From assembly GCA_010093815.1 (NCBI GenBank), contig ML996581.1: a stretch of DNA of 64,000 nt, one strand, 5' to 3'. The notes under the pieces were generated by a model that had not been told where the DNA came from, did no database searches, and was given only the letters and a program-made list of their open reading frames with translations. Below are positions 1 to 64,000 of this stretch, one piece after another; within the stretch, counting starts at the first letter, position 1; every line of letters begins with the position of its first letter. The translations under genes were made by a program, and so were the position numbers. This stretch comes from Pseudovirgaria hyperparasitica. Taxonomy: Eukaryota.

Positions 1-97
1 AGATAATATTAGTAATATCGATTACTAATATTAAGCTATTCCTAATAAGGAAATACCTTATATAAACTTATTAGATATAGTAGAGGTTAAGTTTACA
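1..97 (-). repeat. 5' end of a Ty1/Copia LTR, running off the left edge of the window
   Basis: Reverse complement starts TGTAAAC at 97 and aligns with 47589-47683, which follows the Copia RNase H and polypurine tract. Confidence 0.85.
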
Positions 98-1779
98 TAT
101 ATAGGTTTATATATATAGTATCCGGATTAATTAGTATTAGTACTATAAATACTAATACTATTAGCGATTTTTAAATATAGTTAATACGGTAGGGCGCCTA
201 GTTTAACTATATTAGGCTTAGCGCTTACTATTCCTCTATATAATTTAGCACGCGATTAGATAAAGGTATATATATATACCTAGTATTAGTAGAGAGTGTG
301 TAAATCTATAGTAACCGAAGGATGAGTTTAGCGTCCGCCCGCTACTATATTTATTAAGGGTATACCTTATTATAATATATATAAGAGTAATTATAGATAG
401 TAGAATCGGTTAGAATATACTACTATAGTACTTCTTTAATCTAAGGAATCTTAGGGACTATAGTAGAACTAACTTTAGAGCCTTAATTACTACTAGCCCT
501 ATAAATATTTTCTAAGTTATACTAGTATTATACTAATAATTAGTAACACGTCTAATATAATATAAGTAATATACCTTTACTTCTATATATATATTATTAT
601 ATATTAGATTACTTATACTAGCTTTTCTCTTCTCGGCTATCTCCTAGTCCTAGTATTTAGATACTATCTATCTAACTCTAGAGAGAAGTTAGTAACGGAA
701 GTCTATTATATCTTCCTTTACTAGTATAATAATATAGATAGAAGGTATATTTTATAAATTATAATTAAGGTAGTAGCTACTAAGATTAATATCTCCGGCG
801 GCTATCTAGGCCGATTATACTAGTATTCTAAAACTATCTAGACTACTATCTAGCTATATATTAAGGTAATTAAATACTAGTAGTAACTAGCCTAAAAACG
901 TTATAGTAATTAAAATCTCTATTATTATAAGATAATAGTCTTATTTATAAGGCTAGAGACTATCTCTATAGAACCGCCTCTTTTTATAGATAGTTAGTTC
1001 CCTCTCTACTACTATTTCTCTATCTTTATCTATTAAGCTAGATAGCTAATATAGTAGAGGAGAGAACGTAAGGCCGTTATATCCCTAGTTACTATTATAG
1101 TAGAATATTACCGTAACGTCTAAGCTATATAGGGCGTTACTACTATATTCGCTACTAGTATACCTAGGCTACTAGGTTATTAGTAGGTAAACGAACGCGT
1201 CGAGATAAGCTAGGTATATATATATATATATTTTTTATATTAATAGCTATTATATAAGTCCCTATTATTAATACTAATATATATCTATATTATATTATAT
1301 CTTCGTTTATCTATCCCGTTTAGTTTACTATAGTTACTAGATTATCTTCTATTAGTATTACCGCTATAGTAGCTAGATAGTCCCTTAACTATCTTCTATA
1401 TTAGAGGTTCTATAGAGAAGATATATAAGAGATTAGTAGATATTTTTATTAGCTATAGGTTAGTAACCTACTAGGCGATAATATTAGATAGTAGAATAAT
1501 AACTAGCTAGTAGATATAATAAAGGTTTAGGTGTAGACTAATATAGTATTTTTATAGACGCGTGATACTTATATATTATTATTAATAATTTTAAGTAAGC
1601 GTATATAGAAATTAAGGGGCTAAGAGCCGGGTAGAAGTTAGGGGTTAGTAGGTATATATCGGGCTTTCGACGGGCTTATACCTAACTTCTTCTAGTATAC
1701 GCCTAGAATATCCGCCGTATACTATATTATTACTATCTACTAATAATTATACTATAGTATTTTTCCTTTATAGTAACTA

Positions 1780-4215
1780 TACCTCGAGATGCTACGGGCC
1801 GTAGTCTCCTACTAATACTATAGTAGAAAGATTAGTAGTATATACTATATAATCCGTAGGTACTATAACTTAGAACTGTATAGACGAGTACGGCTTACTA
1901 TATTACTATTATTATTATAACTATTAGGCCCGTAGCTACTACTATTAACTAGGTTATAGTACGGCTTTAGTACTTATAGTTATATTAGTTAATAGAACTC
2001 TTTAGTTCGCTCTATTAGTATTTAGCCGTTAAGTATTAATTAGAAGTCTAAGTCTATAGAATTAGATATATCTACTACTAATACGGCTCTATATAAAGAT
2101 ACTACTATATTCTCTAATTCTATTTTAGACCTAGAATCTATAGATAGTATTACTAGTAGCTATAGTACCGATCTAGTATATTAGTCTAATATATATAGTA
2201 GAAATACTATATCTATAGTAATAAGGGCGTCTAGTACTATATATTTAATAAAAACGTTTGAAGAAGAGAGTAGTATATATATTATAGTAGACTAGAGTAG
2301 ACGTGATAATCCGTCTAATATAAGTATATATAGTCTAGATTTATAGTAGTAACTAATTTAGTAGGCCCGATTTAGTTAATTTAATAGTAAGTTTATAGAG
2401 CGCCTTATAATATAGATAAATTAGTTTAGTATTTCGAATATAGTATATAATAAATTAACTACTATCCTTAAATAGACTTCTACTATACCCTCTAACCTTT
2501 TTATACTAAAATCTAATATTATATATAAGTAGTTATTATACTACTCTAAAGGGATACTATACGAAAGTTAGTAGTATAGCTATAATATATCTAGTACTAC
2601 TATAGTTCAATACTAGTATAGAGATCCGCTTACGTTAGTAGAATTCCTTCTTAGATACTAACCGTTTACTAATAAGCTCGTGTTTAAGCTAGTACGATAA
2701 TTTACTAGTTTAGGCGACTAGGTATATAGTAAAGTCTATATAGTAGATAGTTAGTAGGATATATATACTACTATTCCGGATGGTACCGTTATCGTCTCTA
2801 TTATTTTATCTTTAGATAAGATAAACCTTACTAACTATAGTAGTAATAGAGTAGTATAGCTAGTCTATCTATCTATTTATAATCTACTACTAAACGTCCA
2901 CTTATCTAGGAGTCTACTATTATTTCTACTACTTACTCTATTACTAGTAGTTAAGCTAGAAATAATAGTAAATTACTTTATATTCTATTAGATTATAAGT
3001 AAAGTTCTAGCCTATATATCCGCCTATAATAGAGTTATTAACTATACTAATTATTATATAGCGTTATAGGCTATATAGAGTACTAGAGTATTAGTATTAT
3101 ATACTAATAGCGGCTTACGTAAGTACTATCCGCGTTTAGCTTTATATATTATAGATTTTCCGGAGTAGATACTTATCATAGGTATATCCCATTAGTATAT
3201 ATATCTAATATATATAGTCCCTAGTAATAGACGATAGTATCTATAAGAAGCCATTACTAGTATATAGAAGTTCTATATATACTCGTTATTATAGAAATAG
3301 ATTTACTATATATATCGCGAGTTAATAACTAATAGCTATAGTAGCAAGTATACTAGTAGTAAGATAGATAATAGAATAAGTATACCTAGTATCTTATTAT
3401 TTTCGTTAATGTCTTTCGCGCTAGTAGTATAGGGCTATTATATTCGCTAATTAGTTAAGAGTCGGTATTCTAGTAGATAGATAGAGCCATTAGATAATTT
3501 TACCTAGTTACTTACTAGAGTTAATATATACCGCGTGGTCGCTCCGGACATTCTATATTAACTATATAAGGGTATATTAGAATACACGTTTAATTAGATA
3601 GTCTTATATATTATTAATTAAGAGCGTACGGGATATAGATTAAAGGGTATATTTACTAGTATACCCCCTATAGAACGAGTAAAGAAGGTAATTAATAAGC
3701 GATTCGCGTCTATTAGGGTATTCGGTCGTTATAACCTACTTATATATATAACTTTAGTAATATAATAGACGGGGGCGATATTTAAGTATATACTAGTAGT
3801 GTTTATAGTTACGTTTAAACCGCTCCTATATTATAATCGATACTTTCTAAGCGTAGTACGGGCGGTTATTAATATATATATATTAGTAGTATACTATATA
3901 TATAATACGTAGATACTAGTATACTTAGAAGAGACTATATTACGCTTAGATAATCTAAAATACTAGTTTATACTATATCATAGAGATAAATCGAAGGATA
4001 ATTATTTTAACTTTCCGAAGTTCTATATATTATCGTACCTAGTTAATACTATTAAATACTATAGTTCGTTATATCTAATATTAGTAGAGCTACTAGAGTA
4101 ATCTTATATTATAGTAAAGAAATTATATTAAGGTTTAAATAAGAGGGAGACGTTTCTATAGTAGATACTAGTAGTAGATATACGCACGATAAATACTAAA
4201 ATCTCTAGTAGTATA
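1780..4215 (+). pseudogene. Plavaka-family transposase relic, segment 1 (start approximate)
   Basis: De-RIPed motifs IPDGTVIVPIILSSDKTNLTNHSGDRVAWPVYLSI (~2773-2880), DFPEQ (~3154), APDILHQLHKGV (~3541-3576) and NFNFPKFH (~4003-4026) match my recollection of the Plavaka transposase consensus. Many TAA/TAG stops. Confidence 0.75.
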
Positions 4216-7200
4216 ATAAGAATAATAATATTATATAACTAGATAGAGTAGTTTACTCTATAGGCGTATACCTTCTCTAGTCTAAGCTATTATATAAGAA
4301 GAAACCTTTATATAAGGAAAAACTCCCTTTTCTCTATAATTATATCTTATAAAACCTTTATATTATCTTAAGTATATAGCCGTTAGGTATACCTATAGGC
4401 CTATAATCTATAGTACCGTTATTTTACCCTTAGGTAGCATATATAGAGTACGGGGGTTATTAGTTAAGGGTTACCCTTAACTAATAATTAGGGTTCTCCC
4501 GGGGTTCTTCCGGCGTATACTAGAGTCTATCTAGTATATATCTAGTTACTTCTAGTATGTATATCTAGGTCTATTAGTATTAGGGGAGAGGGAGATATAT
4601 AAGTATCTACTAGGTAATCTTCTTAGAGTACTTATTAAGCTACTATATAATATTAGAGGTCCTTATTATATAGATAAGTAATTATCTCAATATATAAAGG
4701 TCCGGGTATATTATAAGATAGTACTATATTATATCTCTCTAGCCGTATACTTTATACTATAGAGACGTATCTAGAACGCCCCTCTAGTATAGGTAGTATA
4801 GAAGTTCTATAGCTTCTATTCGAGCTTAGAGAAGGATAGATACTTAGGCTTTTATAAGCCCCTTATATATCTATCTACTTAGCTCCTTCTATAATCTCTA
4901 AATCTATTCTAAATATCTATTCTATTAGAATGTCTAATAGGTCCGGAGGACTTCCTTCTATTTATTCTAGGTCTATAACTATATAGCCTATATAAGCTTC
5001 TAAGGGTTCTACTAGTCTAGAGAGGCGTCTAGGTTATCCCCGATCTCTTATATAATTTAGTTTAAGTCTATCTCTATTAGACTCTTATACTATAGTTAAT
5101 TCTAGCCTATATATAGTAGTACTTAATAGTAGGTACTAACTCATGTATATAGCGCGGTAAAGGTATATTCAGCGTATTCTACGCGTTTCTATACTTATTA
5201 TTTAGTAAAGTATATTACCCTCTATATCTAGTAGAAGTTATATATACTTATTATATTTATCTTGCGCTATAGTAGTACTATATTAGTAGTCTTATATATA
5301 CTAGAAATAGGACGGAGTATACGGTTCTATATAGACTTAAGCTTTATTTATCTAGTCTATATAAGAACTATATACTAGTACTTATGTCCGTACGTAAAGG
5401 CGGGTCGTACTATAGAGATATATAGTTAGCGTGTCTTATTCTAGGCGGTTCCCTATATAGAGGCCGTAATCTAGTATATAGCGGCTTCTACCTTAAGGGC
5501 CCTAGATACTATATATATAATCTATAGGCTCTATTTAAGTTTATTATTAATTATAATACCGAGTATATATATACTCTATATCGGTAGTTTAGTAAAAGTA
5601 TCTATTCTAGAACGTCGCTCTCCTTTCTTAGTAGCCTATTTTCTATAGTAGTTAATAAAGTATATAAGTTAGTATTTCTTAGAGGTGAACTTTACTCTAT
5701 AGCGCTTTACCTACTAGATATATCTCTTATAGTCTTATTTAAGGCGTTTATATATTAAACTAGTATTATTATTAATAGCTAGAAGGTATATATTATTAGC
5801 GTATCCTACTACCTCTATATATTATATTCTCTATAGAAGGTCTATAGTAAAGAAGAGAAAGAGAATTAGGGAGATAGTACTTTCTTATAGAATACTATAT
5901 ATTATCTTCTTATATTTACTTTAATATCTAGAGATATATATCTAGGTAATTCTTTCGGTAAGGAAGGACTATATAAACCTTATAATCTATTTAGGTATAC
6001 GTCTCTTCCGTAGGTTATAGATAAGTCTTATATAGTTTATCTTATTAAATACGCCGGCTATATTAAGGGAGAGTAATATTACTACGCGTCTCTATTTCTA
6101 TATAGTCTAGATAACTTTAAGGATATATTAGATAGCGGTAATTAGAGAGCTCCTAGTTTTTACCTTCTAATTCGCTAGAAGAAGGTTATATTCTTATACT
6201 ATAGTACTTATCTTCTTCGTAATTATAGTCTTAAGTATCTTACTAAGATAGAAGAGAAGAGTAATTAGTCTCTATCCTTTTAGGGAGTTAGAGTTCTTCC
6301 CTAGTTTTAGAAGTATAATAGTATAGACGGCCTAGAAGCTTTAGGGGTAGTATCTATTCTTAGTATATATCTAGAAGATAAGGCTAATAAGTAGTAGGGT
6401 TATCTATATAGTATATTTAAGGTATCTATTTAGTATTCTATCCGGTCCGGACGCTTTATTATTTAGAAGTACTCTAATAGTATTAAGAATCTTCTCTTCT
6501 ATAATCTCTATAGGGATATTAACCGTGTCTAGATATATATTATTATTAATATCTAATAGATCTACTAGCTCTAGGAGGGGAAATATAACTTCTTAGAGGA
6601 TCTCTATCTTTTTGGGGCTCGTGGTATATATTCTCCCCTAGTATATTAGGGAAGATATTAGTAGTAGTAGCGTCTACACGTCCGCGCTCTTAGCCTACTT
6701 TACTATATACTATAGCTCTATAGCCTATTATATATATTTATTAGTAATTATATACTAGTATTTACGTCATTTATTACGGAGGGTCTTATCTTAAGATTAG
6801 ATTACCTCTTTCTATTCCTTCTATATCTTAGTTATCTAGATATAGTATACACGTATATATAGTCTCCGGGCTACCCTTCTACTTTTATATATTTAAGGTA
6901 TACCCCTTACGTCTAGGGGCTTATATATTTAGTATAGTACGTGTTTATTTCTTAAGTTTTAGAAGGCTTAAAGAAGGACTTATATAGCTCTATCTATAGC
7001 CGGACTATTAGAGACATCGACTATAGAGGGGTCTAGAATTATTAATTCTAGGTCCTTTCTATACTTCTCCTAGTTAGTATCTTTCTATAGCTATCTCCCC
7101 TATTATTCGTTAGACGTAGATATATCTATTACGGTCTCTATATATTCGTAATTAGAGTCCGTTTACGTCTTACTAGGGCGGTAGTATTATACTCTATAGC

Positions 7201-9540
7201 TTATATATTCCGTGGTAAAGGTAAGGTCGAGTATAGATCCCTCCTTATCTTCCTTATATTTCCTCTATATAATTTATCCGACTAGCGTAAGGAGGTATAG
7301 AAGGTTATAGTACCTTATATATAGCTCCCTTACTCTAAGCTCTTCTCTAATAACTATCGGGCCTCTCTACTATCTATAGTAGAGGTTAAAGTTACCTAGA
7401 AGGATATATTATCCTAGTTCCGTGATGCCCTCTAGTATAGTATCTAGCGTAAGTAATCCTCTCTAGTTATAGATATTATAGATATAGAGGGGCCCTATAT
7501 CTATCTAGAGGTATAGTATTATCTAGAGATTATCTTATTCTATATAGAACTATTCTAAGAGCGGGATAGATTTATATATATAGAAGAGGACTCTCCTATC
7601 TAGGCCTAGGGGGTAGATAGTATAGTATTCTAGGTGTGTCGTTAGTTTATTAGTTTAGTAGTATTTATAAGGTTTCTAAATAGCTATTATTACGGTATCT
7701 ATCTCTTCTAGAAGCGTAGCCTGGTTTTCTTATTTATATTATATATTCGCCTATATAATAATAAGTATATCTTAACTCCTTATTAGGTGCTAGGGAATAC
7801 ATAAGTCTATATACTAGTAGTATTAAGGCGCGACTATCTCTATACGGTAGCTACCTTAAGGATACCCTAGGGTTATTCTATCTTTCTCTATATAGTATAC
7901 TATTATATATTAGTCTCTTCTCCTTATAGATTAGTTAGTATAGTTATAGATAAGGTTAGCGTAGATAGTAGGGGCCTCGTGGCTTAGTATATCTACCTCG
8001 CCCCTCTTACCTTTATAGCGTTAATATACTTAGTAACTTATCTATATTTTATATATATTACTAACTATAATAGGTAGTTTCTATTATAATTAGAGTACTT
8101 AGTAGTATCTTTATTACGTGTATAGTTCTCCTATTCTTTATATAGGTATTTCTAGATATAGTAGTTCTATTAGTACTATCCGTAGGTAGCTTTCTAAGAG
8201 TACCTCTATCTAGTATATCTATATCTCTAATAGTTAAAGTATTAGGTTATTATCTATACTCTATTCTATAGTTCCGCTATAAGTAACTCTCTCTTAGCTA
8301 AGAAGCCTTCTTATATAATCTAATAGACGAGAGTAGAGTCTTAGAGCTCTATTATTATAGTAGAGTATTTTTTTAATTTTACTTTAATCCCTTATATATT
8401 CTTCTACTATACCTTTATAATCTTAATCCCGGGGTATTTTCGGTTATTAGATTATTCTATTTACTTAATATTATTAGCGCTAATAATATATCCCTAGATA
8501 GGAACTATATATATCTATATTAGGTACGTGTTAGCGCGGACGGACGTACTAGAAAAGATATTATTAATCGCGTTCGGGTTATAGGAGATAGTCTACTAGG
8601 CTATATTAGTAGTAGTAGTTAGTACTATATCTCCTAGGGTAAGTTTAGCTATAACCATATTTAACTATATTTCTTTTTATTTATTAATCTTATTAATAAT
8701 ATTCTTTAGAGATACCTTCTAGATCTATATAAGGACTTCCTTATCCTAGATAATAATCCGTATACTATATACTTCTTCTATAGATATTCTTAGTATTTAG
8801 GTTATTCTAGTTATACTACCTAATGGTACCGCGACTTATACCTAAGTAGTTAGGCGTCTCTCCTAGGTAAGGCCTTCTTAGATTCTTAGTAGACTAGTCT
8901 TAATTTAGTCTAGCCTAGACTCCGGACTCGTTTCCGGTATCTATTTTACTTCTATAGTAAGCCTCTTAATATTCTAGACTAGACTTCGGAAGATATTAAG
9001 GAGGGTAGTCTCTTCTTTCTTAATCTCTCTCTCTATACGTGCTACCTAGTATTTAATCTTATCTATAAGGGTATCCGCAAGCGGAGTTCTCTCTATCTTA
9101 GTTATCTATAGTACTTTGCGCCTCTAGTTATTTTTTATTTTTTAGATAGTAGTTTAGTCATTCTAGAATATACCGCTATATAGCTATTTCTATTATACTA
9201 GTAGTAGGGGTATACCTAGCGGAAGTCGGGGTATATTAGTACCGGAAACTACTATAATTATTAGTTAAGGGCTACTCTTAACTAATAAAGGGGGTTAGTA
9301 TATTAGTATTTATTAGTAGTAGTCTATACTTATTACTCTAAAGAGTTTTTAAGTATATATATATAGTATCTCTATATATCGGTACTATCGCGTATTATAT
9401 ACTATATGTATATATATATATTGGAAGTTATTATACTTGGTATACTCTATTAATTAGTATCTATAGATCGCTATATCGCCCCGAATTAACTAGTTCTAGT
9501 CCCTTTAAGATTTATATATATAATAAAGATTATATCTATT
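4216..9540 (-). mobile_element. Full-length LINE (Tad1-like non-LTR retrotransposon), copy A
   Basis: Reverse complement aligns end to end with the + strand LINEs. (TAT)n-like tail at ~4216-4232. 15 bp TSD ATCTCTAGTAGTATA at 4201-4215 and 9541-9555. Confidence 0.93.
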
Positions 9541-10174
9541 ATCTCTAGTAGTATAGAGGTAGTAGCTAGTACTAGTATATTAGTAGCCTCTAGCCTAGAG
9601 TAGCTTAATAATATATATAAGCTAGTTAGCTAGCGGTATATTCTAAAGGAGCTATACTAGAGTAAATATATACTCTACGTCTTATAGAGCTATAGACTAT
9701 CTACGTTCTACTAGACTACTATTAGTAACCTCTATAATGTATATAGTAGTAGTTTTATATTACTTAATACGGTTATACCTTTTATATATAACTATTATAA
9801 TCGGCTTATCGGGGATAATATATCGAAAGATATAAATATTAAATATATTAAAAAGGATCCTTCGTGGGTATAGGTCCTTTCTATCTATATATATAAGACT
9901 ATATATATACTAATACGACTAGATAGAGATATATCTATAGAGGCCTTCGACCTAATTTAGGTAAGGTATACCTATAACTAGTAAAAGAGTAGTAAGGCTA
10001 GAGAGAATTATATAATAGTATAGGAGTTTAACGAGGGTAGTAACTACCTTAATAGAAAGCGGGTTAGTAAAGTCTATATATTTCTAGAGGTATACGATAT
10101 AGAGAGTATTAATATAACTAGTAGTATAGCGGCGCGATTTCTAGGTACATTAGTTAAACTACTTAATAACTTAG
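9541..10174 (+). pseudogene. Plavaka-like transposase relic, segment 2
   Basis: Resumes at the LINE TSD. Coding-like frame reads (de-RIPed) VRCTYNWQKSGKAREDYIMV...LNGKRVGKVHIF, resembling the Plavaka C-terminal region. Confidence 0.55.
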
Positions 10175-10414
10175 TATAAGGATTATAGACGTAGGATAGT
10201 AGTCTAACAGATTATAGAAGGATTCGGGAATATATTTAAAAGGGTAGTCTACTCTTCTAACGAGGTTAATTTCTAAAGAGTAGGAATTAAGTATATACGG
10301 CCTACTTATATAGTAGTCTCGCTTATTCTAGCTAGCTTACCCTAGGTCCACCTATTACGGACCGTACTAGACTATAGTATTCTAGTTAAGTCTATCCTAG
10401 TATTAGCCCTAATA
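10175..10414 (-). repeat. Gypsy 3' LTR
   Basis: Differs from 18552-18791 only by C/T and G/A transitions as far as I can see; adjacent to the PPT. Confidence 0.95.
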
Positions 10415-10901
10415 ATATTCTTCTTCTTTTTATGCTTCGCCCTAAAGTACTTAGCTATATATAAATCCGTAATTCTATAAGCGTTATATTTATATACGCA
10501 TCTAATTAAATCTATATAATATTATTAATAGTCTTTATATTAGTAAACTTAAGCTCTAGTTTACTTTTATTTATACACGCGCTTATCCCTTACTTTATAG
10601 CTACTACCTTAAAGGTAGCTCCGCGGGTTATATGACCGCTATATTAACTAAGCTTATATTTAGTTCTCTTATTCTGAATTTTCTTCTCTAGTATATCCAC
10701 CTTACTCTTAAGGTAAGTCGTTAATTCGTATACTATCTCCTTTAGTTTAGATCTATTCGGGTCTAGAGTAGTCTATTTTCGTTAGAGCTAGTTCTATATA
10801 ATCTATTCGCGTTATTACGGTTACTAATTTAGCTTCTTTAATTACCTTTAAGGCTAAACGAGTATTCTACTCTTAGATCTCTAGCTAACGTATATATATA
10901 G

Positions 10902-12207
10902 ATATCTAATACTAGTCCTATTTCTAAGCCTACCTCCTTCTCTCGTAAGACTCGCTCTAAAGAGATTACCTCTACCCCGGCTATACTAGCTAAAAAATCT
11001 ACTTATTATAGTAGTATAAAGGCGCGCTCTAAGTTAGAGAAGAAGATAGCTAAGGCTACTACTACTATTACTACTAACGTAGCTACTAGTCGCTCTAATC
11101 TAGGTAATCCTAGTACTAGTGTTACGGAAGAGGTAGCTATAAAGCCTACCTACACCTACTCGCGCCGTCTATCTACTCTACCTTCTTTAGAGGATAAAGA
11201 AGATCTCGTCGTAGATAATAATCGAGAGTTTATACCTTCGCCGCCTTACTCTAAATACTATTCCTCTTTTCAGTCTAATATAGACCGACTTAGTCGCTCT
11301 AGATTCTTTTAGGACCTTAATATTTACTCTAAACCTAGCCCTAGTAATAATAAGGCCTAGGTCGCCGAAGATACTAAACGTAGTTACGGTTTACGCTATA
11401 GAAAAACGGCGAACTATAGTTTAATATACTTTAAGTATATTAAGGCTTATACTACCGGCTCTAAATATCTCTTCCGCTCTAACTCTAGTATTAGCTACTA
11501 CTCTACTAACCGCGACGGGCCTATATATCTAATCTTTAAGCTCTCTACCCGCTACCGCCGCTATACCGTCCTTAGTAAAGTTTATCTTTAGGTAAGTCTA
11601 TTAGGCTATTTTAGTCTAGAGTAATCTAAAGTTATCCATGCTAATACGTTTTTAGGTTTCTATTTATATATAAGATATATATAACGATCTTCGCGTCCAT
11701 GAGACTCTTAGTAGTTCTAGTAGTTATCTAGCTTCTATACGTAGGGAGTTTAGAGAGCGCTATAAGCTCTTTCTAGAGGTTATTAAAGTATAAGTTTAGA
11801 AACCGTTAATTATTATTAACCTTAGCTTATAATTTTCAGTCGCCGCGAGATTCCTAGCGCTTAGGCTATCTATTCTAGGGAGTTGGTTTTAGCTACTAAG
11901 GCCGTAGAAGAGATTCGTGCTATTCCTTCTTATCCGCCTTATACTACTAACGGGTCTTATAAGAGATCTACTAGTTCTCCTTCTAAGTTACCTCGTAAGA
12001 GGGTATATATTCTATTCTAGATTATTCTAGACCGCGTTAGCTAACTTTAGGTCTAGTCGCTCTACTCTAGCGCTTAGTTATTATCTTACTAGGCTCTAAC
12101 TAAGCGCGTGGTTACTCTAGAGGATAAGGTCTCTAACCTCCGTTACTCTATTACTCGGTTAGTTCGTTTACTACGCTCTAAGAGTAATAATAAGATAGAG
12201 GAGTAGC
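10902..12207 (+). pseudogene. Spliced antisense gene inside the Gypsy element (Ser/Thr/Pro-rich N-terminus, Cys-rich domain, C-terminal heptad segment)
   Basis: Continuous coding-like frame. Introns at 10713-10901 (GTAAGT..GCTAAC..TAG, upstream of the inferred ATG), 11592-11655 (GTAAGT..GCTAAT..TAG) and probably 11788-11839 (..TTTCAG). De-RIPed CFKC...TRCRRCTVLGKVC at ~11427-11590. Confidence 0.65.
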
Positions 12208-12457
12208 TCTATGGCTCTATTTACTAGGGTTTCTATATGGTATGTGTTGGCTCTATCTACCTGGTTTCTATCCGTTTTAGTCCTTTTTAGACCGTTTAGA
12301 TACCTATCTACTAGTTTTCTAGTAATTTAATTCTTAACTTAATAATATTATATACGTTCTTATTTATTCTATAACTATTAAATTTTAGGTTCTAATTTCC
12401 TTTAAGTTACTTAAGTATAGGCATCGTATATAAATTAGTTTATCTCTCTAAATTATA

Positions 12458-12557
12458 TTAGAGTACCCGAACCAGTGGCCTAGTAGTTATTAGTTCGGGT
12501 ACTCTAACCTTTTATATTATATGTCACGAGTTTAATTCCGTAGTAGGGTACCTTTTT
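12458..12557 (+). ncRNA. Putative Pol III (tRNA-type promoter) hairpin RNA unit within the Gypsy 3' region
   Basis: TATATAAA at 12427. 17 bp inverted arms at 12458-12474 and 12491-12507 enclose an A-box-like TGGCCTAGT(A/G)G. B-box-like GAGTTTAATTCC (de-RIP GAGTTCRATTCC) at 12528-12539. T5 at 12553-12557. Confidence 0.5.
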
Positions 12558-15500
12558 AGTTTCTTAGTCCTATGTTCTTCTCATATATAATAGTCTATAT
12601 TAGTCTATTCTAGACTTCTCTATATTATTCTATTATAATATATTACGTCGTATGCCTATAACGATTATTTACGTTTTCTTCGCGTTTAGTAACCGTGTAT
12701 CGCTTGAATTATAGGGCTATCTTATAGAGTTTTCCTAGTGTACGTTTAGAATTCGTGATTTAATACTTCGTTCTCTATAGTATCCTTCTTCTTTTTATAA
12801 CGGCCCTAATAGTACTAGGTTTACGGTAGTAATATGTTATTCTATAACCTCTATTTATATATAGCTATCGCGGTACTTAAGATATGTACCGTAGGTTTCT
12901 AGGTGTTCTTATCCTTAGTATAGTTCTTCTAACGAATTTAATACTTTTAGATACCGTTCTCGTTAAGCCTATGTTCGATAATATAGTCTACTTTATATAC
13001 GTCTAGTCTATCTTAGAGTATAATAGAGTGTAATTACACGTTCGTGCGTTTATATATATTAGGTCGAAACCTTTTAAGTAATAAGACGTAGAATATGTTA
13101 TGGACTTTTATATTATTTTCTAGGTTAAGCTTATAGACTCTTATACTAATACGACGTTTAATTCGGAAGGGACTAGCTATTTTATAATCGAGCTTTTTAT
13201 TTACTCGCGATGTTTATATATTACGGACGTTAAGAAGGACTTTATCTCTCTCCTTATACGCTTAATCTTTAACTAATCTATTATAGTACTTTATATACGA
13301 CTTATTCACTTACTAGATTATTACGCGATAGTTACGTGCGGTTTTAAAGATTTTAATTGCTAGTTCCTACGCGTGGACGTTAACATCTATCGTTCGGTTA
13401 AACTAGACCGTATAAGGTTCGAAACCTATCCTTAGACTATATTCTAGGTTCGCCTAGAAGGGCGTAATACCTATTATACTATAACGACTATTATTATATA
13501 TGAATTCTACTATACTTAGTAGAGAGGCCTAGTCGTCTTATTTGAAATTATAGAATGCACGAAGGTAGGCCTCGAGTATTTAGTTCTATCGCTCTATCTA
13601 ACTATCTATTTATAGATAGAATGCTATTAATATGTTTCTATTTATACCGGCTATTTTATAGAATAACGTCTAGAATTTAGACGTGAATATACTCCCTCGG
13701 TCTATAACGATCCTTTTTAGTATACTATAGACCTTAATAATCTTATTCTAGAATACTTATACTAGTTCTTTTAATGTGATTATCTTCTACATAGGGACGT
13801 ACCTAGATATCTTTATAAGTCTATCCACGATAATAAGAATTAAATTATAACTCATTCTAAGTATCTTACTTAGAGGTAAGTTAACTATAAAATCTATAGT
13901 AATATCTTCCTATATAAAGAGGGGGACTAGTAGAGACTATAAGTTCCTATATAGCTTATGCCTAGGTGCCTTTATTCTTTAATAAATTAGATAAGTAGCT
14001 ATCTATTCTTCGATATACTTAGGTATATCTTCCTAAAATTAGTACTAATAAATTAAGCTTAGGGTGCGTATATACCCGAAATGTTCTACTAGGTTAGCGT
14101 TATAGTATCGGCTAACTATAGTAAATCGTACGTTATCTATTAGTATATAGTACTTTCTATTATAGTAGAGTAAGCCATCCACGAAGGTCTACTTATAGTC
14201 TACTTCGGTCCGTAATAACCTATCTTACTATATTTTACGTAACTTTAAAACTATCGGGTCTATCTTTTATAGATCCACGATTAACTAGGCGAGGTCTACT
14301 TAATATACACGCCGGGTACTATCGCCCTCCCTAATAGCGCCGATAAATGGCTCGCTAGAGACTTCGGTACCGTGTCTTTAGTTACCGGCTTTAGTCTTAT
14401 AAATTTAATTACCAGCATCAGCGTTAGCATCTCGCTAATCGTCGGATAACTTATTATCTAACCTCGTCCTTAAGAGTTAGGCCTATAGCTACTCTAGGAC
14501 CCTATAGCTACTATAATCCTAGGCGCCTTCTTTATAGTTAGGTCTTCTTAATATTCTATTAGCTAGGTTTATACTTCTAGATCGATGGTAGATTATAAAG
14601 TAGAAATTTATAAGCTACTTAGCCTATCGAACCTATTAACGATTTAAAACTATTATACTTATAAACCCCTTTAAGTTATAGTAATTAGTTAGTAACTTAA
14701 TATTATATATAGTACCTTTAAGATAATATCGCTACTACTTAAACGACTCTACTATTACTAGTAGCTCTTGGTTATAAATAGTATATCTAGTCTTAACGTT
14801 AGCTATCTTACGCAAGAAGAACGTAACTAGATACTATTAGACCTTTTTAGACTCTATTAGTCTAGGCTAGGAGAGTATACCCGAGATTATAAATTCTAAT
14901 ATATTAGTTTCGACGTAAATAGGTTTAGTTAGATCGAAGTACACTAGTAATAGAGCGGTTATAAATGCTTCTTTAATCTTCTTAAAGGATATTCTTTTAA
15001 CCTTAGTTAATTTAATAGATTATAATTTAATATTATACTATTTCTATCTACCACGGACCGTAATAGATAAGTCGGTAGTAGTAGTATATATATTAAGTAG
15101 TGCGGCTAAATAGGAGAAGTATTTAATAAATTTTTAGTAGTAGTTAGCGAAGCTAATAAAGACACGTATATCTTAAACGGATTTTAGTTTAGGCTAGTCT
15201 ATAATAGTAGTAACTCTATCTCTCTCTATGGTTATACCTTAATTAGTAATAATAAAGCTAAGAAAGTTAATATAGTTCTAATGGAACTTATATTTAGATA
15301 GCTTAATATATAGCTTATACTTTTCTAGCCTATCTAGGACTATATATACGTGCTAGATATACTCCTCCTCGTTATCTAAGAAGATAAGGATGTTATCTAG
15401 GTACACGATATATATCGTATTAAGTAGGCCTACTAGTACGTTATTAATATACGCTTAGAAGGTGCCTAGTACGTTAGTTAGTCTAAAAGGAACTATAGTA

Positions 15501-15846
15501 TACTTAAAGTATCTATAACGGGTCCTAAAAGCCGTTTTCTATTCGTCGCCTTCCTTAATATAAAGGCGATAGTAGACGTTACGTAGATCGAGCTTAGTAA
15601 AGATCTTTACGCGTTCTAGTCTATTAATAGACTCGGAGATAAAAGGTAGTAGATAATAATTCTTTCGCGTAATATTATTTAGACTATAGTAGTTAATATA
15701 TAGACGGAGGCTCCTATCCTTCTTCTTTATAAAGAGAATTAGAGCTCCGGCTAGAGATATACTAGGCCTAATCTATTCTCGCGTAAGGTTCTTTTTAATA
15801 TATTCTCGAAGGGCTTATAACTTAGATTCTAAAAGAGGGTAGATAG

Positions 15847-16447
15847 TGTTAGGCACGTAAGGAGCACGTGGCCTGCCAGTTAATTATACATGTGTGTAGT
15901 AGTCGTATATAAGTAGTATACTCCACCCTTAAAGTAGTAGCTTCAAGATTCGGTCCTTTTAGTATAGTTGGTTAGTGTGTGGAGCCCGCCTCCTTATATA
16001 ATCTTAAAGCTACTACGGGGTCACGGGTTCAACTCTCGGTCTAGTCAACCGTTATTAAATTTCGCACGATTCCGTTTAGCTTGCCACGTTACGTGTCCTT
16101 TAAGCACGTGACGGATAACATGGTAGTAACATTACTATGGTAAGTTAGTGTGTCTGGTGCTAGAGGCGGTATTACGAGTATTGGTTATGTGTGTACATGG
16201 TTTATACTAGGCCCGTTACGGCTAGTTTAGTTTATCTTTCGTAAGGTAGTATACCCACGACGTGTAAGGATACGCGCCTTTGAAAAGGGGGATAATATTA
16301 GGCACGTGAGGAGCACGTGGCCTACTAGTTAATTATACATGTATGTAGTAGTTGTATATAAGTAGTGTACTCCACCCTTAAAGTAGTAGCTTCAAGATTC
16401 GGTCCTTTTGGTGTAGTTGGTTAGTGCGTGGAGCCCGCCTCCTTATA
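15847..16447 (+). mobile_element. TRIM (601 bp non-autonomous LTR element), copy 1, inserted in Gypsy pol
   Basis: 152 bp LTRs at 15847-15998 and 16296-16447, starting TG. PPT GAAAAGGGGGATAA at 16282-16295. 5 bp TSD GATAG at 15842-15846 and 16448-16452. No ORF. Confidence 0.95.
15960..16036 (+). promoter_or_regulatory. tRNA-type Pol III internal promoter of the TRIM: A box in LTR U5, B box in internal region
   Basis: A box TGGTGTAGTTGG (intact in the 3' LTR at 16409-16420, RIPed at 15960-15971). B box GGTTCAACTC at 16026-16035. Upstream TATATAAG at ~15906. Confidence 0.65.
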
Positions 16448-18551
16448 GATAGGTTCATATAGAGGTTACTAGCCGTCTTCGAGATTAATAGTAAGGTTAG
16501 TAGATTAGTATTAAGGTAGTTTAGAGGAATCGATCGCTAACACGATATATTAGTATATTTTATACTAATATAGTAGGTTTTCGTCTACTTTAATACTAAG
16601 CTCGCTATTTTACGTGAGTAAGAGTATATAGATAGTAGAGATCGCCTTCTTATAATCCTTCTAGAATTATTTATTCTCGATAAGCTATACTAGTTTCTAT
16701 TAAGGTAGGTTTATACGCTAGCTAGCTATCTTCTTAAGGAAGTCTAGTTTTAGGTTATATTTCTTAAGCTATAGTATACCTAGAATTATATTAAAGGGAC
16801 TATCTACCACGATAAAGGTTAAGTAGTAGAGTTTCTATTTCCCTCCGCTATCCTAGATACCGTATTTAATAGTATAGATACTATATAACTTAATAGAACC
16901 GTCGATACTATGGAACATAGCACCTATTAGAGCTTAGATATCGGCGTTAAGTTCTCGTGCTCGTTAGGTTAATATAACGTTAGTAGCCGACCTACTATTA
17001 AGTATTATAGTTTAATATTATCTACGAGGGACCTTAATAGGTCTAGTCTATAGTTTAATATACTATTTAGCGGATTACCCCTCTATTATAGTCGCGTCTA
17101 TAAGTCGCGAGGGTTTCTCGTAGACTATTAGTTTTTTATATTCTATACTAGGTAGTTAGGCGCGATATGTTCTAGCTACTAGCACTTATAGTATATAACT
17201 AGTTAGTTAGTTATATTAGTACTTAGTAGCTTCCCTAAACGGTACTTAGATACTATATAGTCTATTCTACTATAGGTATAGTAAGTAACTTTAGGTCGTT
17301 TATACGAGTCGGTCCTTATATCTTAATATATTAATTAGTAGGGAGATCCACGATACGATCCGCGTGGTTTTAAATTTAAGGCGTGGTAGTAGCCTTATAA
17401 CGTCCCGCGAGATCTATTACTAAATCGGTTTTAGTTAGATAATTTTACGTTAGATTAGATTATTAGGGATAGTTATACACTAGCGCGGTGTTAATTATTT
17501 ATTATATACTAGTATCGCTCCGCGAGGTTTATAAGAGCTTAGAGGTCTATAGAGATTATCGTTATAAGGTTAAAACGGTCCTTTATATTTAGGGTAAGAG
17601 ACCGTTTAAAGTCGTTATACTATCGAATTATATAATCTTCTTCGGCTTCTCTCTAGAGGGGCCGAAGGTATTTAAGGAGTTATAACGGTAACTAATTATC
17701 TCGTTATCGAGTCTTAAAGATATGGCCCTAGGCCTAGTTACGTTGTTTAGCTCTATCGCTAAAATATTAGAGGAGAAATTCGGTAAACATGTCCTAGTTA
17801 TAGGCATCCTTAGAATATTCGATTTAGTATACTATCTAACGTTCTAAAGGCGTCGGGTTAAGGTAGTTCTAGGCGAATCTAATTTTATTACTATCGTTCG
17901 TAAATAGATAGAAGAATCGGCTATATTAGTAAGCCTATACGTGGAAACTCTTTCTACTTTTACTATTAAAGTAAGGTGGTTTCTTAGGTCGGGGTAATTA
18001 GGATAGTAGTAGACTAGAATGGATCGTTTTAGTTGGTATAGGTCTATATAAATATAGATTAGTCGTTGCTAGAACTAAAGCGTATAATATAGCTTTAAGT
18101 CTCGTAGTACGTCCTTAAGCTTTATTAAGTTTACGTAGTTATTACTCGAGTTAAACCTATCGTTACCTCTCTTTATATAGTCTAGTATATACGTCGTTAT
18201 AAGGTGTAGTTAATATTAGGCGATTCTAACGGATTAACTCATTAACGTTAATAAGGTCTAGCCTTATATTAAGGTTAGGTCTAGTATAGTTTAAACTAGA
18301 CCGAGATAGAGTATAATAGACTCTATCCTCGTATTCTATAATATCTTCTATAGTTATACGGAATATTATACGAGTTATTAGTACGATAGTCTATAAGGTA
18401 TAATTATCGGTAGGGGTAGTTATAGGTAGACTATTCTTCTTATTTAGGTTAGGAGAAGGTCTACTATAAGAGGCGGTACCACGAGTATTATAATAAGTGG
18501 TTAGAGCCGTTTCTATGAACTACTATCGTGCTATATAAAGAGAAATTAAAA

Positions 18552-18791
18552 TATAAGGATTATAGACGTAGGATAGTAGTCTAATAGATCATAGGAGGAT
18601 TCGGGAATATATTTAAAAGGGTAGTCTACTCTTCTAACGAGGTTAATTTCTAAAGAGTAGGAATTAAGTGTGTGCGGCCTACTTATATAGTAGTCTCGCT
18701 TATTCTAGCTAGCTTACCCTAGGTCCACCTGTTACGGACCGTACTAGACCATAGTATTCTAGTTAAGTCTATCCTAGTATCAGCCCTAACA
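18552..18791 (-). repeat. Gypsy 5' LTR
   Basis: Ends ...TAACA at 18791 (TG on minus strand) and is followed by the TSD. Confidence 0.95.
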
Positions 18792-19050
18792 CTTAGATAG
18801 AGGTAATATTAATACTATTAGTAGCCTTATACTATTATATATAGCGGGTTAAAGGTCTAGTAATAAGACTTATATAATAGATAGGTTCCGTGTCTATAAG
18901 CTAGAGCATATCCTACGCCCTATATAGATTATATTATATTAGTTAGTTATAGATAGTTTATTCTAGTTAAATACGTATAGTAATTAGGGGATCTATAACG
19001 AGGTATATAATCTAGACTTCTAGGCTATAAATAGATAAAACGTAACTATA
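18792..19050 (+). pseudogene. Plavaka-like transposase relic, segment 3 (C-terminus; end approximate)
   Basis: Continues after the Gypsy TSD. Reads FRVYKLEHILRP.QI, similar to the family's C-terminal motif. Confidence 0.4.
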
Positions 19051-19522
19051 GCGTTAAAACATGGGCGCGTATTATAAGTCTATCGCTATCTACTACTACC
19101 TACCGTAGTATACTAGTATATACTAGTATATAGTAGAAGTAATAGTTTATATATAGTAGCACTCGATAGTCGTATCCTATACTAGAATATCTCTAAGGAA
19201 TAATCGTGGTTTATTACGATCGGTTCTATAAAAGGCTTATATTTAATAACTATCTATAATTTTAGCTAAGGAGTATCTAGGGATATACCTCCTTATTATC
19301 TAATAATTACTAGCTAGTATAAAAACTCTACGCCTCTAAAAGGGGTATATAGAACTTAAAGAATTTTTATTCACGGGTAGAACTAGATACGGATAGTATT
19401 AACCTAATATAGATAGATTATATATATTAATACCCTAAAATCTAAACTATATCTCTAGGCCTACTAGACCTAGCTCGTATCTAATTCTAATGTTTTTATT
19501 ATCCGCGTTTATATCTTATTAG

Positions 19523-19655
19523 ATACCGGGTATATAATAAGTCTATAGTTAAGTAAGTATTAGGTATATAACGAGTCTATTAATAAATAAGTGCCGGGTA
19601 TATAATGAGTCTATATAAATAAGTATAAATAAGTATATACCGGGTATATAACGCT
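19523..19655. repeat. Four short direct repeats with core (CC)GGGTATATAAYGAGTCTAT
   Basis: Copies at ~19525, 19561, 19594 and 19640. Confidence 0.7.
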
Positions 19656-19925
19656 CTTACTAGAGAAACGTCTTCCTTAAGTATCTCCCCCTTCTAATAT
19701 TTCTTCTTCTCTTTCTTTATTCTTTCTCTAGCCTTATAAGTATAGTTAGACTTATATTACTATATTATCGATATATACATTCTTATATAGACCGTTAGAA
19801 ACTATGGTAACTAGATATACATTCTTATAATAGATAAATATACCGTACTAATACGTTGCATTATTCGTGTTTAATATAAGGGTTTACTACTATAATTATT
19901 CGTTGTTACGCTTATCTATCTCTTC

Positions 19926-19997
19926 TTAATAATAGTACTAATTAATAATAACCTATTATAGAGATAATAGGTTATTATTAATTAGTACTATTATTAA
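19926..19997. repeat. Perfect 72 bp hairpin (34 bp arms, 4 nt loop)
   Basis: TTAATAATAGTACTAATTAATAATAACCTATTAT-AGAG-exact reverse complement. Confidence 0.95.
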
Positions 19998-20640
19998 ATA
20001 TTTATATATTAATATTATATAAGTATATACTTTATAGAGGTCCTCTATCCTTCTCTTAAGCTACCTAGACTATTCTCTAATTACTAGAAACTCTTATATC
20101 TAACTATTTCTACTATTTATTTCTTAGTTCTACTCGTTAGGCTTTGAACGATAGCGAACTATAATAGATTAGTAGTTATCTATATTTCGTGTACGCCGAG
20201 TTAGTATACCTAAATATAATAGATAATAGTATATTTATAATAGTATATACTAGATCTTATAGTATTCCTCTTTAGCGGTAGATCCACGTAGTTATAAAGA
20301 CGGTCTACTATTCTATTATATCTATATACTACGCTACTCTTTTATTATATATAGATAGAATTACTAGAGTAGAGCTATTATCTATTATACTTAACGTTAT
20401 ATATAGAGTATTATATATTTAATATTATTATTTCATGTACTCTATATTAGTGCGGGATTAAATACCGGTTATATATTTCCCCGCCTCTATTAAATTAATA
20501 AGTTATTACCGATAACTATATAGACTACTCGCGTTAATATAGCTATAATATACGTGTTATACCTACATCTATTATATAGAGTATATATATTATCTCTCTA
20601 TTACCCTAGTAATATACCCTATTCTCTATTCTATCTATCT

Positions 20641-22400
20641 ATAGCTATATCCGGCTAGCCGCGAATAAATAGCCGAGTAGAAGCGAGTCTCGATATACTT
20701 TATATATTCAGGGCGTCTAATAGATAGAAACTTCGGGTACGTATAGAAGAGTTAATTTAAGAGGAATTTACTAGTCTATTACTAAACCTATATAGTAAGG
20801 AAGTAAAGGACTACTAGATAAAATAAGAGCGTTGCCTCTAGATAGTCGCGGATAAATATATATTTATTAATAGTAGTTATACTATTTCATGGGTAGATGC
20901 CATATATTAACTTAATACTATATTCTTAGTATTTACGCGTAACTGGCGGCGGTTAGCTAAATACTATTATATATATTAAAATAATACCCTAGGCTAGACG
21001 AGCTATTATAATATTATATATACTCTACGAACCTATCTAATATATCTAGCTAACCTAGTTATTTAACTATTAGACTATTAGTATCTATATCTCCTAAAGT
21101 AGCCGTGTCGCCATGTTATATATATATATCTATAGTCCTTATCCGCGATTATACTTAGGTTACCCTAGTACTAATAACGGCTATATAGAATGGTATAATA
21201 CTATTAAATATTAAGGGTATAAAAATACACGATATAGTAGGTCTTAGTATAAATAAACTATTAGAATTTATTAGCTCGTCTATAGATATACTAGGGGATG
21301 TAGACGGTTATAGATATAGTCGCGTCTACCTAGAATATCTAATTCTACTAAGCGAGTCGAGTAATATAATCCTTCGTAAGGATAGTTTAGACTAGGTATT
21401 ATAGTAGACTATTAAATAGATACTAGGCTTAGGACTAGATCGGGTGGTTTTCCGCGTGGGCGATATAAATAGTATATATAGAAGCCTACTATAATATATT
21501 AACTATAATCTAACTATATAGGAACGTCGCGCTATAAGTATAGTAGTAGAATTTCTCTATCTAGCGCGCGTAGATAAGCTCGAGATATATATACGCTAAT
21601 AGATATTAGTATATATCGATATATTACGACTACTAAGCGGCGTATACTAATGTATACTAGTATATCTAGTATATACTAGTATAATACCGTCGCTCTTCCA
21701 TAGACCTAATACTATTTATATATCTTAGGTTTTCGGTTATTAGTTATATATAGAGTTATATACACGGTAGATATCTTATTAGATTTAGGTCTTTCGTTAA
21801 TAGTATATAGATATGCTCTAGTCTACTTAATATAGACGTAGTTAACGCTTTATCTACTTAAATAATAGATGTTAATAATAACACGACTAGTATATTTATC
21901 TATTATATTATTAGCTAGCTAATATTATATTAGGAGAGTCGAGCGCCGCTATCCCGCCTACTCTACCCATTAATATTAATATACTAGTAATTATAATCTA
22001 ATCGCCTTACGAATTAATATATAATACTAGTATACTTAAGAGTTCGAGCAAACGTATAAAAGTCTAATATTATATACTATTTAGGGCTAGGGAGGAAGCG
22101 CCTACTAGCGTAGTAGTTATTAAGGCGATAGTAGAAGTCTATATATAACTAGATATACTAAGTCTATCTCCTTCTTATATAGTCCTATCGCTAGATAATA
22201 TTATTAGTTTTAATATTATAGGAGAGGAGTTTATAGACACGAACCCATGAATATTAGTATAATATTAGCTTAATAGTACGTATTATAGTATAAAGTAAGT
22301 TATATTTAAGTAGTAGTTAGATATATACGCTAGTATACTAACGGATATATAGTATCTCTACTATAAATAGAATAGGTAAGGTATAGCTAGTAATATCTTA
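20641..22400 (+). pseudogene. RIP-degraded gene(s) of unknown function
   Basis: Coding-like frame from 20641 (de-RIPed MAMSGQPRINSRVEASLD...). Stops seen are TAA/TAG only. No recognisable domain. Confidence 0.35.
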
Positions 22401-22917
22401 CTATCTAGAAGAGATAGTTACTATAGAATTTAGAAGATAGACTTAGTATCTATAGTGTTAGTATGTCGGACGGCTAAACTTTTATATAATACTATTTACT
22501 TATATCTATATTTATCTAAGCCCCGATTTAATAGCCTTCTATAATATACTATATACTTAGTCGGCGAGCTACTAGACTTATATAATAGTAGTATACTACT
22601 CTACTTTATATACTACTTAAGCTACTATTACTTTAGCCTACGTTAATCTTAGCTTCCTTTAGTTATCTCTATATTATAAAAGAAAACTTCTATAAACCTT
22701 TTCTCTACTTATCTTGGTTTTTAAATCTAAATCTTACCTTCTATACTTTATTCTATATTAATTATAACTATATATAAACGCTACGTCGAACTCGACTCTA
22801 TTAACCCTTAAGGTCCATTCTATATAATAGTTAATAAGATTATATTTATAGTTTATAATATAGATTAAGAACTCGTTATATTTAGTAATATTTAGGACTA
22901 GTCTATACTTAACGTAA

Positions 22918-23143
22918 TTAAGCCTTACGTTTAAGCCGATCCTTATATTTAAGTCGAGTCTTACGTTTAAGTTAAGCCTTACGCTTAAGCTAATCCTTAT
23001 ATTTAAGCCGAGCCTTATATTTAAGCCAAGCCTTATGTTTAAGTCGAGTCTTACGCTTAAGCTAATTCTTATATTTAAGCCGAGCCTTACGTTTAAGCCG
23101 ATCCTTATATTTAAGCTAAGCCTTATACTTAAGTCGAAGCTTA
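22918..23143. repeat. 18 bp tandem minisatellite, ~12 copies (TTAAGCCGAGCCTTACGT)
   Basis: Directly visible. The period is a multiple of 3, so it is probably a 6-aa coding repeat. Confidence 0.9.
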
Positions 23144-24267
23144 AAATATAACTACTATCTTAACTAATAATAAACCACTTATCTTTAGTATACTTACCGG
23201 TAACTACTATTCTAATAATAAGTATAAACTTAAGAAGGTCTAAAGTAGTAAGGCTCCTGTTTCTACTTACGCTATCTATTAGATCTCTCTTATATAGAGT
23301 AATCTATAGTTAATCTTTAGGAATGTCTATAGTATTAGTAGAGAAATAGATAGACTTAAGTAGAAATAAGTGAAAACTTAAGCTAAGCTTAAGCTAGTAG
23401 TATTTAAGGCTCGTGGTAAAGGTTATAGCTTTAAAGAGTCGATTAGTTATATATATAGATTCCTTAAATTCCCTAAGTACTACTCTTAGATTAAGTTATA
23501 TACTCGCTTCTAATAGATTAATAAAGGGAAATTAGTATCCTTAATAAGCTTACTCCGCTTTAATTATACTAATATCCTTCTATTATCCGACTACCCTACG
23601 GTATAGATCTTTAAGATTAAGTAAGTAGATAACTTTATTAAGTATTTTTCTAAACTTTCTAATCTTATTATAAGCGAAGTAGATAAAGCTAATATACTAT
23701 ATACTAATACCGGTCTCTATAAAGACCCTTATAACTTTTAGATTATTAAACTTATAGCTAGTAAGCTTCTTAGTATAGGTTTTACTATCCCGTTATATAT
23801 TAGATCTAATATAATATATAAATAAGTAAAGTAATTCTTTTAAGATCTAGATACTTATACTATAGTTTATATCTTACTACCGCTATGTAACTCTATAGAT
23901 CTTACTAGCTTTAATAATAAGCTTAAACTAGAGAGCGATCCGATTAATTTATAGTATATAGAAGTTACTACTCCCTATATATAATATAGTATAGAGAAAA
24001 AAAACTTCTTACACCCCAACGGACCAAACTAGTCAATTCGGGGTAAAACAGCGATTTACATATATTAAATAATAGAGTATACCGAGTATAATAACCTCCG
24101 ATACACGTGCGTACGTATAGCGTATAATACGCGACGATACCGACGTATAGAGACACTATATATATACGCTTAAAGACTCTTCGATAACACGAGTATAGAC
24201 TATATCTAATAAACGCCGACACGCCGACCCCCTTTTATTAGTTAAGGGCTACCCTTAACTAATAACC

Positions 24268-25719
24268 ATGGCGGCCTTAGGCATCGTAACACCCCGGTAT
24301 ACACCGGATATACCCCTACTAGTATAGTAGAAACGGCCATATAGCGATATTAATATAGATAGCTAGACACCTATCTAAAATATAGGAACTAACTAAGGGT
24401 ATAAAGCGCTATAGATAACCTAGACTAAGGGGACCCCGAGAGGGGAGACCCTCCTAGATAAAATTAAATACTAGGTAATACGTGTAGAGAGGGACGCTAA
24501 GGAGGGAAAGAAGACCCTTCTTTATATATTCCGGGACCTTATCTAGAACCTAAGAGAAATCACGGAGAAAGAAAGGAAGTCGCCACGAGAGGAACCTAGT
24601 AGTAGGCTTGACCGAATAGAAGCTAGCCTACGGAGAATCTAGGAAGAGCTATCCTAAGGTAAGCGCCCTAATACGTGGGCTTAGATTATAGTAACACCCG
24701 GAGCCACCGTACTAAGAACTACTAGAACTATAGATAGAGTATATAGTATACGTATCGTAATCTAGGATAAGAACACGCTAGCGTAGATCTAATAGGCATC
24801 CCTAAAGGAAATTATAAATAAGATTAATGAATAGAAAGGAATGTAGTTGAGCGTCGTGGCTACTAAAGTTACGCTAGGTAGGGTAGTACTTACTACTATA
24901 ACGAATACTACGTAGTAAAACATCTTATAAGATCCGAATATAATAGGTAGTATCTTCCCTAGCGCGTCTATTAGAGTAGCCATATACCCGATTATAGTAT
25001 ATATAGTATCCGTGCGGGGATAGGCTATCGGAGCGGAGAATATTACGCGTATAGAATAATCTAATACGCGAAAATACCTAGGGATTAAGATCGTGAAAGC
25101 GTGGTAGAAGAACCTATAGGCGATTAAGACGACGGTAAAAAAACACTCTACTATAATTATAGAGCTCCGAGACCCCGCCCTCGTATAACGCATTATATAG
25201 AAGGGATTCCTAATAGAAGGAGAGCTTCTTATAGCCGAGCTATAGAATAGGATATAGGTAATAATATAGTGCTTTAACTATTAAGGGTATAGATATACTA
25301 TATAAAGGTACTTATAGAAGACTAAGTGCGGATAGTACCGTAGGGACCATGCTACCTAGAAGTGCCCTTATGAACCGCGAGGAGACGGACCAAGAAATAG
25401 GGATATAGTATAGTATTTAAACTACGACGGGAAACACCCGTCGTGGTCGTTAACGTGTATAAAACGTAAATAGATTATAGAATATATTTATATAATAAAA
25501 GCGAGAGACGCGAGATAGTTATAGAATATAACACCTATTATAAGCCCTTCCTTTATAATATCCCTAATCTCCTCTCCGGAAGGTAGTTAGGTAGGATAGT
25601 AGACTATCCTAAAGACGATAGGACGACTAAAAGGTATAGTTAAAGCCGCTACCGCGTGAGGACAGTCGCGCCTCTAAGGAATAAGTATATAGGTATATAT
25701 ATTCTCTAGTATCTAATAA
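24268..25719 (+). pseudogene. LINE ORF1 (gag-like, CCHC knuckles)
   Basis: ATG at 24268; 484 codons in frame to a TAA that overlaps the ORF2 start; de-RIPed CFNCQGYGH (~25270). Confidence 0.85.
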
Positions 25720-28700
25720 GGGACTAGAATATACTCCGAATTATATAGGTAAACGTATAATATAAAAGAGAGAACTAGGCGACGCTCCTTAAAGAGACCG
25801 GGGCCATAATACTCGCCATCTAGGAACCCTATAAACACTACTAGACGAGTAAACCAACCACACACCCCGGATACCATACTATATACCCTCTAGGACTAGA
25901 AAGACGAGTCCTCTTCTACATTTATAGGTTAATACTACTCTTATTATAGTCGTATACTAAGCGCGATAACCTTAGGATAATACTACACCTATAAATAGAT
26001 ATAGGCCCTCTATATATATATAATATATATAACTAATAACGTGTACTTATACTAGACGAGATACTCGAGGGTACCACGGAACTAGGGTAATACATCCTCC
26101 TAGAAGACTTTAACCTCTACTACTAATAGTAGGGAGGCCTAGCCATGGTTAGGGAAGAACTTAGAGTAAGGGAACTACGTACCCGCTACTACGACTTCCT
26201 ATACCTACTTATACCTATAGAATAAGTTATATAGAAAAAACATAAATAGGATAAAGACGGGTCTATACTTAACCTTACCTTCGCCACGGAGTATATTAGT
26301 TACTAGATCTAATACTACCGCCTAGGCTAGGTATAGACGGATTCTAACCACGAATACATGGAAACCATAATAAACGTATATACCCCGAATGAATAACGGG
26401 GACGATAGATATAGAAGGATACTAACTAGGAAAAGTACCTAAAGGACCTGGAATCGGCGATCCTAGATCCCTCTATAGTTAATATATCTAACGACCTAGC
26501 TATAGACCAGGCCGTATAGATACTCCTATAAATATATTAGAATACGAGAAATAAACACGTACTATACTAAATATACCGGCCCCTAGAAGTAAAGGGGATT
26601 CCTTAAGTACGGGAAAGTAGATAAGACGCCTAAAGGCTATATACACGCGTATACCGTACGAGAACACCTAAGTCGTAGAAAGAATAGAAGGAAGTAATAT
26701 AATAATACGATAAAGTCCTCCGTAACGAAAGGCGTAAATAGTAGTATATAATTACTAGTTAATAGACACGATACGTAATAGGGCTATAGCGTATAGCGAA
26801 ATAGGCTAAGGGCGTAGACACTCCGACACCCCCGCTACTTATGCCTCCCCTAATATATTAGAGGAGAATATACTCTATAAGCCTTAAGAAAACTAAGGCC
26901 CTACGGGAGGCTATATTCCCTCTCCTAGAACTAGTAGACCTATTAGACGTTCACGGCGCTAAATATCTATACACGGTAGACATCCCCGAAGAAGTTACGG
27001 AGGAGGATATACTTAATATTATTAAGATACTCCTAAATGATAAAGCACCTAGACTAGATAGAATTCTAAATCGATACCTAAAAAGCACTATAAAAGCGAC
27101 CCTACCGCTTATTACTCGTATATTCTAAGCATACGTCACGTAGGGGTACCACCCCTAGAGCTTCCGAGTCGTCTATACTATTATACTCCTAAAACTAGGA
27201 AAGAGCCCTAACTCTCTAAAGGGATAGAGACTAATCGCCCTTCTCTCCTACCTAGGTAAGATACTAGAGGCTATGATAGCGAAGAAGATAAGTACCGCGG
27301 TATAGAAATATAATCTCCTCTCTCCGAACTAGAAGGTAAAGATAGATAGCTCCCTAATAATAGCTATCTAATATATTATTAAAGTCGTCTAGGCCGTATA
27401 GAAATAGGGACGGGTAGTATCGCTTCTCTCCCTCGATATGGCCGGAGCGTTTAATAAGGTAAACCATATAAGACTTATTTATAACCTCTAGATAAGACGA
27501 ATACTAGAATGGATTATACGCTTTATATAGTCATTCCTCATAGGAAGAATAACTTAGATATATATCCCTAGGTACTAGAGCGAATATAAAGAGACGGCAT
27601 ACGGCATCCCATAAGGGAGCACCATCTCTCTAATCCTATTCCTCTTCTTTATAGTAGATCTTCTTTAAGGAATAAAGTATATAGAGGTAGTCGGATACGC
27701 CGATAATATATACCTCCTAGCTATTAATAATAATACCAACCGAACGTATAGACGACTAGAATAGAACTATAAGAGGTGCCTCTAGTAGGTAAAACGCTAT
27801 AGAGTAAAGTTCGCCCTGGAGAAATACCAGCTCATGCACTTTATTAATCGTTAAGGGAAATAGGTAACTAGGGAAGGCGAATAACGCCCCCGAATCGACG
27901 CATTTAACGAACTACTAGTATAAAGTATACGCGCGCTTAGAGTCATACTAGATGGCAAGCTTAAATAGGGACCATAAGTAGCATACGCCGTCTCTAGGGC
28001 CCTCTAGGTAGAAGCCGCTATATAACGGATTATAGCCTCCACGTAGGGAACCGCCCGGGATAAGGCACGCTAGCTATATATATCTATGGCACGACCCGCC
28101 TTCACGTACGGATATAAGTGCTAGTATATAGCCCTTATATAGACTAGGCGAATAAAGCTCGAATCTATATAGAACCGTATACTCCGTCTTATATTAGGCG
28201 TATATAAAGCTACTAACACGGTGCTACTATAACGCGAGACAGACGTTATAAGTATATATAACTTCTACTAGATATAGAGGGTAGTATACTTTACTAAATA
28301 ATAAGCATAGGAACGCATAGGAAACGTAGAATATACTTTCGCCGCGCTACGTGCACGAATTAGCATATATTACCGCGTACTCCTATATATAGGCTAGAAT
28401 CGAATACGGTATAGGTGCTTAATAGAAGCCGACTCTAGCTAAGTAGTATAAGAAGTCCGAGATAACCCGGACGCTCTCCTAGACTAGTAGAGCCTTTAAG
28501 AACTTATGAAAAATATACGGTCGTGGACTTAAGATAAGTAGAAAGAGGCACTCTATGCCTACTAGACCTCCTAGTAGAATAGGTACCTAGAGTGGATTTA
28601 AGGGCTATAGAAGGAACCGAGTAAATAGATATATAAAGGGCTAACGAAAGCCTAAGTATCTATACTTATCTAAGCCCGAACGGGCGCCATGGGACTTCTA

Positions 28701-29039
28701 TACTATATCTATAAGAGAGGCGTTCCCGATACCTCCCTATAGTGTAAGGCGTGCGGTCGGAGAGGTATAATACGCTACTATCTAGCTATATACCCTAACC
28801 TCTATATATAACGGTAATGGCTTATCCACGTTACGAAGACTTTAGATATCGTATAATAGCTTAATAAGTACCCTAAGGACGTCTCCCGATAGATGCTTAT
28901 ATATCTACTACTCCTCTAGTACTAGTGGACCCGGAAATATATACCGGAAGAGACCTAGTATACGCCGGTAGTAACCTAATATATACCGGAAGAACCCCGG
29001 GAGAACCCCGATTATTAGTTAAGGGTAGCCCTTAACTAA
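25716..29039 (+). pseudogene. LINE ORF2 (AP endonuclease, reverse transcriptase, C-terminal Zn motif)
   Basis: AIQEP, GDFN-like and SDH-like endonuclease motifs; PQGS-like and GYAD(D) RT motifs (~27693); CKAC..H....C (~28743). 1108 codons in one frame. Confidence 0.9.
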
Positions 29040-31947
29040 TAGCCTCCGCATCTATACGTGCTACCTAAGGGTAAAATAACGGTAATATAGACTATAGGCT
29101 AATAGGCGTACCCTATAGCTATATACTTAAGACGAAATAGAGGTTTAACGAGATATAGTTATAGATATAAGGAAGTTTTTCCCTATGGGGTTTCTTTTTA
29201 TATAGTGGCTTAGACTAGAGGAGGCATAGGCCTATAGAGTACTACTCTACCTAGTTATACAATATTATTATTATTATTATTATTATATATAATATAGTAT
29301 AATAAGTAGGCCGGATACTTAGCCCTAGATCTCTATTCTCTACCACGAGTTATTTAATAAGAAATTTAACTATCTAATATATATTACTATAAGTACCTTA
29401 TAAGATAAATAGGCGGATCTTCTATTATTCTAATTCTAAGACGTTACCGTCGGGTATATCTAGCTCTTAGATATTACTTTGGCGCTCTTAGCTATTATCT
29501 ATTCTATTAATATAAAAGGATTCTATTATATAGAACTAGGTAGTCGTAGATACCTTAAAGTAGATTTAAAGGATTATAATAACGATATATACCGCTTTAA
29601 AGTCCTTCAATTTCACCTAGGCGTCCTTCTATTTAAATGCCTCGCTCTAAAAGTCTTTAATAAGGTTAGACGTTCTTCTAAAGTACCTAAGGTACTAATT
29701 ATATTAATAGATATAGTTACTAATATAACTTAAGCTTATTCTAAATATTTTATTCGGACTAGCGATACTAGTTTAAGTATAATTAGATTATCCCTTACTA
29801 TACTTATAGAGTTTATAGACGTTCTAGCTTTAGTTAGCGTATAAACCTATAATAAGCTTACTAAGTAATATATTAATATATACTAGAAACTAACCTACTA
29901 CGCCGTATAAGCTTCTAGAGATAGTAGCGTAGATGACTATACTACTTAGAATGTATTTAATATGATAGTCCTTAATATTATTATAGACTTAGTGTCTATA
30001 TCTCTAATATATAGGTCCTCTAACTCTAATAATAAGATTCTAGATTATAGTATAGAGCCTTAGGATACCCTTATTACTCTTTCTAAATTATCTATATCCC
30101 TAGATAATAATAAGAATATAAATATAGAATATAGTCACGATGTTATTAGCGACGAAGGTTCTATTACTAGCCCTATTACTAATATATATATACTCCTAAT
30201 ATTATCTAAAGTCTACTCTAGTATTCTATCCCCTTTACTACCCTCCGTATAGAATCTAATACTTAGTAATAACTATCTAAATCTTTAACCCGTTAACTAT
30301 AACTACTACGTTAAAGATTATAAAAGATTCTATAATCTCTAGAATATTATATATTTAGAACTATCTCTCTAATAATAGTATATCTATATATAGGCGATAG
30401 ACGTACTTAGAGCTTAGTTCCTACTTTATAGCTATAGAGGAGCTAGGAAGAGCTATTTATAGCTTTATCTACTACTAGCTATACTTCTAATTAACGAAAT
30501 AAATAATACTCCTATTATCGCTTATACTACTAAGGTAGTTATTCTATCTAGCGATATAATAGCGTACCTCCCTATACTAGGTTCCATCTAAATATATAGA
30601 ATATATATATATATTATTATCGGTCTAACTAACGAAACCTACGACGACGCTATAAGAAAAGTATATAAATATATAAGTAATATATTTACTTACTATAAGT
30701 CTCTAAAGATACTAGTTATTCTTTAAAGATACCCCGAAGCCGTTAATTAAGAGGTTTTCTTTACTATAGCTAGACTATCTTATTACGGCGACCCTCTTAT
30801 CGGGCTAACCTAGAATAATATAATAGATAGTACTATCCTTACGTAAGCTTAGGCCGACTATAGTAAATAACTATTAGAATATAGTACGGATCCCCGTACT
30901 TATCTATAGAAACTATATACTAGTTATATTATACTTAAGGTTGTTAGACTTATTAAATCTTAATACTAATATAAATAGATCTCTAAGAATTTCGAGAAAG
31001 AAACAGCTTGGCTATTATATACTATCTATAAATATTATACTTATAATAAGGATATATCTAAGGAGGAGTATAATAGAATAAACGAGCTATACCTTACTAC
31101 CTAGAATCTAGTTACTATCTACGCCTAGATTTATATAGGGACCCTATATATTATAAATATCGCTAACGTAGTCTATAATATATATCTAATTTTAGTTATA
31201 ATAGAAGAGGCTACGTATATCCTTAAAAGTAATATACTTAGAATTATTATTAATTATACTACTATAGAATAGTAACTAACATTTATTTACGTCGGCAACC
31301 TACGCTAGCTTAACATCTACTAGTATAATAGTACTAATATATAGGCCGCGAACTAGAGGATCTTCTTTATAAAGCGCTAGATATAATATAGTTTTCTAAC
31401 TACTTAACTTACCAAGTTAGAATACTTAGTTCCTAGAATAATAAACGTTATATTACTAATTACTTACTTAGGCGAGCTAACGACCTTACCCTATATAATA
31501 AATAATATTAATATACTACTCGTAGAGACCGTTTAATAAATATTTAGAATCTATAGCTATTAATACGTTATATATACTAACGTTAATAGAGATTATATAT
31601 ATATAGTAAATAACTTAATATATAATATAGACTTATTATATTTTACTTAGTAGATTATTACTAAGCTCTTCTATTATAGCGTTATACTTAATCGCGTACT
31701 CTATATTTCTATATACGCTGTCTAATATAATCTATTTAAAGAGATAGTTAGAAACTTGCTTCTAACTATACTTACCGTAGTAGATAAAGCTTAATTTAAT
31801 ACCCTACCTAAGCCGGTATAGAAGCTTATCTAATGGCGTTTATAGAACGGTTCTTAGAGTTATAATAATAATATAGTCCTTATCGACCCGGTCTAAACTA
31901 ATTACTTCGGCTTCCTCTTAGAAGTAAACCGTAATATTATTACTATT

Positions 31948-32548
31948 TATAAGGAGGCAGGCTCCACGTACCAACCAACTATACTAAAAGGACCGAATCT
32001 TAAAGCTACTACTTCAAGGGTGGAGTACACTACTTATATACGACTACTATACATATGTAGAATTAACTGGTAGGCCACGTGCTCCTTATGTACCTAATAT
32101 TATCTCCCTTCTCGAAGGCGCGTGTCCTTACGCGTCGTAGGTATACTACCTTACGAAAGATAAACTAAACTAGCCGTAACGGGCCTAGTATAAACGATGT
32201 ATACATATAACTAATACTCGTAATGCCGCCTCTAGCACTAGATACGCTAACTTACCATAGTAACGTTACTACCATGTTATCCGTCACGTGTATAAAGTAT
32301 ATATAATATGGTAAGCTAAACGAAATCGTGCGAAATTTAATAACGGTTAACTAGACCGAGAGTTAAACCCGTAACCCCGTAGTAGCTTTAAGATTATATA
32401 AGGAGGCGGGCTCCACGCACTAACTAACTATACTAAAAGAACCGAATCTTAAAGCTACTACTTCAAGGGTGGAGTACACTACTTATATACGACTACTATA
32501 TACATGTAGAATCAACTAGTAGGCTACGTGCTCCTTACGTGCCTAATA
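31948..32548 (-). mobile_element. TRIM copy 2 (601 bp), inserted in helicase motif VI
   Basis: Reverse complement of 15847-16447. LTRs at 31948-32099 and 32397-32548. 5 bp TSD CTATT at 31943-31947 and 32549-32553. Confidence 0.95.
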
Positions 32549-33048
32549 CTATTACGCGTACTAAATAGATAATAGTTATTATTACTAACTTTATATCTCT
32601 TAAGAGGTAGAAAGTCCTAGATAGCGTGCTTAGTAAGATATAGAATAAGTATTCTAAGATTTATACAATATATACGTACATGACCCCCGATCTAGATAGC
32701 CTCCCTCTACTCTCTAATATATCTAATCTCTAATATAGTTACTCTATATTTAGTATTAGAGAGAGGGGAGAACGAAGCGATTAATAAACTACTAATAGTA
32801 CTAAGCCCCGTAAGCCGCTAGTCTACTATAAATATAATATTAAAGGATATAAGTCTATTAAGTATCTAAGAGGGTCGACGCTTATATATAATAACTATTA
32901 GGATATTAGCTATAAAGCTAATATTTACTCTAAACCCAAGACGCTTACGGGTACGTTTTATTATAATTATAAGACTACTAGTTATACTTAGCGTTATTAT
33001 CCTAGCCGTACTAAATTACTAGCACGTATAAATAGTAATAATCTAGTT

Positions 33049-33120
33049 AATACTACTAGAGCTAATACTACTAGACCTAATACTACTAGAACTAATACTA
33101 CTAGAGCTAATACTACTAAC
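33049..33120. repeat. 15 bp tandem repeat, ~5 copies (AATACTACTAGAGCT)
   Basis: Directly visible; in frame in the helicase tail. Confidence 0.85.
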
Positions 33121-34199
33121 GAAGTAACTACTAGCGGCTAGGACGATAGAGACTATAAGGATACTAACCGAGACGGCGGTATTATAATATATAAAGATAT
33201 AGAAGTTAATTAGTAATAGTATATAATTAGACTTACGTGTTAGAGCTACTTAGTTATAGCTTCTTAGTAAGTATACCTCTATATCTATTTTAGATATAGT
33301 TATAATATTCTACTAGATAGATAGTTTAGCTCTATTAAAGACCTATTAAGGGTATTTCTATTACGTCTACTCTAGTATAGACGCGCTATTAGATAATATA
33401 GCGCTACTAGGTACGTTAACTAGTATCTACTAATTAAGAAATAAATACGATTCTTTATCTACTATAAGCCCCGGCCTAATAATATAGACTTCCTTTAGTT
33501 ATCCCCTTTATACTTTTAAAACTACTTCTAGCCTTTATATTAGGAGATATTACTATCTAAAGAGAAAATATAAAAAAATATACGCCCTAATTAAAGCCTC
33601 TACCTTTAGACTTTAACTATAATATATATAGAATATAGTAAACCTAAATATCGTGTACTTTAAAAGTATAGAAGGATATAATACTTAAATATAACGAAAT
33701 ATAGACGCACGATACTCGGAGAGTACCTAGAGATAAGTATATAAATATAAAATAGAATAAGACTAACGCGGTACCTTATATATATATAGCTATATACTAT
33801 TCTAGATGTAGTTACCTATAATATAATATTACGAGTTAAGAATTATAGCTATCTAATTCTATTAAGGGTATTAGACGATATAAAGTAAATAACTACACGT
33901 CTAACTACGCCATGCTAAGCCACGTGCGTGTTATAAACGCGTATTTAAGGAATAATAAGAATATAAATAAGTTTCACCTAGTAGATACCTCGTTATTCCG
34001 GCTTCTACCTCTATTATCTAATCTATATCTCCGTCTTCCTTACGCCTATAATATACTATATATATACTATATAATTAGTCTATAAATTATAAATACTATA
34101 TTAACTATATACGTTAACTATATATAATTAATATATTAAATCTAATTCTATAATAAAGTAACTATCTAAATATAATAATTACTATAGTACTACTTCATA

Positions 34200-35430
34200 T
34201 CTTAAGTCTAGATATATAAGTAAAGTATAAAGCTATAGAGGCGCGTATAAGGTAGCTATATATAGAAGTATATATAGCTACTCTACTTATAGACTATAGA
34301 TATTAAACTAAGAACGAGCTTAGCGTAAAAAGAGTATATAAGATTATTAATAAGATAGCGGGCGAATTCCTAGTAGTATAGAAAAGAGTAGTAGAGTATA
34401 TAGAGATAAAGGCGCTATACTATATCTATAACTAGGTACGTACTATAGTATAGAAAACTATATATTATAGAAAAACTATCTCTAAGTATAAGAAGAGGCA
34501 TGTAATTATAGCCCTATATTCTACGACCTTATGATCCCCGCCTATTATAACCTTATAATCTCTATCTATCGCGACCTTATAACCTCTATCTATTATAATC
34601 TTATAGCTCTTATATACCACGATCTTATAGTCTATACTTATAGTAGTCCTATAGCCTACTAATATATATACTATAAGAAAAATCGAATTTATAATTAGGT
34701 TTAATAATAATATATTCCTTAAAATACTAGTACCTATATCTAACTAGTAGAAAGATTATAGTAACGCTTCGTATATTAATTTAGTAGTATTTATATAGTA
34801 AATTAGGGTCTAATATATAATAAAGACTAGGAGGGCACTTAACTAGAGCTATACTACCATATATTCTATTATACTACTAGTTAAGTATATAATAAGTAAA
34901 ATAGAACTAGAGATAGATATTAGATAGCTTCTATAGTTACTAATTAAACGTATTCTAGAATATAGTAATAGTATAATACTCCTTAGCCTTAGATAGAATA
35001 TAGATAGTATACTAGAAGTAAAACGAAATATAAACCAGCGACTAATATATAATAGTATAGATAGCTATATATAGATTATACTTAAATGAATCTATCCTTC
35101 CGTCTCTAATACTATACTCGCTATAACTAGTATAATAATAGTAATAGAAAGCTACTATCTATAACGGTAGAGATACCCATAGAGATAGTATTATAGATAG
35201 TAGATAGTATTATCTAAACGACTCGACCCTTCCTCTAGTAATACTATATATACTACTATTAGTACCCGGAAAGCTATAAGACTAATCTATAAACTCTAAA
35301 GATAGTAACTTCGAAAGCCTTAGAAGTACCTTAGATATAGAGGATATAGATCTCGATTATAAAGAGTAATAGAATAATAAAAAGGGTACTAGGGGTAGTA
35401 AGAGTAGTACGCGTGTTTAGCCAAGGTAAT
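34200..35430 (+). pseudogene. RIP-degraded unknown gene with internal short repeats (~34520-34650)
   Basis: Coding-like frame (KYKAIEARIR...); no domain recognised. Confidence 0.3.
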
Positions 35431-35779
35431 ATAATACTAATATAAGACGGGTTCTATCTATAGTATATTAGTATATACCTAATTCTACTAGCTATATAAC
35501 TATAGTACGTATATTTAATTAAGATATTAATATACTAGTATAAGCCGGCATCTATCTATTTTATATCGGTATACGCCTAGTTCTACTAGCTATATTATTA
35601 CTCTAATTATATTTGTATAAGATCTATACTAATAATTAAATATTTACTTATATACTTTACTTTCTCCGTACTTTACGAAATTATATTATAATTGGTAAAT
35701 ATAGTAACTTAACCTCTACTACCTAAATATAGTTTTTAACTCTTATCGCTACTAACTCTATCTTATTACCTATAATCTA

Positions 35780-38700
35780 AGTTATATATAGAAATATATA
35801 AGTATAGTAAGAGTTACGACCGTCCTAGCTCGACTACTAGCTATAGAATAGCTAACTATAATATATACGTACGACGTACGGAGGCCTTAAGTATTAGCGC
35901 CTTTCTACTATATATCTAGTACCTCTAAGGTCTATACCGACTACCTAAAATAAGTTATAGTATATATAGAGATACTATTATTAAGATAGCATGCGGAAAA
36001 GTATTATAAGAGCTTAAAAATAGTAGTATAGATACTACTATACTTATTAGAATAGTTAAGGAAACCATTACTAAAGAATTTAATTAGTATATCGTGGCTA
36101 TAGATAGTAAGTTAGTACTAATAGTTACGGCCATAGATATAATAGAGGCTAAACTAGATATAGATATACTAGCTATAGATATATAGTTATAGTTACTATT
36201 AGAATATAAAGAGAAAGAGAATATAGAAGATACTAAAATAGAAGACGACGTAATAAGTATACTTAGATATATATATATACTCGGTACTAGATACTAATAT
36301 TAGAGTAGTATTAAAGATAGATGCGGCTATAATTACTAACTTAGATAATCTCTCTATAAGTACCGTTATATCTAGCGAAGCTTATATACGCGTAAATATA
36401 CTAGCTATAGATATATAGTTATAGTTACTATTAGAATATAAAGAGAAAGAGAATATAGAAGATACTAAAATAGAAGATGACGTAATAAGTATACTTAGAT
36501 ATATATATATACTCGGTACTAGATACTAATATTAGAGTAGTATTAAAGATAGATACGGCTATAATTACTAACTTAGATAATCCCTCTATAAGTACTATTA
36601 TACCTAGTAAAGCTTATATACACGTAAATATACTAGCTATAGATATATAGTTATAGTTACTATTAGAATATAAAGAGAAAGTAGTTATAGAAGATACTAA
36701 AATAGAAGATAACATAATAAGTATACTTAGATATATATATATATACTCGGTACTAGATACTAATATTAGAGTAGTATCGAAGATAGATACGGCTATACTT
36801 ACCGACTTAGATAATCCCTCTATAAGTACCGTCGTATCTAGCGAAGCTTATACACGCATAAATATACTAGCTATAGATATATAGTTATAGTTACCGTCGG
36901 AATATAAAGAGAAAGTAGTTATAGAAGATACTAAAATAGAAGATAATATAATAAGTATACTTAGATATATATATATATACTTAGTACTAGATACTAATAT
37001 TAGAGTAGTATTAAAGATAGATATAGCCATGCTTACCGACTTAGATAATCCCTCTATAAGTACCGTTATATCTAGCGAAGCTTATATATACGTAAATATA
37101 CTAGCTATAGATATATAGTTATAGTCGCTATTAGAATATAAAGAGAAAGTAGTTATAGAAGATACTAAAATAGAAGACGACGTAATAAGTATACTTAGAT
37201 ATATATATATACTTAGTACTAGATACTAATATTAGAGTAGTATTAAAGATAGATATAGCTATAATTACCGACTTAGATAATTATATAATAGATACCGTCG
37301 TGCCTCTAGATACTAGTAAAGCTTATCTATAGTTACTAGTAGTAAAGAGAATACTCTCGAATAATATAGTAAACCCTATAGATTCTCCTAAACGCTTAAA
37401 ACTAGAATATAGTATACTACTAGATATTAACCGGTAGATACTTAAGTACTAGGATCTAATCGGGTTAATAGACAATTTATATAGTAGAAATATATTAGAT
37501 ATATTAGATAATATATTAGTAGATAATATTACCTTTATTACTTATCCCCTAGGCGATAAGTCTAATAAAGATAAAGTAAAACTAGATACGGATAACGATC
37601 TTCTAGTAGATAATAACCTTAGTATAAAACTTTAGGAAGTATAAGTTATACTAAGTAGTAAGTAGAAATATATACTACTATACTAATATATCTATAGAGT
37701 ATTTACCGTTAATAACTCTAATAAAGTAATCTAAGCTATCTCTTATTATATAGAAGAGATATAGTTACTTACTATAAGTATATTTAGACTCGCGCTAGAT
37801 AATCTAATAAAGGACTTCGGCTATATATCTATTCTATATCTAGCCTTTAGTATAAGTAGGTTATATAGACTATAGGCCGGCTAATTACTCGCGGTAGTTA
37901 CTATATTTAAGTAGCGGACGGGTCCGTAGAACTACTAGATCTTAGTAGATAGTCTAGGGCTAGAGAAGACTATTATACTTATAATATTTATCTACCTTAT
38001 ATTCTATTAGGACTTTCTACGCGATAATATAGAACTATATCTAGAAAAGTATCTTCTACCGACTTAAGACCTAGGCATAGATAGAAAGTACCTAATATAA
38101 TCTCTATATCCGATTAAATATCTATATAGCTAGACTAATGAATTTAGTAAGGTGCCCTACCTCTAAGAACTATTTATACTATACTATCTAAGGAACCTTC
38201 TAGTATTATATTAGCTATAGCGCTTTAACTAGATATACTATAATGCGGATAGTATATTTACTAATAAAATCGATAAACGGAACCTAATAAAGATAGTAGT
38301 ACGGTTAGCGTACTCGAAAACCCTTCTTAATATCTCTAATATCTAATAACTCTTATCTATAGACGTATACTATCTAGCTAAGAGGTACCCTAACTCCGAA
38401 TAGGAATATCACGATAATATTAGTAATCCTATGAAATACGAGACCGGTAAGGAGTATATTACTAAGAAGTAGTTAATTTATGTTAATAAGACCGCTACTA
38501 TTAAATTCCCGTTATAATATACGAAGAATAATATAGTCTATACTACTATCTAAAGTATAGAGATCTAATATATTATAAACTTCGCTAGATACATAGTTCG
38601 AAAAGAGAAGAAGGCGAAAAAATTTAGCGCTAATATTATTTAAACCTATAATATAGTATTTATTAGTATATTTATAGTAGACGAGTTCTATACCTTAAAA

Positions 38701-40130
38701 AAACCTATAATAAAATAGTATAGGTATACGCGACTTAATCCCTTTATATTTAGTATATAGGTTAGTATAACGCCCCTCTTAAATAGTCTATTAGATATTT
38801 TATCGGCTATTAGAATAGATATTCTAGATCGGTTACCTAACTACATTAACGATAATACTACTAAATTAGTATTCAAGAGTATATAGAAGGGATCTATAAA
38901 AAAGATAGTTATAACGTAGTTAAATAAACTCCTCTCTTAAATAAAAAACAAGCTAGTAGAGATAATAGCCGGTATAGTTAGTATAGTATTAGAAACTATA
39001 GATAGTAAGCGTATACTACGTATAGTAGCCGATTAGTATTTACTATTTATTCTATAAAGGGGATAACTAAGTAAGTAGTTTAACGGAAAGAACTATCTAT
39101 CTATAATAGTAACTCTAGTAGTAGATATTATATATATCGCCGCTATAGATATAGAGAAGCGGGTCGTATAGTTATATAAGAATAAAGGCCAAAGGCTCCT
39201 TAAATAAGCTATTGCCTAGGGTAAATCGAACGGGCTCGGGTATAATATATACTACTATAAGGCTAGGCTAGCTACTATATATATACTACTTATATACCTT
39301 ACTAATAAAAGGATAAGTAAGGAATATATTAAAATTAGGCTTATATATCTATTAATAGATAATAATAGTATACTAGATAGAGTGATTGTTAATCCTATAC
39401 GCGAATTACTCCCCTAGCTAGATAATAGTATATAAAAGAATATAATCTTACTAGCTTTAAAAGGAGTCGCTTTAAAGGTAAACTAGCTCCATAAGCTTAT
39501 TAATAAAAAGATTTATAATAAAAATACTAAATACACGCGTTAAATGTTTACTAACTAACTAGAGAAAATCGTAATTATATCTACTATACTAGTAACTATA
39601 ATATTCCTATATATAGTAAGTATTTATATTAGTACTTACTAGTAACATAATTTACTAATATATATATAGGCACTACGTTTATATATAAAATTAAAAATAT
39701 TAGTATATTTACTAGCCGGCCTAAGTATATCTAGTATAAATAAGGTATACTAAGATTTTAGGTTGAATAAGTTAGATTCTCTATATATTTTACTAGCCTT
39801 AGCTTTATAAGTCTATAAGGGATAAGACCTAATAGTTACTAGTTATATTATATTAGTAGACTAATATCTATATAAGAAGACATGGCCATAGATAAATATA
39901 AGATATTATTACTATAGATAATATTAGTCTATAGTATATATATATACTTTAGTTTTAGACTATTTAGGGGTTAAGAGTAGACTTACCGCGTTAGACTAGG
40001 TAATCGAAAGTATAAGGAAATAAGCCTTAGACCTAGAAAAAGAAGATATATCTATAGTAGCGATAACTATACCTAATATACTAGTATTAGATATATACTT
40101 TAGTAATCCCGTAGAGATATAGAAGTAAGT
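35780..40130 (+). pseudogene. SNF2-family helicase/ATPase with acidic repetitive N-terminus, intron-containing (start approximate)
   Basis: De-RIPed ILADGPGLGKT (~37939-37971), VVDEFH (~38674-38691), VSATP (38761), EKIVI (~39562) and motif V/VI-like segments (~39810-39925). Intron GTAAGT..ACTAAT..TAG at ~39616-39669. Confidence 0.75.
36166..37305 (+). repeat. Five tandem 232-234 bp repeats (exon+intron units)
   Basis: Unit starts at 36166, 36398, 36630, 36864 and 37098. Confidence 0.93.
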
Positions 40131-40254
40131 AAGATAGTTAGTTAAGTAGCTTCTAAGAGACTAGATAGTATAGTAGTATAAATATAAACTACTATTTACT
40201 TATAATTATATATCTATATATATATATACGTAAAGAGAAATAAGATATTTATTC

Positions 40255-40662
40255 TATACTAGTATATAGTAGAACGTTACTATATATACCGGTATATAAT
40301 AGAATATTCTAATATACGCCGGTATATTATAGGATATTTCTAGATACTTAAAATATAGTCGTAATATAAAGTAGTATTACTATTATATACCGGTATATAG
40401 TAGAACGTTACTATATATACTAGTATATAATAGAATATTCTAATATACGCTAGTATATAACGGAATTAAATATTTTCTTAATATTTAATAGAATAATTCT
40501 AGAAGAACCGGGATAGCTCTAGAAGAACTAGAATAACTCTAGAAGAACTAGAATAACTTAAGAAGTACCGGGACGACTCCGGGAGGAATAGGATAACTCT
40601 AGAAGTACCGGGATCTATTTAGAATAACTTTAGAAGTACCGGAAGACCTAGAAGTACTAGGA
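40255..40662. repeat. Direct-repeat field: a duplicated ~75 bp unit and ~20 bp CTAGAAGAACCGGGATAACT-like units
   Basis: 40255-40328 matches 40386-40459; ~20 bp units run from 40498 to 40660. Confidence 0.75.
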
Positions 40663-40683
40663 GCGTCGTATCTTTTCTAATGT

Positions 40684-43600
40684 AAATTAGACGGTTCTAT
40701 AGATAAATATAAAGCTAGATAGATAGCTAAAGGGTTTCTTTAAAAATATAATATTAATTATAAAGAGACTTTTACTTCTACCTCTAAACCTAGTATTATA
40801 AGACTACTATTATCTATATTTAATTATCTAGATTAGGAAATATACTAATAGAATATAAAATAAGCATTTCCTAACACTAAACTAGATAATAATAGTACTT
40901 ATATATAACTTCCTATAGAATTAGAAGATTATATATTAGAAAAAACTCTAAAATCTTCTAGAAATAAAGAGACTATAGATACTATAATATCTATTATAAA
41001 GAATAAAGAATATAATAGAGTTATATATCTCTTAAGAAGCGACTTCCTTTACATCCCCAAGAGGCCAACTTGGTCCATTCGGGGTAATACAGCGAGATAC
41101 ATACCTTAATCGATAGAGTATACCGAGTATACTAACTACTACTATACGCACGTACGTGTAGCGTCGAAACCAAGACGTTATCGCCGTATAAAGATATATA
41201 TATACCCTCTTAAAATCCTTATAGAGATAGAGGTATAGACTACGCTATTAGAACGCCGATACGCTAACCCCCTTTTATTAGTTAAGGGTAGCCCTTAACT
41301 AATAAATATAGCGGCCTTAGGCACCGATATACCCCGGTATATACCGGATATACCCCCACCGGTACGATAGAAAAGGCCATATAGCGATATTACTAAGGGT
41401 AACTATATACCTATCTAAAACGTAGAATACACCTAAAGGCGCACGCCGCCATAGATAGACGGAATAAAGGGGACCCCGAGAGGGGAAACCCTTCTAGATT
41501 ATATCGACTACTAGATAGTACGTATAGAGAAGGAAGCCGGAGAGAGCTAGAAGACCCTTCTATATATATTCTAGAACCTTATCTAGAATCTAAAGGGAAT
41601 TATAGAGGAGGAGAAGAAGATATAACTAGGAGGACCGGAGGGTAGGCTCGACTAAATGGAGGCTAGCCTACGTAGAATCTAGGAGGAACTTACTTAAGGT
41701 AAGCGCCCTAGTATATAGGTATAAATAGTAGTAATACCGGAGGCTATACCACGGGCCCCCTAGACCGGCGACGTGGTATATAGTATATATATCGTAATCT
41801 AGAATAAGGACACCCTAGTATAGGTCTAGTAAGTATCCCTAAAGGATATAGTAAGTAAGATTAATAAATAAAAGGGAATATAGTTAAACGTTATCGCTAC
41901 TAAACTCACGCTAGGAGGAGTAGTACTTACTATAATAATAAATATCGCGTAGTAGACTATCTCGCGCGATCCGAACGCGATTAGTAGTATCTTTCTAGGC
42001 GCCTCTATTAGGGCGGCCATATACCCGATATAGGTATACTCTATATCTATAAGCGGATAGGTTATTGGAGAAGAGGATATTACGCGGATAGAATAGTTAA
42101 ACGAGCGAAAATACCTAGGGATTAAGATCGTAAGAGTATAGTAGAAGAATATATAAGGAATTAAAACTAGATTAAAGGTATACTCTACTATAATAGTAGA
42201 GCTTAAGGACCCCGCCCTCGCGTATCGAATTATATAAGAGGGATTCCTAGTAGAAGAGGAGCTTCTTATAGCGGAACCATGGGATAGAGTATAGGCGATA
42301 ATATAGTACTTTAACTATTAGAGATACGGGTATACGGCATAGCGGTACTTCTAAAAGACTAGGTATAGATAGTATCGATAAGAATATAGTACCTAGGAGT
42401 ACCCCTACGGGACATAAGGAGAGGGCTAGAGAGATAGGGATATGGCGAAGTACTCTAACTACGACGGTAAGTACCCGTCGTGGTCGGCTACGTGCGCGAA
42501 ACGCAAATAGGTTACCGAATATATCTACTTAATCCGGATAAAGGGAGTAAGGTAGCTATAAACGATACGACCTACTACCGTTCCTCTCTTTACTATAATA
42601 CTACTACTATAGACTACCTCCTTACGAGGAAGCGGTTAGAAATAGTAAACCGTCCTAAGAAAGCTAATAATAGAACGGCCCCGAGGAATTACTAAGGCCG
42701 CCGCTATACGAGGATAGTCGCGTCTTAGAGGAATAAATATATAGGTCTATATATTCCCTAGCACCTAATAAGAGACTAAGATATACTCCTAATTATATAG
42801 GTAAACGTATAGTATAAACGTAAGAACTAGGCGATACTCCTTAAGGAGACTAGAGCTATAATACTTACTATATAGGAGCCATATAAATACTACCAGATAA
42901 ATAAACTAATAACACACCTAGAATATTATATAATATACCCCCTAGGACCGGAGAGGAGAGTCCTCTTCCATGTCTATAAGTCTATTCTACTCTTATTATG
43001 GTTGTATACTAAACGGGATAACCTCTAGATAATACTACACCTCTAGACGAATATCGGACCCCTCTATATATATAATATATATAATTAGAACCGATCGCTT
43101 TAGGCGGATAATATGCTTAAGGGCACTACCGAGCTAGAATAATATATCCTCCTAGGAGACTTTAACCTCTATTATAGCTAGTAGGGTAGACTAACCGTTA
43201 CCCGCGAAGAGCTTCGAGCTAGAGAACTACGTACCTAATACTACGGCTTTCTATACCTTCTTATACTAGTAGGATAGATTACCTAGCGAAAATATAAATA
43301 AGATAAGGGCGGATCCATACTCGGCCTTACCCTAGCTACTAGATACATTTATAATAGGACTTAATACTACCGCCTAAGCCTTATATAGATAGACTCCGAC
43401 CATGAATATATAGAGACCGTAATAGACGTATCTATCCCTTAAGACTAATAAGGGCGATAGCTATAGAAGAATACTAACTAGGAAAAGTACCTAAAGGACC
43501 TAGAATTAATAATCCTAGACCCGTCTATAGTCGACGTATCTAATGGCCTAGCCATTAACCAGGCCGTGAATATACTCCTATAGGCGTACTAGGGAGTAAG

Positions 43601-46600
43601 AGATAAACACGTACCGTACCGAATATATAGACCCCTAGACCCGAAAAGTATACCTTAAGTATAAGAGCATAGGCAAGAAGTCCGGAGATTATATACACGT
43701 ATATACTATAACCGCACACCTAAAGCGTAGGATAAATAGAGAGAGGCGAGAAGATAACGAGATAAGGTTCTCCGTAACGAGCGACGTAAATAGTAGTATA
43801 TAGTTACGGATAGATATACACGTAATACTACTAGACTATAGTATATAGTAAAATGGGCTAAAAGTACCGCCTCCCCGACACCTATACCACTTATACCCCC
43901 TCTTATATATTAAGAAAAGACGTACTCTACGAGCCTTAAGAAAATAGAGATTCTATAAGAGGTTATATTCCCTCTCCTAGAACCCGTAGACCTATTAGAT
44001 ATTAACGGCACGGAATACCCGGAAGCCGTAAGTATCCCTAGGGAAATTATAGACGACGATATACTCGGCGCTATTAAGACACTCCTAAACGATAAAGCGC
44101 CCGGGCTAGACGGAATTCCGAATTAATGCCTTAAGAGGACCATATAGGCGACCTTACTAATTATAGGCCATATATTCCGAGCGTGCGCCCGTATAGGATA
44201 CTACCCATAGAGCTTCCGAACTATATATATAGTTATACTCCTAAAACTAGGGAAGAGTCTAAACACGCCGAAGGGATAGAGGCCGATCGCCCTTCTCTTC
44301 TACCTTAGTAAGATACTAGAAGCTATGATTACTAAGAAGATAAGTATAGTAGTATAGGTACACGGCCTTCTCCTAGTAAACTAGAAGGCGAAGGTAGGAA
44401 GCTCCCTAATCACGGCTATTTAATATATCCTCGAGATTATCTAGACTATATAGAAATAAGGACGAGTCGTCACGCTACTCTCCCTAGATATAGTAGGGGC
44501 GTTTAATAAGGTAAACTATATAAGACTTATCTATAACCTCCGGATAAGGCGAATACCTAAGTAGATTATACGATTTATATAGTCCTTCCTTACGTAAAGG
44601 ACTACTTAAATATATATCCCTAGATACCGAAGTAAATATAAGGAGACGGTATACGGCATCCTATAAGGGAGCACTATCTCCCTAATCCTCTTCCTCTTCT
44701 TTATAGTAGACCTTCTTTAGGGAATAGAATATATAGAGATAGTCGGATACGCGGACGATATATACCTCCTCGCGGTCGATAGTAGTACTAGTAGAATATA
44801 TACACGACTCGAACGAGACCACGAGAAATACGTCTAGTAGGTAAAGCGCCACGGAGTAAAATTCGCACCTAAAAAATACTAGCTTATATACTTTATTAAC
44901 TACTATAGAGGATAGGCTACTAGGGAGGGGGCACGTCGCCCCTAAATCGACGCCTTTATAGAACCACTAGTATAGAGTATACGAGCACTCGGTGTCATGA
45001 TTAATAATAAGCTAAAATAGAGACCATAGGTGGTACACGCCGTCTCTAGAGCCCTCTAGATAGAAACCGCTATACGCCGGATTACGGTATCCACGTAGAG
45101 AATAGCCTAGAATAAGGCGAGATAGCTATACGTCTCCCTAGTACGCCTAGCCTTTATATACGGACACGAGTACTAGTATACGGCCCTTATATAAGCTTAG
45201 CGGGTAAAGCTTAAGTCTATATAAAACCGTATACTCCGCCTTATCTCTAGCGTATATAAAGCTACTAACACGATACTCCTCTAACGCGAGATAAACGTAA
45301 CGAGTATATAGAACTTCTACTAGATATAGAGACTTATATACTTTACTAAATAATAAGTATAAGAACGTGGAGGAGATAGAATATATATCTTCGCCGTACT
45401 ACGTACACGTATCCACGCGTATTACTAGGCCCTCCCTACTATAGAATAAACTCGAGTATAATATAAATACTATATAGAGGCGGACTCGAGCTAGACCGCG
45501 TAGGAGGTTTAAAATAACCCGGATACCATCCCGAGCTAATAGAGCCCTAAGGAGCTTAGCCGCGTTATATAGTCGTGGATCTAGAATAAATAGAGGGAGG
45601 TACTTAAAGCCTAGTAGGCCTCCTAATAGAATAGGTATCTAGAATAGATCTAAGGGCCTTAGAAGGAACCGAGTAAATAGATATATAAAGGGCTAACGAA
45701 GGCCTAAGTATCTATACTCCTCTAAGCCCGAATAGGCGCCATAGGTCTCCTATATTACCTCTACTAGAGAGGTGTCCTAGATATATCTCCCTAGTATAAG
45801 GACTACGGCCGGAGAGGTATAATACGCTACTACCTCGCGACGTGCTCTAGCCTCTATACCCTAAGATAAGCCCTTGTCCGTATAACGAGGACCTCTAATA
45901 TTACGCGATAGCTTAATAAGTACCCTAAGGACGTCGCCTAATAGATGCTTATATACCTTCCTCTCCCCTAGTTCTAGTAGACCCGCGTATATATACCGGA
46001 AGAAGCCTAATATATGCCGGAAGAACCCCGGTATACGTCGGAAGAACCCCGGGAGAACCGCGATTATTAGTTAAGGGTAGCCCTTAACTAATAATCTCCG
46101 TACCTACACGTGCTACCTAAGGGTAAACTATTATAATATAGGCTATAGGCCCATAGGTAGCCCCTAGGGCTATATATATATAAAGAACGAGAGGATAGAT
46201 AGAGCGTAGTTATGGATATAAGGGAGTTTTTCCTATTCGTAGGTTTCTTCTTATATAGTAGCTTAGACTAGAGGAGGCATGCGCCTATAGAGTAGTACTC
46301 TACCTAGTTTACTAATATTATTATTATTATATATCTCTTAAATAAAGCTCTATATAGATTAAAGTAGACTAGTAGATAATAGTAATTACTACTAGCTAGT
46401 ATATTAGAGGGTCTAGACTTTATTAATCTAAAATTAGATAATAGTATTTATATTCATAAATATAAATATATTATTCTAGCTATCTATATAGATAATATAT
46501 TAGTCTTCTCTAAAAATTTAGAAGATATTAATATACTCTATAAGGATATATCTAGAGTCTCTAAATTAGAAGTATCTAATTTAGAAGAAATAAAGGAATT

Positions 46601-47525
46601 CTTAGGAATAGAGATTATAAGAGATAGAAAACGAAAATCTCTTATTATTTCCCAAAAGAGCTTTATTAATAAGATTATATCTAAATATAATAAAGCTACT
46701 AATAAGCCTAAGGATATATCTATCTCTATAGAAGTTAAACTATCTAAAAATCTAGATAAAAGTAATTCTAAGCTTATAGAATAGTACTAGTAAGAGATAG
46801 AGTCTTTAATATATATATCTATATTTACTAGATCTAACTTAGTCTATTCTATAAACTATTTTACTAGATTTATATCTAATTCTAGTCTAGAATATTATAA
46901 ATACTTAAATAACTACCTATAGGGTTATTTAATTAAGACTAAGGATTTAGTACTAGATTTAACTCTAGACTCTAGTTCTAATCTAATCTCTAATTCTATT
47001 AATCTAATAGGAATTAGTAATTCGGATTAGGGAGGGAATATAGACTCTAGAAAATCTACTACGGGTAATATATTCTTATTATCTAATAAGAATAAAGAAG
47101 ATAGTAATATAGCTATTAGCTAGCTATCTAAATTATAAAAAATAGTAGCTATTAGTTTAGCTAAGGCCGAATATATAGCCTTAAAAGAAGCTACTAAAGA
47201 GAGTCTATTCTTAAATAATTTTATTAAAGAACTCTTTAATAGTAACTCTAATATTAAAGAGTATTATAAGGTCTTTAATAAAATAAATACTATTAAAATA
47301 GACTCTTTAAGTACTATAGAACTAGCTAAAAACCCTATATACTATACTAGGACTAAGTATATAGATATTACTTATTACTTTATTAGAGAAAACCTAAGCT
47401 CTAATAAAATAGAACTAGTTTATAAAAATACTAGTACTATATTAAGTGATAATCTAACTAAATAAACTAATAAAGAGAAATTTTAAGACTTTATTAGTAA
47501 AATTAGACTTATAAATATCTCTTAA
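40684..47525 (+). pseudogene. Ty1/Copia reverse transcriptase-RNase H relic, 5'-truncated, split by LINE C
   Basis: De-RIPed DGSIDKYKARWIAKGFLQ (~40690), then LNKALYGLKQ (~46338) across the TSD, SDWGG..DSRKSTTG (~47022), EAEYIA and HARTKHIDI (~47344). Confidence 0.9.
41036..46326 (+). mobile_element. Full-length LINE copy C
   Basis: TSD TTATATATCTCTTAA at 41021-41035 and 46327-46341; intact GYADD at ~44745-44759; (TAT)n tail. Confidence 0.95.
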
Positions 47526-47588
47526 GACTATTTATACTATTCTATATATATTTATATATATATATACCTTATAAAACTTAAGAGGGTA

Positions 47589-48060
47589 TATAAACTCTAC
47601 CTCTACTATCTAATAACTTTCTATAAGGTATTTCCTTATTAGGAATAGCTTAATATTAGTAATCGACCTTACTAATATTATCTACTTATATATATAAATA
47701 CTCTATACTCTTATAGAAGTTTCTAGAACTCTCTAGAAACTTCTAGAGGTCTTTAGAAATATAAACTTCTATAGAATTCTATAAGATTCTACTATAGAGT
47801 CTATAAGTTCTATAGAATTCTACTCTACTCTATTCTATTCTAAGGAAACTACTAGAGCTATAGAATATATATATATATATCTAGAGGTCTAGAAGATTCC
47901 TATTATTAATACAGAGAAGAATCTAGAATATATAAGGAGGAATATATAAGGAACGGTCTCTCTATATATTTAGTTCTCTCTCTATCTTGTCTTTACTTTA
48001 AGAATTATACTATATTCTTATTATCTTTAAGCTATACTCTACTAATCTATTTATTATATA
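47589..48060 (+). repeat. Copia LTR (3' end approximate)
   Basis: Follows PPT AAGAGGG. The start TATAAAC equals RIPed TGTAAAC seen at 91-97. Contains internal CTAGAA-rich repeats. Confidence 0.7.
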
Positions 48061-48149
48061 ATAGTCTATTATAGCTAGATTCTATTATATAACTCTATTT
48101 AGATATATATTCCTTATATAAGGAATATTATATATCTATTTATACCTAC

Positions 48150-49250
48150 CCTTTTTACACTAAGGAATATAAGAACCTAGTAACTATTATTACCTAGTCT
48201 ATTAGAAAAGATAGGGATTTAGATATAGATAAAATATTTAACTATCTACTAGATAAGTCTAGAAGGATAAAATTAAAGTCTTTACTAAAAAATAAGATAA
48301 TAGATATAGAAATAGTAAATAATACTAGTTCTAATAAATACTCTTACTATAAGAAACTAAATTATATAGAAGATAAGTATTTTAAAAAATATCCTTATTT
48401 AAAACCTTCTAATAAAGGGAAAGGAAAGTAAAAACTAAAGAAAAAGAAAGAGAAAAAGAAAGAGATAAATACTTCTTCTAAATAAGAAGAAGAGGTATTT
48501 ACTACTTTAATTAATAACTCTACTATTTAAAAAATAGAGTCTATTAATAGCTCTTTCTATAAAACCTCTTAGATTATAGATTTAGAGACTAGTATTAATA
48601 TATACTCTAATAAGAGTCTCTTTATTAGTATTAAAGAATATAATAATACTATTAAATAGGGAGATTTAAATAGAGTTATAAATGCTAGTAGTATAGCCGA
48701 TTATAGAGTTCTAATTATATCTACTAATATAGAGATATTAATTAAGAACTACCTTTATATACCTAATTTTAGAGTAAATCTAATATCTATAGAAAAGATA
48801 ATTAGAGATAGAAAGTCTATATTATTTAAAGATAACTATATCTATATCTATTTAAAGAATAAGAGGCTATTAGCTAAGGCTAGTATAATAAATAATATTA
48901 GTATTCTTAAGATAACTTCTATATATAAAGAACCTGATTCTTTATATACCTCTATAGAAAATAAGATTATAGACACTTAAAGTAGTTCTATTAATTCTAC
49001 TATAGATTTATAGTATAATAGATTAGGCTATATAAATTAAAAGGCATTAAATTAACTAAAAATATAATAAGATTATAGAATTCCTAGATAATAATCTATT
49101 ATATAAAGAGTGTAAAATATATCTAAAGGCTAGTTATACTAAAATATATAAGTCTAATTATATTCCTAAACCTAAGGAATATCTAGAGGTTATATATAGT
49201 AACATTTATAGTCCTTTACCATCTACTATAAATAATTATATATATATTAA
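48150..49250 (+). pseudogene. Copia gag C-terminus, protease and integrase N-terminus relic
   Basis: De-RIPed CSYCKKPNHIEDKC (~48339), WIIDSGAS (~48570), LWHNRLGH (~49008), CKIC (~49111) and IHSDICGP (~49192). Confidence 0.85.
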
Positions 49251-50532
49251 GATCATTAATAAGTCAAGTTAAATTAGTTATAAAGTATACTATTTTCTAT
49301 CTATATATCTAGTTAGTTATATTTATACATCTAACTAGTTTACTACTATCTATAGTAATTATATATAATATATACTACTACTATAGCTATAATAAGGTAT
49401 CTAAATTTGAGAAAACCTACTACTATTCTTAGTAGCTTTATACACGACGCTTAGCTAGGTATAGATTTATATCTTTATAGATACTATAGCGTAGTTAATC
49501 TACTACTAAACTAATATTTATAAGTTCCTTACTAGGTGTAATATACTTTATAGTTCCTTTAGAGCGACCTTATTACTTAGCTAGTAGCTTAGTAACCTTA
49601 TTATCTTAATCCTTATTCTAGTTAACTTATAGTATCTTACTAGTAGATAGTATACTAGTTAGTTTATATAAAGCTATTATAGTCTTATCTTATATACTAT
49701 TAGAGTTATTATCTAGAAAAACTAGTTTTATAACCTTTTAGTATATCTTATAATATAATAGTCTATTTAGTAGTAGTTTAGTAAGATAAGGTTTATGCTA
49801 TTTATAACTATAAGTAGCTATAGTAGTATCTTTATGTCTAAAGCTATAATAGTAGTAGATATTCTAGTAGTATTTAACTATTTACTTTAGTATTAACTTC
49901 TTAGTATAAAACTTATACTTAGTATTATAGATCTAATTAGAGTACTTCTATATATACTTACTAATTTTATTATTGAACGACCTTATAGTATATTTACTAT
50001 ATTTATAAATTAACTTTATAGACTTAAGAAGATTAACTATCTCTTCTAGAGACTCTAGTTACTTAATTAGCTTATCTATCTAGTATAAGTAATATTCTAG
50101 CTCCCTATAGTTAGCTAGAGAATAAGCTAACTTACTTAGGCTAGATAGAAGACCTAGATAGTTAACTAAATTAGGCTACTTAGGCTTTTATTAAAATAAC
50201 TAAGATAATATTTTTAAGATAGTTAAGGTTATCTTAAGAACTAGACGGGGCTATATTATAGTAAAATTACTATTAATTTCTTTCTTATCTAATAAGATAA
50301 TAAATTATTCTTTTATAAGCTTAGATTAGATAATATAAGGGTCCTTCTTAATAGATAGTTTTTTAAAAACTAGACTTTCTATAACTACTCTATTAAGGCT
50401 CTATATCTTTTTAGTAGTAATTACTTTCTACTAAAAGTTCTAGAATAATATAATATATATATCTAGGTTACTCTTAACTTTAAAGAAGTCTTTAGTTATT
50501 AAAATAGTATACTTAAATATAATAGAATTCTT
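49251..50532 (-). other. RIP-degraded fragment of an unidentified element
   Basis: Abruptly truncates the Copia integrase. Minus-strand coding-like frame with a GR(S/P)KG AT-hook-like motif at ~49555-49570. Confidence 0.3.
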
Positions 50533-52309
50533 TAAAAAACTTCTTATACCCTAACGAACCAAACTAGTCAATTCGGGGTAAAACAGCGATTTACATACAT
50601 TAAACGATAGAGTACACCGAGTATAATAACCTCCGACATACATGCGTACGTGTAGCGTATAATACGCGATAATACTAACGTATAGAGACACTATATATAT
50701 ATACTCAAAGACTCTTTAATAACATAAGTATAGACTATATCTAATAAACGCCGATACGCCGACCCCCTTTTATTAGTTAAGGGCTACCCTTAACTAATAA
50801 TTATAGCGGCCTTAGGCACCGACGTACCTCGGCTTCTACTAGGTATACCCCTAATACTAGTACGGTAGAAACGGCTATATAGCGGTATATTCTAGGATGA
50901 TTAAACCCCCGTCTAATAAACGACGAATAACTAAGGGTATATAATACTATAGATAATGGAGACGAAGGGGACCCTACCCGGGGAGACCCTCCCGGATAAG
51001 ATTAACTACTAGATAGTATATATAGAGGGGGAAGTCGAGAAGGGAGAAACGGCCCTTCTTAGTATCTTCCGGAACCTCGTCCGGAATATTAGGGAGCTTA
51101 CTATAGGAGTAAAATAGGCGCCGGAACTAGACCTAGAATCTAGACTAGATCGTATAGAGGCTAGTCTATAGAGGATCTAGGAGGGCCTTATCTAGGGAAA
51201 ACGCCCTAGCACGTAGGCATAGATCGCCGCACCTATAAGCGGAATAGCTATATTAGCTAAAATACTAAGGGCACCTACGGACGGGGTATATAGTATATAA
51301 GTTACTATCTAGGATAAAGAAGTACTCGTATAAGTCTAGTAAGCGTCTCTAAAGGATATTATAAATAAGATTAATAAATAGAAAGGGATATAGTTAAATA
51401 TAGTAGCTACCAAACTTACCCTAGGAGGTATAGTACTAACTACTACTACTAACACGGCCTAGTAGACTATCTCGCGCGACCCGAACGCGATTAACGATAT
51501 CTTCCCTAGCGCGTCCGTCCGCGTAACCACGTACCCGATATAGATATATACCGTCTCTATCTAAGGACATGTTATCGGAGAAGACGATATTAAGCGAATA
51601 GAGTAATCTAATAAACCGAAGTACCCTAGAATTAAGATCGCGAAGGCGTGGTAGAAGAACGTCTAGGGGATTAAGATAAAATCGAAAAAGCACTCTACTA
51701 TAATAGTAGAGCTTAGGGACCCCGCTCTCGTCTATAGAATAATATAGGAGGGCTTCCTAGCTAAAGGAGAGCTACTTATAGCGGAACCATGGGATAGGGT
51801 ATAGATAATGACGTAATACTTTAACTATTAAGGATATGGGTATACTAGGTAGAGATACTCTTAGAAGACCGCCTATAGGTAGTATAAATAGGGCCATAAT
51901 ACTAAGGAATGCCCTTATAAGACGTAGAGCGACGAGACGCGAGATAGGGATACCGCTAAGTACTCTAACTACGACGGGAAACACCTATCCTAGTCGGTAA
52001 CATGCACGAAACGTAAGTAGGTCGTAGAATATATTAACGCGATAAAGATAAGAGGAGTAAGGTAGATATACTAAGCTATGAGGCCCTCGCTGCCCTCGCC
52101 GCCATCCCTAACTTTACTTATGAATCCGGTAACTACCCCCCGAAGGGGAGAGGATAACGTATAATAGTATACTATATAGAGAAAGATAGGCCGACCCCGG
52201 GGCATACTTAAAGCCGCTACCGCGCGAGGATAATTACGCCTTAGCGCCACTAATATATAGACTCGAACTTTCCCTAGCACCTAATAAGGGTATAAGATAT
52301 ACTTATTAT

Positions 52310-55300
52310 AAAACTTCCTTTACATCCCTAAGAGGCTAACTTGGTCCATTCGGGGTAATATAGCAAGATATACACCTTAATCGATAGAGTATACTAAGTA
52401 TACTAACTACTACTATACGCACGTACGTGCAGCGTCGAAACCAAGACGTTATCGCCGTGTAAAGATATATATATACCCTCTTAAAATCCTCACGGAGATA
52501 GAGGCACGGACCACGCTACTAGAACGCTAATACGCCGACCCCCTTTTATTAGTTAAGGGTAGCCCTTAACTAATAAATATGGCGGCCTTAGGCACCGACA
52601 TACCCTAGCATATACTAGATATACCCCTACTAGTACGATAGAAAAGGCTATATAGCGACATTACTAAGGGTAACTATATACCTATCTAAAACGTAGAATA
52701 TACCTAAAGGCGCACGCCGCTATAGATAGATAGAATAAAGGGGACCCCGAGAGGGGAAACCCTTCTAGATTATATTAACTACTAGGTAGCACGTATAGAG
52801 AAGGAAGCCGGAGAGGGCTAGAAGACCCTCCTATATATATTCTAGGACCTTATCCGGAATCTAAAGGGAATTATAGAGGAGAAGAAGAAGATATAACTAG
52901 AAGGACCGAAGGGTAGGCTCGACCGAATAGAGGCCAGCCTATATAGAATCTAGGAGGAACTTACTTAAGGTAAGCGCCCTAGTATATAGGTATAAATAGT
53001 AGTAACACCGGAGGCTATACCACGGGCCCCCCGGACCGGTAACGCGGCGTGTAGTATACGCGTCGCAATCTAGGATAAGGACACCCTAGTATAGGTCTAG
53101 TAAGCATCCCTAAAGGACATAGTAAGTAAGATTAATAAATAAAAGGGAATATAGTTAAATATTATCGCTACTAAACTCACGCTAGGAGGAGTAGTACTTA
53201 CCACGATAACGAATATCGCGTAGTAGACCATCTTACGTAATCCAAACGCGATTAGTAGTATCTTTCTAGGCGCCTCTATTAGGGCGGCTATATACCCGAT
53301 ATAGATATACTCTATACCTGTAAGCGGATAGGTTATCGGAGAAGAGGATATTACGCGGATAGAATAGTTAAATAAGTAAAAATACCCAGGGATTAAGATT
53401 ATAAGAGTATGGTAGAAGAATATATAAGGGATTAAAACCAGATCGAAGGTATACTCTACTATAATAGTAGAGCTTAAGGACCCCGCCCTCGCGTATTAAA
53501 TTACGTAAGAGAGATTCCTAGCGGAAGGGGAGCTTCTTATAGCGGAACCATAGGATAGAGTATAGGCGATAATATAGTGCTTTAACTATTAGGGATACGG
53601 GTATACGGTATAGCGGTACTCCTAAAAGACTAGATATAGATAGTATTAATAAGAATATAGTACCTAGAAGTACCCCTACGGGACACGAGGAGAGGGCTAG
53701 AGAGATAGAGATATAGCGAAGTACTCTAACTACGACGGCAAGTACCCGTTATAGTCGGCTACGTGCGCGAAACGTAAATAGGTTACTAAATATATCTACT
53801 TAATCCGGATAAAGGGAGTAAGGTAGCTATAAACGATGCGATCTACTACTATTCCTCTCTTTACTATAATACTACTACTATAGACTATCTCCTTATAAGG
53901 AAGCGGTTAGGAATAGTAAACTATCCCGAGAAAGCTAATAATAGGACGGCCCTAAGGAATTACTAAGGCCGCCGCCGTACGAGGATAGTCGCGTCTTAGA
54001 GGAATAAATATATAGGCCTATATATTCCCTAGCACCTAATAAGAGACCAAGATATACTCCTAATTATATAGGCAAACGTATAGTATAAATGTAAGAACTA
54101 GGCGACACTCCTTAAGGAGACCGGAGCTATAATACTCGCTATATAGGAGCTATATAAACACTACTAGACAAATAAACCAATAACACACCTAGGATATTAT
54201 ATAATACACCCCCTAGGACCGGAGAGGAGAGTCCTCTTCTATGTCTATAAGTCTATCCTACTCTTATTATAGTTATATACTAAACGGGATAACCTCCGGA
54301 TAATACTATACCTCTAGATAAATATCGGACCCCTCTATATATATAATATATATAATTAGAACCGATTACTTTAGGCGGATAACATGCTTAAGGATACCAC
54401 CGAGCTAGAATAACACATCCTCCTAGGAGACTTTAACCTCTATTATAGCTAGTAGAGTGGACTAACCGTTACCCGCGAAGAGCTTCGAGCTAGAGAACTA
54501 CGTACCTAATACCACGGCTTTCTATACCTTCTTATACTAGTAGGATAGATTACCTAGCGAAAACATAAATAAGATAAGAGCGGATCCACACTCGACCTTA
54601 CCCTAGCCACTAGATACATTTATAATAGGACTTAATACTACCGCCTAAGCCTTATATAGATAGACTCCGACCACGAATATATAGAGACCGTAATAGACGT
54701 ATCCACCCCTTAAGACTAATAAGGGCGATAGCTATAGAAGGATACTAACTAGGAAAAGTACCTAAAGGACCTAGAATCGACGATCCTAGACCTGTCTATA
54801 GTCGACGTATCTAATGGCCCGGCCATTAACCAGGCCGTGAATATACTCCTATAGGCGTACTAGGGAGTAAGAGATAAACACGTGCCGTACTGAATATATA
54901 GACCCCTAGACCCGAAAAGTATATCTTAAGTATAAGAGTATAGGCGAGAAGTCTAGAGATTATATATACGCGTATACTATAACTATATACCTAAAGCGTA
55001 GAATAAATAGAGAGAGACGAGAAGATAACGAGATAAGGTCCTCTATAACGAGCGATATAAATAGTAGCGTATAGTCACGGATAGATATACACGTAATACC
55101 ACTAGACTATGGTATATAGTAAAATGGGCTAAAAGCACCGCCTCCCCGACACCTATACTACTTATACCCCCCCTTATATATTAAGAAAAGACGTACTCTA
55201 CGAGCCTTAAGAAAATAGAGATTCTATAAGAGGTTATGTTCCCTCTCCTAGAACCCGTAGACCTATTAGATATTAATAGTACGGAATACCCGGAAGCCGT

Positions 55301-58300
55301 AAGTATCCCTAGGGAAATCACGGACGATAATATACTCGGCGCTATTAAGATACTCCCGAACGATAAAGCGCCTAGGCTAGATAGAATTCCGAATCGATGC
55401 CTTAAGAGGACTATATAGGCGACCTTACTAATTATAGGCTATATATTCCGAGCGTGCGCCCGTATAGGATACTACCCATAGAGCTTCCGAACTATATATA
55501 TAGTTATACTCCTAAAACTAGGGAAGAGTCTAAACNNNNNNNNNNCGTCGAAACCAAGACGTTATCGCCGTGTAAAGATATATATATACCCTCTTAAAAT
55601 CCTCACGGAGATAGAGGCACGGACCACGCTACTAGAACGCTAATACGCCGACCCCCTTTTATTAGTTAAGGGTAGCCCTTAACTAATAAATATGGCGGCC
55701 TTAGGCACCGACATACCCTAGCATATACCAGATATACCCCTACTAGTACGATAGAAAAGGCTATATAGCGACATTACTAAGGGTAACTATATACCTATCT
55801 AAAACGTAGAATATACCTAAAGGCGCACGCCGCTATAGATAGATAGAATAAAGGGGACCCCGAGAGGGGAAACCCTTCTAGATTATATTAACTACTAGGT
55901 AGCACGTATAGAGAAGGAAGCCGGAGAGGGCTAGAAGACCCTCCTATATATATTCTAGGACCTTATCCGGAATCTAAAGGGAATTATAGAGGAGAAGAAG
56001 AAGATATAACTAGAAGGACCGAAGGGTAGGCTCGACCGAATAGAGGCCAGCCTATATAGAATCTAGGAGGAACTTACTTAAGGTAAGCGCCCTAGTATAT
56101 AGGTATAAATAGTAGTAACACCGGAGGCTATACCACGGGCCCCCCGGACCGGTAACGCGGCGTGTAGTATACGCGTCGCAATCTAGGATAAGGACACCCT
56201 AGTATAGGTCTAGTAAGCATCCCTAAAGGACATAGTAAGTAAGATTAATAAATAAAAGGGAATATAGTTAAATATTATCGCTACTAAACTCACGCTAGGA
56301 GGAGTAGTACTTACCACGATAACGAATATCGCGTAGTAGACCATCTTACGTAATCCAAACGCGATTAGTAGTATCTTTCTAGGCGCCTCTATTAGGGCGG
56401 CTATATACCCGATATAGATATACTCTATACCTGTAAGCGGATAGGTTATCGGAGAAGAGGATATTACGCGGATAGAATAGTTAAATAAGTAAAAATACCC
56501 AGGGATTAAGATTATAAGAGTATGGTAGAAGAATATATAAGGGATTAAAACCAGATCGAAGGTATACTCTACTATAATAGTAGAGCTTAAGGACCCCGCC
56601 CTCGCGTATTAAATTACGTAAGAGAGATTCCTAGCGGAAGGGGAGCTTCTTATAGCGGAACCATAGGATAGAGTATAGGCGATAATATAGTGCTTTAACT
56701 ATTAGGGATACGGGTATACGGTATAGCGGTACTCCTAAAAGACTAGATATAGATAGTATTAATAAGAATATAGTACCTAGAAGTACCCCTACGGGACACG
56801 AGGAGAGGGCTAGAGAGATAGAGATATAGCGAAGTACTCTAACTACGACGGCAAGTACCCGTTATAGTCGGCTACGTGCGCGAAACGTAAATAGGTTACT
56901 AAATATATCTACTTAATCCGGATAAAGGGAGTAAGGTAGCTATAAACGATGCGATCTACTACTATTCCTCTCTTTACTATAATACTACTACTATAGACTA
57001 TCTCCTTATAAGGAAGCGGTTAGGAATAGTAAACTATCCCGAGAAAGCTAATAATAGGACGGCCCTAAGGAATTACTAAGGCCGCCGCCGTACGAGGATA
57101 GTCGCGTCTTAGAGGAATAAATATATAGGCCTATATATTCCCTAGCACCTAATAAGAGACCAAGATATACTCCTAATTATATAGGCAAACGTATAGTATA
57201 AATGTAAGAACTAGGCGACACTCCTTAAGGAGACCGGAGCTATAATACTCGCTATATAGGAGCTATATAAACACTACTAGACAAATAAACCAATAACACA
57301 CCTAGGATATTATATAATACACCCCCTAGGACCGGAGAGGAGAGTCCTCTTCTATGTCTATAAGTCTATCCTACTCTTATTATAGTTATATACTAAACGG
57401 GATAACCTCCGGATAATACTATACCTCTAGATAAATATCGGACCCCTCTATATATATAATATATATAATTAGAACCGATTACTTTAGGCGGATAACATGC
57501 TTAAGGATACCACCGAGCTAGAATAACACATCCTCCTAGGAGACTTTAACCTCTATTATAGCTAGTAGAGTGGACTAACCGTTACCCGCGAAGAGCTTCG
57601 AGCTAGAGAACTACGTACCTAATACCACGGCTTTCTATACCTTCTTATACTAGTAGGATAGATTACCTAGCGAAAACATAAATAAGATAAGAGCGGATCC
57701 ACACTCGACCTTACCCTAGCCACTAGATACATTTATAATAGGACTTAATACTACCGCCTAAGCCTTATATAGATAGACTCCGACCACGAATATATAGAGA
57801 CCGTAATAGACGTATCCACCCCTTAAGACTAATAAGGGCGATAGCTATAGAAGGATACTAACTAGGAAAAGTACCTAAAGGACCTAGAATCGACGATCCT
57901 AGACCTGTCTATAGTCGACGTATCTAATGGCCCGGCCATTAACCAGGCCGTGAATATACTCCTATAGGCGTACTAGGGAGTAAGAGATAAACACGTGCCG
58001 TACTGAATATATAGACCCCTAGACCCGAAAAGTATATCTTAAGTATAAGAGTATAGGCGAGAAGTCTAGAGATTATATATACGCGTATACTATAACTATA
58101 TACCTAAAGCGTAGAATAAATAGAGAGAGACGAGAAGATAACGAGATAAGGTCCTCTATAACGAGCGATATAAATAGTAGCGTATAGTCACGGATAGATA
58201 TACACGTAATACCACTAGACTATGGTATATAGTAAAATGGGCTAAAAGCACCGCCTCCCCGACACCTATACTACTTATACCCCCCCTTATATATTAAGAA

Positions 58301-60720
58301 AAGACGTACTCTACGAGCCTTAAGAAAATAGAGATTCTATAAGAGGTTATGTTCCCTCTCCTAGAACCCGTAGACCTATTAGATATTAATAGTACGGAAT
58401 ACCCGGAAGCCGTAAGTATCCCTAGGGAAATCACGGACGATAATATACTCGGCGCTATTAAGATACTCCCGAACGATAAAGCGCCTAGGCTAGATAGAAT
58501 TCCGAATCGATGCCTTAAGAGGACTATATAGGCGACCTTACTAATTATAGGCTATATATTCCGAGCGTGCGCCCGTATAGGATACTACCCATAGAGCTTC
58601 CGAACTATATATATAGTTATACTCCTAAAACTAGGGAAGAGTCTAAACACGCCGAAGGGATAGAGGCCGATCGCCCTTCTCTTCTACCTTAGTAAGATAC
58701 TAGAAGCTATGATTACTAAGAAGATAAGTATAGTAGTATAGGTACACGGCCTTCTCCTAGTAAACCAGAAGGTGAAGGTAGAAAGCTCCCTAATTACGGC
58801 CATTTAATACATCCTCGAGATTATCTAGACTATATAGAAATAAGGACGAGTCGTTACGCTACTCTCCCTAGACATAGTAGGGGCGTTTAATAAGATAAAC
58901 TATATAAGACTTATCTATAACCTCCGGATAAGGCGAATACCTAAGTAGATTATATGATTTATATAGTCCTTTCTCGCGTAAAGGACTACTTAAATATATA
59001 TCCCCAGATACCGAAGCAAATATAAGGAGACAGTATACAGCATCCCATAAGGGAGCACCATCTCCCCAATCCTCTTCCTCTTCTTTATAGTAGACCTCCT
59101 TTAGAGAATAGAATATATAGAGATAGTCGGATACACGGACGATATATACCTCCTCACGGTCGATAGTAGTACTAGTAGAACATATACACGACTCGAACAA
59201 GACCACGAGAAATACGTCTAGTAGGTAAAGCGCCACGGAGTAAAATTCGCACCTAAAAAATACTAGCTTATATACTTTATTAACCGCTATGGAGGATGGG
59301 CTACTAGAGAGGGGGTACGTCGCCTCTAAATCGACGCCTTTATAGAACCACTAGCATAGAGTATACGAGCACTCGGCGTCATAATCAATAATAAGCTAAA
59401 ATAGAGACCATAGGTGGTACACGCCGTCTCTAGAGCCCTCTAGATAGAAACCGCTATACGCCGGATTACAGTATCCACGTAGAGAATAGCCTAGAATAAG
59501 GCGAGATAGCTATACGTCTCCCTAGCACGCCTAGCCTTTATATACGGACACGAGTACTAGTATACGGCCCTTATATAAGCTCAGCGGGTAAAGCTTAAGT
59601 CTATATAAAACCGTATACTCCGCCTTATCTCCGGCGTATATAAAGCTACTAATATAACGCTCCTCCGACGCGAGATAAACGTAATAAGTATATAGGACTT
59701 CTACTAGATATAGAGACTTATATACTTTACTAAATAATAAGTATAAGAACGTGGAGGAGATAGGGTATATATCTTCGCTGTACTACGTACACGTATCCAC
59801 GCGCATTACTAGGCCCTCTCTACTATAGAATAAACTTAAGTGTAATATAAATACTATATAGAGGCGGACTCGAGCTAGACCATATAGAAGGTTTAAAATA
59901 ACCCGGATACCGTCCCGAGCTAATAGAGCCCTAAGGAGCTTAGCCGCGTTATATGGTCGTGGATCTAGGATAAATAGAGGGAGGTACTTAAAGCCTAGTA
60001 GGCCTCCTAATAGAATAGATATCTAGAATAGATCTAAGGGCCTTAGAAGGAACTAAGTAAATAGATATATAAAGGGCTAACGAAGGCCTAAGTATCTATA
60101 CTCCTCTAAGCCCGAATAGGCGCTATAGATCTTCTATATTACCTCTACTAGAGAGGCGTCCTAGATATATCTCCCTAGTATAAGGACTACGGCCGGAGAG
60201 GTATAATACGCCACTACCTCGCGACGTGCTCTAGCCTCTATACTCTAAGATAAGCCCTTATCCGTATAATAAGGACCTCCGACATCACGCGATAGCTTAA
60301 TAAGTACTCTAAGGATGTCGCCTAATGGATGCTCGCATACCTTCCTCTCCCCTAGTTCTAGTAGACCCGTATATATATACTAGAAGAAGCCTGATATATA
60401 CTAGAAGAACCCCGGTATACGTCGGAAGAACCCCGGGAGAACCGCGATTATTAGTTAAGGGTAGCCCTTAACTAATAATCTCCGTACCTACACGTGCTGC
60501 CTAAGGGCAAACCATTATAATATAGACTGTAGGCCCATAGGTAGCCCCTAGGGCTATATATATATAAAGAACGAGAGGATAGACAGAGCGTAGTCATGGA
60601 TATGAGTAAGTTTTTTCTATTCGTAGGTTTCTTCTTATATAGTAGCTTAGACTAGAGGAGGCATGCGCCTATAGAGTGGTACTCTACCTAGTTTACTAAT
60701 ATTATTATTATTATTATTAT
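52310..60720 (+). mobile_element. LINE copy E (same subfamily as C), nested in LINE D; apparent length inflated by a duplicated overlap at the gap
   Basis: 12 bp TSD TATACTTATTAT at 52298-52309 and 60721-60732; (TAT)n tail. Confidence 0.9.
55536..55545. other. Scaffold gap (10 N)
   Basis: Run of n. Confidence 1.
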
Positions 60721-63700
60721 TATACTTATTATTATATAGGCGAACGTATAATATAAACGAGAAAACTAAGTAACGCTTCTAGAAGAGATAGAAGCCGTAA
60801 TAATAGCTATCTAGGAACTATATAAACACTACCAAACCAACAAGCCAATAATACACCTAGGATACTATACTATCCACCCCATAGGCCCGGATAGGAGAGT
60901 TATATTTTATATATATAAGTCGATCCCGCTCTTAGAATGGTCTTATACCGAACGTAATAACCTCCGGATGATACTATATCTCTAGATAAGTATAGGGCCT
61001 CTCTATATCTATAATATCTATAATTAATAGTAATCGCTTATGCTAGATAATATACTCGAGGGCACCACGACGCCGGGATAATATATTCTTCTAGGCGACT
61101 TTAATCTCTACCATAGGTGGTAGGGAGACCCAGCCATCGCGAGAGAAGAACTTAGAGTAAGAGAACTATATACACGGTGCTATAACTTTCTATACCTCCT
61201 TACACCCGTGGGGTAGATTACCTAGAGGAAATATAAATAGGACGAGAACGGGTCTACGCTCGACCTTACCCTTGCCACCGAGTATATTAGCTATAGAGTA
61301 TAGTACTACCGCCCGAGCCGGATATAGATAGACTCCGACCACGAATGCATGGAAACTATAATAGACGTCTCCACTCTTAACTAATAACGTAGGAAATGGC
61401 TATAGAAGGATACTAATTAGGATAAATACCTAGAGGACCTAGAATCGGTAATTCTAGACCCCTCTATAGTCGACGTATCCAACGGCCCAGCCATAGATAA
61501 GGCCGTGCAAGTCCTCCTTTAAGTATACTAAGCTATAAGAGATAAACACGTACTATACTAAACGTATAGACCCCTAGAAGTAAGGGGTATACCTTAAATA
61601 TAAGAGTATAGAAGAGACGCCCGTAGACTATATACACGTGTATACTATATCCGGACGACTAAGGCGTGGAAAGAGTAGAAGGAAGTAGTGCGATATTATA
61701 ATAGGGCCCTCCGTAATAAACGACGAAAATAATAGCGTATAATTACCGATAAATATATATAGTAAGCCGTAGGGCTATAGCGTATAGTAAAGTAGGCTAA
61801 GGGTATAGACGCGCCGATACCGCCGCTACTAATACCTCCCCTAATATACTAAGAAAGAATATACTCTATAAGCCTAGAGAAGACGGAGATCTTATATAAA
61901 GTTATATTCCCCCTCCCGGAGCTAGTAGATCTATTAGATATTAATAACACTAAATACCTAGATATAATTAATATCCCCTAAGAGGTTACCGAGGAGGATA
62001 TACTTAATACCGTTAAAGTACTCCCGAATAATAAGGTACCCGGACCGGATAGGATACTAAATAGATGCCTTAAACGCACTATACTAGCTACCCTACCGCT
62101 TATTAGTTATATATTTCAAGCATGTATTAAGAACGGATACCACCCCTAAAGCTTCCGGGCTATCTATACTATTATACTCCCGAAACTAGGGAAGAACCCT
62201 AGCTCCCCGAAAGGATAGAGGCTAATCGCCCTCCTCTTCTATCTTAGAAAGATACTAGAGGCTACGATCGCGAAGAAGATAAGCGCCGTAGCATAGAAAT
62301 ATAACCTCCTCCTAGTAAACTAGAAGGCGAAGGCTAGAAGCTCCCTAATTACCGCTATCTAATATATCCTCGAAGTCGTCTAGACCGTATAGAAGTAGGG
62401 ACGTATAGTAACGCTACTCTCCCTTGACATGGCCGGCATATTCGATAAAGTAAACCATATAAGACTTATCTATAACTTGCGGAAGAGGCGTATACCCGCG
62501 TGGATTACGCGGTTTATATAGTCCTTCCTCGCCGAAAGAGTTACCTAGATATATATCCCTAGATATTAAAGTAAGTATAAGAAGACAGCTTACGGCATCC
62601 TATAAGGAAGTACTATCTCCCCGATCCTCTTCCTCTTCTTTACTATAGACCTCCTCTAGAGAATATAATATATAGAGGTAGTAGAATACGTAGACGATAT
62701 ATACCTTCTAGCTATCGATAATAATACTAGCTAAATATATAGACGACTCGAATAAGACCACGGGAGATATATCTAATGGGTAAAGCGCCACGGAGTAAAG
62801 TTCGCCCCCGAAAAGTACTAACTCATGTACTTTATTAACCGCCGTAGAAAATGGGCTACTAGGGAAGGCGAGCAACGCTCTAGAATAGACGCCTTCGACG
62901 AACCGCCGATATAAAGTATACACGCACTTAGCGTCATGATCGATAATAAGCTTAAATAGGGACCATAGGTAGCATACGCCGTTTCTAGGGCCCTCTAGGT
63001 AGAAGCCGCTATACGACGGATTATAGCCTCTATATAGGGAACCGCCCGGGATAAGGCACGCTAGCTATATATATCTATGGTACGACCCGCCTTCACGTAC
63101 GGACACGAGTACTAGTATATAGCCCTTATATAGACTAGGCGAATAAAGCTCGAATCTATATAGAACCGTATACTCCGTCTTATATTAGGCGTATATAAAG
63201 CTACTAATACGGTACTACTACGACGCGAGATAGACGTTATAAGTATATATAACTTCTACTAGATATAGAGGGTAGTATACTTTACTAAATAATAAGTATA
63301 GGAACGTATAGGAAATATAGAATATACCTTCGCTACGCTACGCGCGCGAGTTAGCGTATACTACTAAGTACTCTTATATATAGGCCGGACTCGACTATAG
63401 TATAAGTACCCGATAGAAACAGACTTAAACTAAGTAGTATAAGAGATTAAGGATAATCTAGATGCCCTTCTAGACTAATAGAGCCTTCGAGAGCTTAGAC
63501 GAAGTATATAGTTATAGATCTAAGATAAGTAGAAAGAGACACTCTAGGCCTAGTGGGCCTTCTAGTAGAATAGATACCTAGAGTAGATCCGAGGACCATA
63601 GAAGGAGCTAAGTAAATAGATATATAAAGGGCTTATAAAGGCCTAGGCATCTATACTCCTCTAAGCCTAAACGGGCGCTATAGAACTTCTATACTACCTC

Positions 63701-64000
63701 TATAAGAGAGGCGTCCCTAACGTGTCTCTATAGTATAAGGCGTACGGCCGGAGAGGTATAATACGCCACTATCTCGTAATATACCCCGATCTTTACACGT
63801 AAAGGTAGAAGCTTATCTATATAATAAGAACCTCTAATATCGTACGATAGCTTAATAAGTACCCTAAGGAAGTCGCCCGGTAGATAATTATATACCTACT
63901 ACTCCTCTAATTCTAGTAGACCCGGAAATATATACTAGAAGGAACCCGGCATATATTAGAGGAAACCCGGTATATACTAGAAGAACCCCTTAACTAATAA

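Follow-up and report, generated by a model that had tools for sequence, protein, structure and literature searches.

An insert between pol and the 3' LTR of a RIP-wrecked chromovirus of Pseudovirgaria hyperparasitica, possibly the decayed remnant of an antisense gene

The chromovirus and its extra segment

The window analysed here, a stretch of 64,000 nucleotides from contig ML996581.1 of Pseudovirgaria hyperparasitica (assembly GCA_010093815.1), carries on its minus strand a Ty3/Gypsy chromovirus of about 8.7 kb that has been wrecked by RIP. The 3' LTR lies at 10113-10414 (outer edge approximate) and the 5' LTR at 18489-18791 (inner edge approximate). By blastn the two form a direct pair (10110-10412 and 18486-18789) with 87.7% identity, and since 10173-10414 and 18550-18791 are 100% identical over 242 nt in a purine/pyrimidine alphabet, the differences between them are all transitions. 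The string TGGTACCGCC, a candidate primer-binding site, follows the 5' LTR, and the ends of the element as placed show no clear 5-bp repeat that would mark a target-site duplication. Gag-pol occupies 12854-18484 and is interrupted by 171 in-frame stops in 1875 codons. In one minus-strand frame, Pfam identifies RVT_1, RT_RNaseH, RT_RNaseH_2 and SH3_Tf2-1; the element's own protease is found at 16487-16685 (55.8-75.1 bits with the protease profile), and a profile made from chromodomain-bearing relatives detects an integrase-C/chromodomain block (152 bits) that ends at 12854, about where all pol homology stops. The order of the domains, protease, reverse transcriptase, RNase H and integrase with a C-terminal chromodomain, is that of a chromovirus, and the Pfam search of the RIP-changed pol made no Chromo call.

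In RIP-mutated DNA, TpA/ApT exceeds 0.89 and (CpA+TpG)/(ApC+GpT) falls below 1.03. The element lies well past both values (1.66-2.21 and 0.08-0.26, respectively) and, as in a RIP-mutated repeat, almost all differences between its copies are transitions: in contigs assembled from DNA reads we counted 148-211 places per transition type and at most 7 per transversion type. Two DNA-read runs of the source organism, X1 and X2, contain 25,605 and 9,765 short contigs that match 9800-19100 at 80% identity or more. No RNA run was among those listed as containing the stretch. Two other runs with the same species label, X3 and X4, gave 8 and 4 contigs and are uninformative; as their contigs have adapter and CTGCAG ends, they are likely to be reduced-representation libraries.

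Between the end of pol, with its polypurine tract (12784-12796), and the 3' LTR (10414), the element holds an insert of about 2.36 kb. On the minus strand, an 85-nt block is present on both sides of it: the LTR-proximal copy (10412-10496) contains a polypurine tract at 10418-10431, seen as a pyrimidine run on the plus strand, and the pol-proximal copy (12777-12861) contains the tract at 12784-12796, so that the polypurine tract occurs twice, once per side. The two copies are 74% identical and the LTR-proximal match stops at the LTR edge. Further inside, 250 nt past the end of the plus-strand frame described below, an inverted repeat with perfect 15-bp arms and a loop of 20 nt (12458-12507) has no Rfam or tRNA match, and a search around the insert for terminal inverted repeats, tRNA and Rfam families gave nothing useful. 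The 2.3-kb insert exists in many diverged copies. In X1 its bins reach a summed depth of about 100-206 thousand, similar to pol, against 16 thousand in the flanks, contig depths being a measure that cannot rank parts of the element or yield copy shares. Position 10612 is covered by 41 contigs, a single contig, diverged by 25 differences over 155 nt, spans the junction at 12776, and one contig omits 10413-11389. Within the window itself, neither blastn nor blastn in the purine/pyrimidine alphabet found a second copy of the extra segment.

The plus-strand frame and the protease relic

A sequence-only reading of this segment had proposed a coding-like plus-strand frame with three introns, a Cys cluster and a heptad-like tail. 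The candidate gene runs from 10632 to 12207 on the plus strand, opposite to gag-pol, between pol (about 12854) and the LTR (10414), and its central part is indeed unusually open. The long open frame at 10902-11591 (exon 2 of the gene model) has 230 codons, Ser/Thr/Lys-rich at first and then Tyr-rich, with a diverse translation that is not a simple repeat. It is interrupted by only 3 stops, all TAG, a density well below that of the pol of this element; over the six frames of the window, a stretch of 230 codons has on average 22 ± 8 stops, and only 0.08% of such stretches have three or fewer. Upstream, a putative and weak exon 1 (10632-10712) comprises an ATG and 27 codons with one TAG. What weakens exon 1 is the ATA at 10902, which may just as well be an original ATG altered by RIP. 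The last frame (11841-12207; 122 codons, with the final TAG at 12205) has 8 stops and is not more open than the neighbouring +1 frame, which has 7 in the same length. The predicted heptad-like tail is found here as a four-heptad Leu repeat (12096-12161), with Leu at 12096, 12117, 12138 and 12159.

Two of the three proposed introns carry intron signals. Intron-like unit 1 (10713-10901, 189 nt) has GTAAGT, CTAAC at 10885 and a terminal AG, and contains 6 in-frame stops in 63 codons, compared with the 3 in 230 of the exon that follows. Intron-like unit 2 (11592-11655, 64 nt) begins with GTAAGT directly after a TAG and has CTAAT at 11641 and a TAG ending at 11655; the open frame shifts from phase 0 to phase +1 across it, exactly as its length would require. 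The third proposed intron (11788-11839, 52 nt) is not supported, as its junction is one base out of phase and a protease-like alignment, described below, runs through it in frame. GTAAGT occurs 55 times on both strands of the window, and 21 of these sites (38%) resemble complete introns. By an arithmetic estimate, about 0.26 complete intron-like units would be expected on the plus strand per 1.6 kb, where two are observed. Furthermore, among the 79 ORFs of at least 60 codons in the window, the frame at 10902-11591 is the only one directly followed by GTAAGT. The in-frame stops are solely TAA or TAG, as expected from the action of RIP on CAA, CAG and TGG. In total, the gene model carries at least 13 of them (1+3+1+8) and one out-of-phase junction, and so this copy lacks the open reading frame that defines antisense additional ORFs (aORFs). 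RIP would explain the stops, and the present copy is non-functional: nothing in the gene model can work.

The Cys cluster and the Zn-binding role that had been attached to it fare less well. At 11496-11585 on the plus strand, a group of codons has the spacing x2, x6, x8, x2, x6 of a Zn2Cys6 domain, but it contains no Cys codon: five of the six positions are TAY (TAT or TAC) and the second is ACT (Thr). The TAT and TAC codons could derive from TGT and TGC by RIP, while the Thr position is not explicable as a former Cys, since RIP turns TGY into TAY and never into ACT. The cluster therefore falls short of the six Cys of PF00172 (CX2CX6CX5-12CX2CX6-8C), and neither exon 2 nor the cluster has a Pfam match at E values up to 10. 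Across the window's 127,996 codons there are 9 Tyr/Cys patterns with Zn2Cys6 spacing, from which we estimate a chance of about 0.03 of finding such a five-of-six pattern in this frame. What stands of the Zn-binding reading is this spacing.

The stretch that had been taken for the third exon and third intron has another identity. A protease-like relic at 11668-11820 on the plus strand, with 3 stops, corresponds to the N-terminal half of the Gypsy protease of the lineage represented by L028, L057 and L067, and overlaps most of exon 3 and most of intron 3. With a RIP-adjusted matrix it scores 65.1, 58.6 and 54.8 against these three proteases, where background maxima over 6384 windows are 38.6-41.9, and, the protease of the element itself apart, no place scores higher. 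Neither a general protease profile nor any of the remaining 37 protease targets gives a signal there. About 50 residues align, less than a full-length domain, and the catalytic D-S-G is replaced by S-S-S (AGT TCT AGT). These alignments show that about 150 nt of the gene region trace back to a protease gene that belonged to a different Gypsy lineage. That a relic lies where exon 3 and intron 3 had been read is easier to reconcile with captured pieces of a retroelement than with an orderly gene for a regulator.

Beyond the relic, our search for homologues of the frame was negative throughout. Exon 2 had no phmmer match among 1.84 billion representative proteins; the frame had none by word search, in metagenome contigs or in 79 loci of related elements; and exons 2-4 gave no collinear match to 89 Gypsy polyproteins. 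In view of the RIP changes, we passed the substitution matrix and the profiles through a simulated RIP channel, which raised the score of pol from 772 to 969. Scoring with the best possible pre-RIP residue was dropped, as it gave a median of 34-49 bits for the background and put the segment at about rank 600 of 1284. A comparison of the six frames of the segment with all ORFs of the 79 loci was noisy, with scores of 63-78 in stop-filled frames, and for this reason only target-specific nulls were trusted. We also rejected an apparent resemblance between exon 2 and three sites, at 28.4, 53.5 and 56.6 kb (low-complexity matches to LINE-like elements) and a by-eye match of IPSYPPYTT to the pol motif LPPHRxYDH, which no score backs.

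Antisense ORFs in related elements

The position and strand of the frame 10632-12207 are those of the aORF-3R class, and genes with this arrangement are known. In plants, according to the review PMC7264820, most copies of a family retain their antisense aORFs, which are suspected of a regulatory role; they share position and orientation with the window gene, but they come from another kingdom and have no sequence relation to it. In fungi, the passages on Boty-like elements in PMC7264820 and PMC8365987 describe brtn, an extra antisense gene in the interval between pol and the 3' LTR of a Gypsy element (Zhao et al. 2011, Virology 417:248, as cited in PMC7264820, PMC8365987, PMC4227169 and PMC5987419). 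As these passages present it, brtn resembles the window gene in its host element, a fungal Ty3/Gypsy chromovirus, in its place between pol and the 3' LTR, and in being antisense to gag-pol. Table S2 of PMC8365987 gives a full-length copy of BcGypsy1 (Boty) as 6,428 bp; because the element studied here measures about 8.7 kb, brtn must be much shorter than the 2.4-kb segment. The text supplements of PMC8365987 do not mention brtn, no protein named BRTN came up in our searches, and the word "intron" does not occur in the main text of PMC7264820. A literature search combining Zn2Cys6 or zinc cluster with antisense and Gypsy retrotransposon found nothing relevant.

Closer relatives were sampled through 79 loci of related metagenomic chromoviruses, 41 of which could be evaluated for an antisense ORF. 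In 21 of these 41, an antisense ORF with a Zn2Cys6-like Cys motif lies directly 3' of pol. We grouped such ORFs into Family A (L019, L039, L042, L049, L050, L059, L072 and L074; about 190 aa, intronless) and Families B (L033, L037, L041, L046, L047 and L066) and C (L052, L054, L055, L062 and L064), all three with a Zn2Cys6-like motif and a coiled coil. In two of the five Family C loci, a phase-2 intron of 46-49 nt (GTAAGT...TAG) lies within the cluster. Family A has the six-Cys spacing and the dimerising helix of the domains of Gal4, LAC9, Ppr1, Hap1, Leu3 and Pho7, with weak matches in profile and fold: its likeness to Gal4-type domains has E values of 0.005 for LAC9 and 0.035 for GAL4, and in Foldseek nearly all its top rows are Zn2Cys6 DNA-binding domains, yet at E values of 1 or more, below threshold. 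With the Pfam Zn_clus model, 5 of 20 relatives score 10-17 bits, under the cut-off of 21.

The frame in the window is like Families A-C in position and orientation and in having a putative Cys-type cluster followed by a coiled-coil-like tail, and its short intron-like unit recalls the canonical intron of Family C. In contrast, there is no detectable homology between it and these families, whose HMMs do not detect it. Its model is longer than 400 codons, has the cluster about halfway along and encloses a protease relic, whereas Family A proteins have about 190 aa and no introns; and compared with Gal4-type domains, just five of its six positions are readable as former Cys. The RIP-adjusted Family A profile gives 17.7-21.0 bits at the Tyr cluster, rank 5-33 of 1284 bins, with other places in the window scoring higher. 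The coiled-coil part of Family B gives 20.1 bits on 11841-12207, which comes second among 1284 bins when the DNA is translated as it stands and sixth after RIP adjustment. Taken together, the proposal of an antisense accessory gene whose introns survived retrotransposition is partly supported: position and orientation fit a class that includes brtn and the antisense ORFs of the 21 relatives, and homology to those ORFs does not extend this fit.

Origin of the insert and its possible meaning

The explanation we prefer, at a little under an even chance, is that the insert is the decayed, mosaic remnant of a gene of the antisense-aORF class in a RIP-dead copy of a high-copy chromovirus. An ancestor of the family would have acquired 2.3 kb of DNA between its polypurine tract and its 3' LTR, and the tract block of 85 nt would have become duplicated on both sides, as the present arrangement suggests; the insert would then have spread with the element, and many diverged copies of it do exist. 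The antisense strand would keep the remains of an accessory gene, namely a Ser/Thr/Lys-rich frame, a putative Cys/His-type cluster now turned to Tyr and a leucine-heptad tail, and at least one short intron may have persisted in these remains, shielded from loss by its antisense orientation. Judged by analogy from the antisense ORFs that are intact in relatives, the gene could have encoded a small nuclear protein with a Zn cluster and a coiled coil, which would dimerise, bind DNA and tune transcription, either that of the element or that of host genes.

A serious rival, which we consider doubtful but well worth weighing, is that the insert is an inert captured fragment: a reverse-oriented piece of another LTR retrotransposon, with a gag-like ORF and then the start of a protease in another frame, acquired by template switching or recombination and devoid of accessory function. 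The GTAAGT motifs would then be due to chance and the shift between 11591 and 11656 would be the gag/pol frame change of the donor. The plus-strand homology to protease is robust and confined to the L028 lineage, and the layout fits a gag-protease junction, with a long ORF that ends in a Cys/His-like cluster, then a stop and, 77 nt further on, a protease in another frame; the CCHC knuckle, gag stop and protease segment of L028 are similarly spaced. The duplicated 85-nt block indicates an acquisition event, and the share of GTAAGT sites that resemble full introns makes a chance occurrence easier to accept. However, the long frame shows no similarity to the gag-position ORFs of relatives (73, with a null maximum of 65 ± 5.6, over 169 ORF pieces), while the same method finds the element's own RIP-changed gag (123 against 62 ± 3.6). 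Likewise, the frame has no likeness to the gag or the knuckle region of the L028 lineage, the spacing of its Tyr codons does not fit CX2CX4HX4C, and no relic of a second protease half, reverse transcriptase, RNase H or integrase follows downstream on either strand. Chance also accords poorly with a GTAAGT that directly follows the last codon in this one ORF of the 79, and debris with a stop density so far below that of the element's own pol.

We regard as improbable a third possibility, that there was no gene and that the open frame is a by-product of a skewed, pyrimidine-rich and RIP-changed composition, its gene-like features being coincidental. The two adjacent frames of this region are fairly open as well, with 13 stops in 229 codons (plus +1) and 9 in 230 (minus strand), a count as low as 3 per 230 codons is found at two further places in the window, Zn2Cys6-spaced patterns recur in the window, and the searches of proteins, words and metagenome contigs found no homologue. 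Nevertheless, an open frame, two same-strand intron-like units, a phase fit, a heptad tail and an aORF-typical position coincide within 1.6 kb, the translation is diverse, and the insert has been retained in many copies. Finally, an antisense fragment of a transduced host gene, with host introns kept and no adaptation to the element, would account for the introns and, as a single acquisition, for the duplicated flanking block, and LTR elements are documented to transduce genes (PMC7264820), but this origin is very unlikely given that 1.84 billion proteins hold no host-like homologue, that the region is in part a retroelement protease, and that transduced genes, according to the same review, usually occur in one or few copies, unlike the highly repeated segment here.

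If the wreck is what we prefer to see in it, a decayed gene of the antisense-aORF class, it has consequences for how such genes arise. Extra antisense genes of LTR retrotransposons are already on record for plants and, in Botrytis, for Boty; this would be a second fungal case, much larger, with introns and of mosaic origin, and it would show a route for the uptake of modules, through an insert flanked by a duplicated block of the polypurine tract. For annotation, it carries the warning that in RIP-changed DNA it takes more than an open frame and GTAAGT motifs to make a gene. The comparison set is the more useful outcome: about half of the sampled intact relatives carry an antisense Gal4-like ORF, and these make it testable whether such proteins would bind the element's own LTR or host promoters. 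A broader reading, which goes further and which we hold to be unlikely at present, is that many ascomycete chromoviruses encode an antisense Gal4-type protein (Zn2Cys6 and coiled coil) behind pol, sometimes with an intron, and that the family in the window carries a larger, divergent and intron-bearing version, put together in part from a piece of protease that came from a different Gypsy lineage. Were this true, transcription factors borne by retrotransposons would be a common and overlooked layer of fungal transposon biology.

The element and its insert

The window is AT-rich repeat DNA throughout (GC 21-42%), and its RIP indices are extreme, with TpA/ApT at 1.66 and (CpA+TpG)/(ApC+GpT) at 0.16 for the whole window, and 2.21 and 0.08 for the insert considered here. 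RIP-changed LINE/Tad-like elements (RVT_1; Exo_endo_phos_2) occupy 24000-29500 and 51000-64000 on the plus strand, which is A-rich there, with GC around 40%; at 51-64 kb, matches recur at a 3,113-nt spacing, and 10 N stand in a row at 55536-55545. An 18-nt unit is repeated in tandem at 22902-23189, in 11 overlapping 108-nt copies of 62-87% identity. Just left of the Gypsy copy, an ORF fragment at 6404-6592 (minus strand) contains the string KASGPDRILN, which we take to resemble a non-LTR reverse transcriptase, and a third kind of retroelement may lie there.

The description of a Gypsy element with pol on the minus strand, first made from the sequence alone, was correct. Direct repeats at 10110-10412 and 18486-18789 enclose 8.4 kb as an LTR pair, a single minus-strand frame carries RVT_1, RT_RNaseH_2, RT_RNaseH and a Tf2-type integrase SH3 domain, and a RIP-adjusted profile built from 14 Gypsy polyprotein relatives placed the protease at 16487-16685, then reverse transcriptase to integrase in order, with the chromodomain ending near 12854. 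A protein-collection search with the element returned 318 relatives, the best 120 of which are Gypsy polyproteins, most of them chromodomain-bearing. Both LTRs are identical across 242 nt once reduced to a purine/pyrimidine alphabet; they were the same at insertion, all later changes being transitions. In the element's gag-protease region, a 157-nt stretch is doubled (15842-15998 and 16291-16447, minus strand, 449 nt apart), and a 610-nt copy, 90% alike, stands elsewhere in the window at 31943-32552 (minus strand); the few contigs of two further runs under the same species label (X3, X4) map chiefly to 15717-16960.

A polypurine tract lies at 12784-12796, 58 nt beyond the end of pol homology. 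In a compact element, the 3' LTR would begin at such a tract; here it is followed by 2.36 kb, after which another polypurine tract (10418-10431) precedes the LTR. The 85-nt blocks surrounding the tracts are 74% alike, a likeness that ends exactly at the LTR edge. We read the 2.36 kb as an insert gained between tract and LTR, the tract block having been duplicated in the process. Searches for terminal inverted repeats, tRNAs and Rfam families turned up nothing in it that would mark a standard transposon. The insert does hold a perfect inverted repeat (12458-12507), with 15-bp arms around a 20-nt loop; since these arms are without CpA/TpG, RIP would spare it.

The sequence-only reading had allowed that the segment might be a one-off insertion, which it is not: the insert is present in many RIP-diverged copies. 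Short contigs from two DNA runs of one sample of the source organism (X1 and X2) were aligned to 9800-19100 at 80% identity or more, giving 25,605 and 9,765 contigs, respectively. Position 10612 is covered by 41 different contigs, a diverged contig (25 differences over 155 nt) bridges the junction at 12776, and one contig omits 10413-11389. Copies differ mainly by transitions: each transition type occurs at 148-211 places, and no transversion type at more than 7. We claim many copies, and not all, because contig depths cannot rank the parts of the element (X1 summed depth: insert bins 100-206 thousand, pol bins 35-367 thousand, flanks 16 thousand). Within the 64-kb window there is no second copy of the insert.

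Antisense ORFs of related chromoviruses

Using a pol profile, 79 metagenome loci of related chromoviruses were collected, 41 of which reach the 3' end of pol with at least 600 nt beyond and were evaluable. In 21 of these 41, an antisense ORF with a CX2CX4-10C motif stands just behind pol (Family A in 7, Family B in 6, Family C in 5, others in 3). Family A (L019, L039, L042, L049, L050, L059, L072 and L074), from ascomycete chromoviruses, encodes approximately 190 amino acids; its ORF in L074, for instance, runs along the minus strand at 6608-7198. A six-Cys cluster of Gal4 type, CX2CX6CX8-9CX2CX6-7C, leads into a helix some 75 residues long (mean AlphaFold pLDDT 76). It belongs to no Pfam family, and Pfam Zn_clus matches 5 of 20 ORFs at 10-17 bits, below the cut-off of 21. 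The Family A profile resembles Gal4-type proteins (LAC9, E 0.005; GAL4, 0.035; LEU3, 0.077), nearly all top Foldseek rows are Zn2Cys6 DNA-binding domains, each at E of about 1 or more, and its look-alikes in the Atlas fall within Ascomycota. The profile reached 340 protein clusters; those listed are mostly from contigs shorter than 8 kb, and one named among them is a hypothetical protein of Sporormia fimetaria. Family B is situated within clear LTR pairs. In Family C, two loci have a canonical phase-2 intron of 46-49 nt (GTAAGT...TAG) inside the zinc cluster, at 4239-4287 in L062 and at 5811-5856 in L064 (both on the minus strand), the splicing of which restores CX2CX6CX10CX2CX6C; in L054, the donor is mutated to ATAAGT. 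Given these antisense Cys-motif ORFs and the Family C intron, the proposal of an antisense, intron-bearing accessory gene with predicted Zn-binding in fungal Gypsy elements holds for the relatives.

Two papers (PMC7264820, PMC8365987), citing Zhao et al. (2011), describe brtn, a gene lying antisense in the Boty-like elements of Botrytis and Sclerotinia, and brtn is also mentioned in PMC4227169 and PMC5987419. Plant antisense aORFs, of unknown function, are reviewed in PMC7264820, and a figure legend of PMC2864245 includes, for the LTR elements surveyed there, an "additional ORF with unknown function" as one of the features shown. In non-subscription literature, nothing relevant was found that joins antisense genes of Gypsy elements to Zn2Cys6 or a zinc cluster; the Gal4-like nature may have been published elsewhere.

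The plus-strand frame of the window copy

Over its 230 codons, the long plus-strand frame at 10902-11591 meets 3 stops, when all 230-codon windows in six frames average 22 +/- 8 with a minimum of 3, and when the pol frame of the element itself is broken by 171 stops over 1875 codons. Base composition contributes to this openness, since the adjoining frames of the stretch also have rather few stops (13 in 229 codons, 9 in 230). The gene model is interrupted in frame by TAA and TAG alone, the stops that RIP of CAA, CAG or TGG would leave. Two of the three canonical introns first proposed, 10713-10901 and 11592-11655, do have GTAAGT, then CTAAC or CTAAT, and AG about 10 nt further; the third, 11788-11839, has the wrong phase. 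The second GTAAGT abuts the last codon of the long frame (TAG/GTAAGT, possibly once CAG/GTAAGT), and the open frame shifts by +1 over this 64-nt unit, matching its length. The window holds 55 GTAAGT sites, 21 of which resemble whole introns, and a chance origin of those in the model is not negligible; among the 79 ORFs of at least 60 codons in the window, the 10902-11591 frame is the only one immediately followed by GTAAGT. At 11841-12207, the last frame is no more open than the next one (8 stops versus 7 over 122 codons), but its translation is protein-like and closes, as first noticed, on four Leu heptads.

The Cys cluster reported in this frame contains no Cys codon; the long frame has 13 Tyr among its last 70 residues. 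RIP turns TGY (Cys) into TAY, and likewise CAY (His). At 11496-11585, codons stand in the spacing CX2CX6CX8CX2CX6C, identical to that of Family A; five of these six are TAY, and the second is ACT (Thr). Such five-of-six matches number 9 per 127,996 codons in the window, and the estimated chance of one in this frame is approximately 0.03. A Family A profile sent through a simulated RIP channel and scored over 1284 bins gave the cluster 17.7-21.0 bits (rank 5 to 33), with higher scores elsewhere. The spacing is suggestive of a former Zn2Cys6-type cluster. The maxima of the RIP-adjusted profile, 25.4 bits at 5672 (minus strand) and 24.4 bits at 27827 (plus strand), may represent zinc knuckles belonging to other elements that RIP has altered. 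The frame had no match in Pfam, no relative by phmmer among 1.84 billion representative proteins, by a word search with its tail or in metagenome contigs, and was not found by the HMMs of Families A-C; tblastn and RIP-matrix comparison with the Family A proteins and with all 79 loci likewise gave no homologue.

Under the RIP matrix, the supposed exon 3 aligned with proteases of L028, L057 and L067 around their active site, and the match continues in the same frame through the supposed third intron up to 11820. Every difference between KPLIIIN in this relic and RPLTVID is RIP-compatible, and the catalytic DSG reads SSS. Among 6384 windows of 60 codons scored against these three targets, the element's own protease came top (67.5), the relic second (65.1) and the best elsewhere reached 46.4. 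With 85-residue targets from 40 loci, the relic scored 65.1, 58.6 and 54.8 with L028, L057 and L067, which form the L028 lineage (background maxima 38.6-41.9), and was within noise for the remaining 37; a general protease profile did not detect it. No gag, knuckle, second protease half, reverse transcriptase, RNase H or integrase of any lineage was found beside it, in a search where the element's own gag was detected (123 vs 62 +/- 3.6). From this L028-lineage homology, at least 150 nt of the putative gene are retroelement-derived, and the insert is a mosaic.

Two unlikely coincidences oppose each other: a GTAAGT precisely at the frame end with the correct phase, and a protease relic exactly at the stretch read as an exon. 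We lean, at somewhat less than an even chance, towards an antisense accessory gene that is mosaic in origin and has since decayed. That the insert is inert captured retroelement debris is less likely, though a serious rival. That there was no gene whatsoever is improbable, and a transduced host fragment is the least probable origin. Under every reading, the copy in the window is dead and of a kind already known, and the interest of our results lies chiefly in the comparison set of related loci.

Follow-up and report, generated by a model that had tools for sequence, protein, structure and literature searches.

A hairpin unit in the tail of a RIP-degraded chromovirus as a candidate orphan self-primer module of TRIM type

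The sequence studied here belongs to a RIP-degraded Ty3/Gypsy element, a chromovirus hereafter called the Gypsy, that lies on the minus strand of a 64-kb window, by which we mean the whole stretch of DNA that was analysed (Table 1). The LTRs of the Gypsy start with TGTTAGGG and end in CCTTATA, and the minus-strand frame between them encodes RT, RNase H, integrase and a C-terminal SH3/chromo region, broken by stop codons only. Pfam recognised RVT_1, RNase H and SH3_Tf2-1 in pol. The relatives of the element are fungal-type chromoviruses with 35-44% identity, among which Chromo domains are found, and the best solved relative is Ty3 Gag-Pol. No Pfam match was obtained for the gag region, nor for one piece of a 5.3-kb repeat. 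The window itself is AT-rich repeat DNA without long open frames.

Table 1. Positions of the host element, its tail, the parts of the hairpin unit and the TRIM copies in the window
Feature	Position	Strand	Remarks
RIP-degraded chromovirus (Ty3/Gypsy)	10175-18791	-	240-nt LTRs, TSD CTTAG
Gypsy LTRs	10175-10414 and 18552-18791	-	240-nt direct repeat, 96% identical
Working PPT of the Gypsy	10418-10431	-	beside the 3' LTR
Region X, non-coding tail, 2.3 kb	10497-12776	-	between pol/PPT* and the working PPT with the 3' LTR; contains the unit
PPT*, second polypurine tract AAAAAGAAGAAGGA	12783-12796	-	directly after pol
TATATAAA box (TATA)	12427-12434	+	31 nt 5' of arm 1
Arm 1 TTAGAGTACCCGAACCA	12458-12474	+	ends in CCA; read as self-primer, the predicted transcript 5' end
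Loop GTGGCCTAGTAGTTAT, 16 nt	12475-12490	+	holds the A-box/D-loop-like TGGCCTAGTAG at 12476-12486
Arm 2 TAGTTCGGGTACTCTAA	12491-12507	+	read as primer-binding site
16-mer GTCACGAGTTTAATTC	12523-12538	+	T-arm/B-box-like; counterpart in the TRIM leader is GTCACGGGTTCAACTC
TTTTT run	12553-12557	+	14 nt 3' of the 16-mer
TRIM copy 1, 601 bp, 152-nt LTRs	15847-16447	+	TSD GATAG, PPT GAAAAGGGGGATAA; inserted in the Gypsy RT
TRIM copy 2	31943-32552	-	TSD AATAG; 17-18-bp arms, RIPed 16-mer

The hairpin unit is located outside coding sequence, given that pol ends near 12850 and that the working PPT and the 3' LTR follow 2.4 kb beyond. No Pfam family was detected in any of the six frames of the tail (10497-12776). 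On either side, the tail is bordered by a copy of the final 85 nt of the internal region, PPT included, the two copies being 75% identical, and the distance from the pol match to the 3' LTR is 2.4 kb here versus 60-860 nt in eight relatives with full LTR pairs, the latter values being derived by hand from locus tables. A long non-coding tail with duplicated copies of the pol end and PPT fits acquired passenger DNA. An open frame of 136 aa at 10902-11312 (plus strand) was not taken as a gene, for lack of a Met and on account of its low complexity.

Other copies of the family are represented among contigs from DNA runs. Contigs from two DNA runs of one sample were aligned at 80% likeness to 10100-18900, and 25,235 and 9,562 contigs from the two runs, respectively, fell on this interval, covering all 30 bins. 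The two bins that bear the unit reached summed depths of 166,430 and 148,200 (X1), within the range of the pol bins. Differences among the copies were almost all transitions, with 141-175 places per transition type against 2-6 per transversion type (X1), an excess that fits RIP. Diverged contigs span both junctions of the tail (10407-10595 and 12708-12862), and no joint that skips the tail was present among the joints listed. Two joints in the reads correspond to empty sites: 10168>18791 is the site without the whole Gypsy, and 15839>16446 is a Gypsy copy without the TRIM. Since the junctions are bridged in diverged copies and the depth is like that of pol, the tail is a trait of the Gypsy family. 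Among the 40 differences listed (there are 724 further ones), none falls in 12426-12557, none of the contig pieces listed spans the hairpin, and the hairpin sequence of the unit was read in one copy only.

The unit had been noticed in a preliminary description of this DNA, in which a TATA box, 17-nt arms, a loop, a 16-mer and a TTTTT run were reported as lying antisense in the Gypsy. All of these parts are present, at coordinates that were right within a base or two, and the unit indeed occupies the plus strand between the LTRs of a minus-strand element. The TATA box is separated from arm 1 by 23 nt containing a short pyrimidine run, and arm 2 from the 16-mer by 15 nt. The arms pair at 16 of 17 positions, and the sole exception is a C.A mismatch, the single mismatch of RIP type that had been reported. 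This mismatch is explained by a single G>A change in arm 2, which with the change reversed would start TGG. Each arm contains one RIP-prone dinucleotide, and one of these two is already mutated. Because the arm pair is symmetric (...CCA / TGG...), the unit is assigned to a strand only by the spacing of its TATA box, its 16-mer and its T run. A second copy of the unit arm was not found in the window, RIP-tolerant matching included, and a 29-nt RIP-tolerant pattern covering arm 1 and the loop gave 0 matches in a metagenome scan.

Six hairpins in the window combine 17-nt arms with no more than one mismatch and a loop of 3-70 nt; 20 simulations that kept the local composition averaged 1.0 and peaked at 4, and hairpins with an arm GC of 0.45 or more did not occur in any of them. 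The unit and the two TRIM copies account for three of the six; the others are an AT-only palindrome and a hairpin of the 5.3-kb repeat, which is present twice. Folding of 12458-12560 as RNA gave -32.4 kcal/mol (z = -3.9), a value equalled by one of 200 shuffles. When the 16-mer is counted with R/Y at its three transition sites, the window contains three occurrences, one in the unit and one in each TRIM copy, against 0.03-0.08 expected. The 16-mer gave 0 matches in 77 loci of relatives. Single parts of the unit, by comparison, are weak evidence each. A T5 run within 30 nt has a P of about 0.04 for a random place in the element, in which T5+ runs number 1.28 per kb on the strand of the unit; a TATA box 24-39 nt upstream has a P of about 0.06 in AT-rich DNA; and RIP-tolerant pairs of A box and B box were observed three times versus 1.38 expected, a count of 3 being reached by 19% of simulations. 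Other likenesses were dropped: the 10-mer TCGTATATAA shared near the TATA boxes is not rare (5 vs 2.8 expected), the 11-mer TATATAAGTAG around the TATA boxes occurs 60 times vs 45 expected with one mismatch allowed, and a 40-nt likeness between 12512-12548 and 45434-45480 (minus strand) scored 71 vs a null maximum of 65.

The unit might work for the Gypsy itself, either as an antisense Pol II promoter whose hairpin would yield a regulatory antisense RNA or Dicer substrate, or as a cDNA hairpin near an extra PPT that would affect plus-strand synthesis. In favour of this, diverged copies retain the tail with both of its junctions at pol-like depth, the hairpin is strong in thermodynamic terms, and PPT* is 225-290 nt away from the unit. 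Against such a role, no sign of selection was seen, and intact pairing needs none, given how few RIP-prone dinucleotides the arms contain (one in each, of which one is already changed). Moreover, hairpins with 15-bp arms number eight in the 77 loci of relatives (545 kb), and the interval from pol match to 3' LTR contains none of them. That the unit is a functional part of the Gypsy is improbable.

Both TRIM copies have two LTRs, a PBS, a PPT and a TSD. Copy 1 can be oriented with certainty from its LTRs (TGTTAGG...CCTTATA), its TSD GATAG and a PPT (GAAAAGGGGGATAA) that precedes the 3' LTR, and its insertion limits are confirmed by the independent joint 15839>16446 in other copies. As this copy sits inside RT, insertion of a TRIM into this Gypsy family is seen directly. 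Arm 1 of copy 1 (15934-15950) is within the LTR, 28 nt after TATATAAG, and arm 2 (16000-16016) starts 2 nt past the end of the 5' LTR (15998), which is the position of the PBS. Arm 2 is missing after the 3' LTR, where the TSD comes instead. Read in this way, the TRIM hairpin joins a PBS (arm 2) to the predicted start of the LTR transcript (arm 1), a plainer account of it than a tRNA-like RNA. The TRIM arms form 16 of 17 pairs, and a T4 run is present between arm 1 and an A-like box in the TRIM LTR. The suggestion that the unit is built like the TRIM head is borne out: the parts come in the same order, the 16-mer is common to both, and the distance from TATA box to arm is 31 nt in the unit vs 28 nt in the TRIM. 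The arms are unrelated between the two, as had also been suggested, with 11 of 17 pairs differing on both sides and the pairing kept. RIP-tolerant local alignment of the TRIM with the tail or the unit region gave nothing above shuffles beyond the short motifs.

Self-priming has been described for Tf1, Tf2 and Tj1, and it has been predicted both for the Tf1/sushi group and for the plant clade Tcn1 (PMC4600332, PMC6317226). Such Tf1-type self-priming is recognised by a PBS that can pair with the 5' end predicted for the RNA of the same element and, judged from its sequence, the TRIM head has this layout. As in the published descriptions, the PBS lies 0-3 nt past the 5' LTR and is complementary to the element's own transcript start, on the downstream side of the TATA box in the LTR. 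A chromodomain Ty3/Gypsy is likewise the host, and its relatives show a like layout. In the leader of the Gypsy itself, a 9-nt PBS (TTAATTTCT) is found 2 nt past the 5' LTR; its complement lies in the LTR, 38 nt after the TATA box, a self-complementarity with a shuffle P of 0.017. The relatives comprise 77 metagenome loci, of which 29 have a direct-repeat pair; 17 of the latter were examined, and in six of the 17, 8-9 nt of the leader can pair with the LTR, typically right behind a pyrimidine tract. In the strict subset, defined by internal pairs beginning TG, three of six loci pass at P 0.04 or less and the other three show nothing, and one relative (L031) carries a 12-nt complement in the layout ...ACA, T, PBS. 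The Gypsy clade is therefore predicted to self-prime. The unit shares this feature insofar as arm 2 is complementary to arm 1 (16/17), which begins 31 nt after the TATA box, where the RNA start would be expected. No LTR pair was found for the unit in the window; the layout with the PBS after the 5' LTR is seen in the TRIM.

Based on these layouts, we favour the reading, to which we give about an even chance of being right, that the unit is an orphan, inverted module of TRIM type, consisting of promoter, self-primer and PBS and carried as a passenger in the Gypsy tail. It is read in this way because the TRIM layout is repeated with the same strand logic, with distances of 31 and 28 nt and with the same 16-mer, and arms that differ at 11 of 17 pairs yet remain paired are what co-evolution of primer and PBS in separate families should produce. 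In a module of this kind, transcription would begin at arm 1, its start set by the LTR TATA box about 30 nt upstream, and a short R-U5, the present loop, would follow; arm 2, just past the LTR end, would be the primer-binding site, and the conserved 16-mer would be part of the leader. The 5' end of the RNA would fold back on the PBS, and a cut by RNase H would yield the primer for minus-strand DNA, as in Tf1. The unit may thus once have had an LTR boundary in its loop, which is placed there by analogy only, because no second LTR, TSD or PPT was found for the unit. It would have arrived by nested insertion or capture and would now be a passenger without a role of its own. RIP-tolerant alignments of 12200-12560 with the window and with the neighbourhood were not above shuffles, nor was RIP-tolerant local alignment of the unit region with the 5' end of the Gypsy. 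By the same analogy, R-U5 would span 32-33 nt in the unit vs 65 nt in the TRIM, 100 nt in the Gypsy and 74-362 nt in relatives.

A reading on the other strand was also considered. The tail would then contain an internal LTR of a composite or tandem element, starting after PPT* and ending in ...GGCCA, C, followed by a canonical PBS (TGGTTCGGGTACTCTAA, 12474->12458) that would prime a non-autonomous partner, namely the rest of the tail. After PPT* comes TATAGAG, similar to the LTR start TATTAGG/TGTTAGG, the arm starts with TGG right after CA plus 1 nt, and the AT skew of the tail is that of the Gypsy sense strand. However, on the minus strand no more than 0-2 nt separate the end of the TATA-like run from the primer arm, which precludes an RNA start at the arm, and the 16-mer and TATA spacing common to the TRIM fit the plus strand only. 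The candidate LTR end at 12245 is also without a complementary leader, and alignment of LTR-A with the tail was not above shuffles (best score 51, null maximum 47). We consider this arrangement distinctly unlikely.

The preliminary description had seen in the unit a Pol III gene, and the boxes of such a gene were therefore compared in the unit and in the TRIM. The Pol III consensus is TRGCNNAGTGG for the A box and GGTTCRANNCC for the B box, and in a type-2 unit the two are spaced by 30-60 nt. In the unit loop, TGGCCTAGTAG agrees with the A-box consensus at 10 of 11 positions, the miss being a G>A transition, and the B-like box matches only with three transitions allowed; all mismatches of the unit boxes to the consensus are G>A or C>T transitions. 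RIP was handled in these comparisons by ambiguity patterns, which are permissive, in place of a de-RIPed sequence. The A-like box is 18 nt past the predicted start and the B-like box 53 nt past the A-like box, and the TTTTT run would provide an oligo-T terminator at a tRNA-gene-like distance from the B-like box. Upstream TATA boxes occur in Pol III genes of fission yeast. A strict pair of A and B boxes was found once in the window, in TRIM copy 1 (15960/16026), vs 0 in 200 simulations, and 0 times in the 545 kb of relatives. The A-like motif recurs in the TRIM 3' LTRs, and the 3' LTR of copy 1 has the A-like box only (16409). The LTR end of copy 1 (15998) falls between its A-like box and its B-like box (16026). 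At position 16030, the invariant C of the B box, most other TRIM copies have T, which does not decide the B-box question because the site is CpA, the preferred RIP target.

Searches for tRNA-like folds were negative throughout. ARAGORN found 0 tRNA genes in the window and 0 tRNAs on 27 of the 77 relatives' loci. Rfam gave 0 matches at gathering score; at E up to 10, it returned three miRNA-hairpin matches (E 1.1-6.7) and no tRNA for 12380-12620, and no tRNA match for the TRIM at 15840-16460. RIP damage lowers the power of these tests for the unit, less so for the TRIM. With 0 tRNAs by ARAGORN and no tRNA in Rfam up to E 10, the central proposal of the preliminary description, a Pol III tRNA-like RNA of ~95 nt, found no support in these tests, in the unit or in the TRIM, the less RIPed of the two. 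The boxes of the unit match only under a RIP-tolerant reading, which is not above chance (19% of simulations).

A working antisense Pol III gene would consist of the upstream TATA box, the A and B boxes and T5, and its ~95-nt hairpin RNA could be a decoy, while the locus could be a TFIIIC insulator or the source of the TRIM promoter. The geometry is that of a type-2 promoter (A-like box at 18 nt, B-like box a further 53 nt on, T5 14 nt after the 16-mer), the box mismatches in the unit are all G>A or C>T transitions, the strict box pair in TRIM copy 1 is beyond chance, and the whole region is retained in many copies. Helenus TRIMs, which carry a tRNA-derived LTR and a proposed Pol III promoter, provide a published precedent (PMC10886601). 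On the other hand, neither ARAGORN nor Rfam saw a tRNA-like fold, and an A-like box in the loop of a 17-bp hairpin is incompatible with any cloverleaf. The boxes of the unit pass only the RIP-tolerant test, reached by 19% of simulations. In the TRIM, the LTR end lies between the boxes, arm 2 takes the position of the PBS, T occupies 16030 in most other copies, with RIP as a possible cause, and the T4 run separates arm 1 from the A-like box. Taken together, we regard a Pol III gene at this site as unlikely. Nevertheless, the strict box pair in TRIM copy 1 and the T5 run of the unit fit the Pol III reading, and self-priming alone leaves both unexplained. A combination may be envisaged in which self-priming TRIMs would possess a split, tRNA-derived Pol III promoter, with box A in U5 and box B in the leader, and the partner chromovirus would carry an inverted, terminator-capped copy of that cassette; we judge it unlikely as well. 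Under the orphan-module reading, the D-loop-like and T-arm-like motifs are best seen as parts of a tRNA-derived or tRNA-mimicking module, not as marks of a tRNA-like gene.

The same motifs could be the fossil of a tRNA pseudogene or of the head of a tRNA-derived SINE that landed in the tail or was captured with it, the hairpin arising by a later inverted duplication. The order of A-like box, B-like box and T run is as in tRNA genes and SINE heads, T5 is at a tRNA-gene-like distance, the motifs resemble a D-loop and a T-arm, and the arm ends in CCA. In addition, Helenus and Cassandra are proposed to have arisen when SINEs inserted into LTRs (PMC10886601). Unlike tRNA genes and SINE heads, the unit forms no cloverleaf, encloses its A-like box in a 17-bp stem and has no ARAGORN or Rfam match. 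No second copy of a matching SINE is present in the window, and a TRIM layout that coincides with an LTR/PBS junction would have to be coincidence. Such an origin is very unlikely.

The orphan-module reading places the unit next to known systems that it resembles in part. Compared to Tf1-type self-priming, the arms are longer (17 nt here vs 8-12 nt in the relatives examined) and the R-U5 of the unit would be only 32-33 nt. The unit is at no demonstrable LTR boundary and lies inverted inside another element, and RNase H priming is a prediction. The second comparison is with Helenus (TRIMp3), TRIMs with tRNA-derived LTR sequence and a proposed Pol III promoter, some of them fungal and with 5-bp TSDs (PMC10886601), next to which stands the 5S-derived Cassandra. 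Like Helenus, the TRIM here is a short non-autonomous fungal LTR element with PBS, PPT, 5-bp TSD and box-A/B-like motifs near the transcript start. In Helenus, boxes A and B are both placed within the LTR (PMC10886601), whereas the LTR end of the TRIM here falls between the boxes, so that the tRNA-derived two-box LTR was not found. The same paper reports no complementarity between the tRNA-like part of the Helenus LTR and its PBS (PMC10886601), whereas the PBS of the TRIM here pairs with its own LTR. The fungal Helenus families are presented as Copia-dependent-looking, with PBSs for tRNAs or anticodon loops (PMC10886601), and the LTR termini (TGTTAGG...CCTTATA) and TSD length of the TRIM here match a Gypsy, not Copia. 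Furthermore, tRNA finders see nothing in the TRIM here. With adenovirus VA RNA, the unit shares only the idea of a mobile or viral genome that encodes a structured Pol III RNA of about 100-160 nt; the host context is another one, and no Rfam family was matched at gathering score.

If the orphan-module reading is true, the unit would be mostly an ordinary fossil of nested retroelements in a RIP-ridden repeat region, and a case of passenger DNA amplified with an autonomous element to very high copy number. It would also document a self-priming TRIM that is linked to a Gypsy and combines tRNA-like motifs with primer/PBS arms of unusual length (17 nt), and which sits between two described kinds of element, those with Tf1-type self-priming and the Helenus-type TRIMs. 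If instead the promoter were split between U5 and leader, an autonomous LTR retrotransposon would encode an antisense Pol III hairpin RNA of its own, and the unit would be the donor or a sibling of the TRIM head. Should the Pol III reading prove true, the Gypsy would be the first case of an antisense Pol III small-RNA gene in an autonomous LTR retrotransposon, and would offer a directly testable route by which TRIMs may gain Pol III promoters.

The resident Gypsy element, a RIP-degraded chromovirus, has its reverse transcriptase interrupted by the first of two TRIM copies (see table). The LTR termini and the length of the target-site duplication agree between the TRIM and the Gypsy, suggesting that the former is mobilised by the latter. 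A strict A+B box pair, the Pol III-type promoter motif, spans the LTR/PBS boundary of TRIM copy 1.

Features in and around the Gypsy element and the repeat array
Feature	Coordinates	Strand	Description
TRIM copy 1	15847-16447	+	601-bp element, 152-nt LTRs (TGTTAGG...CCTTATA), TSD GATAG
TRIM copy 2	31943-32552	-	second copy of the 601-bp TRIM with 152-nt LTRs, TSD AATAG
5.3-kb repeat family	4213-9505 (-); 24018-29280; 41077-46330; 50534-64000 (+)		at least five copies or part-copies
Second polypurine tract	12783-12796	-	directly after pol, within an 85-nt duplication
136-codon open frame	10902-11312	+	inside the tail, antisense to the Gypsy; without Met, S/T/K-rich

Contigs from the same organism connect position 10168 directly to 18791, and the sequence into which the Gypsy was inserted is therefore itself repeated and also present without the insertion. 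Copies of the 5.3-kb repeat family were unequally degraded by RIP, with GC from 0.29 to 0.42, and a conserved 17-bp hairpin is found at 46060-46098 and 60444-60482. A Pfam search with one piece of the repeat gave no match. An assembly gap of 10 N lies in the repeat array at 55536-55545. Two tandem arrays were observed, one made of 11 copies of an 18-bp unit (22902-23189) and the other of 5 copies of a ~232-bp unit (36035-37266), as was a perfect AT-rich palindrome of 34 bp with a 4-nt loop at 19926-19997.

The non-coding 2.3-kb tail of the Gypsy is framed by the duplication carrying the second polypurine tract (12777-12861 versus 10412-10496, 75% identity). It could be DNA that the element picked up through read-through or through template switching. 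The open frame within this tail is probably a compositional effect.

The PBS of the Gypsy, the 9-nt TTAATTTCT at 18541-18549 (-), 2 nt past the LTR, pairs with the LTR sequence AGAAATTAA at ~18643-18651, 38 nt downstream of the LTR TATA box, and on this complementarity the element looks to be self-priming in the Tf1 manner, with the 5' end of its own RNA pairing with the PBS. In metagenome loci of its relatives, PBSs of 8-12 nt complementary to the own LTR were found in L031 (1732-1822), L059, L060, L065, L053, L069 and L033, where they lie at LTR/leader junctions, immediately past a pyrimidine tract. Self-priming is predicted, from these complementary PBSs, across the clade of this Gypsy. Another relative, L023, carries a foldback/MITE-like palindrome of ~48 bp with perfect arms upstream of pol (807-925).

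Follow-up and report, generated by a model that had tools for sequence, protein, structure and literature searches.

A 601-bp element that occurs twice in the 64-kb stretch of fungal DNA analysed here (the window) is a real, mobile, non-coding, high-copy TRIM, and it seems to prime its own reverse transcription by folding back the 5′ end of its RNA, with no borrowed tRNA. Self-priming is well supported by the layout of the element. The best overall explanation, which we consider probable, is a TRIM primed with its own 5′ end, served by a Ty3/gypsy helper, and transcribed by Pol II in preference to Pol III. A split Pol III promoter would be an attractive extra, but it is weakly supported by the motifs on which it would depend.

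The two copies of the element lie in opposite orientations (15847-16447 on the plus strand and 31948-32548 on the minus strand) and are 90.5% identical over 599 nt. The two 601-bp copies with 152-bp LTRs, a polypurine tract and differing 5-bp target duplications, as described in the earlier note, were all confirmed by the sequence (Table 1). The two LTRs of copy 1 are 93-94% identical, and the four LTRs of both copies have a mean column identity of 95% when aligned. The polypurine tract of copy 2 reads GAGAAGGGAGATAA. No ORF of at least 40 aa occurs across the whole of 15847-16447, so the element has no coding capacity, and no ORF of at least 150 aa occurs in the 64-kb window. The features by which a TRIM is recognized are all present: short direct LTRs, a total length below ~1 kb, absence of coding sequence, a primer-binding site (PBS) position and a polypurine tract, and a target duplication. 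We also considered a tRNA-derived SINE, an identity that is ruled out by the LTRs, the polypurine tract and the 5-bp duplication. A small hairpin in U5, close to the PBS, is a possible counterpart of the U5-IR stem-loop, with a function that is putative.

Table 1. Positions of the TRIM copies, their sequence signals and the surrounding Ty3/gypsy element in the window.
Feature	Position	Strand	Remarks
Ty3/gypsy LTR retrotransposon, 8.6 kb	10175-18791	-	hosts TRIM copy 1
Gypsy LTRs, 240 bp	10175-10414, 18552-18791	-	direct repeat, 96% over 238 aligned bases
Gypsy target duplication CTTAG	10170-10174, 18792-18796		5 bp
Gypsy pol remnants	about 13067-15730	-	Pfam hits
TRIM copy 1, target duplication GATAG	15842-15846, 16448-16452		perfect, 5 bp
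TRIM copy 1, 5′ LTR	15847-15998	+	152 bp
Two CACGTG-type boxes, U3	15854-15870	+	first mutated to CACGTA in the 5′ LTR
TATA box TATATAAG	15907-15914	+	invariant in 4/4 LTRs
Putative self-primer segment GTAGTAGCTTCAAGATT	15934-15950	+	recurs in the 3′ LTR at 16383-16399
TTTT run	15957-15960	+	again at 16406-16409; sense-strand T runs of at least 4 nowhere else in the element
A-box-like motif	15960-15971	+	mutated to TAGTATAGTTGG in the copy 1 5′ LTR
Hairpin GGAG-CCCGC-CTCC in U5	15981-15993	+	6 bases 5′ of the PBS; in the centroid fold
Internal region, 297 bp	15999-16295	+	without an ORF of at least 40 aa
Primer-binding site AATCTTAAAGCTACTAC	16000-16016	+	one base 3′ of the 5′ LTR
T-arm-like stretch with B-box-like GGTTCAACTC	16020-16046	+	B-like box at 16026-16035
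Polypurine tract GAAAAGGGGGATAA	16282-16295	+	copy 1; abuts the 3′ LTR
TRIM copy 1, 3′ LTR	16296-16447	+	152 bp; least mutated LTR
TRIM copy 2, target duplication CTATT	31943-31947, 32549-32553		perfect, 5 bp; unlike that of copy 1
TRIM copy 2, 601 bp	31948-32548	-	5′ LTR 32397-32548, PBS 32379-32395, 3′ LTR 31948-32099

The abundance of the family was assessed with Logan contigs from four public runs of the same organism, placed on positions 15800-16500; full-sequence comparison covers the two window copies, and the copies in the runs were seen as variant tables. Contig pieces on the element number 1448 in run X1 and 764 in run X2, and they differ from it nearly always by transitions. The runs include other genomic copies with an LTR that begins with TGTCAGG and ends with CA. 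One contig of run X2 joins position 15839 directly to 16446, and the 606 bases that it skips equal 601 plus 5. It shows an unoccupied insertion site, in a paralogue of the repeat that surrounds the element. Mobility and high copy number are evident from the distinct target duplications, the many copies in the runs and this empty-site contig. No stretch in metagenomes matched either of the two degenerate patterns, one for PBS plus leader and one for primer plus U5, with which further copies were sought.

The family has reached its high copy number in a fungal genome that is strongly affected by repeat-induced point mutation (RIP). The window is AT-rich (33% G+C) and its RIP indices are extreme, with TpA/ApT at 1.66 and (CpA+TpG)/(ApC+GpT) at 0.16. 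Transitions make up 53 of the 58 differences between copy 1 and copy 2, and 36 of those fall cleanly in a CpA/TpG context.

The case for self-priming starts from the PBS. Its 17 nt are the reverse complement of a segment of the element’s own LTR, a relationship claimed in the earlier note and confirmed here with 17/17 pairs in copy 2 and 16/17 in copy 1, where there is one C:A mismatch. The boundaries of the complementarity are sharp (15934 against 16016 and 15950 against 16000). Two unrelated palindrome regions aside, inverted repeats of 17 nt with at most one mismatch and a loop of 20-120 nt are confined in the window to the two TRIM copies. One place in the PBS had been given as either G or A; the A stands, and because both window copies have it, the G given in the note was inferred rather than read. 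The LTR segment begins 27 nt 3′ of the first T of the TATA box, a distance consistent with the transcription start that had been predicted near 15934, and it would form the 5′ end of the RNA and the start of R.

The LTR is followed by T and then AATCTT, with no TGG at the start, so the PBS is not the complement of a tRNA 3′ end. A match of the PBS to a tRNA 3′ end had been named as something that would overturn the self-priming reading, and the PBS shows none. Priming by a tRNA through another part of the molecule was also rejected: the LTR bases after the 17-mer do not pair back, so the 17-mer cannot form an anticodon arm. The Tf1-type, tRNA-independent layout that had been proposed is borne out to this extent, with a PBS that matches the element’s own LTR.

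The two arms are paired in the predicted minimum-energy and centroid folds of copy 1 and copy 2 alike. Compared with shuffles, the fold of copy 2 is better (z = -2.8), and that of copy 1 is no better than chance (z = -0.66, with 43/200 shuffles equally stable). The duplex of copy 2 contains paired C-to-T and G-to-A changes that are compensatory in appearance. We rejected these as evidence of selection on the duplex, because RIP acts equally on CpA and on TpG, its complement, so that the two arms of an inverted repeat acquire matching mutations.

Which element might provide enzymes to a non-coding TRIM? Copy 1 is inserted in a Ty3/gypsy element, just upstream of its RT domain. When the pol remnants of this element were translated as read-through, with X at stops, and searched with Pfam, they matched RVT_1 (3e-17), RT_RNaseH_2 (4e-13), RT_RNaseH and SH3_Tf2-1 (3e-10), the last of which is, to our knowledge, not specific to the Tf1/sushi clade. 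The gypsy element and the TRIM share their LTR tips, namely the first 7 bases, TGTTAGG, and the last 8, TCCTTATA, plus the next T. They also share the 5-bp length of the target duplication. On these grounds the element at 10175-18791 is plausibly a member of a helper lineage with shared integrase end sites, and a candidate partner of the TRIM.

Homology between the two elements beyond the LTR tips was rejected by shuffle scores. Overall LTR similarity is at chance (205/500 shuffles score as high), and the internal region of the TRIM does not rise above shuffles when compared with the gypsy element (47/100, or 9/100 with RIP-tolerant scoring). The 11-mer TATATAAGTAG provides the TATA context in the LTRs of both elements, and the window contains it 10 times, where 2.8 occurrences are expected. 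Because the LTR similarity is at chance and this 11-mer is frequent, the helper link comes down to the 16 terminal bases. The sequence after the gypsy LTR contains no TGG-type PBS. It does hold 9 nt (18541-18549) complementary to a stretch of the LTR (18643-18651) whose start lies 38 nt 3′ of the gypsy element’s own TATATAAG, but this 9-mer is AT-rich and could be a chance match.

We favour transcription of the TRIM by Pol II, the likelier of the two polymerases by our estimate, because the TATA box is invariant and U3 carries paired CACGTG boxes. Both boxes are intact in the 3′ LTR of copy 1 (16303-16308 and 16314-16319). The two TRIM copies, which together span 1.2 kb, hold 6 of the 13 CACGTG sites in the window, where 0.17 are expected from shuffles. 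The TATA context that is shared with the autonomous 8.6-kb gypsy element, which must use Pol II, also points to Pol II. A TATA box is in itself compatible with Pol III, since fission-yeast Pol III genes are drawn with upstream TATA boxes in a figure legend of one source (PMC4600332).

[quoted passage not shown] Under that explanation, Pol III would transcribe the element from a tRNA-type internal promoter, with the A box in R/U5 and the B box past the PBS, the RNA would still prime with its own 5′ end, and activity would be limited to a 5′ LTR that is continuous with the internal region. We judge Pol III transcription through this pair of motifs unlikely, and the full combination of an ascomycete TRIM both self-primed and Pol III-transcribed via a TATA-assisted split promoter marginally less likely again. 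The consensus forms of the boxes are TRGCNNAGTGG and GGTTCGANTCC. The A box that had been read in the LTR is exact (TGGTGTAGTTGG) only in the 3′ LTR of copy 1 (16409-16420) and is replaced by G-to-A variants in the other three LTRs. The B box was found in copy 1 as had been described, just past the PBS and with no match after the 3′ LTR. It is preceded by GGGGTCA and lies inside a T-arm-like stem with 4/5 pairs; its counterpart in copy 2 is GGTTTAACTC. In the window as a whole a loose A-box pattern is about as frequent as chance predicts (33 seen, 26 expected) and the B-box pattern is rare (2 seen, 0.6 expected), and an A-like motif followed by a B box within 30-110 nt occurs once, against 0.02 expected, with 4/200 shuffles having at least one. 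The 66 nt from the start of the A-like box to that of the B-like box are within the working range for tRNA genes. The spacing of the signals (TATA box at -27, A-like box at +27, B-like box at +93) would also agree with a TATA-assisted type 2 promoter, the 601-bp length would be suitable, and TRIMs with tRNA-like Pol III promoters are described in Helenus (PMC10886601). However, 94% of the read depth of the run contigs shows T in place of the B-box C at 16030; the T may be due to RIP, with the ancestral C resting on a minority of the read depth. In each LTR the TTTT run comes 24-27 nt past the proposed start, ahead of the A box, and no T run of at least 5 occurs anywhere in the element to terminate a Pol III transcript. 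Taken together, the TATA box, the two CACGTG boxes and the TTTT run would suit a Pol II promoter no less well.

Searches for a tRNA-like structure bear on the same question. A custom tRNA covariance model, built from 136 distinct tRNAs from five jumbo-phage records and run on both strands of the 64-kb window with filters off, ranked the LTR first: its top match, 16402-16471 in the 3′ LTR of copy 1, places U8 at 16409, the register in which the A box had been read, but is not significant (9.8 bits, E = 2). At the 5′ junction the model aligned tRNA positions 8-65, placing the D loop and T arm and setting aside 34 nt, with the PBS among them, as an insertion, and with the A-box-like motif as positions 8-19; the score there is 3.3 bits, and on copy 2 the model found nothing sensible. 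An acceptor stem is absent, and the D stem consists of one G-C pair and three G-T pairs. ARAGORN reported no tRNA at default settings. At an 80% threshold it called a ‘tRNA-Ile’ at 15966-16046, in another register, which we rejected as noise, since the window gives 51 such calls and 30 shuffles give 38 on average. Rfam found neither tRNA nor 5S in pieces of 701, 131, 50 and 45 nt, either at the gathering score or at E up to 10, and it matched only miRNA-hairpin models, which respond to the inverted repeat (MIR172, 20.5 bits), and, weakly, a Tymo_tRNA-like model on 16020-16046 (9.5 bits, E 2.5). A tRNA-derived origin is possible, in that the register is consistent, though the scores are not statistically significant; the split tRNA-type Pol III promoter that the earlier note had proposed is left unsupported by these searches. 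The motifs may instead be a functionless relic or the product of chance in an ordinary Pol II TRIM, for example an old tRNA-derived SINE or tRNA fragment at the LTR/leader junction, or RIP-shaped TA/GT-rich sequence. We place this explanation somewhat short of an even chance and well ahead of Pol III transcription. It would account for the failure of all the standard tRNA finders and for the commonness of A-like motifs in a RIP-shaped window, and a similar 22-nt stretch elsewhere in the element (16132-16153, 82% identical) suggests an effect of composition, but it sits less easily with the low expectation for the joint A/B occurrence per window and with the agreement of an independent tRNA model on the register at two places. 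This explanation is compatible with the best one, and the sole difference is that the motifs are denied any role. A different kind of alternative concerns the primer: a host RNA, such as a tRNA fragment or another small RNA, might bind the 17-nt site, the match to the LTR being secondary. Internal regions of tRNAs are described as primers of fungal Helenus and Copia elements (PMC10886601), but the TRIM carries the complement in its own LTR, at precisely the place expected for a TATA-directed start, an anticodon arm cannot be made from the 17-mer, and the tRNA model aligned nothing to 15934-15950 or 16000-16016. We consider a host primer very improbable.

The preferred explanation, self-priming with gypsy help, would entail the following life cycle. 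The RNA most likely begins at ~15934, 27 nt 3′ of the TATA box of the 5′ LTR, and its first 17 nt would fold onto the complementary site one base past the LTR. RNase H of the helper element would cut at the end of the primer/PBS duplex, and the released 17-mer would prime minus-strand DNA, as in fission yeast Tf1, making a tRNA primer unnecessary. RT, RNase H and integrase would be supplied in trans by the Ty3/gypsy element. We infer the start site, the RNase H cut, the helper and the polymerase from sequence features.

TRIMs in RIP-affected ascomycetes were known already, and in plant-associated species they are described as being among the most active repeats (PMC8549362). Self-priming is likewise known to be common in fungal gypsy elements. 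How a TRIM is primed and transcribed is seldom worked out, and full-text literature searches, as distinct from Repbase and Dfam, which lie outside this comparison, yielded passing mentions only and no paper describing a self-primed TRIM. For a TRIM with its own primer, a helper would have to provide no more than RT, RNase H and integrase, which may explain the very high copy number. Should the Pol III reading be true, small-RNA-promoter TRIMs would extend to Ascomycota, and solo and 3′ LTRs would be silenced simply, as only an intact junction of 5′ LTR and leader would fire.

So, what does the element most resemble? By description, RLX_TRIM_Sinope of Parastagonospora nodorum is likewise short, non-coding and high-copy in a RIP-affected ascomycete, and TRIMs of this type appear in the source as catalogue entries without a priming mode or promoter (PMC8549362). 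Cassandra and Ajax are also small LTR elements for which a Pol III promoter of small-RNA origin has been proposed or shown, but theirs derives from 5S rRNA, and the TRIM has no 5S match in Rfam. We rejected a conserved hairpin site of the GalEa type. Fungal GalEa Copia elements are described with a 9-mer, CTGATCAGT or of the CTAATTAGT type, directly after the LTR and an inverted partner downstream (PMC5445492); the post-LTR sequence of the TRIM is TAATCTTAAAGC, and the motif is absent.

In its priming the element is closest to Tf1-type retrotransposons. For Tf1, pairing with the PBS involves bases 1-11, and the RNase H cut falls between bases 11 and 12 (PMC7175516); many fungal gypsy elements are listed as using this mechanism (PMC6934838), and so is Tj1 (PMC4600332). 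The TRIM shares with this group a PBS complementary to the predicted 5′ end of its own RNA, a suitably spaced TATA box upstream of that end, no complement to a tRNA 3′ end, a 5-bp target duplication and a fungal host. Tf1-type elements, however, are autonomous, are at least 5 kb long and encode Gag and Pol, whereas the TRIM has 601 non-coding bp. Its predicted duplex is 17 bp long, against the 11 bp given for Tf1 (PMC7175516), and the RNase H cut in the TRIM is a predicted one.

Among TRIMs the comparison that the earlier note had raised is with Helenus (TRIMp3), whose fungal hosts, in the account of Kojima 2024, are only Pucciniales and a few Agaricomycetes, and which is linked there to Copia (PMC10886601). 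The comparison holds for closeness of kind, and it does not extend to identity, given the promoter inside the Helenus LTR and the tRNA primers. Both are fungal TRIMs with LTRs, a PBS, a polypurine tract, a 5-bp duplication and A/B-box motifs near the LTR. According to the same account, the whole tRNA-like unit of Helenus, A and B boxes together, lies inside the LTR and many examples are called by tRNAscan-SE (PMC10886601), whereas the B-like box of the TRIM lies beyond the PBS and neither ARAGORN at default settings nor Rfam calls a tRNA. [quoted passage not shown] The 11-mers GCTTCAAGATT, from the primer segment, and AATCTTGAAGC, from the PBS with G at its variable place, are absent from the Helenus supplementary sequences. 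If the split promoter were true, the element would for the first time take the TRIMp3-like kind beyond basidiomycete fungi, animals and Selaginella, and none before it would have had a promoter so divided and no requirement for a tRNA primer. As it is described in that account, Helenus is the nearest catalogued kind, yet it differs from the TRIM in every defining point tested.

The CACGTG boxes are clustered in the two copies of the TRIM, a 601-bp non-coding LTR element, which hold 6 of the window's 13 sites against the 0.17 expected from shuffles. [quoted passage not shown] Inside the element, positions 16132-16153 share 82% identity with the A-box-like stretch of the LTR (15959-15980), a likeness that may reflect duplication or an effect of RIP on composition.

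TRIM copy 1 is inserted in a Ty3/gypsy element that keeps remnants of RVT_1, RNase H and SH3_Tf2-1, and the LTR tips are common to both elements. A 9-nt self-primer is possible in the Ty3/gypsy element, pairing 18643-18651 with 18541-18549. Outside the TRIM copies, a scan of the window returned 17-nt inverted repeats with at most one mismatch only at the long AT-rich palindromes or inverted repeats.

Coordinates of CACGTG boxes and repeats in the window
Feature	Position	Strand	Description
CACGTG boxes in TRIM copies	15854-15870, 16105-16110, 16303-16319, 32076-32081, 32285-32290
Non-LTR retrotransposon	4213-9505, 24018-29280, 41042-46330, 50532-63989		5.3 kb; 5 or 6 copies, some tandem
Ty3/gypsy retrotransposon	10175-18791	(-)	8.6 kb; RIP-degraded; 240-bp LTRs; CTTAG duplication
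Tandem array	36164-37281		repeats of 234 bp; copy number 4.8; 92% matches
Long AT-rich palindromes or inverted repeats	about 19925-19990 and 40282-40420

The non-LTR retrotransposon has Pfam matches to RVT_1 (4e-13) and, weakly, to Exo_endo_phos_2, and its copies in the window are 70-93% identical to one another. A run of ten Ns (55536-55545) separates two 3.1-kb stretches (52433-55535 and 55546-58648) that are 99.97% identical, and is probably an assembly gap within a tandem repeat.

The public sequencing runs X3 and X4, which come from another sample of this organism, contain a contig that spans 15998-16365 with about 10% divergence. Upstream of 15998, where the window has the LTR end, the contig instead runs into the beginning of a read at the PstI site CTGCAGGTG. 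This contig may represent a truncated TRIM copy or a subfamily with a different LTR end.

B-box-like sequences also occur in Helenus, a kind of TRIM with a tRNA-like unit inside its LTR. According to entries in the supplement of PMC10886601, some Puccinia families (Helenus-1_PHord-I and Helenus-1_PHor-I) have several B-box-like repeats of the GGGTTCAA type in the internal portion, downstream of the PBS, in addition to the LTR unit. A B-like box outside the LTR is therefore not unique to the present TRIM.
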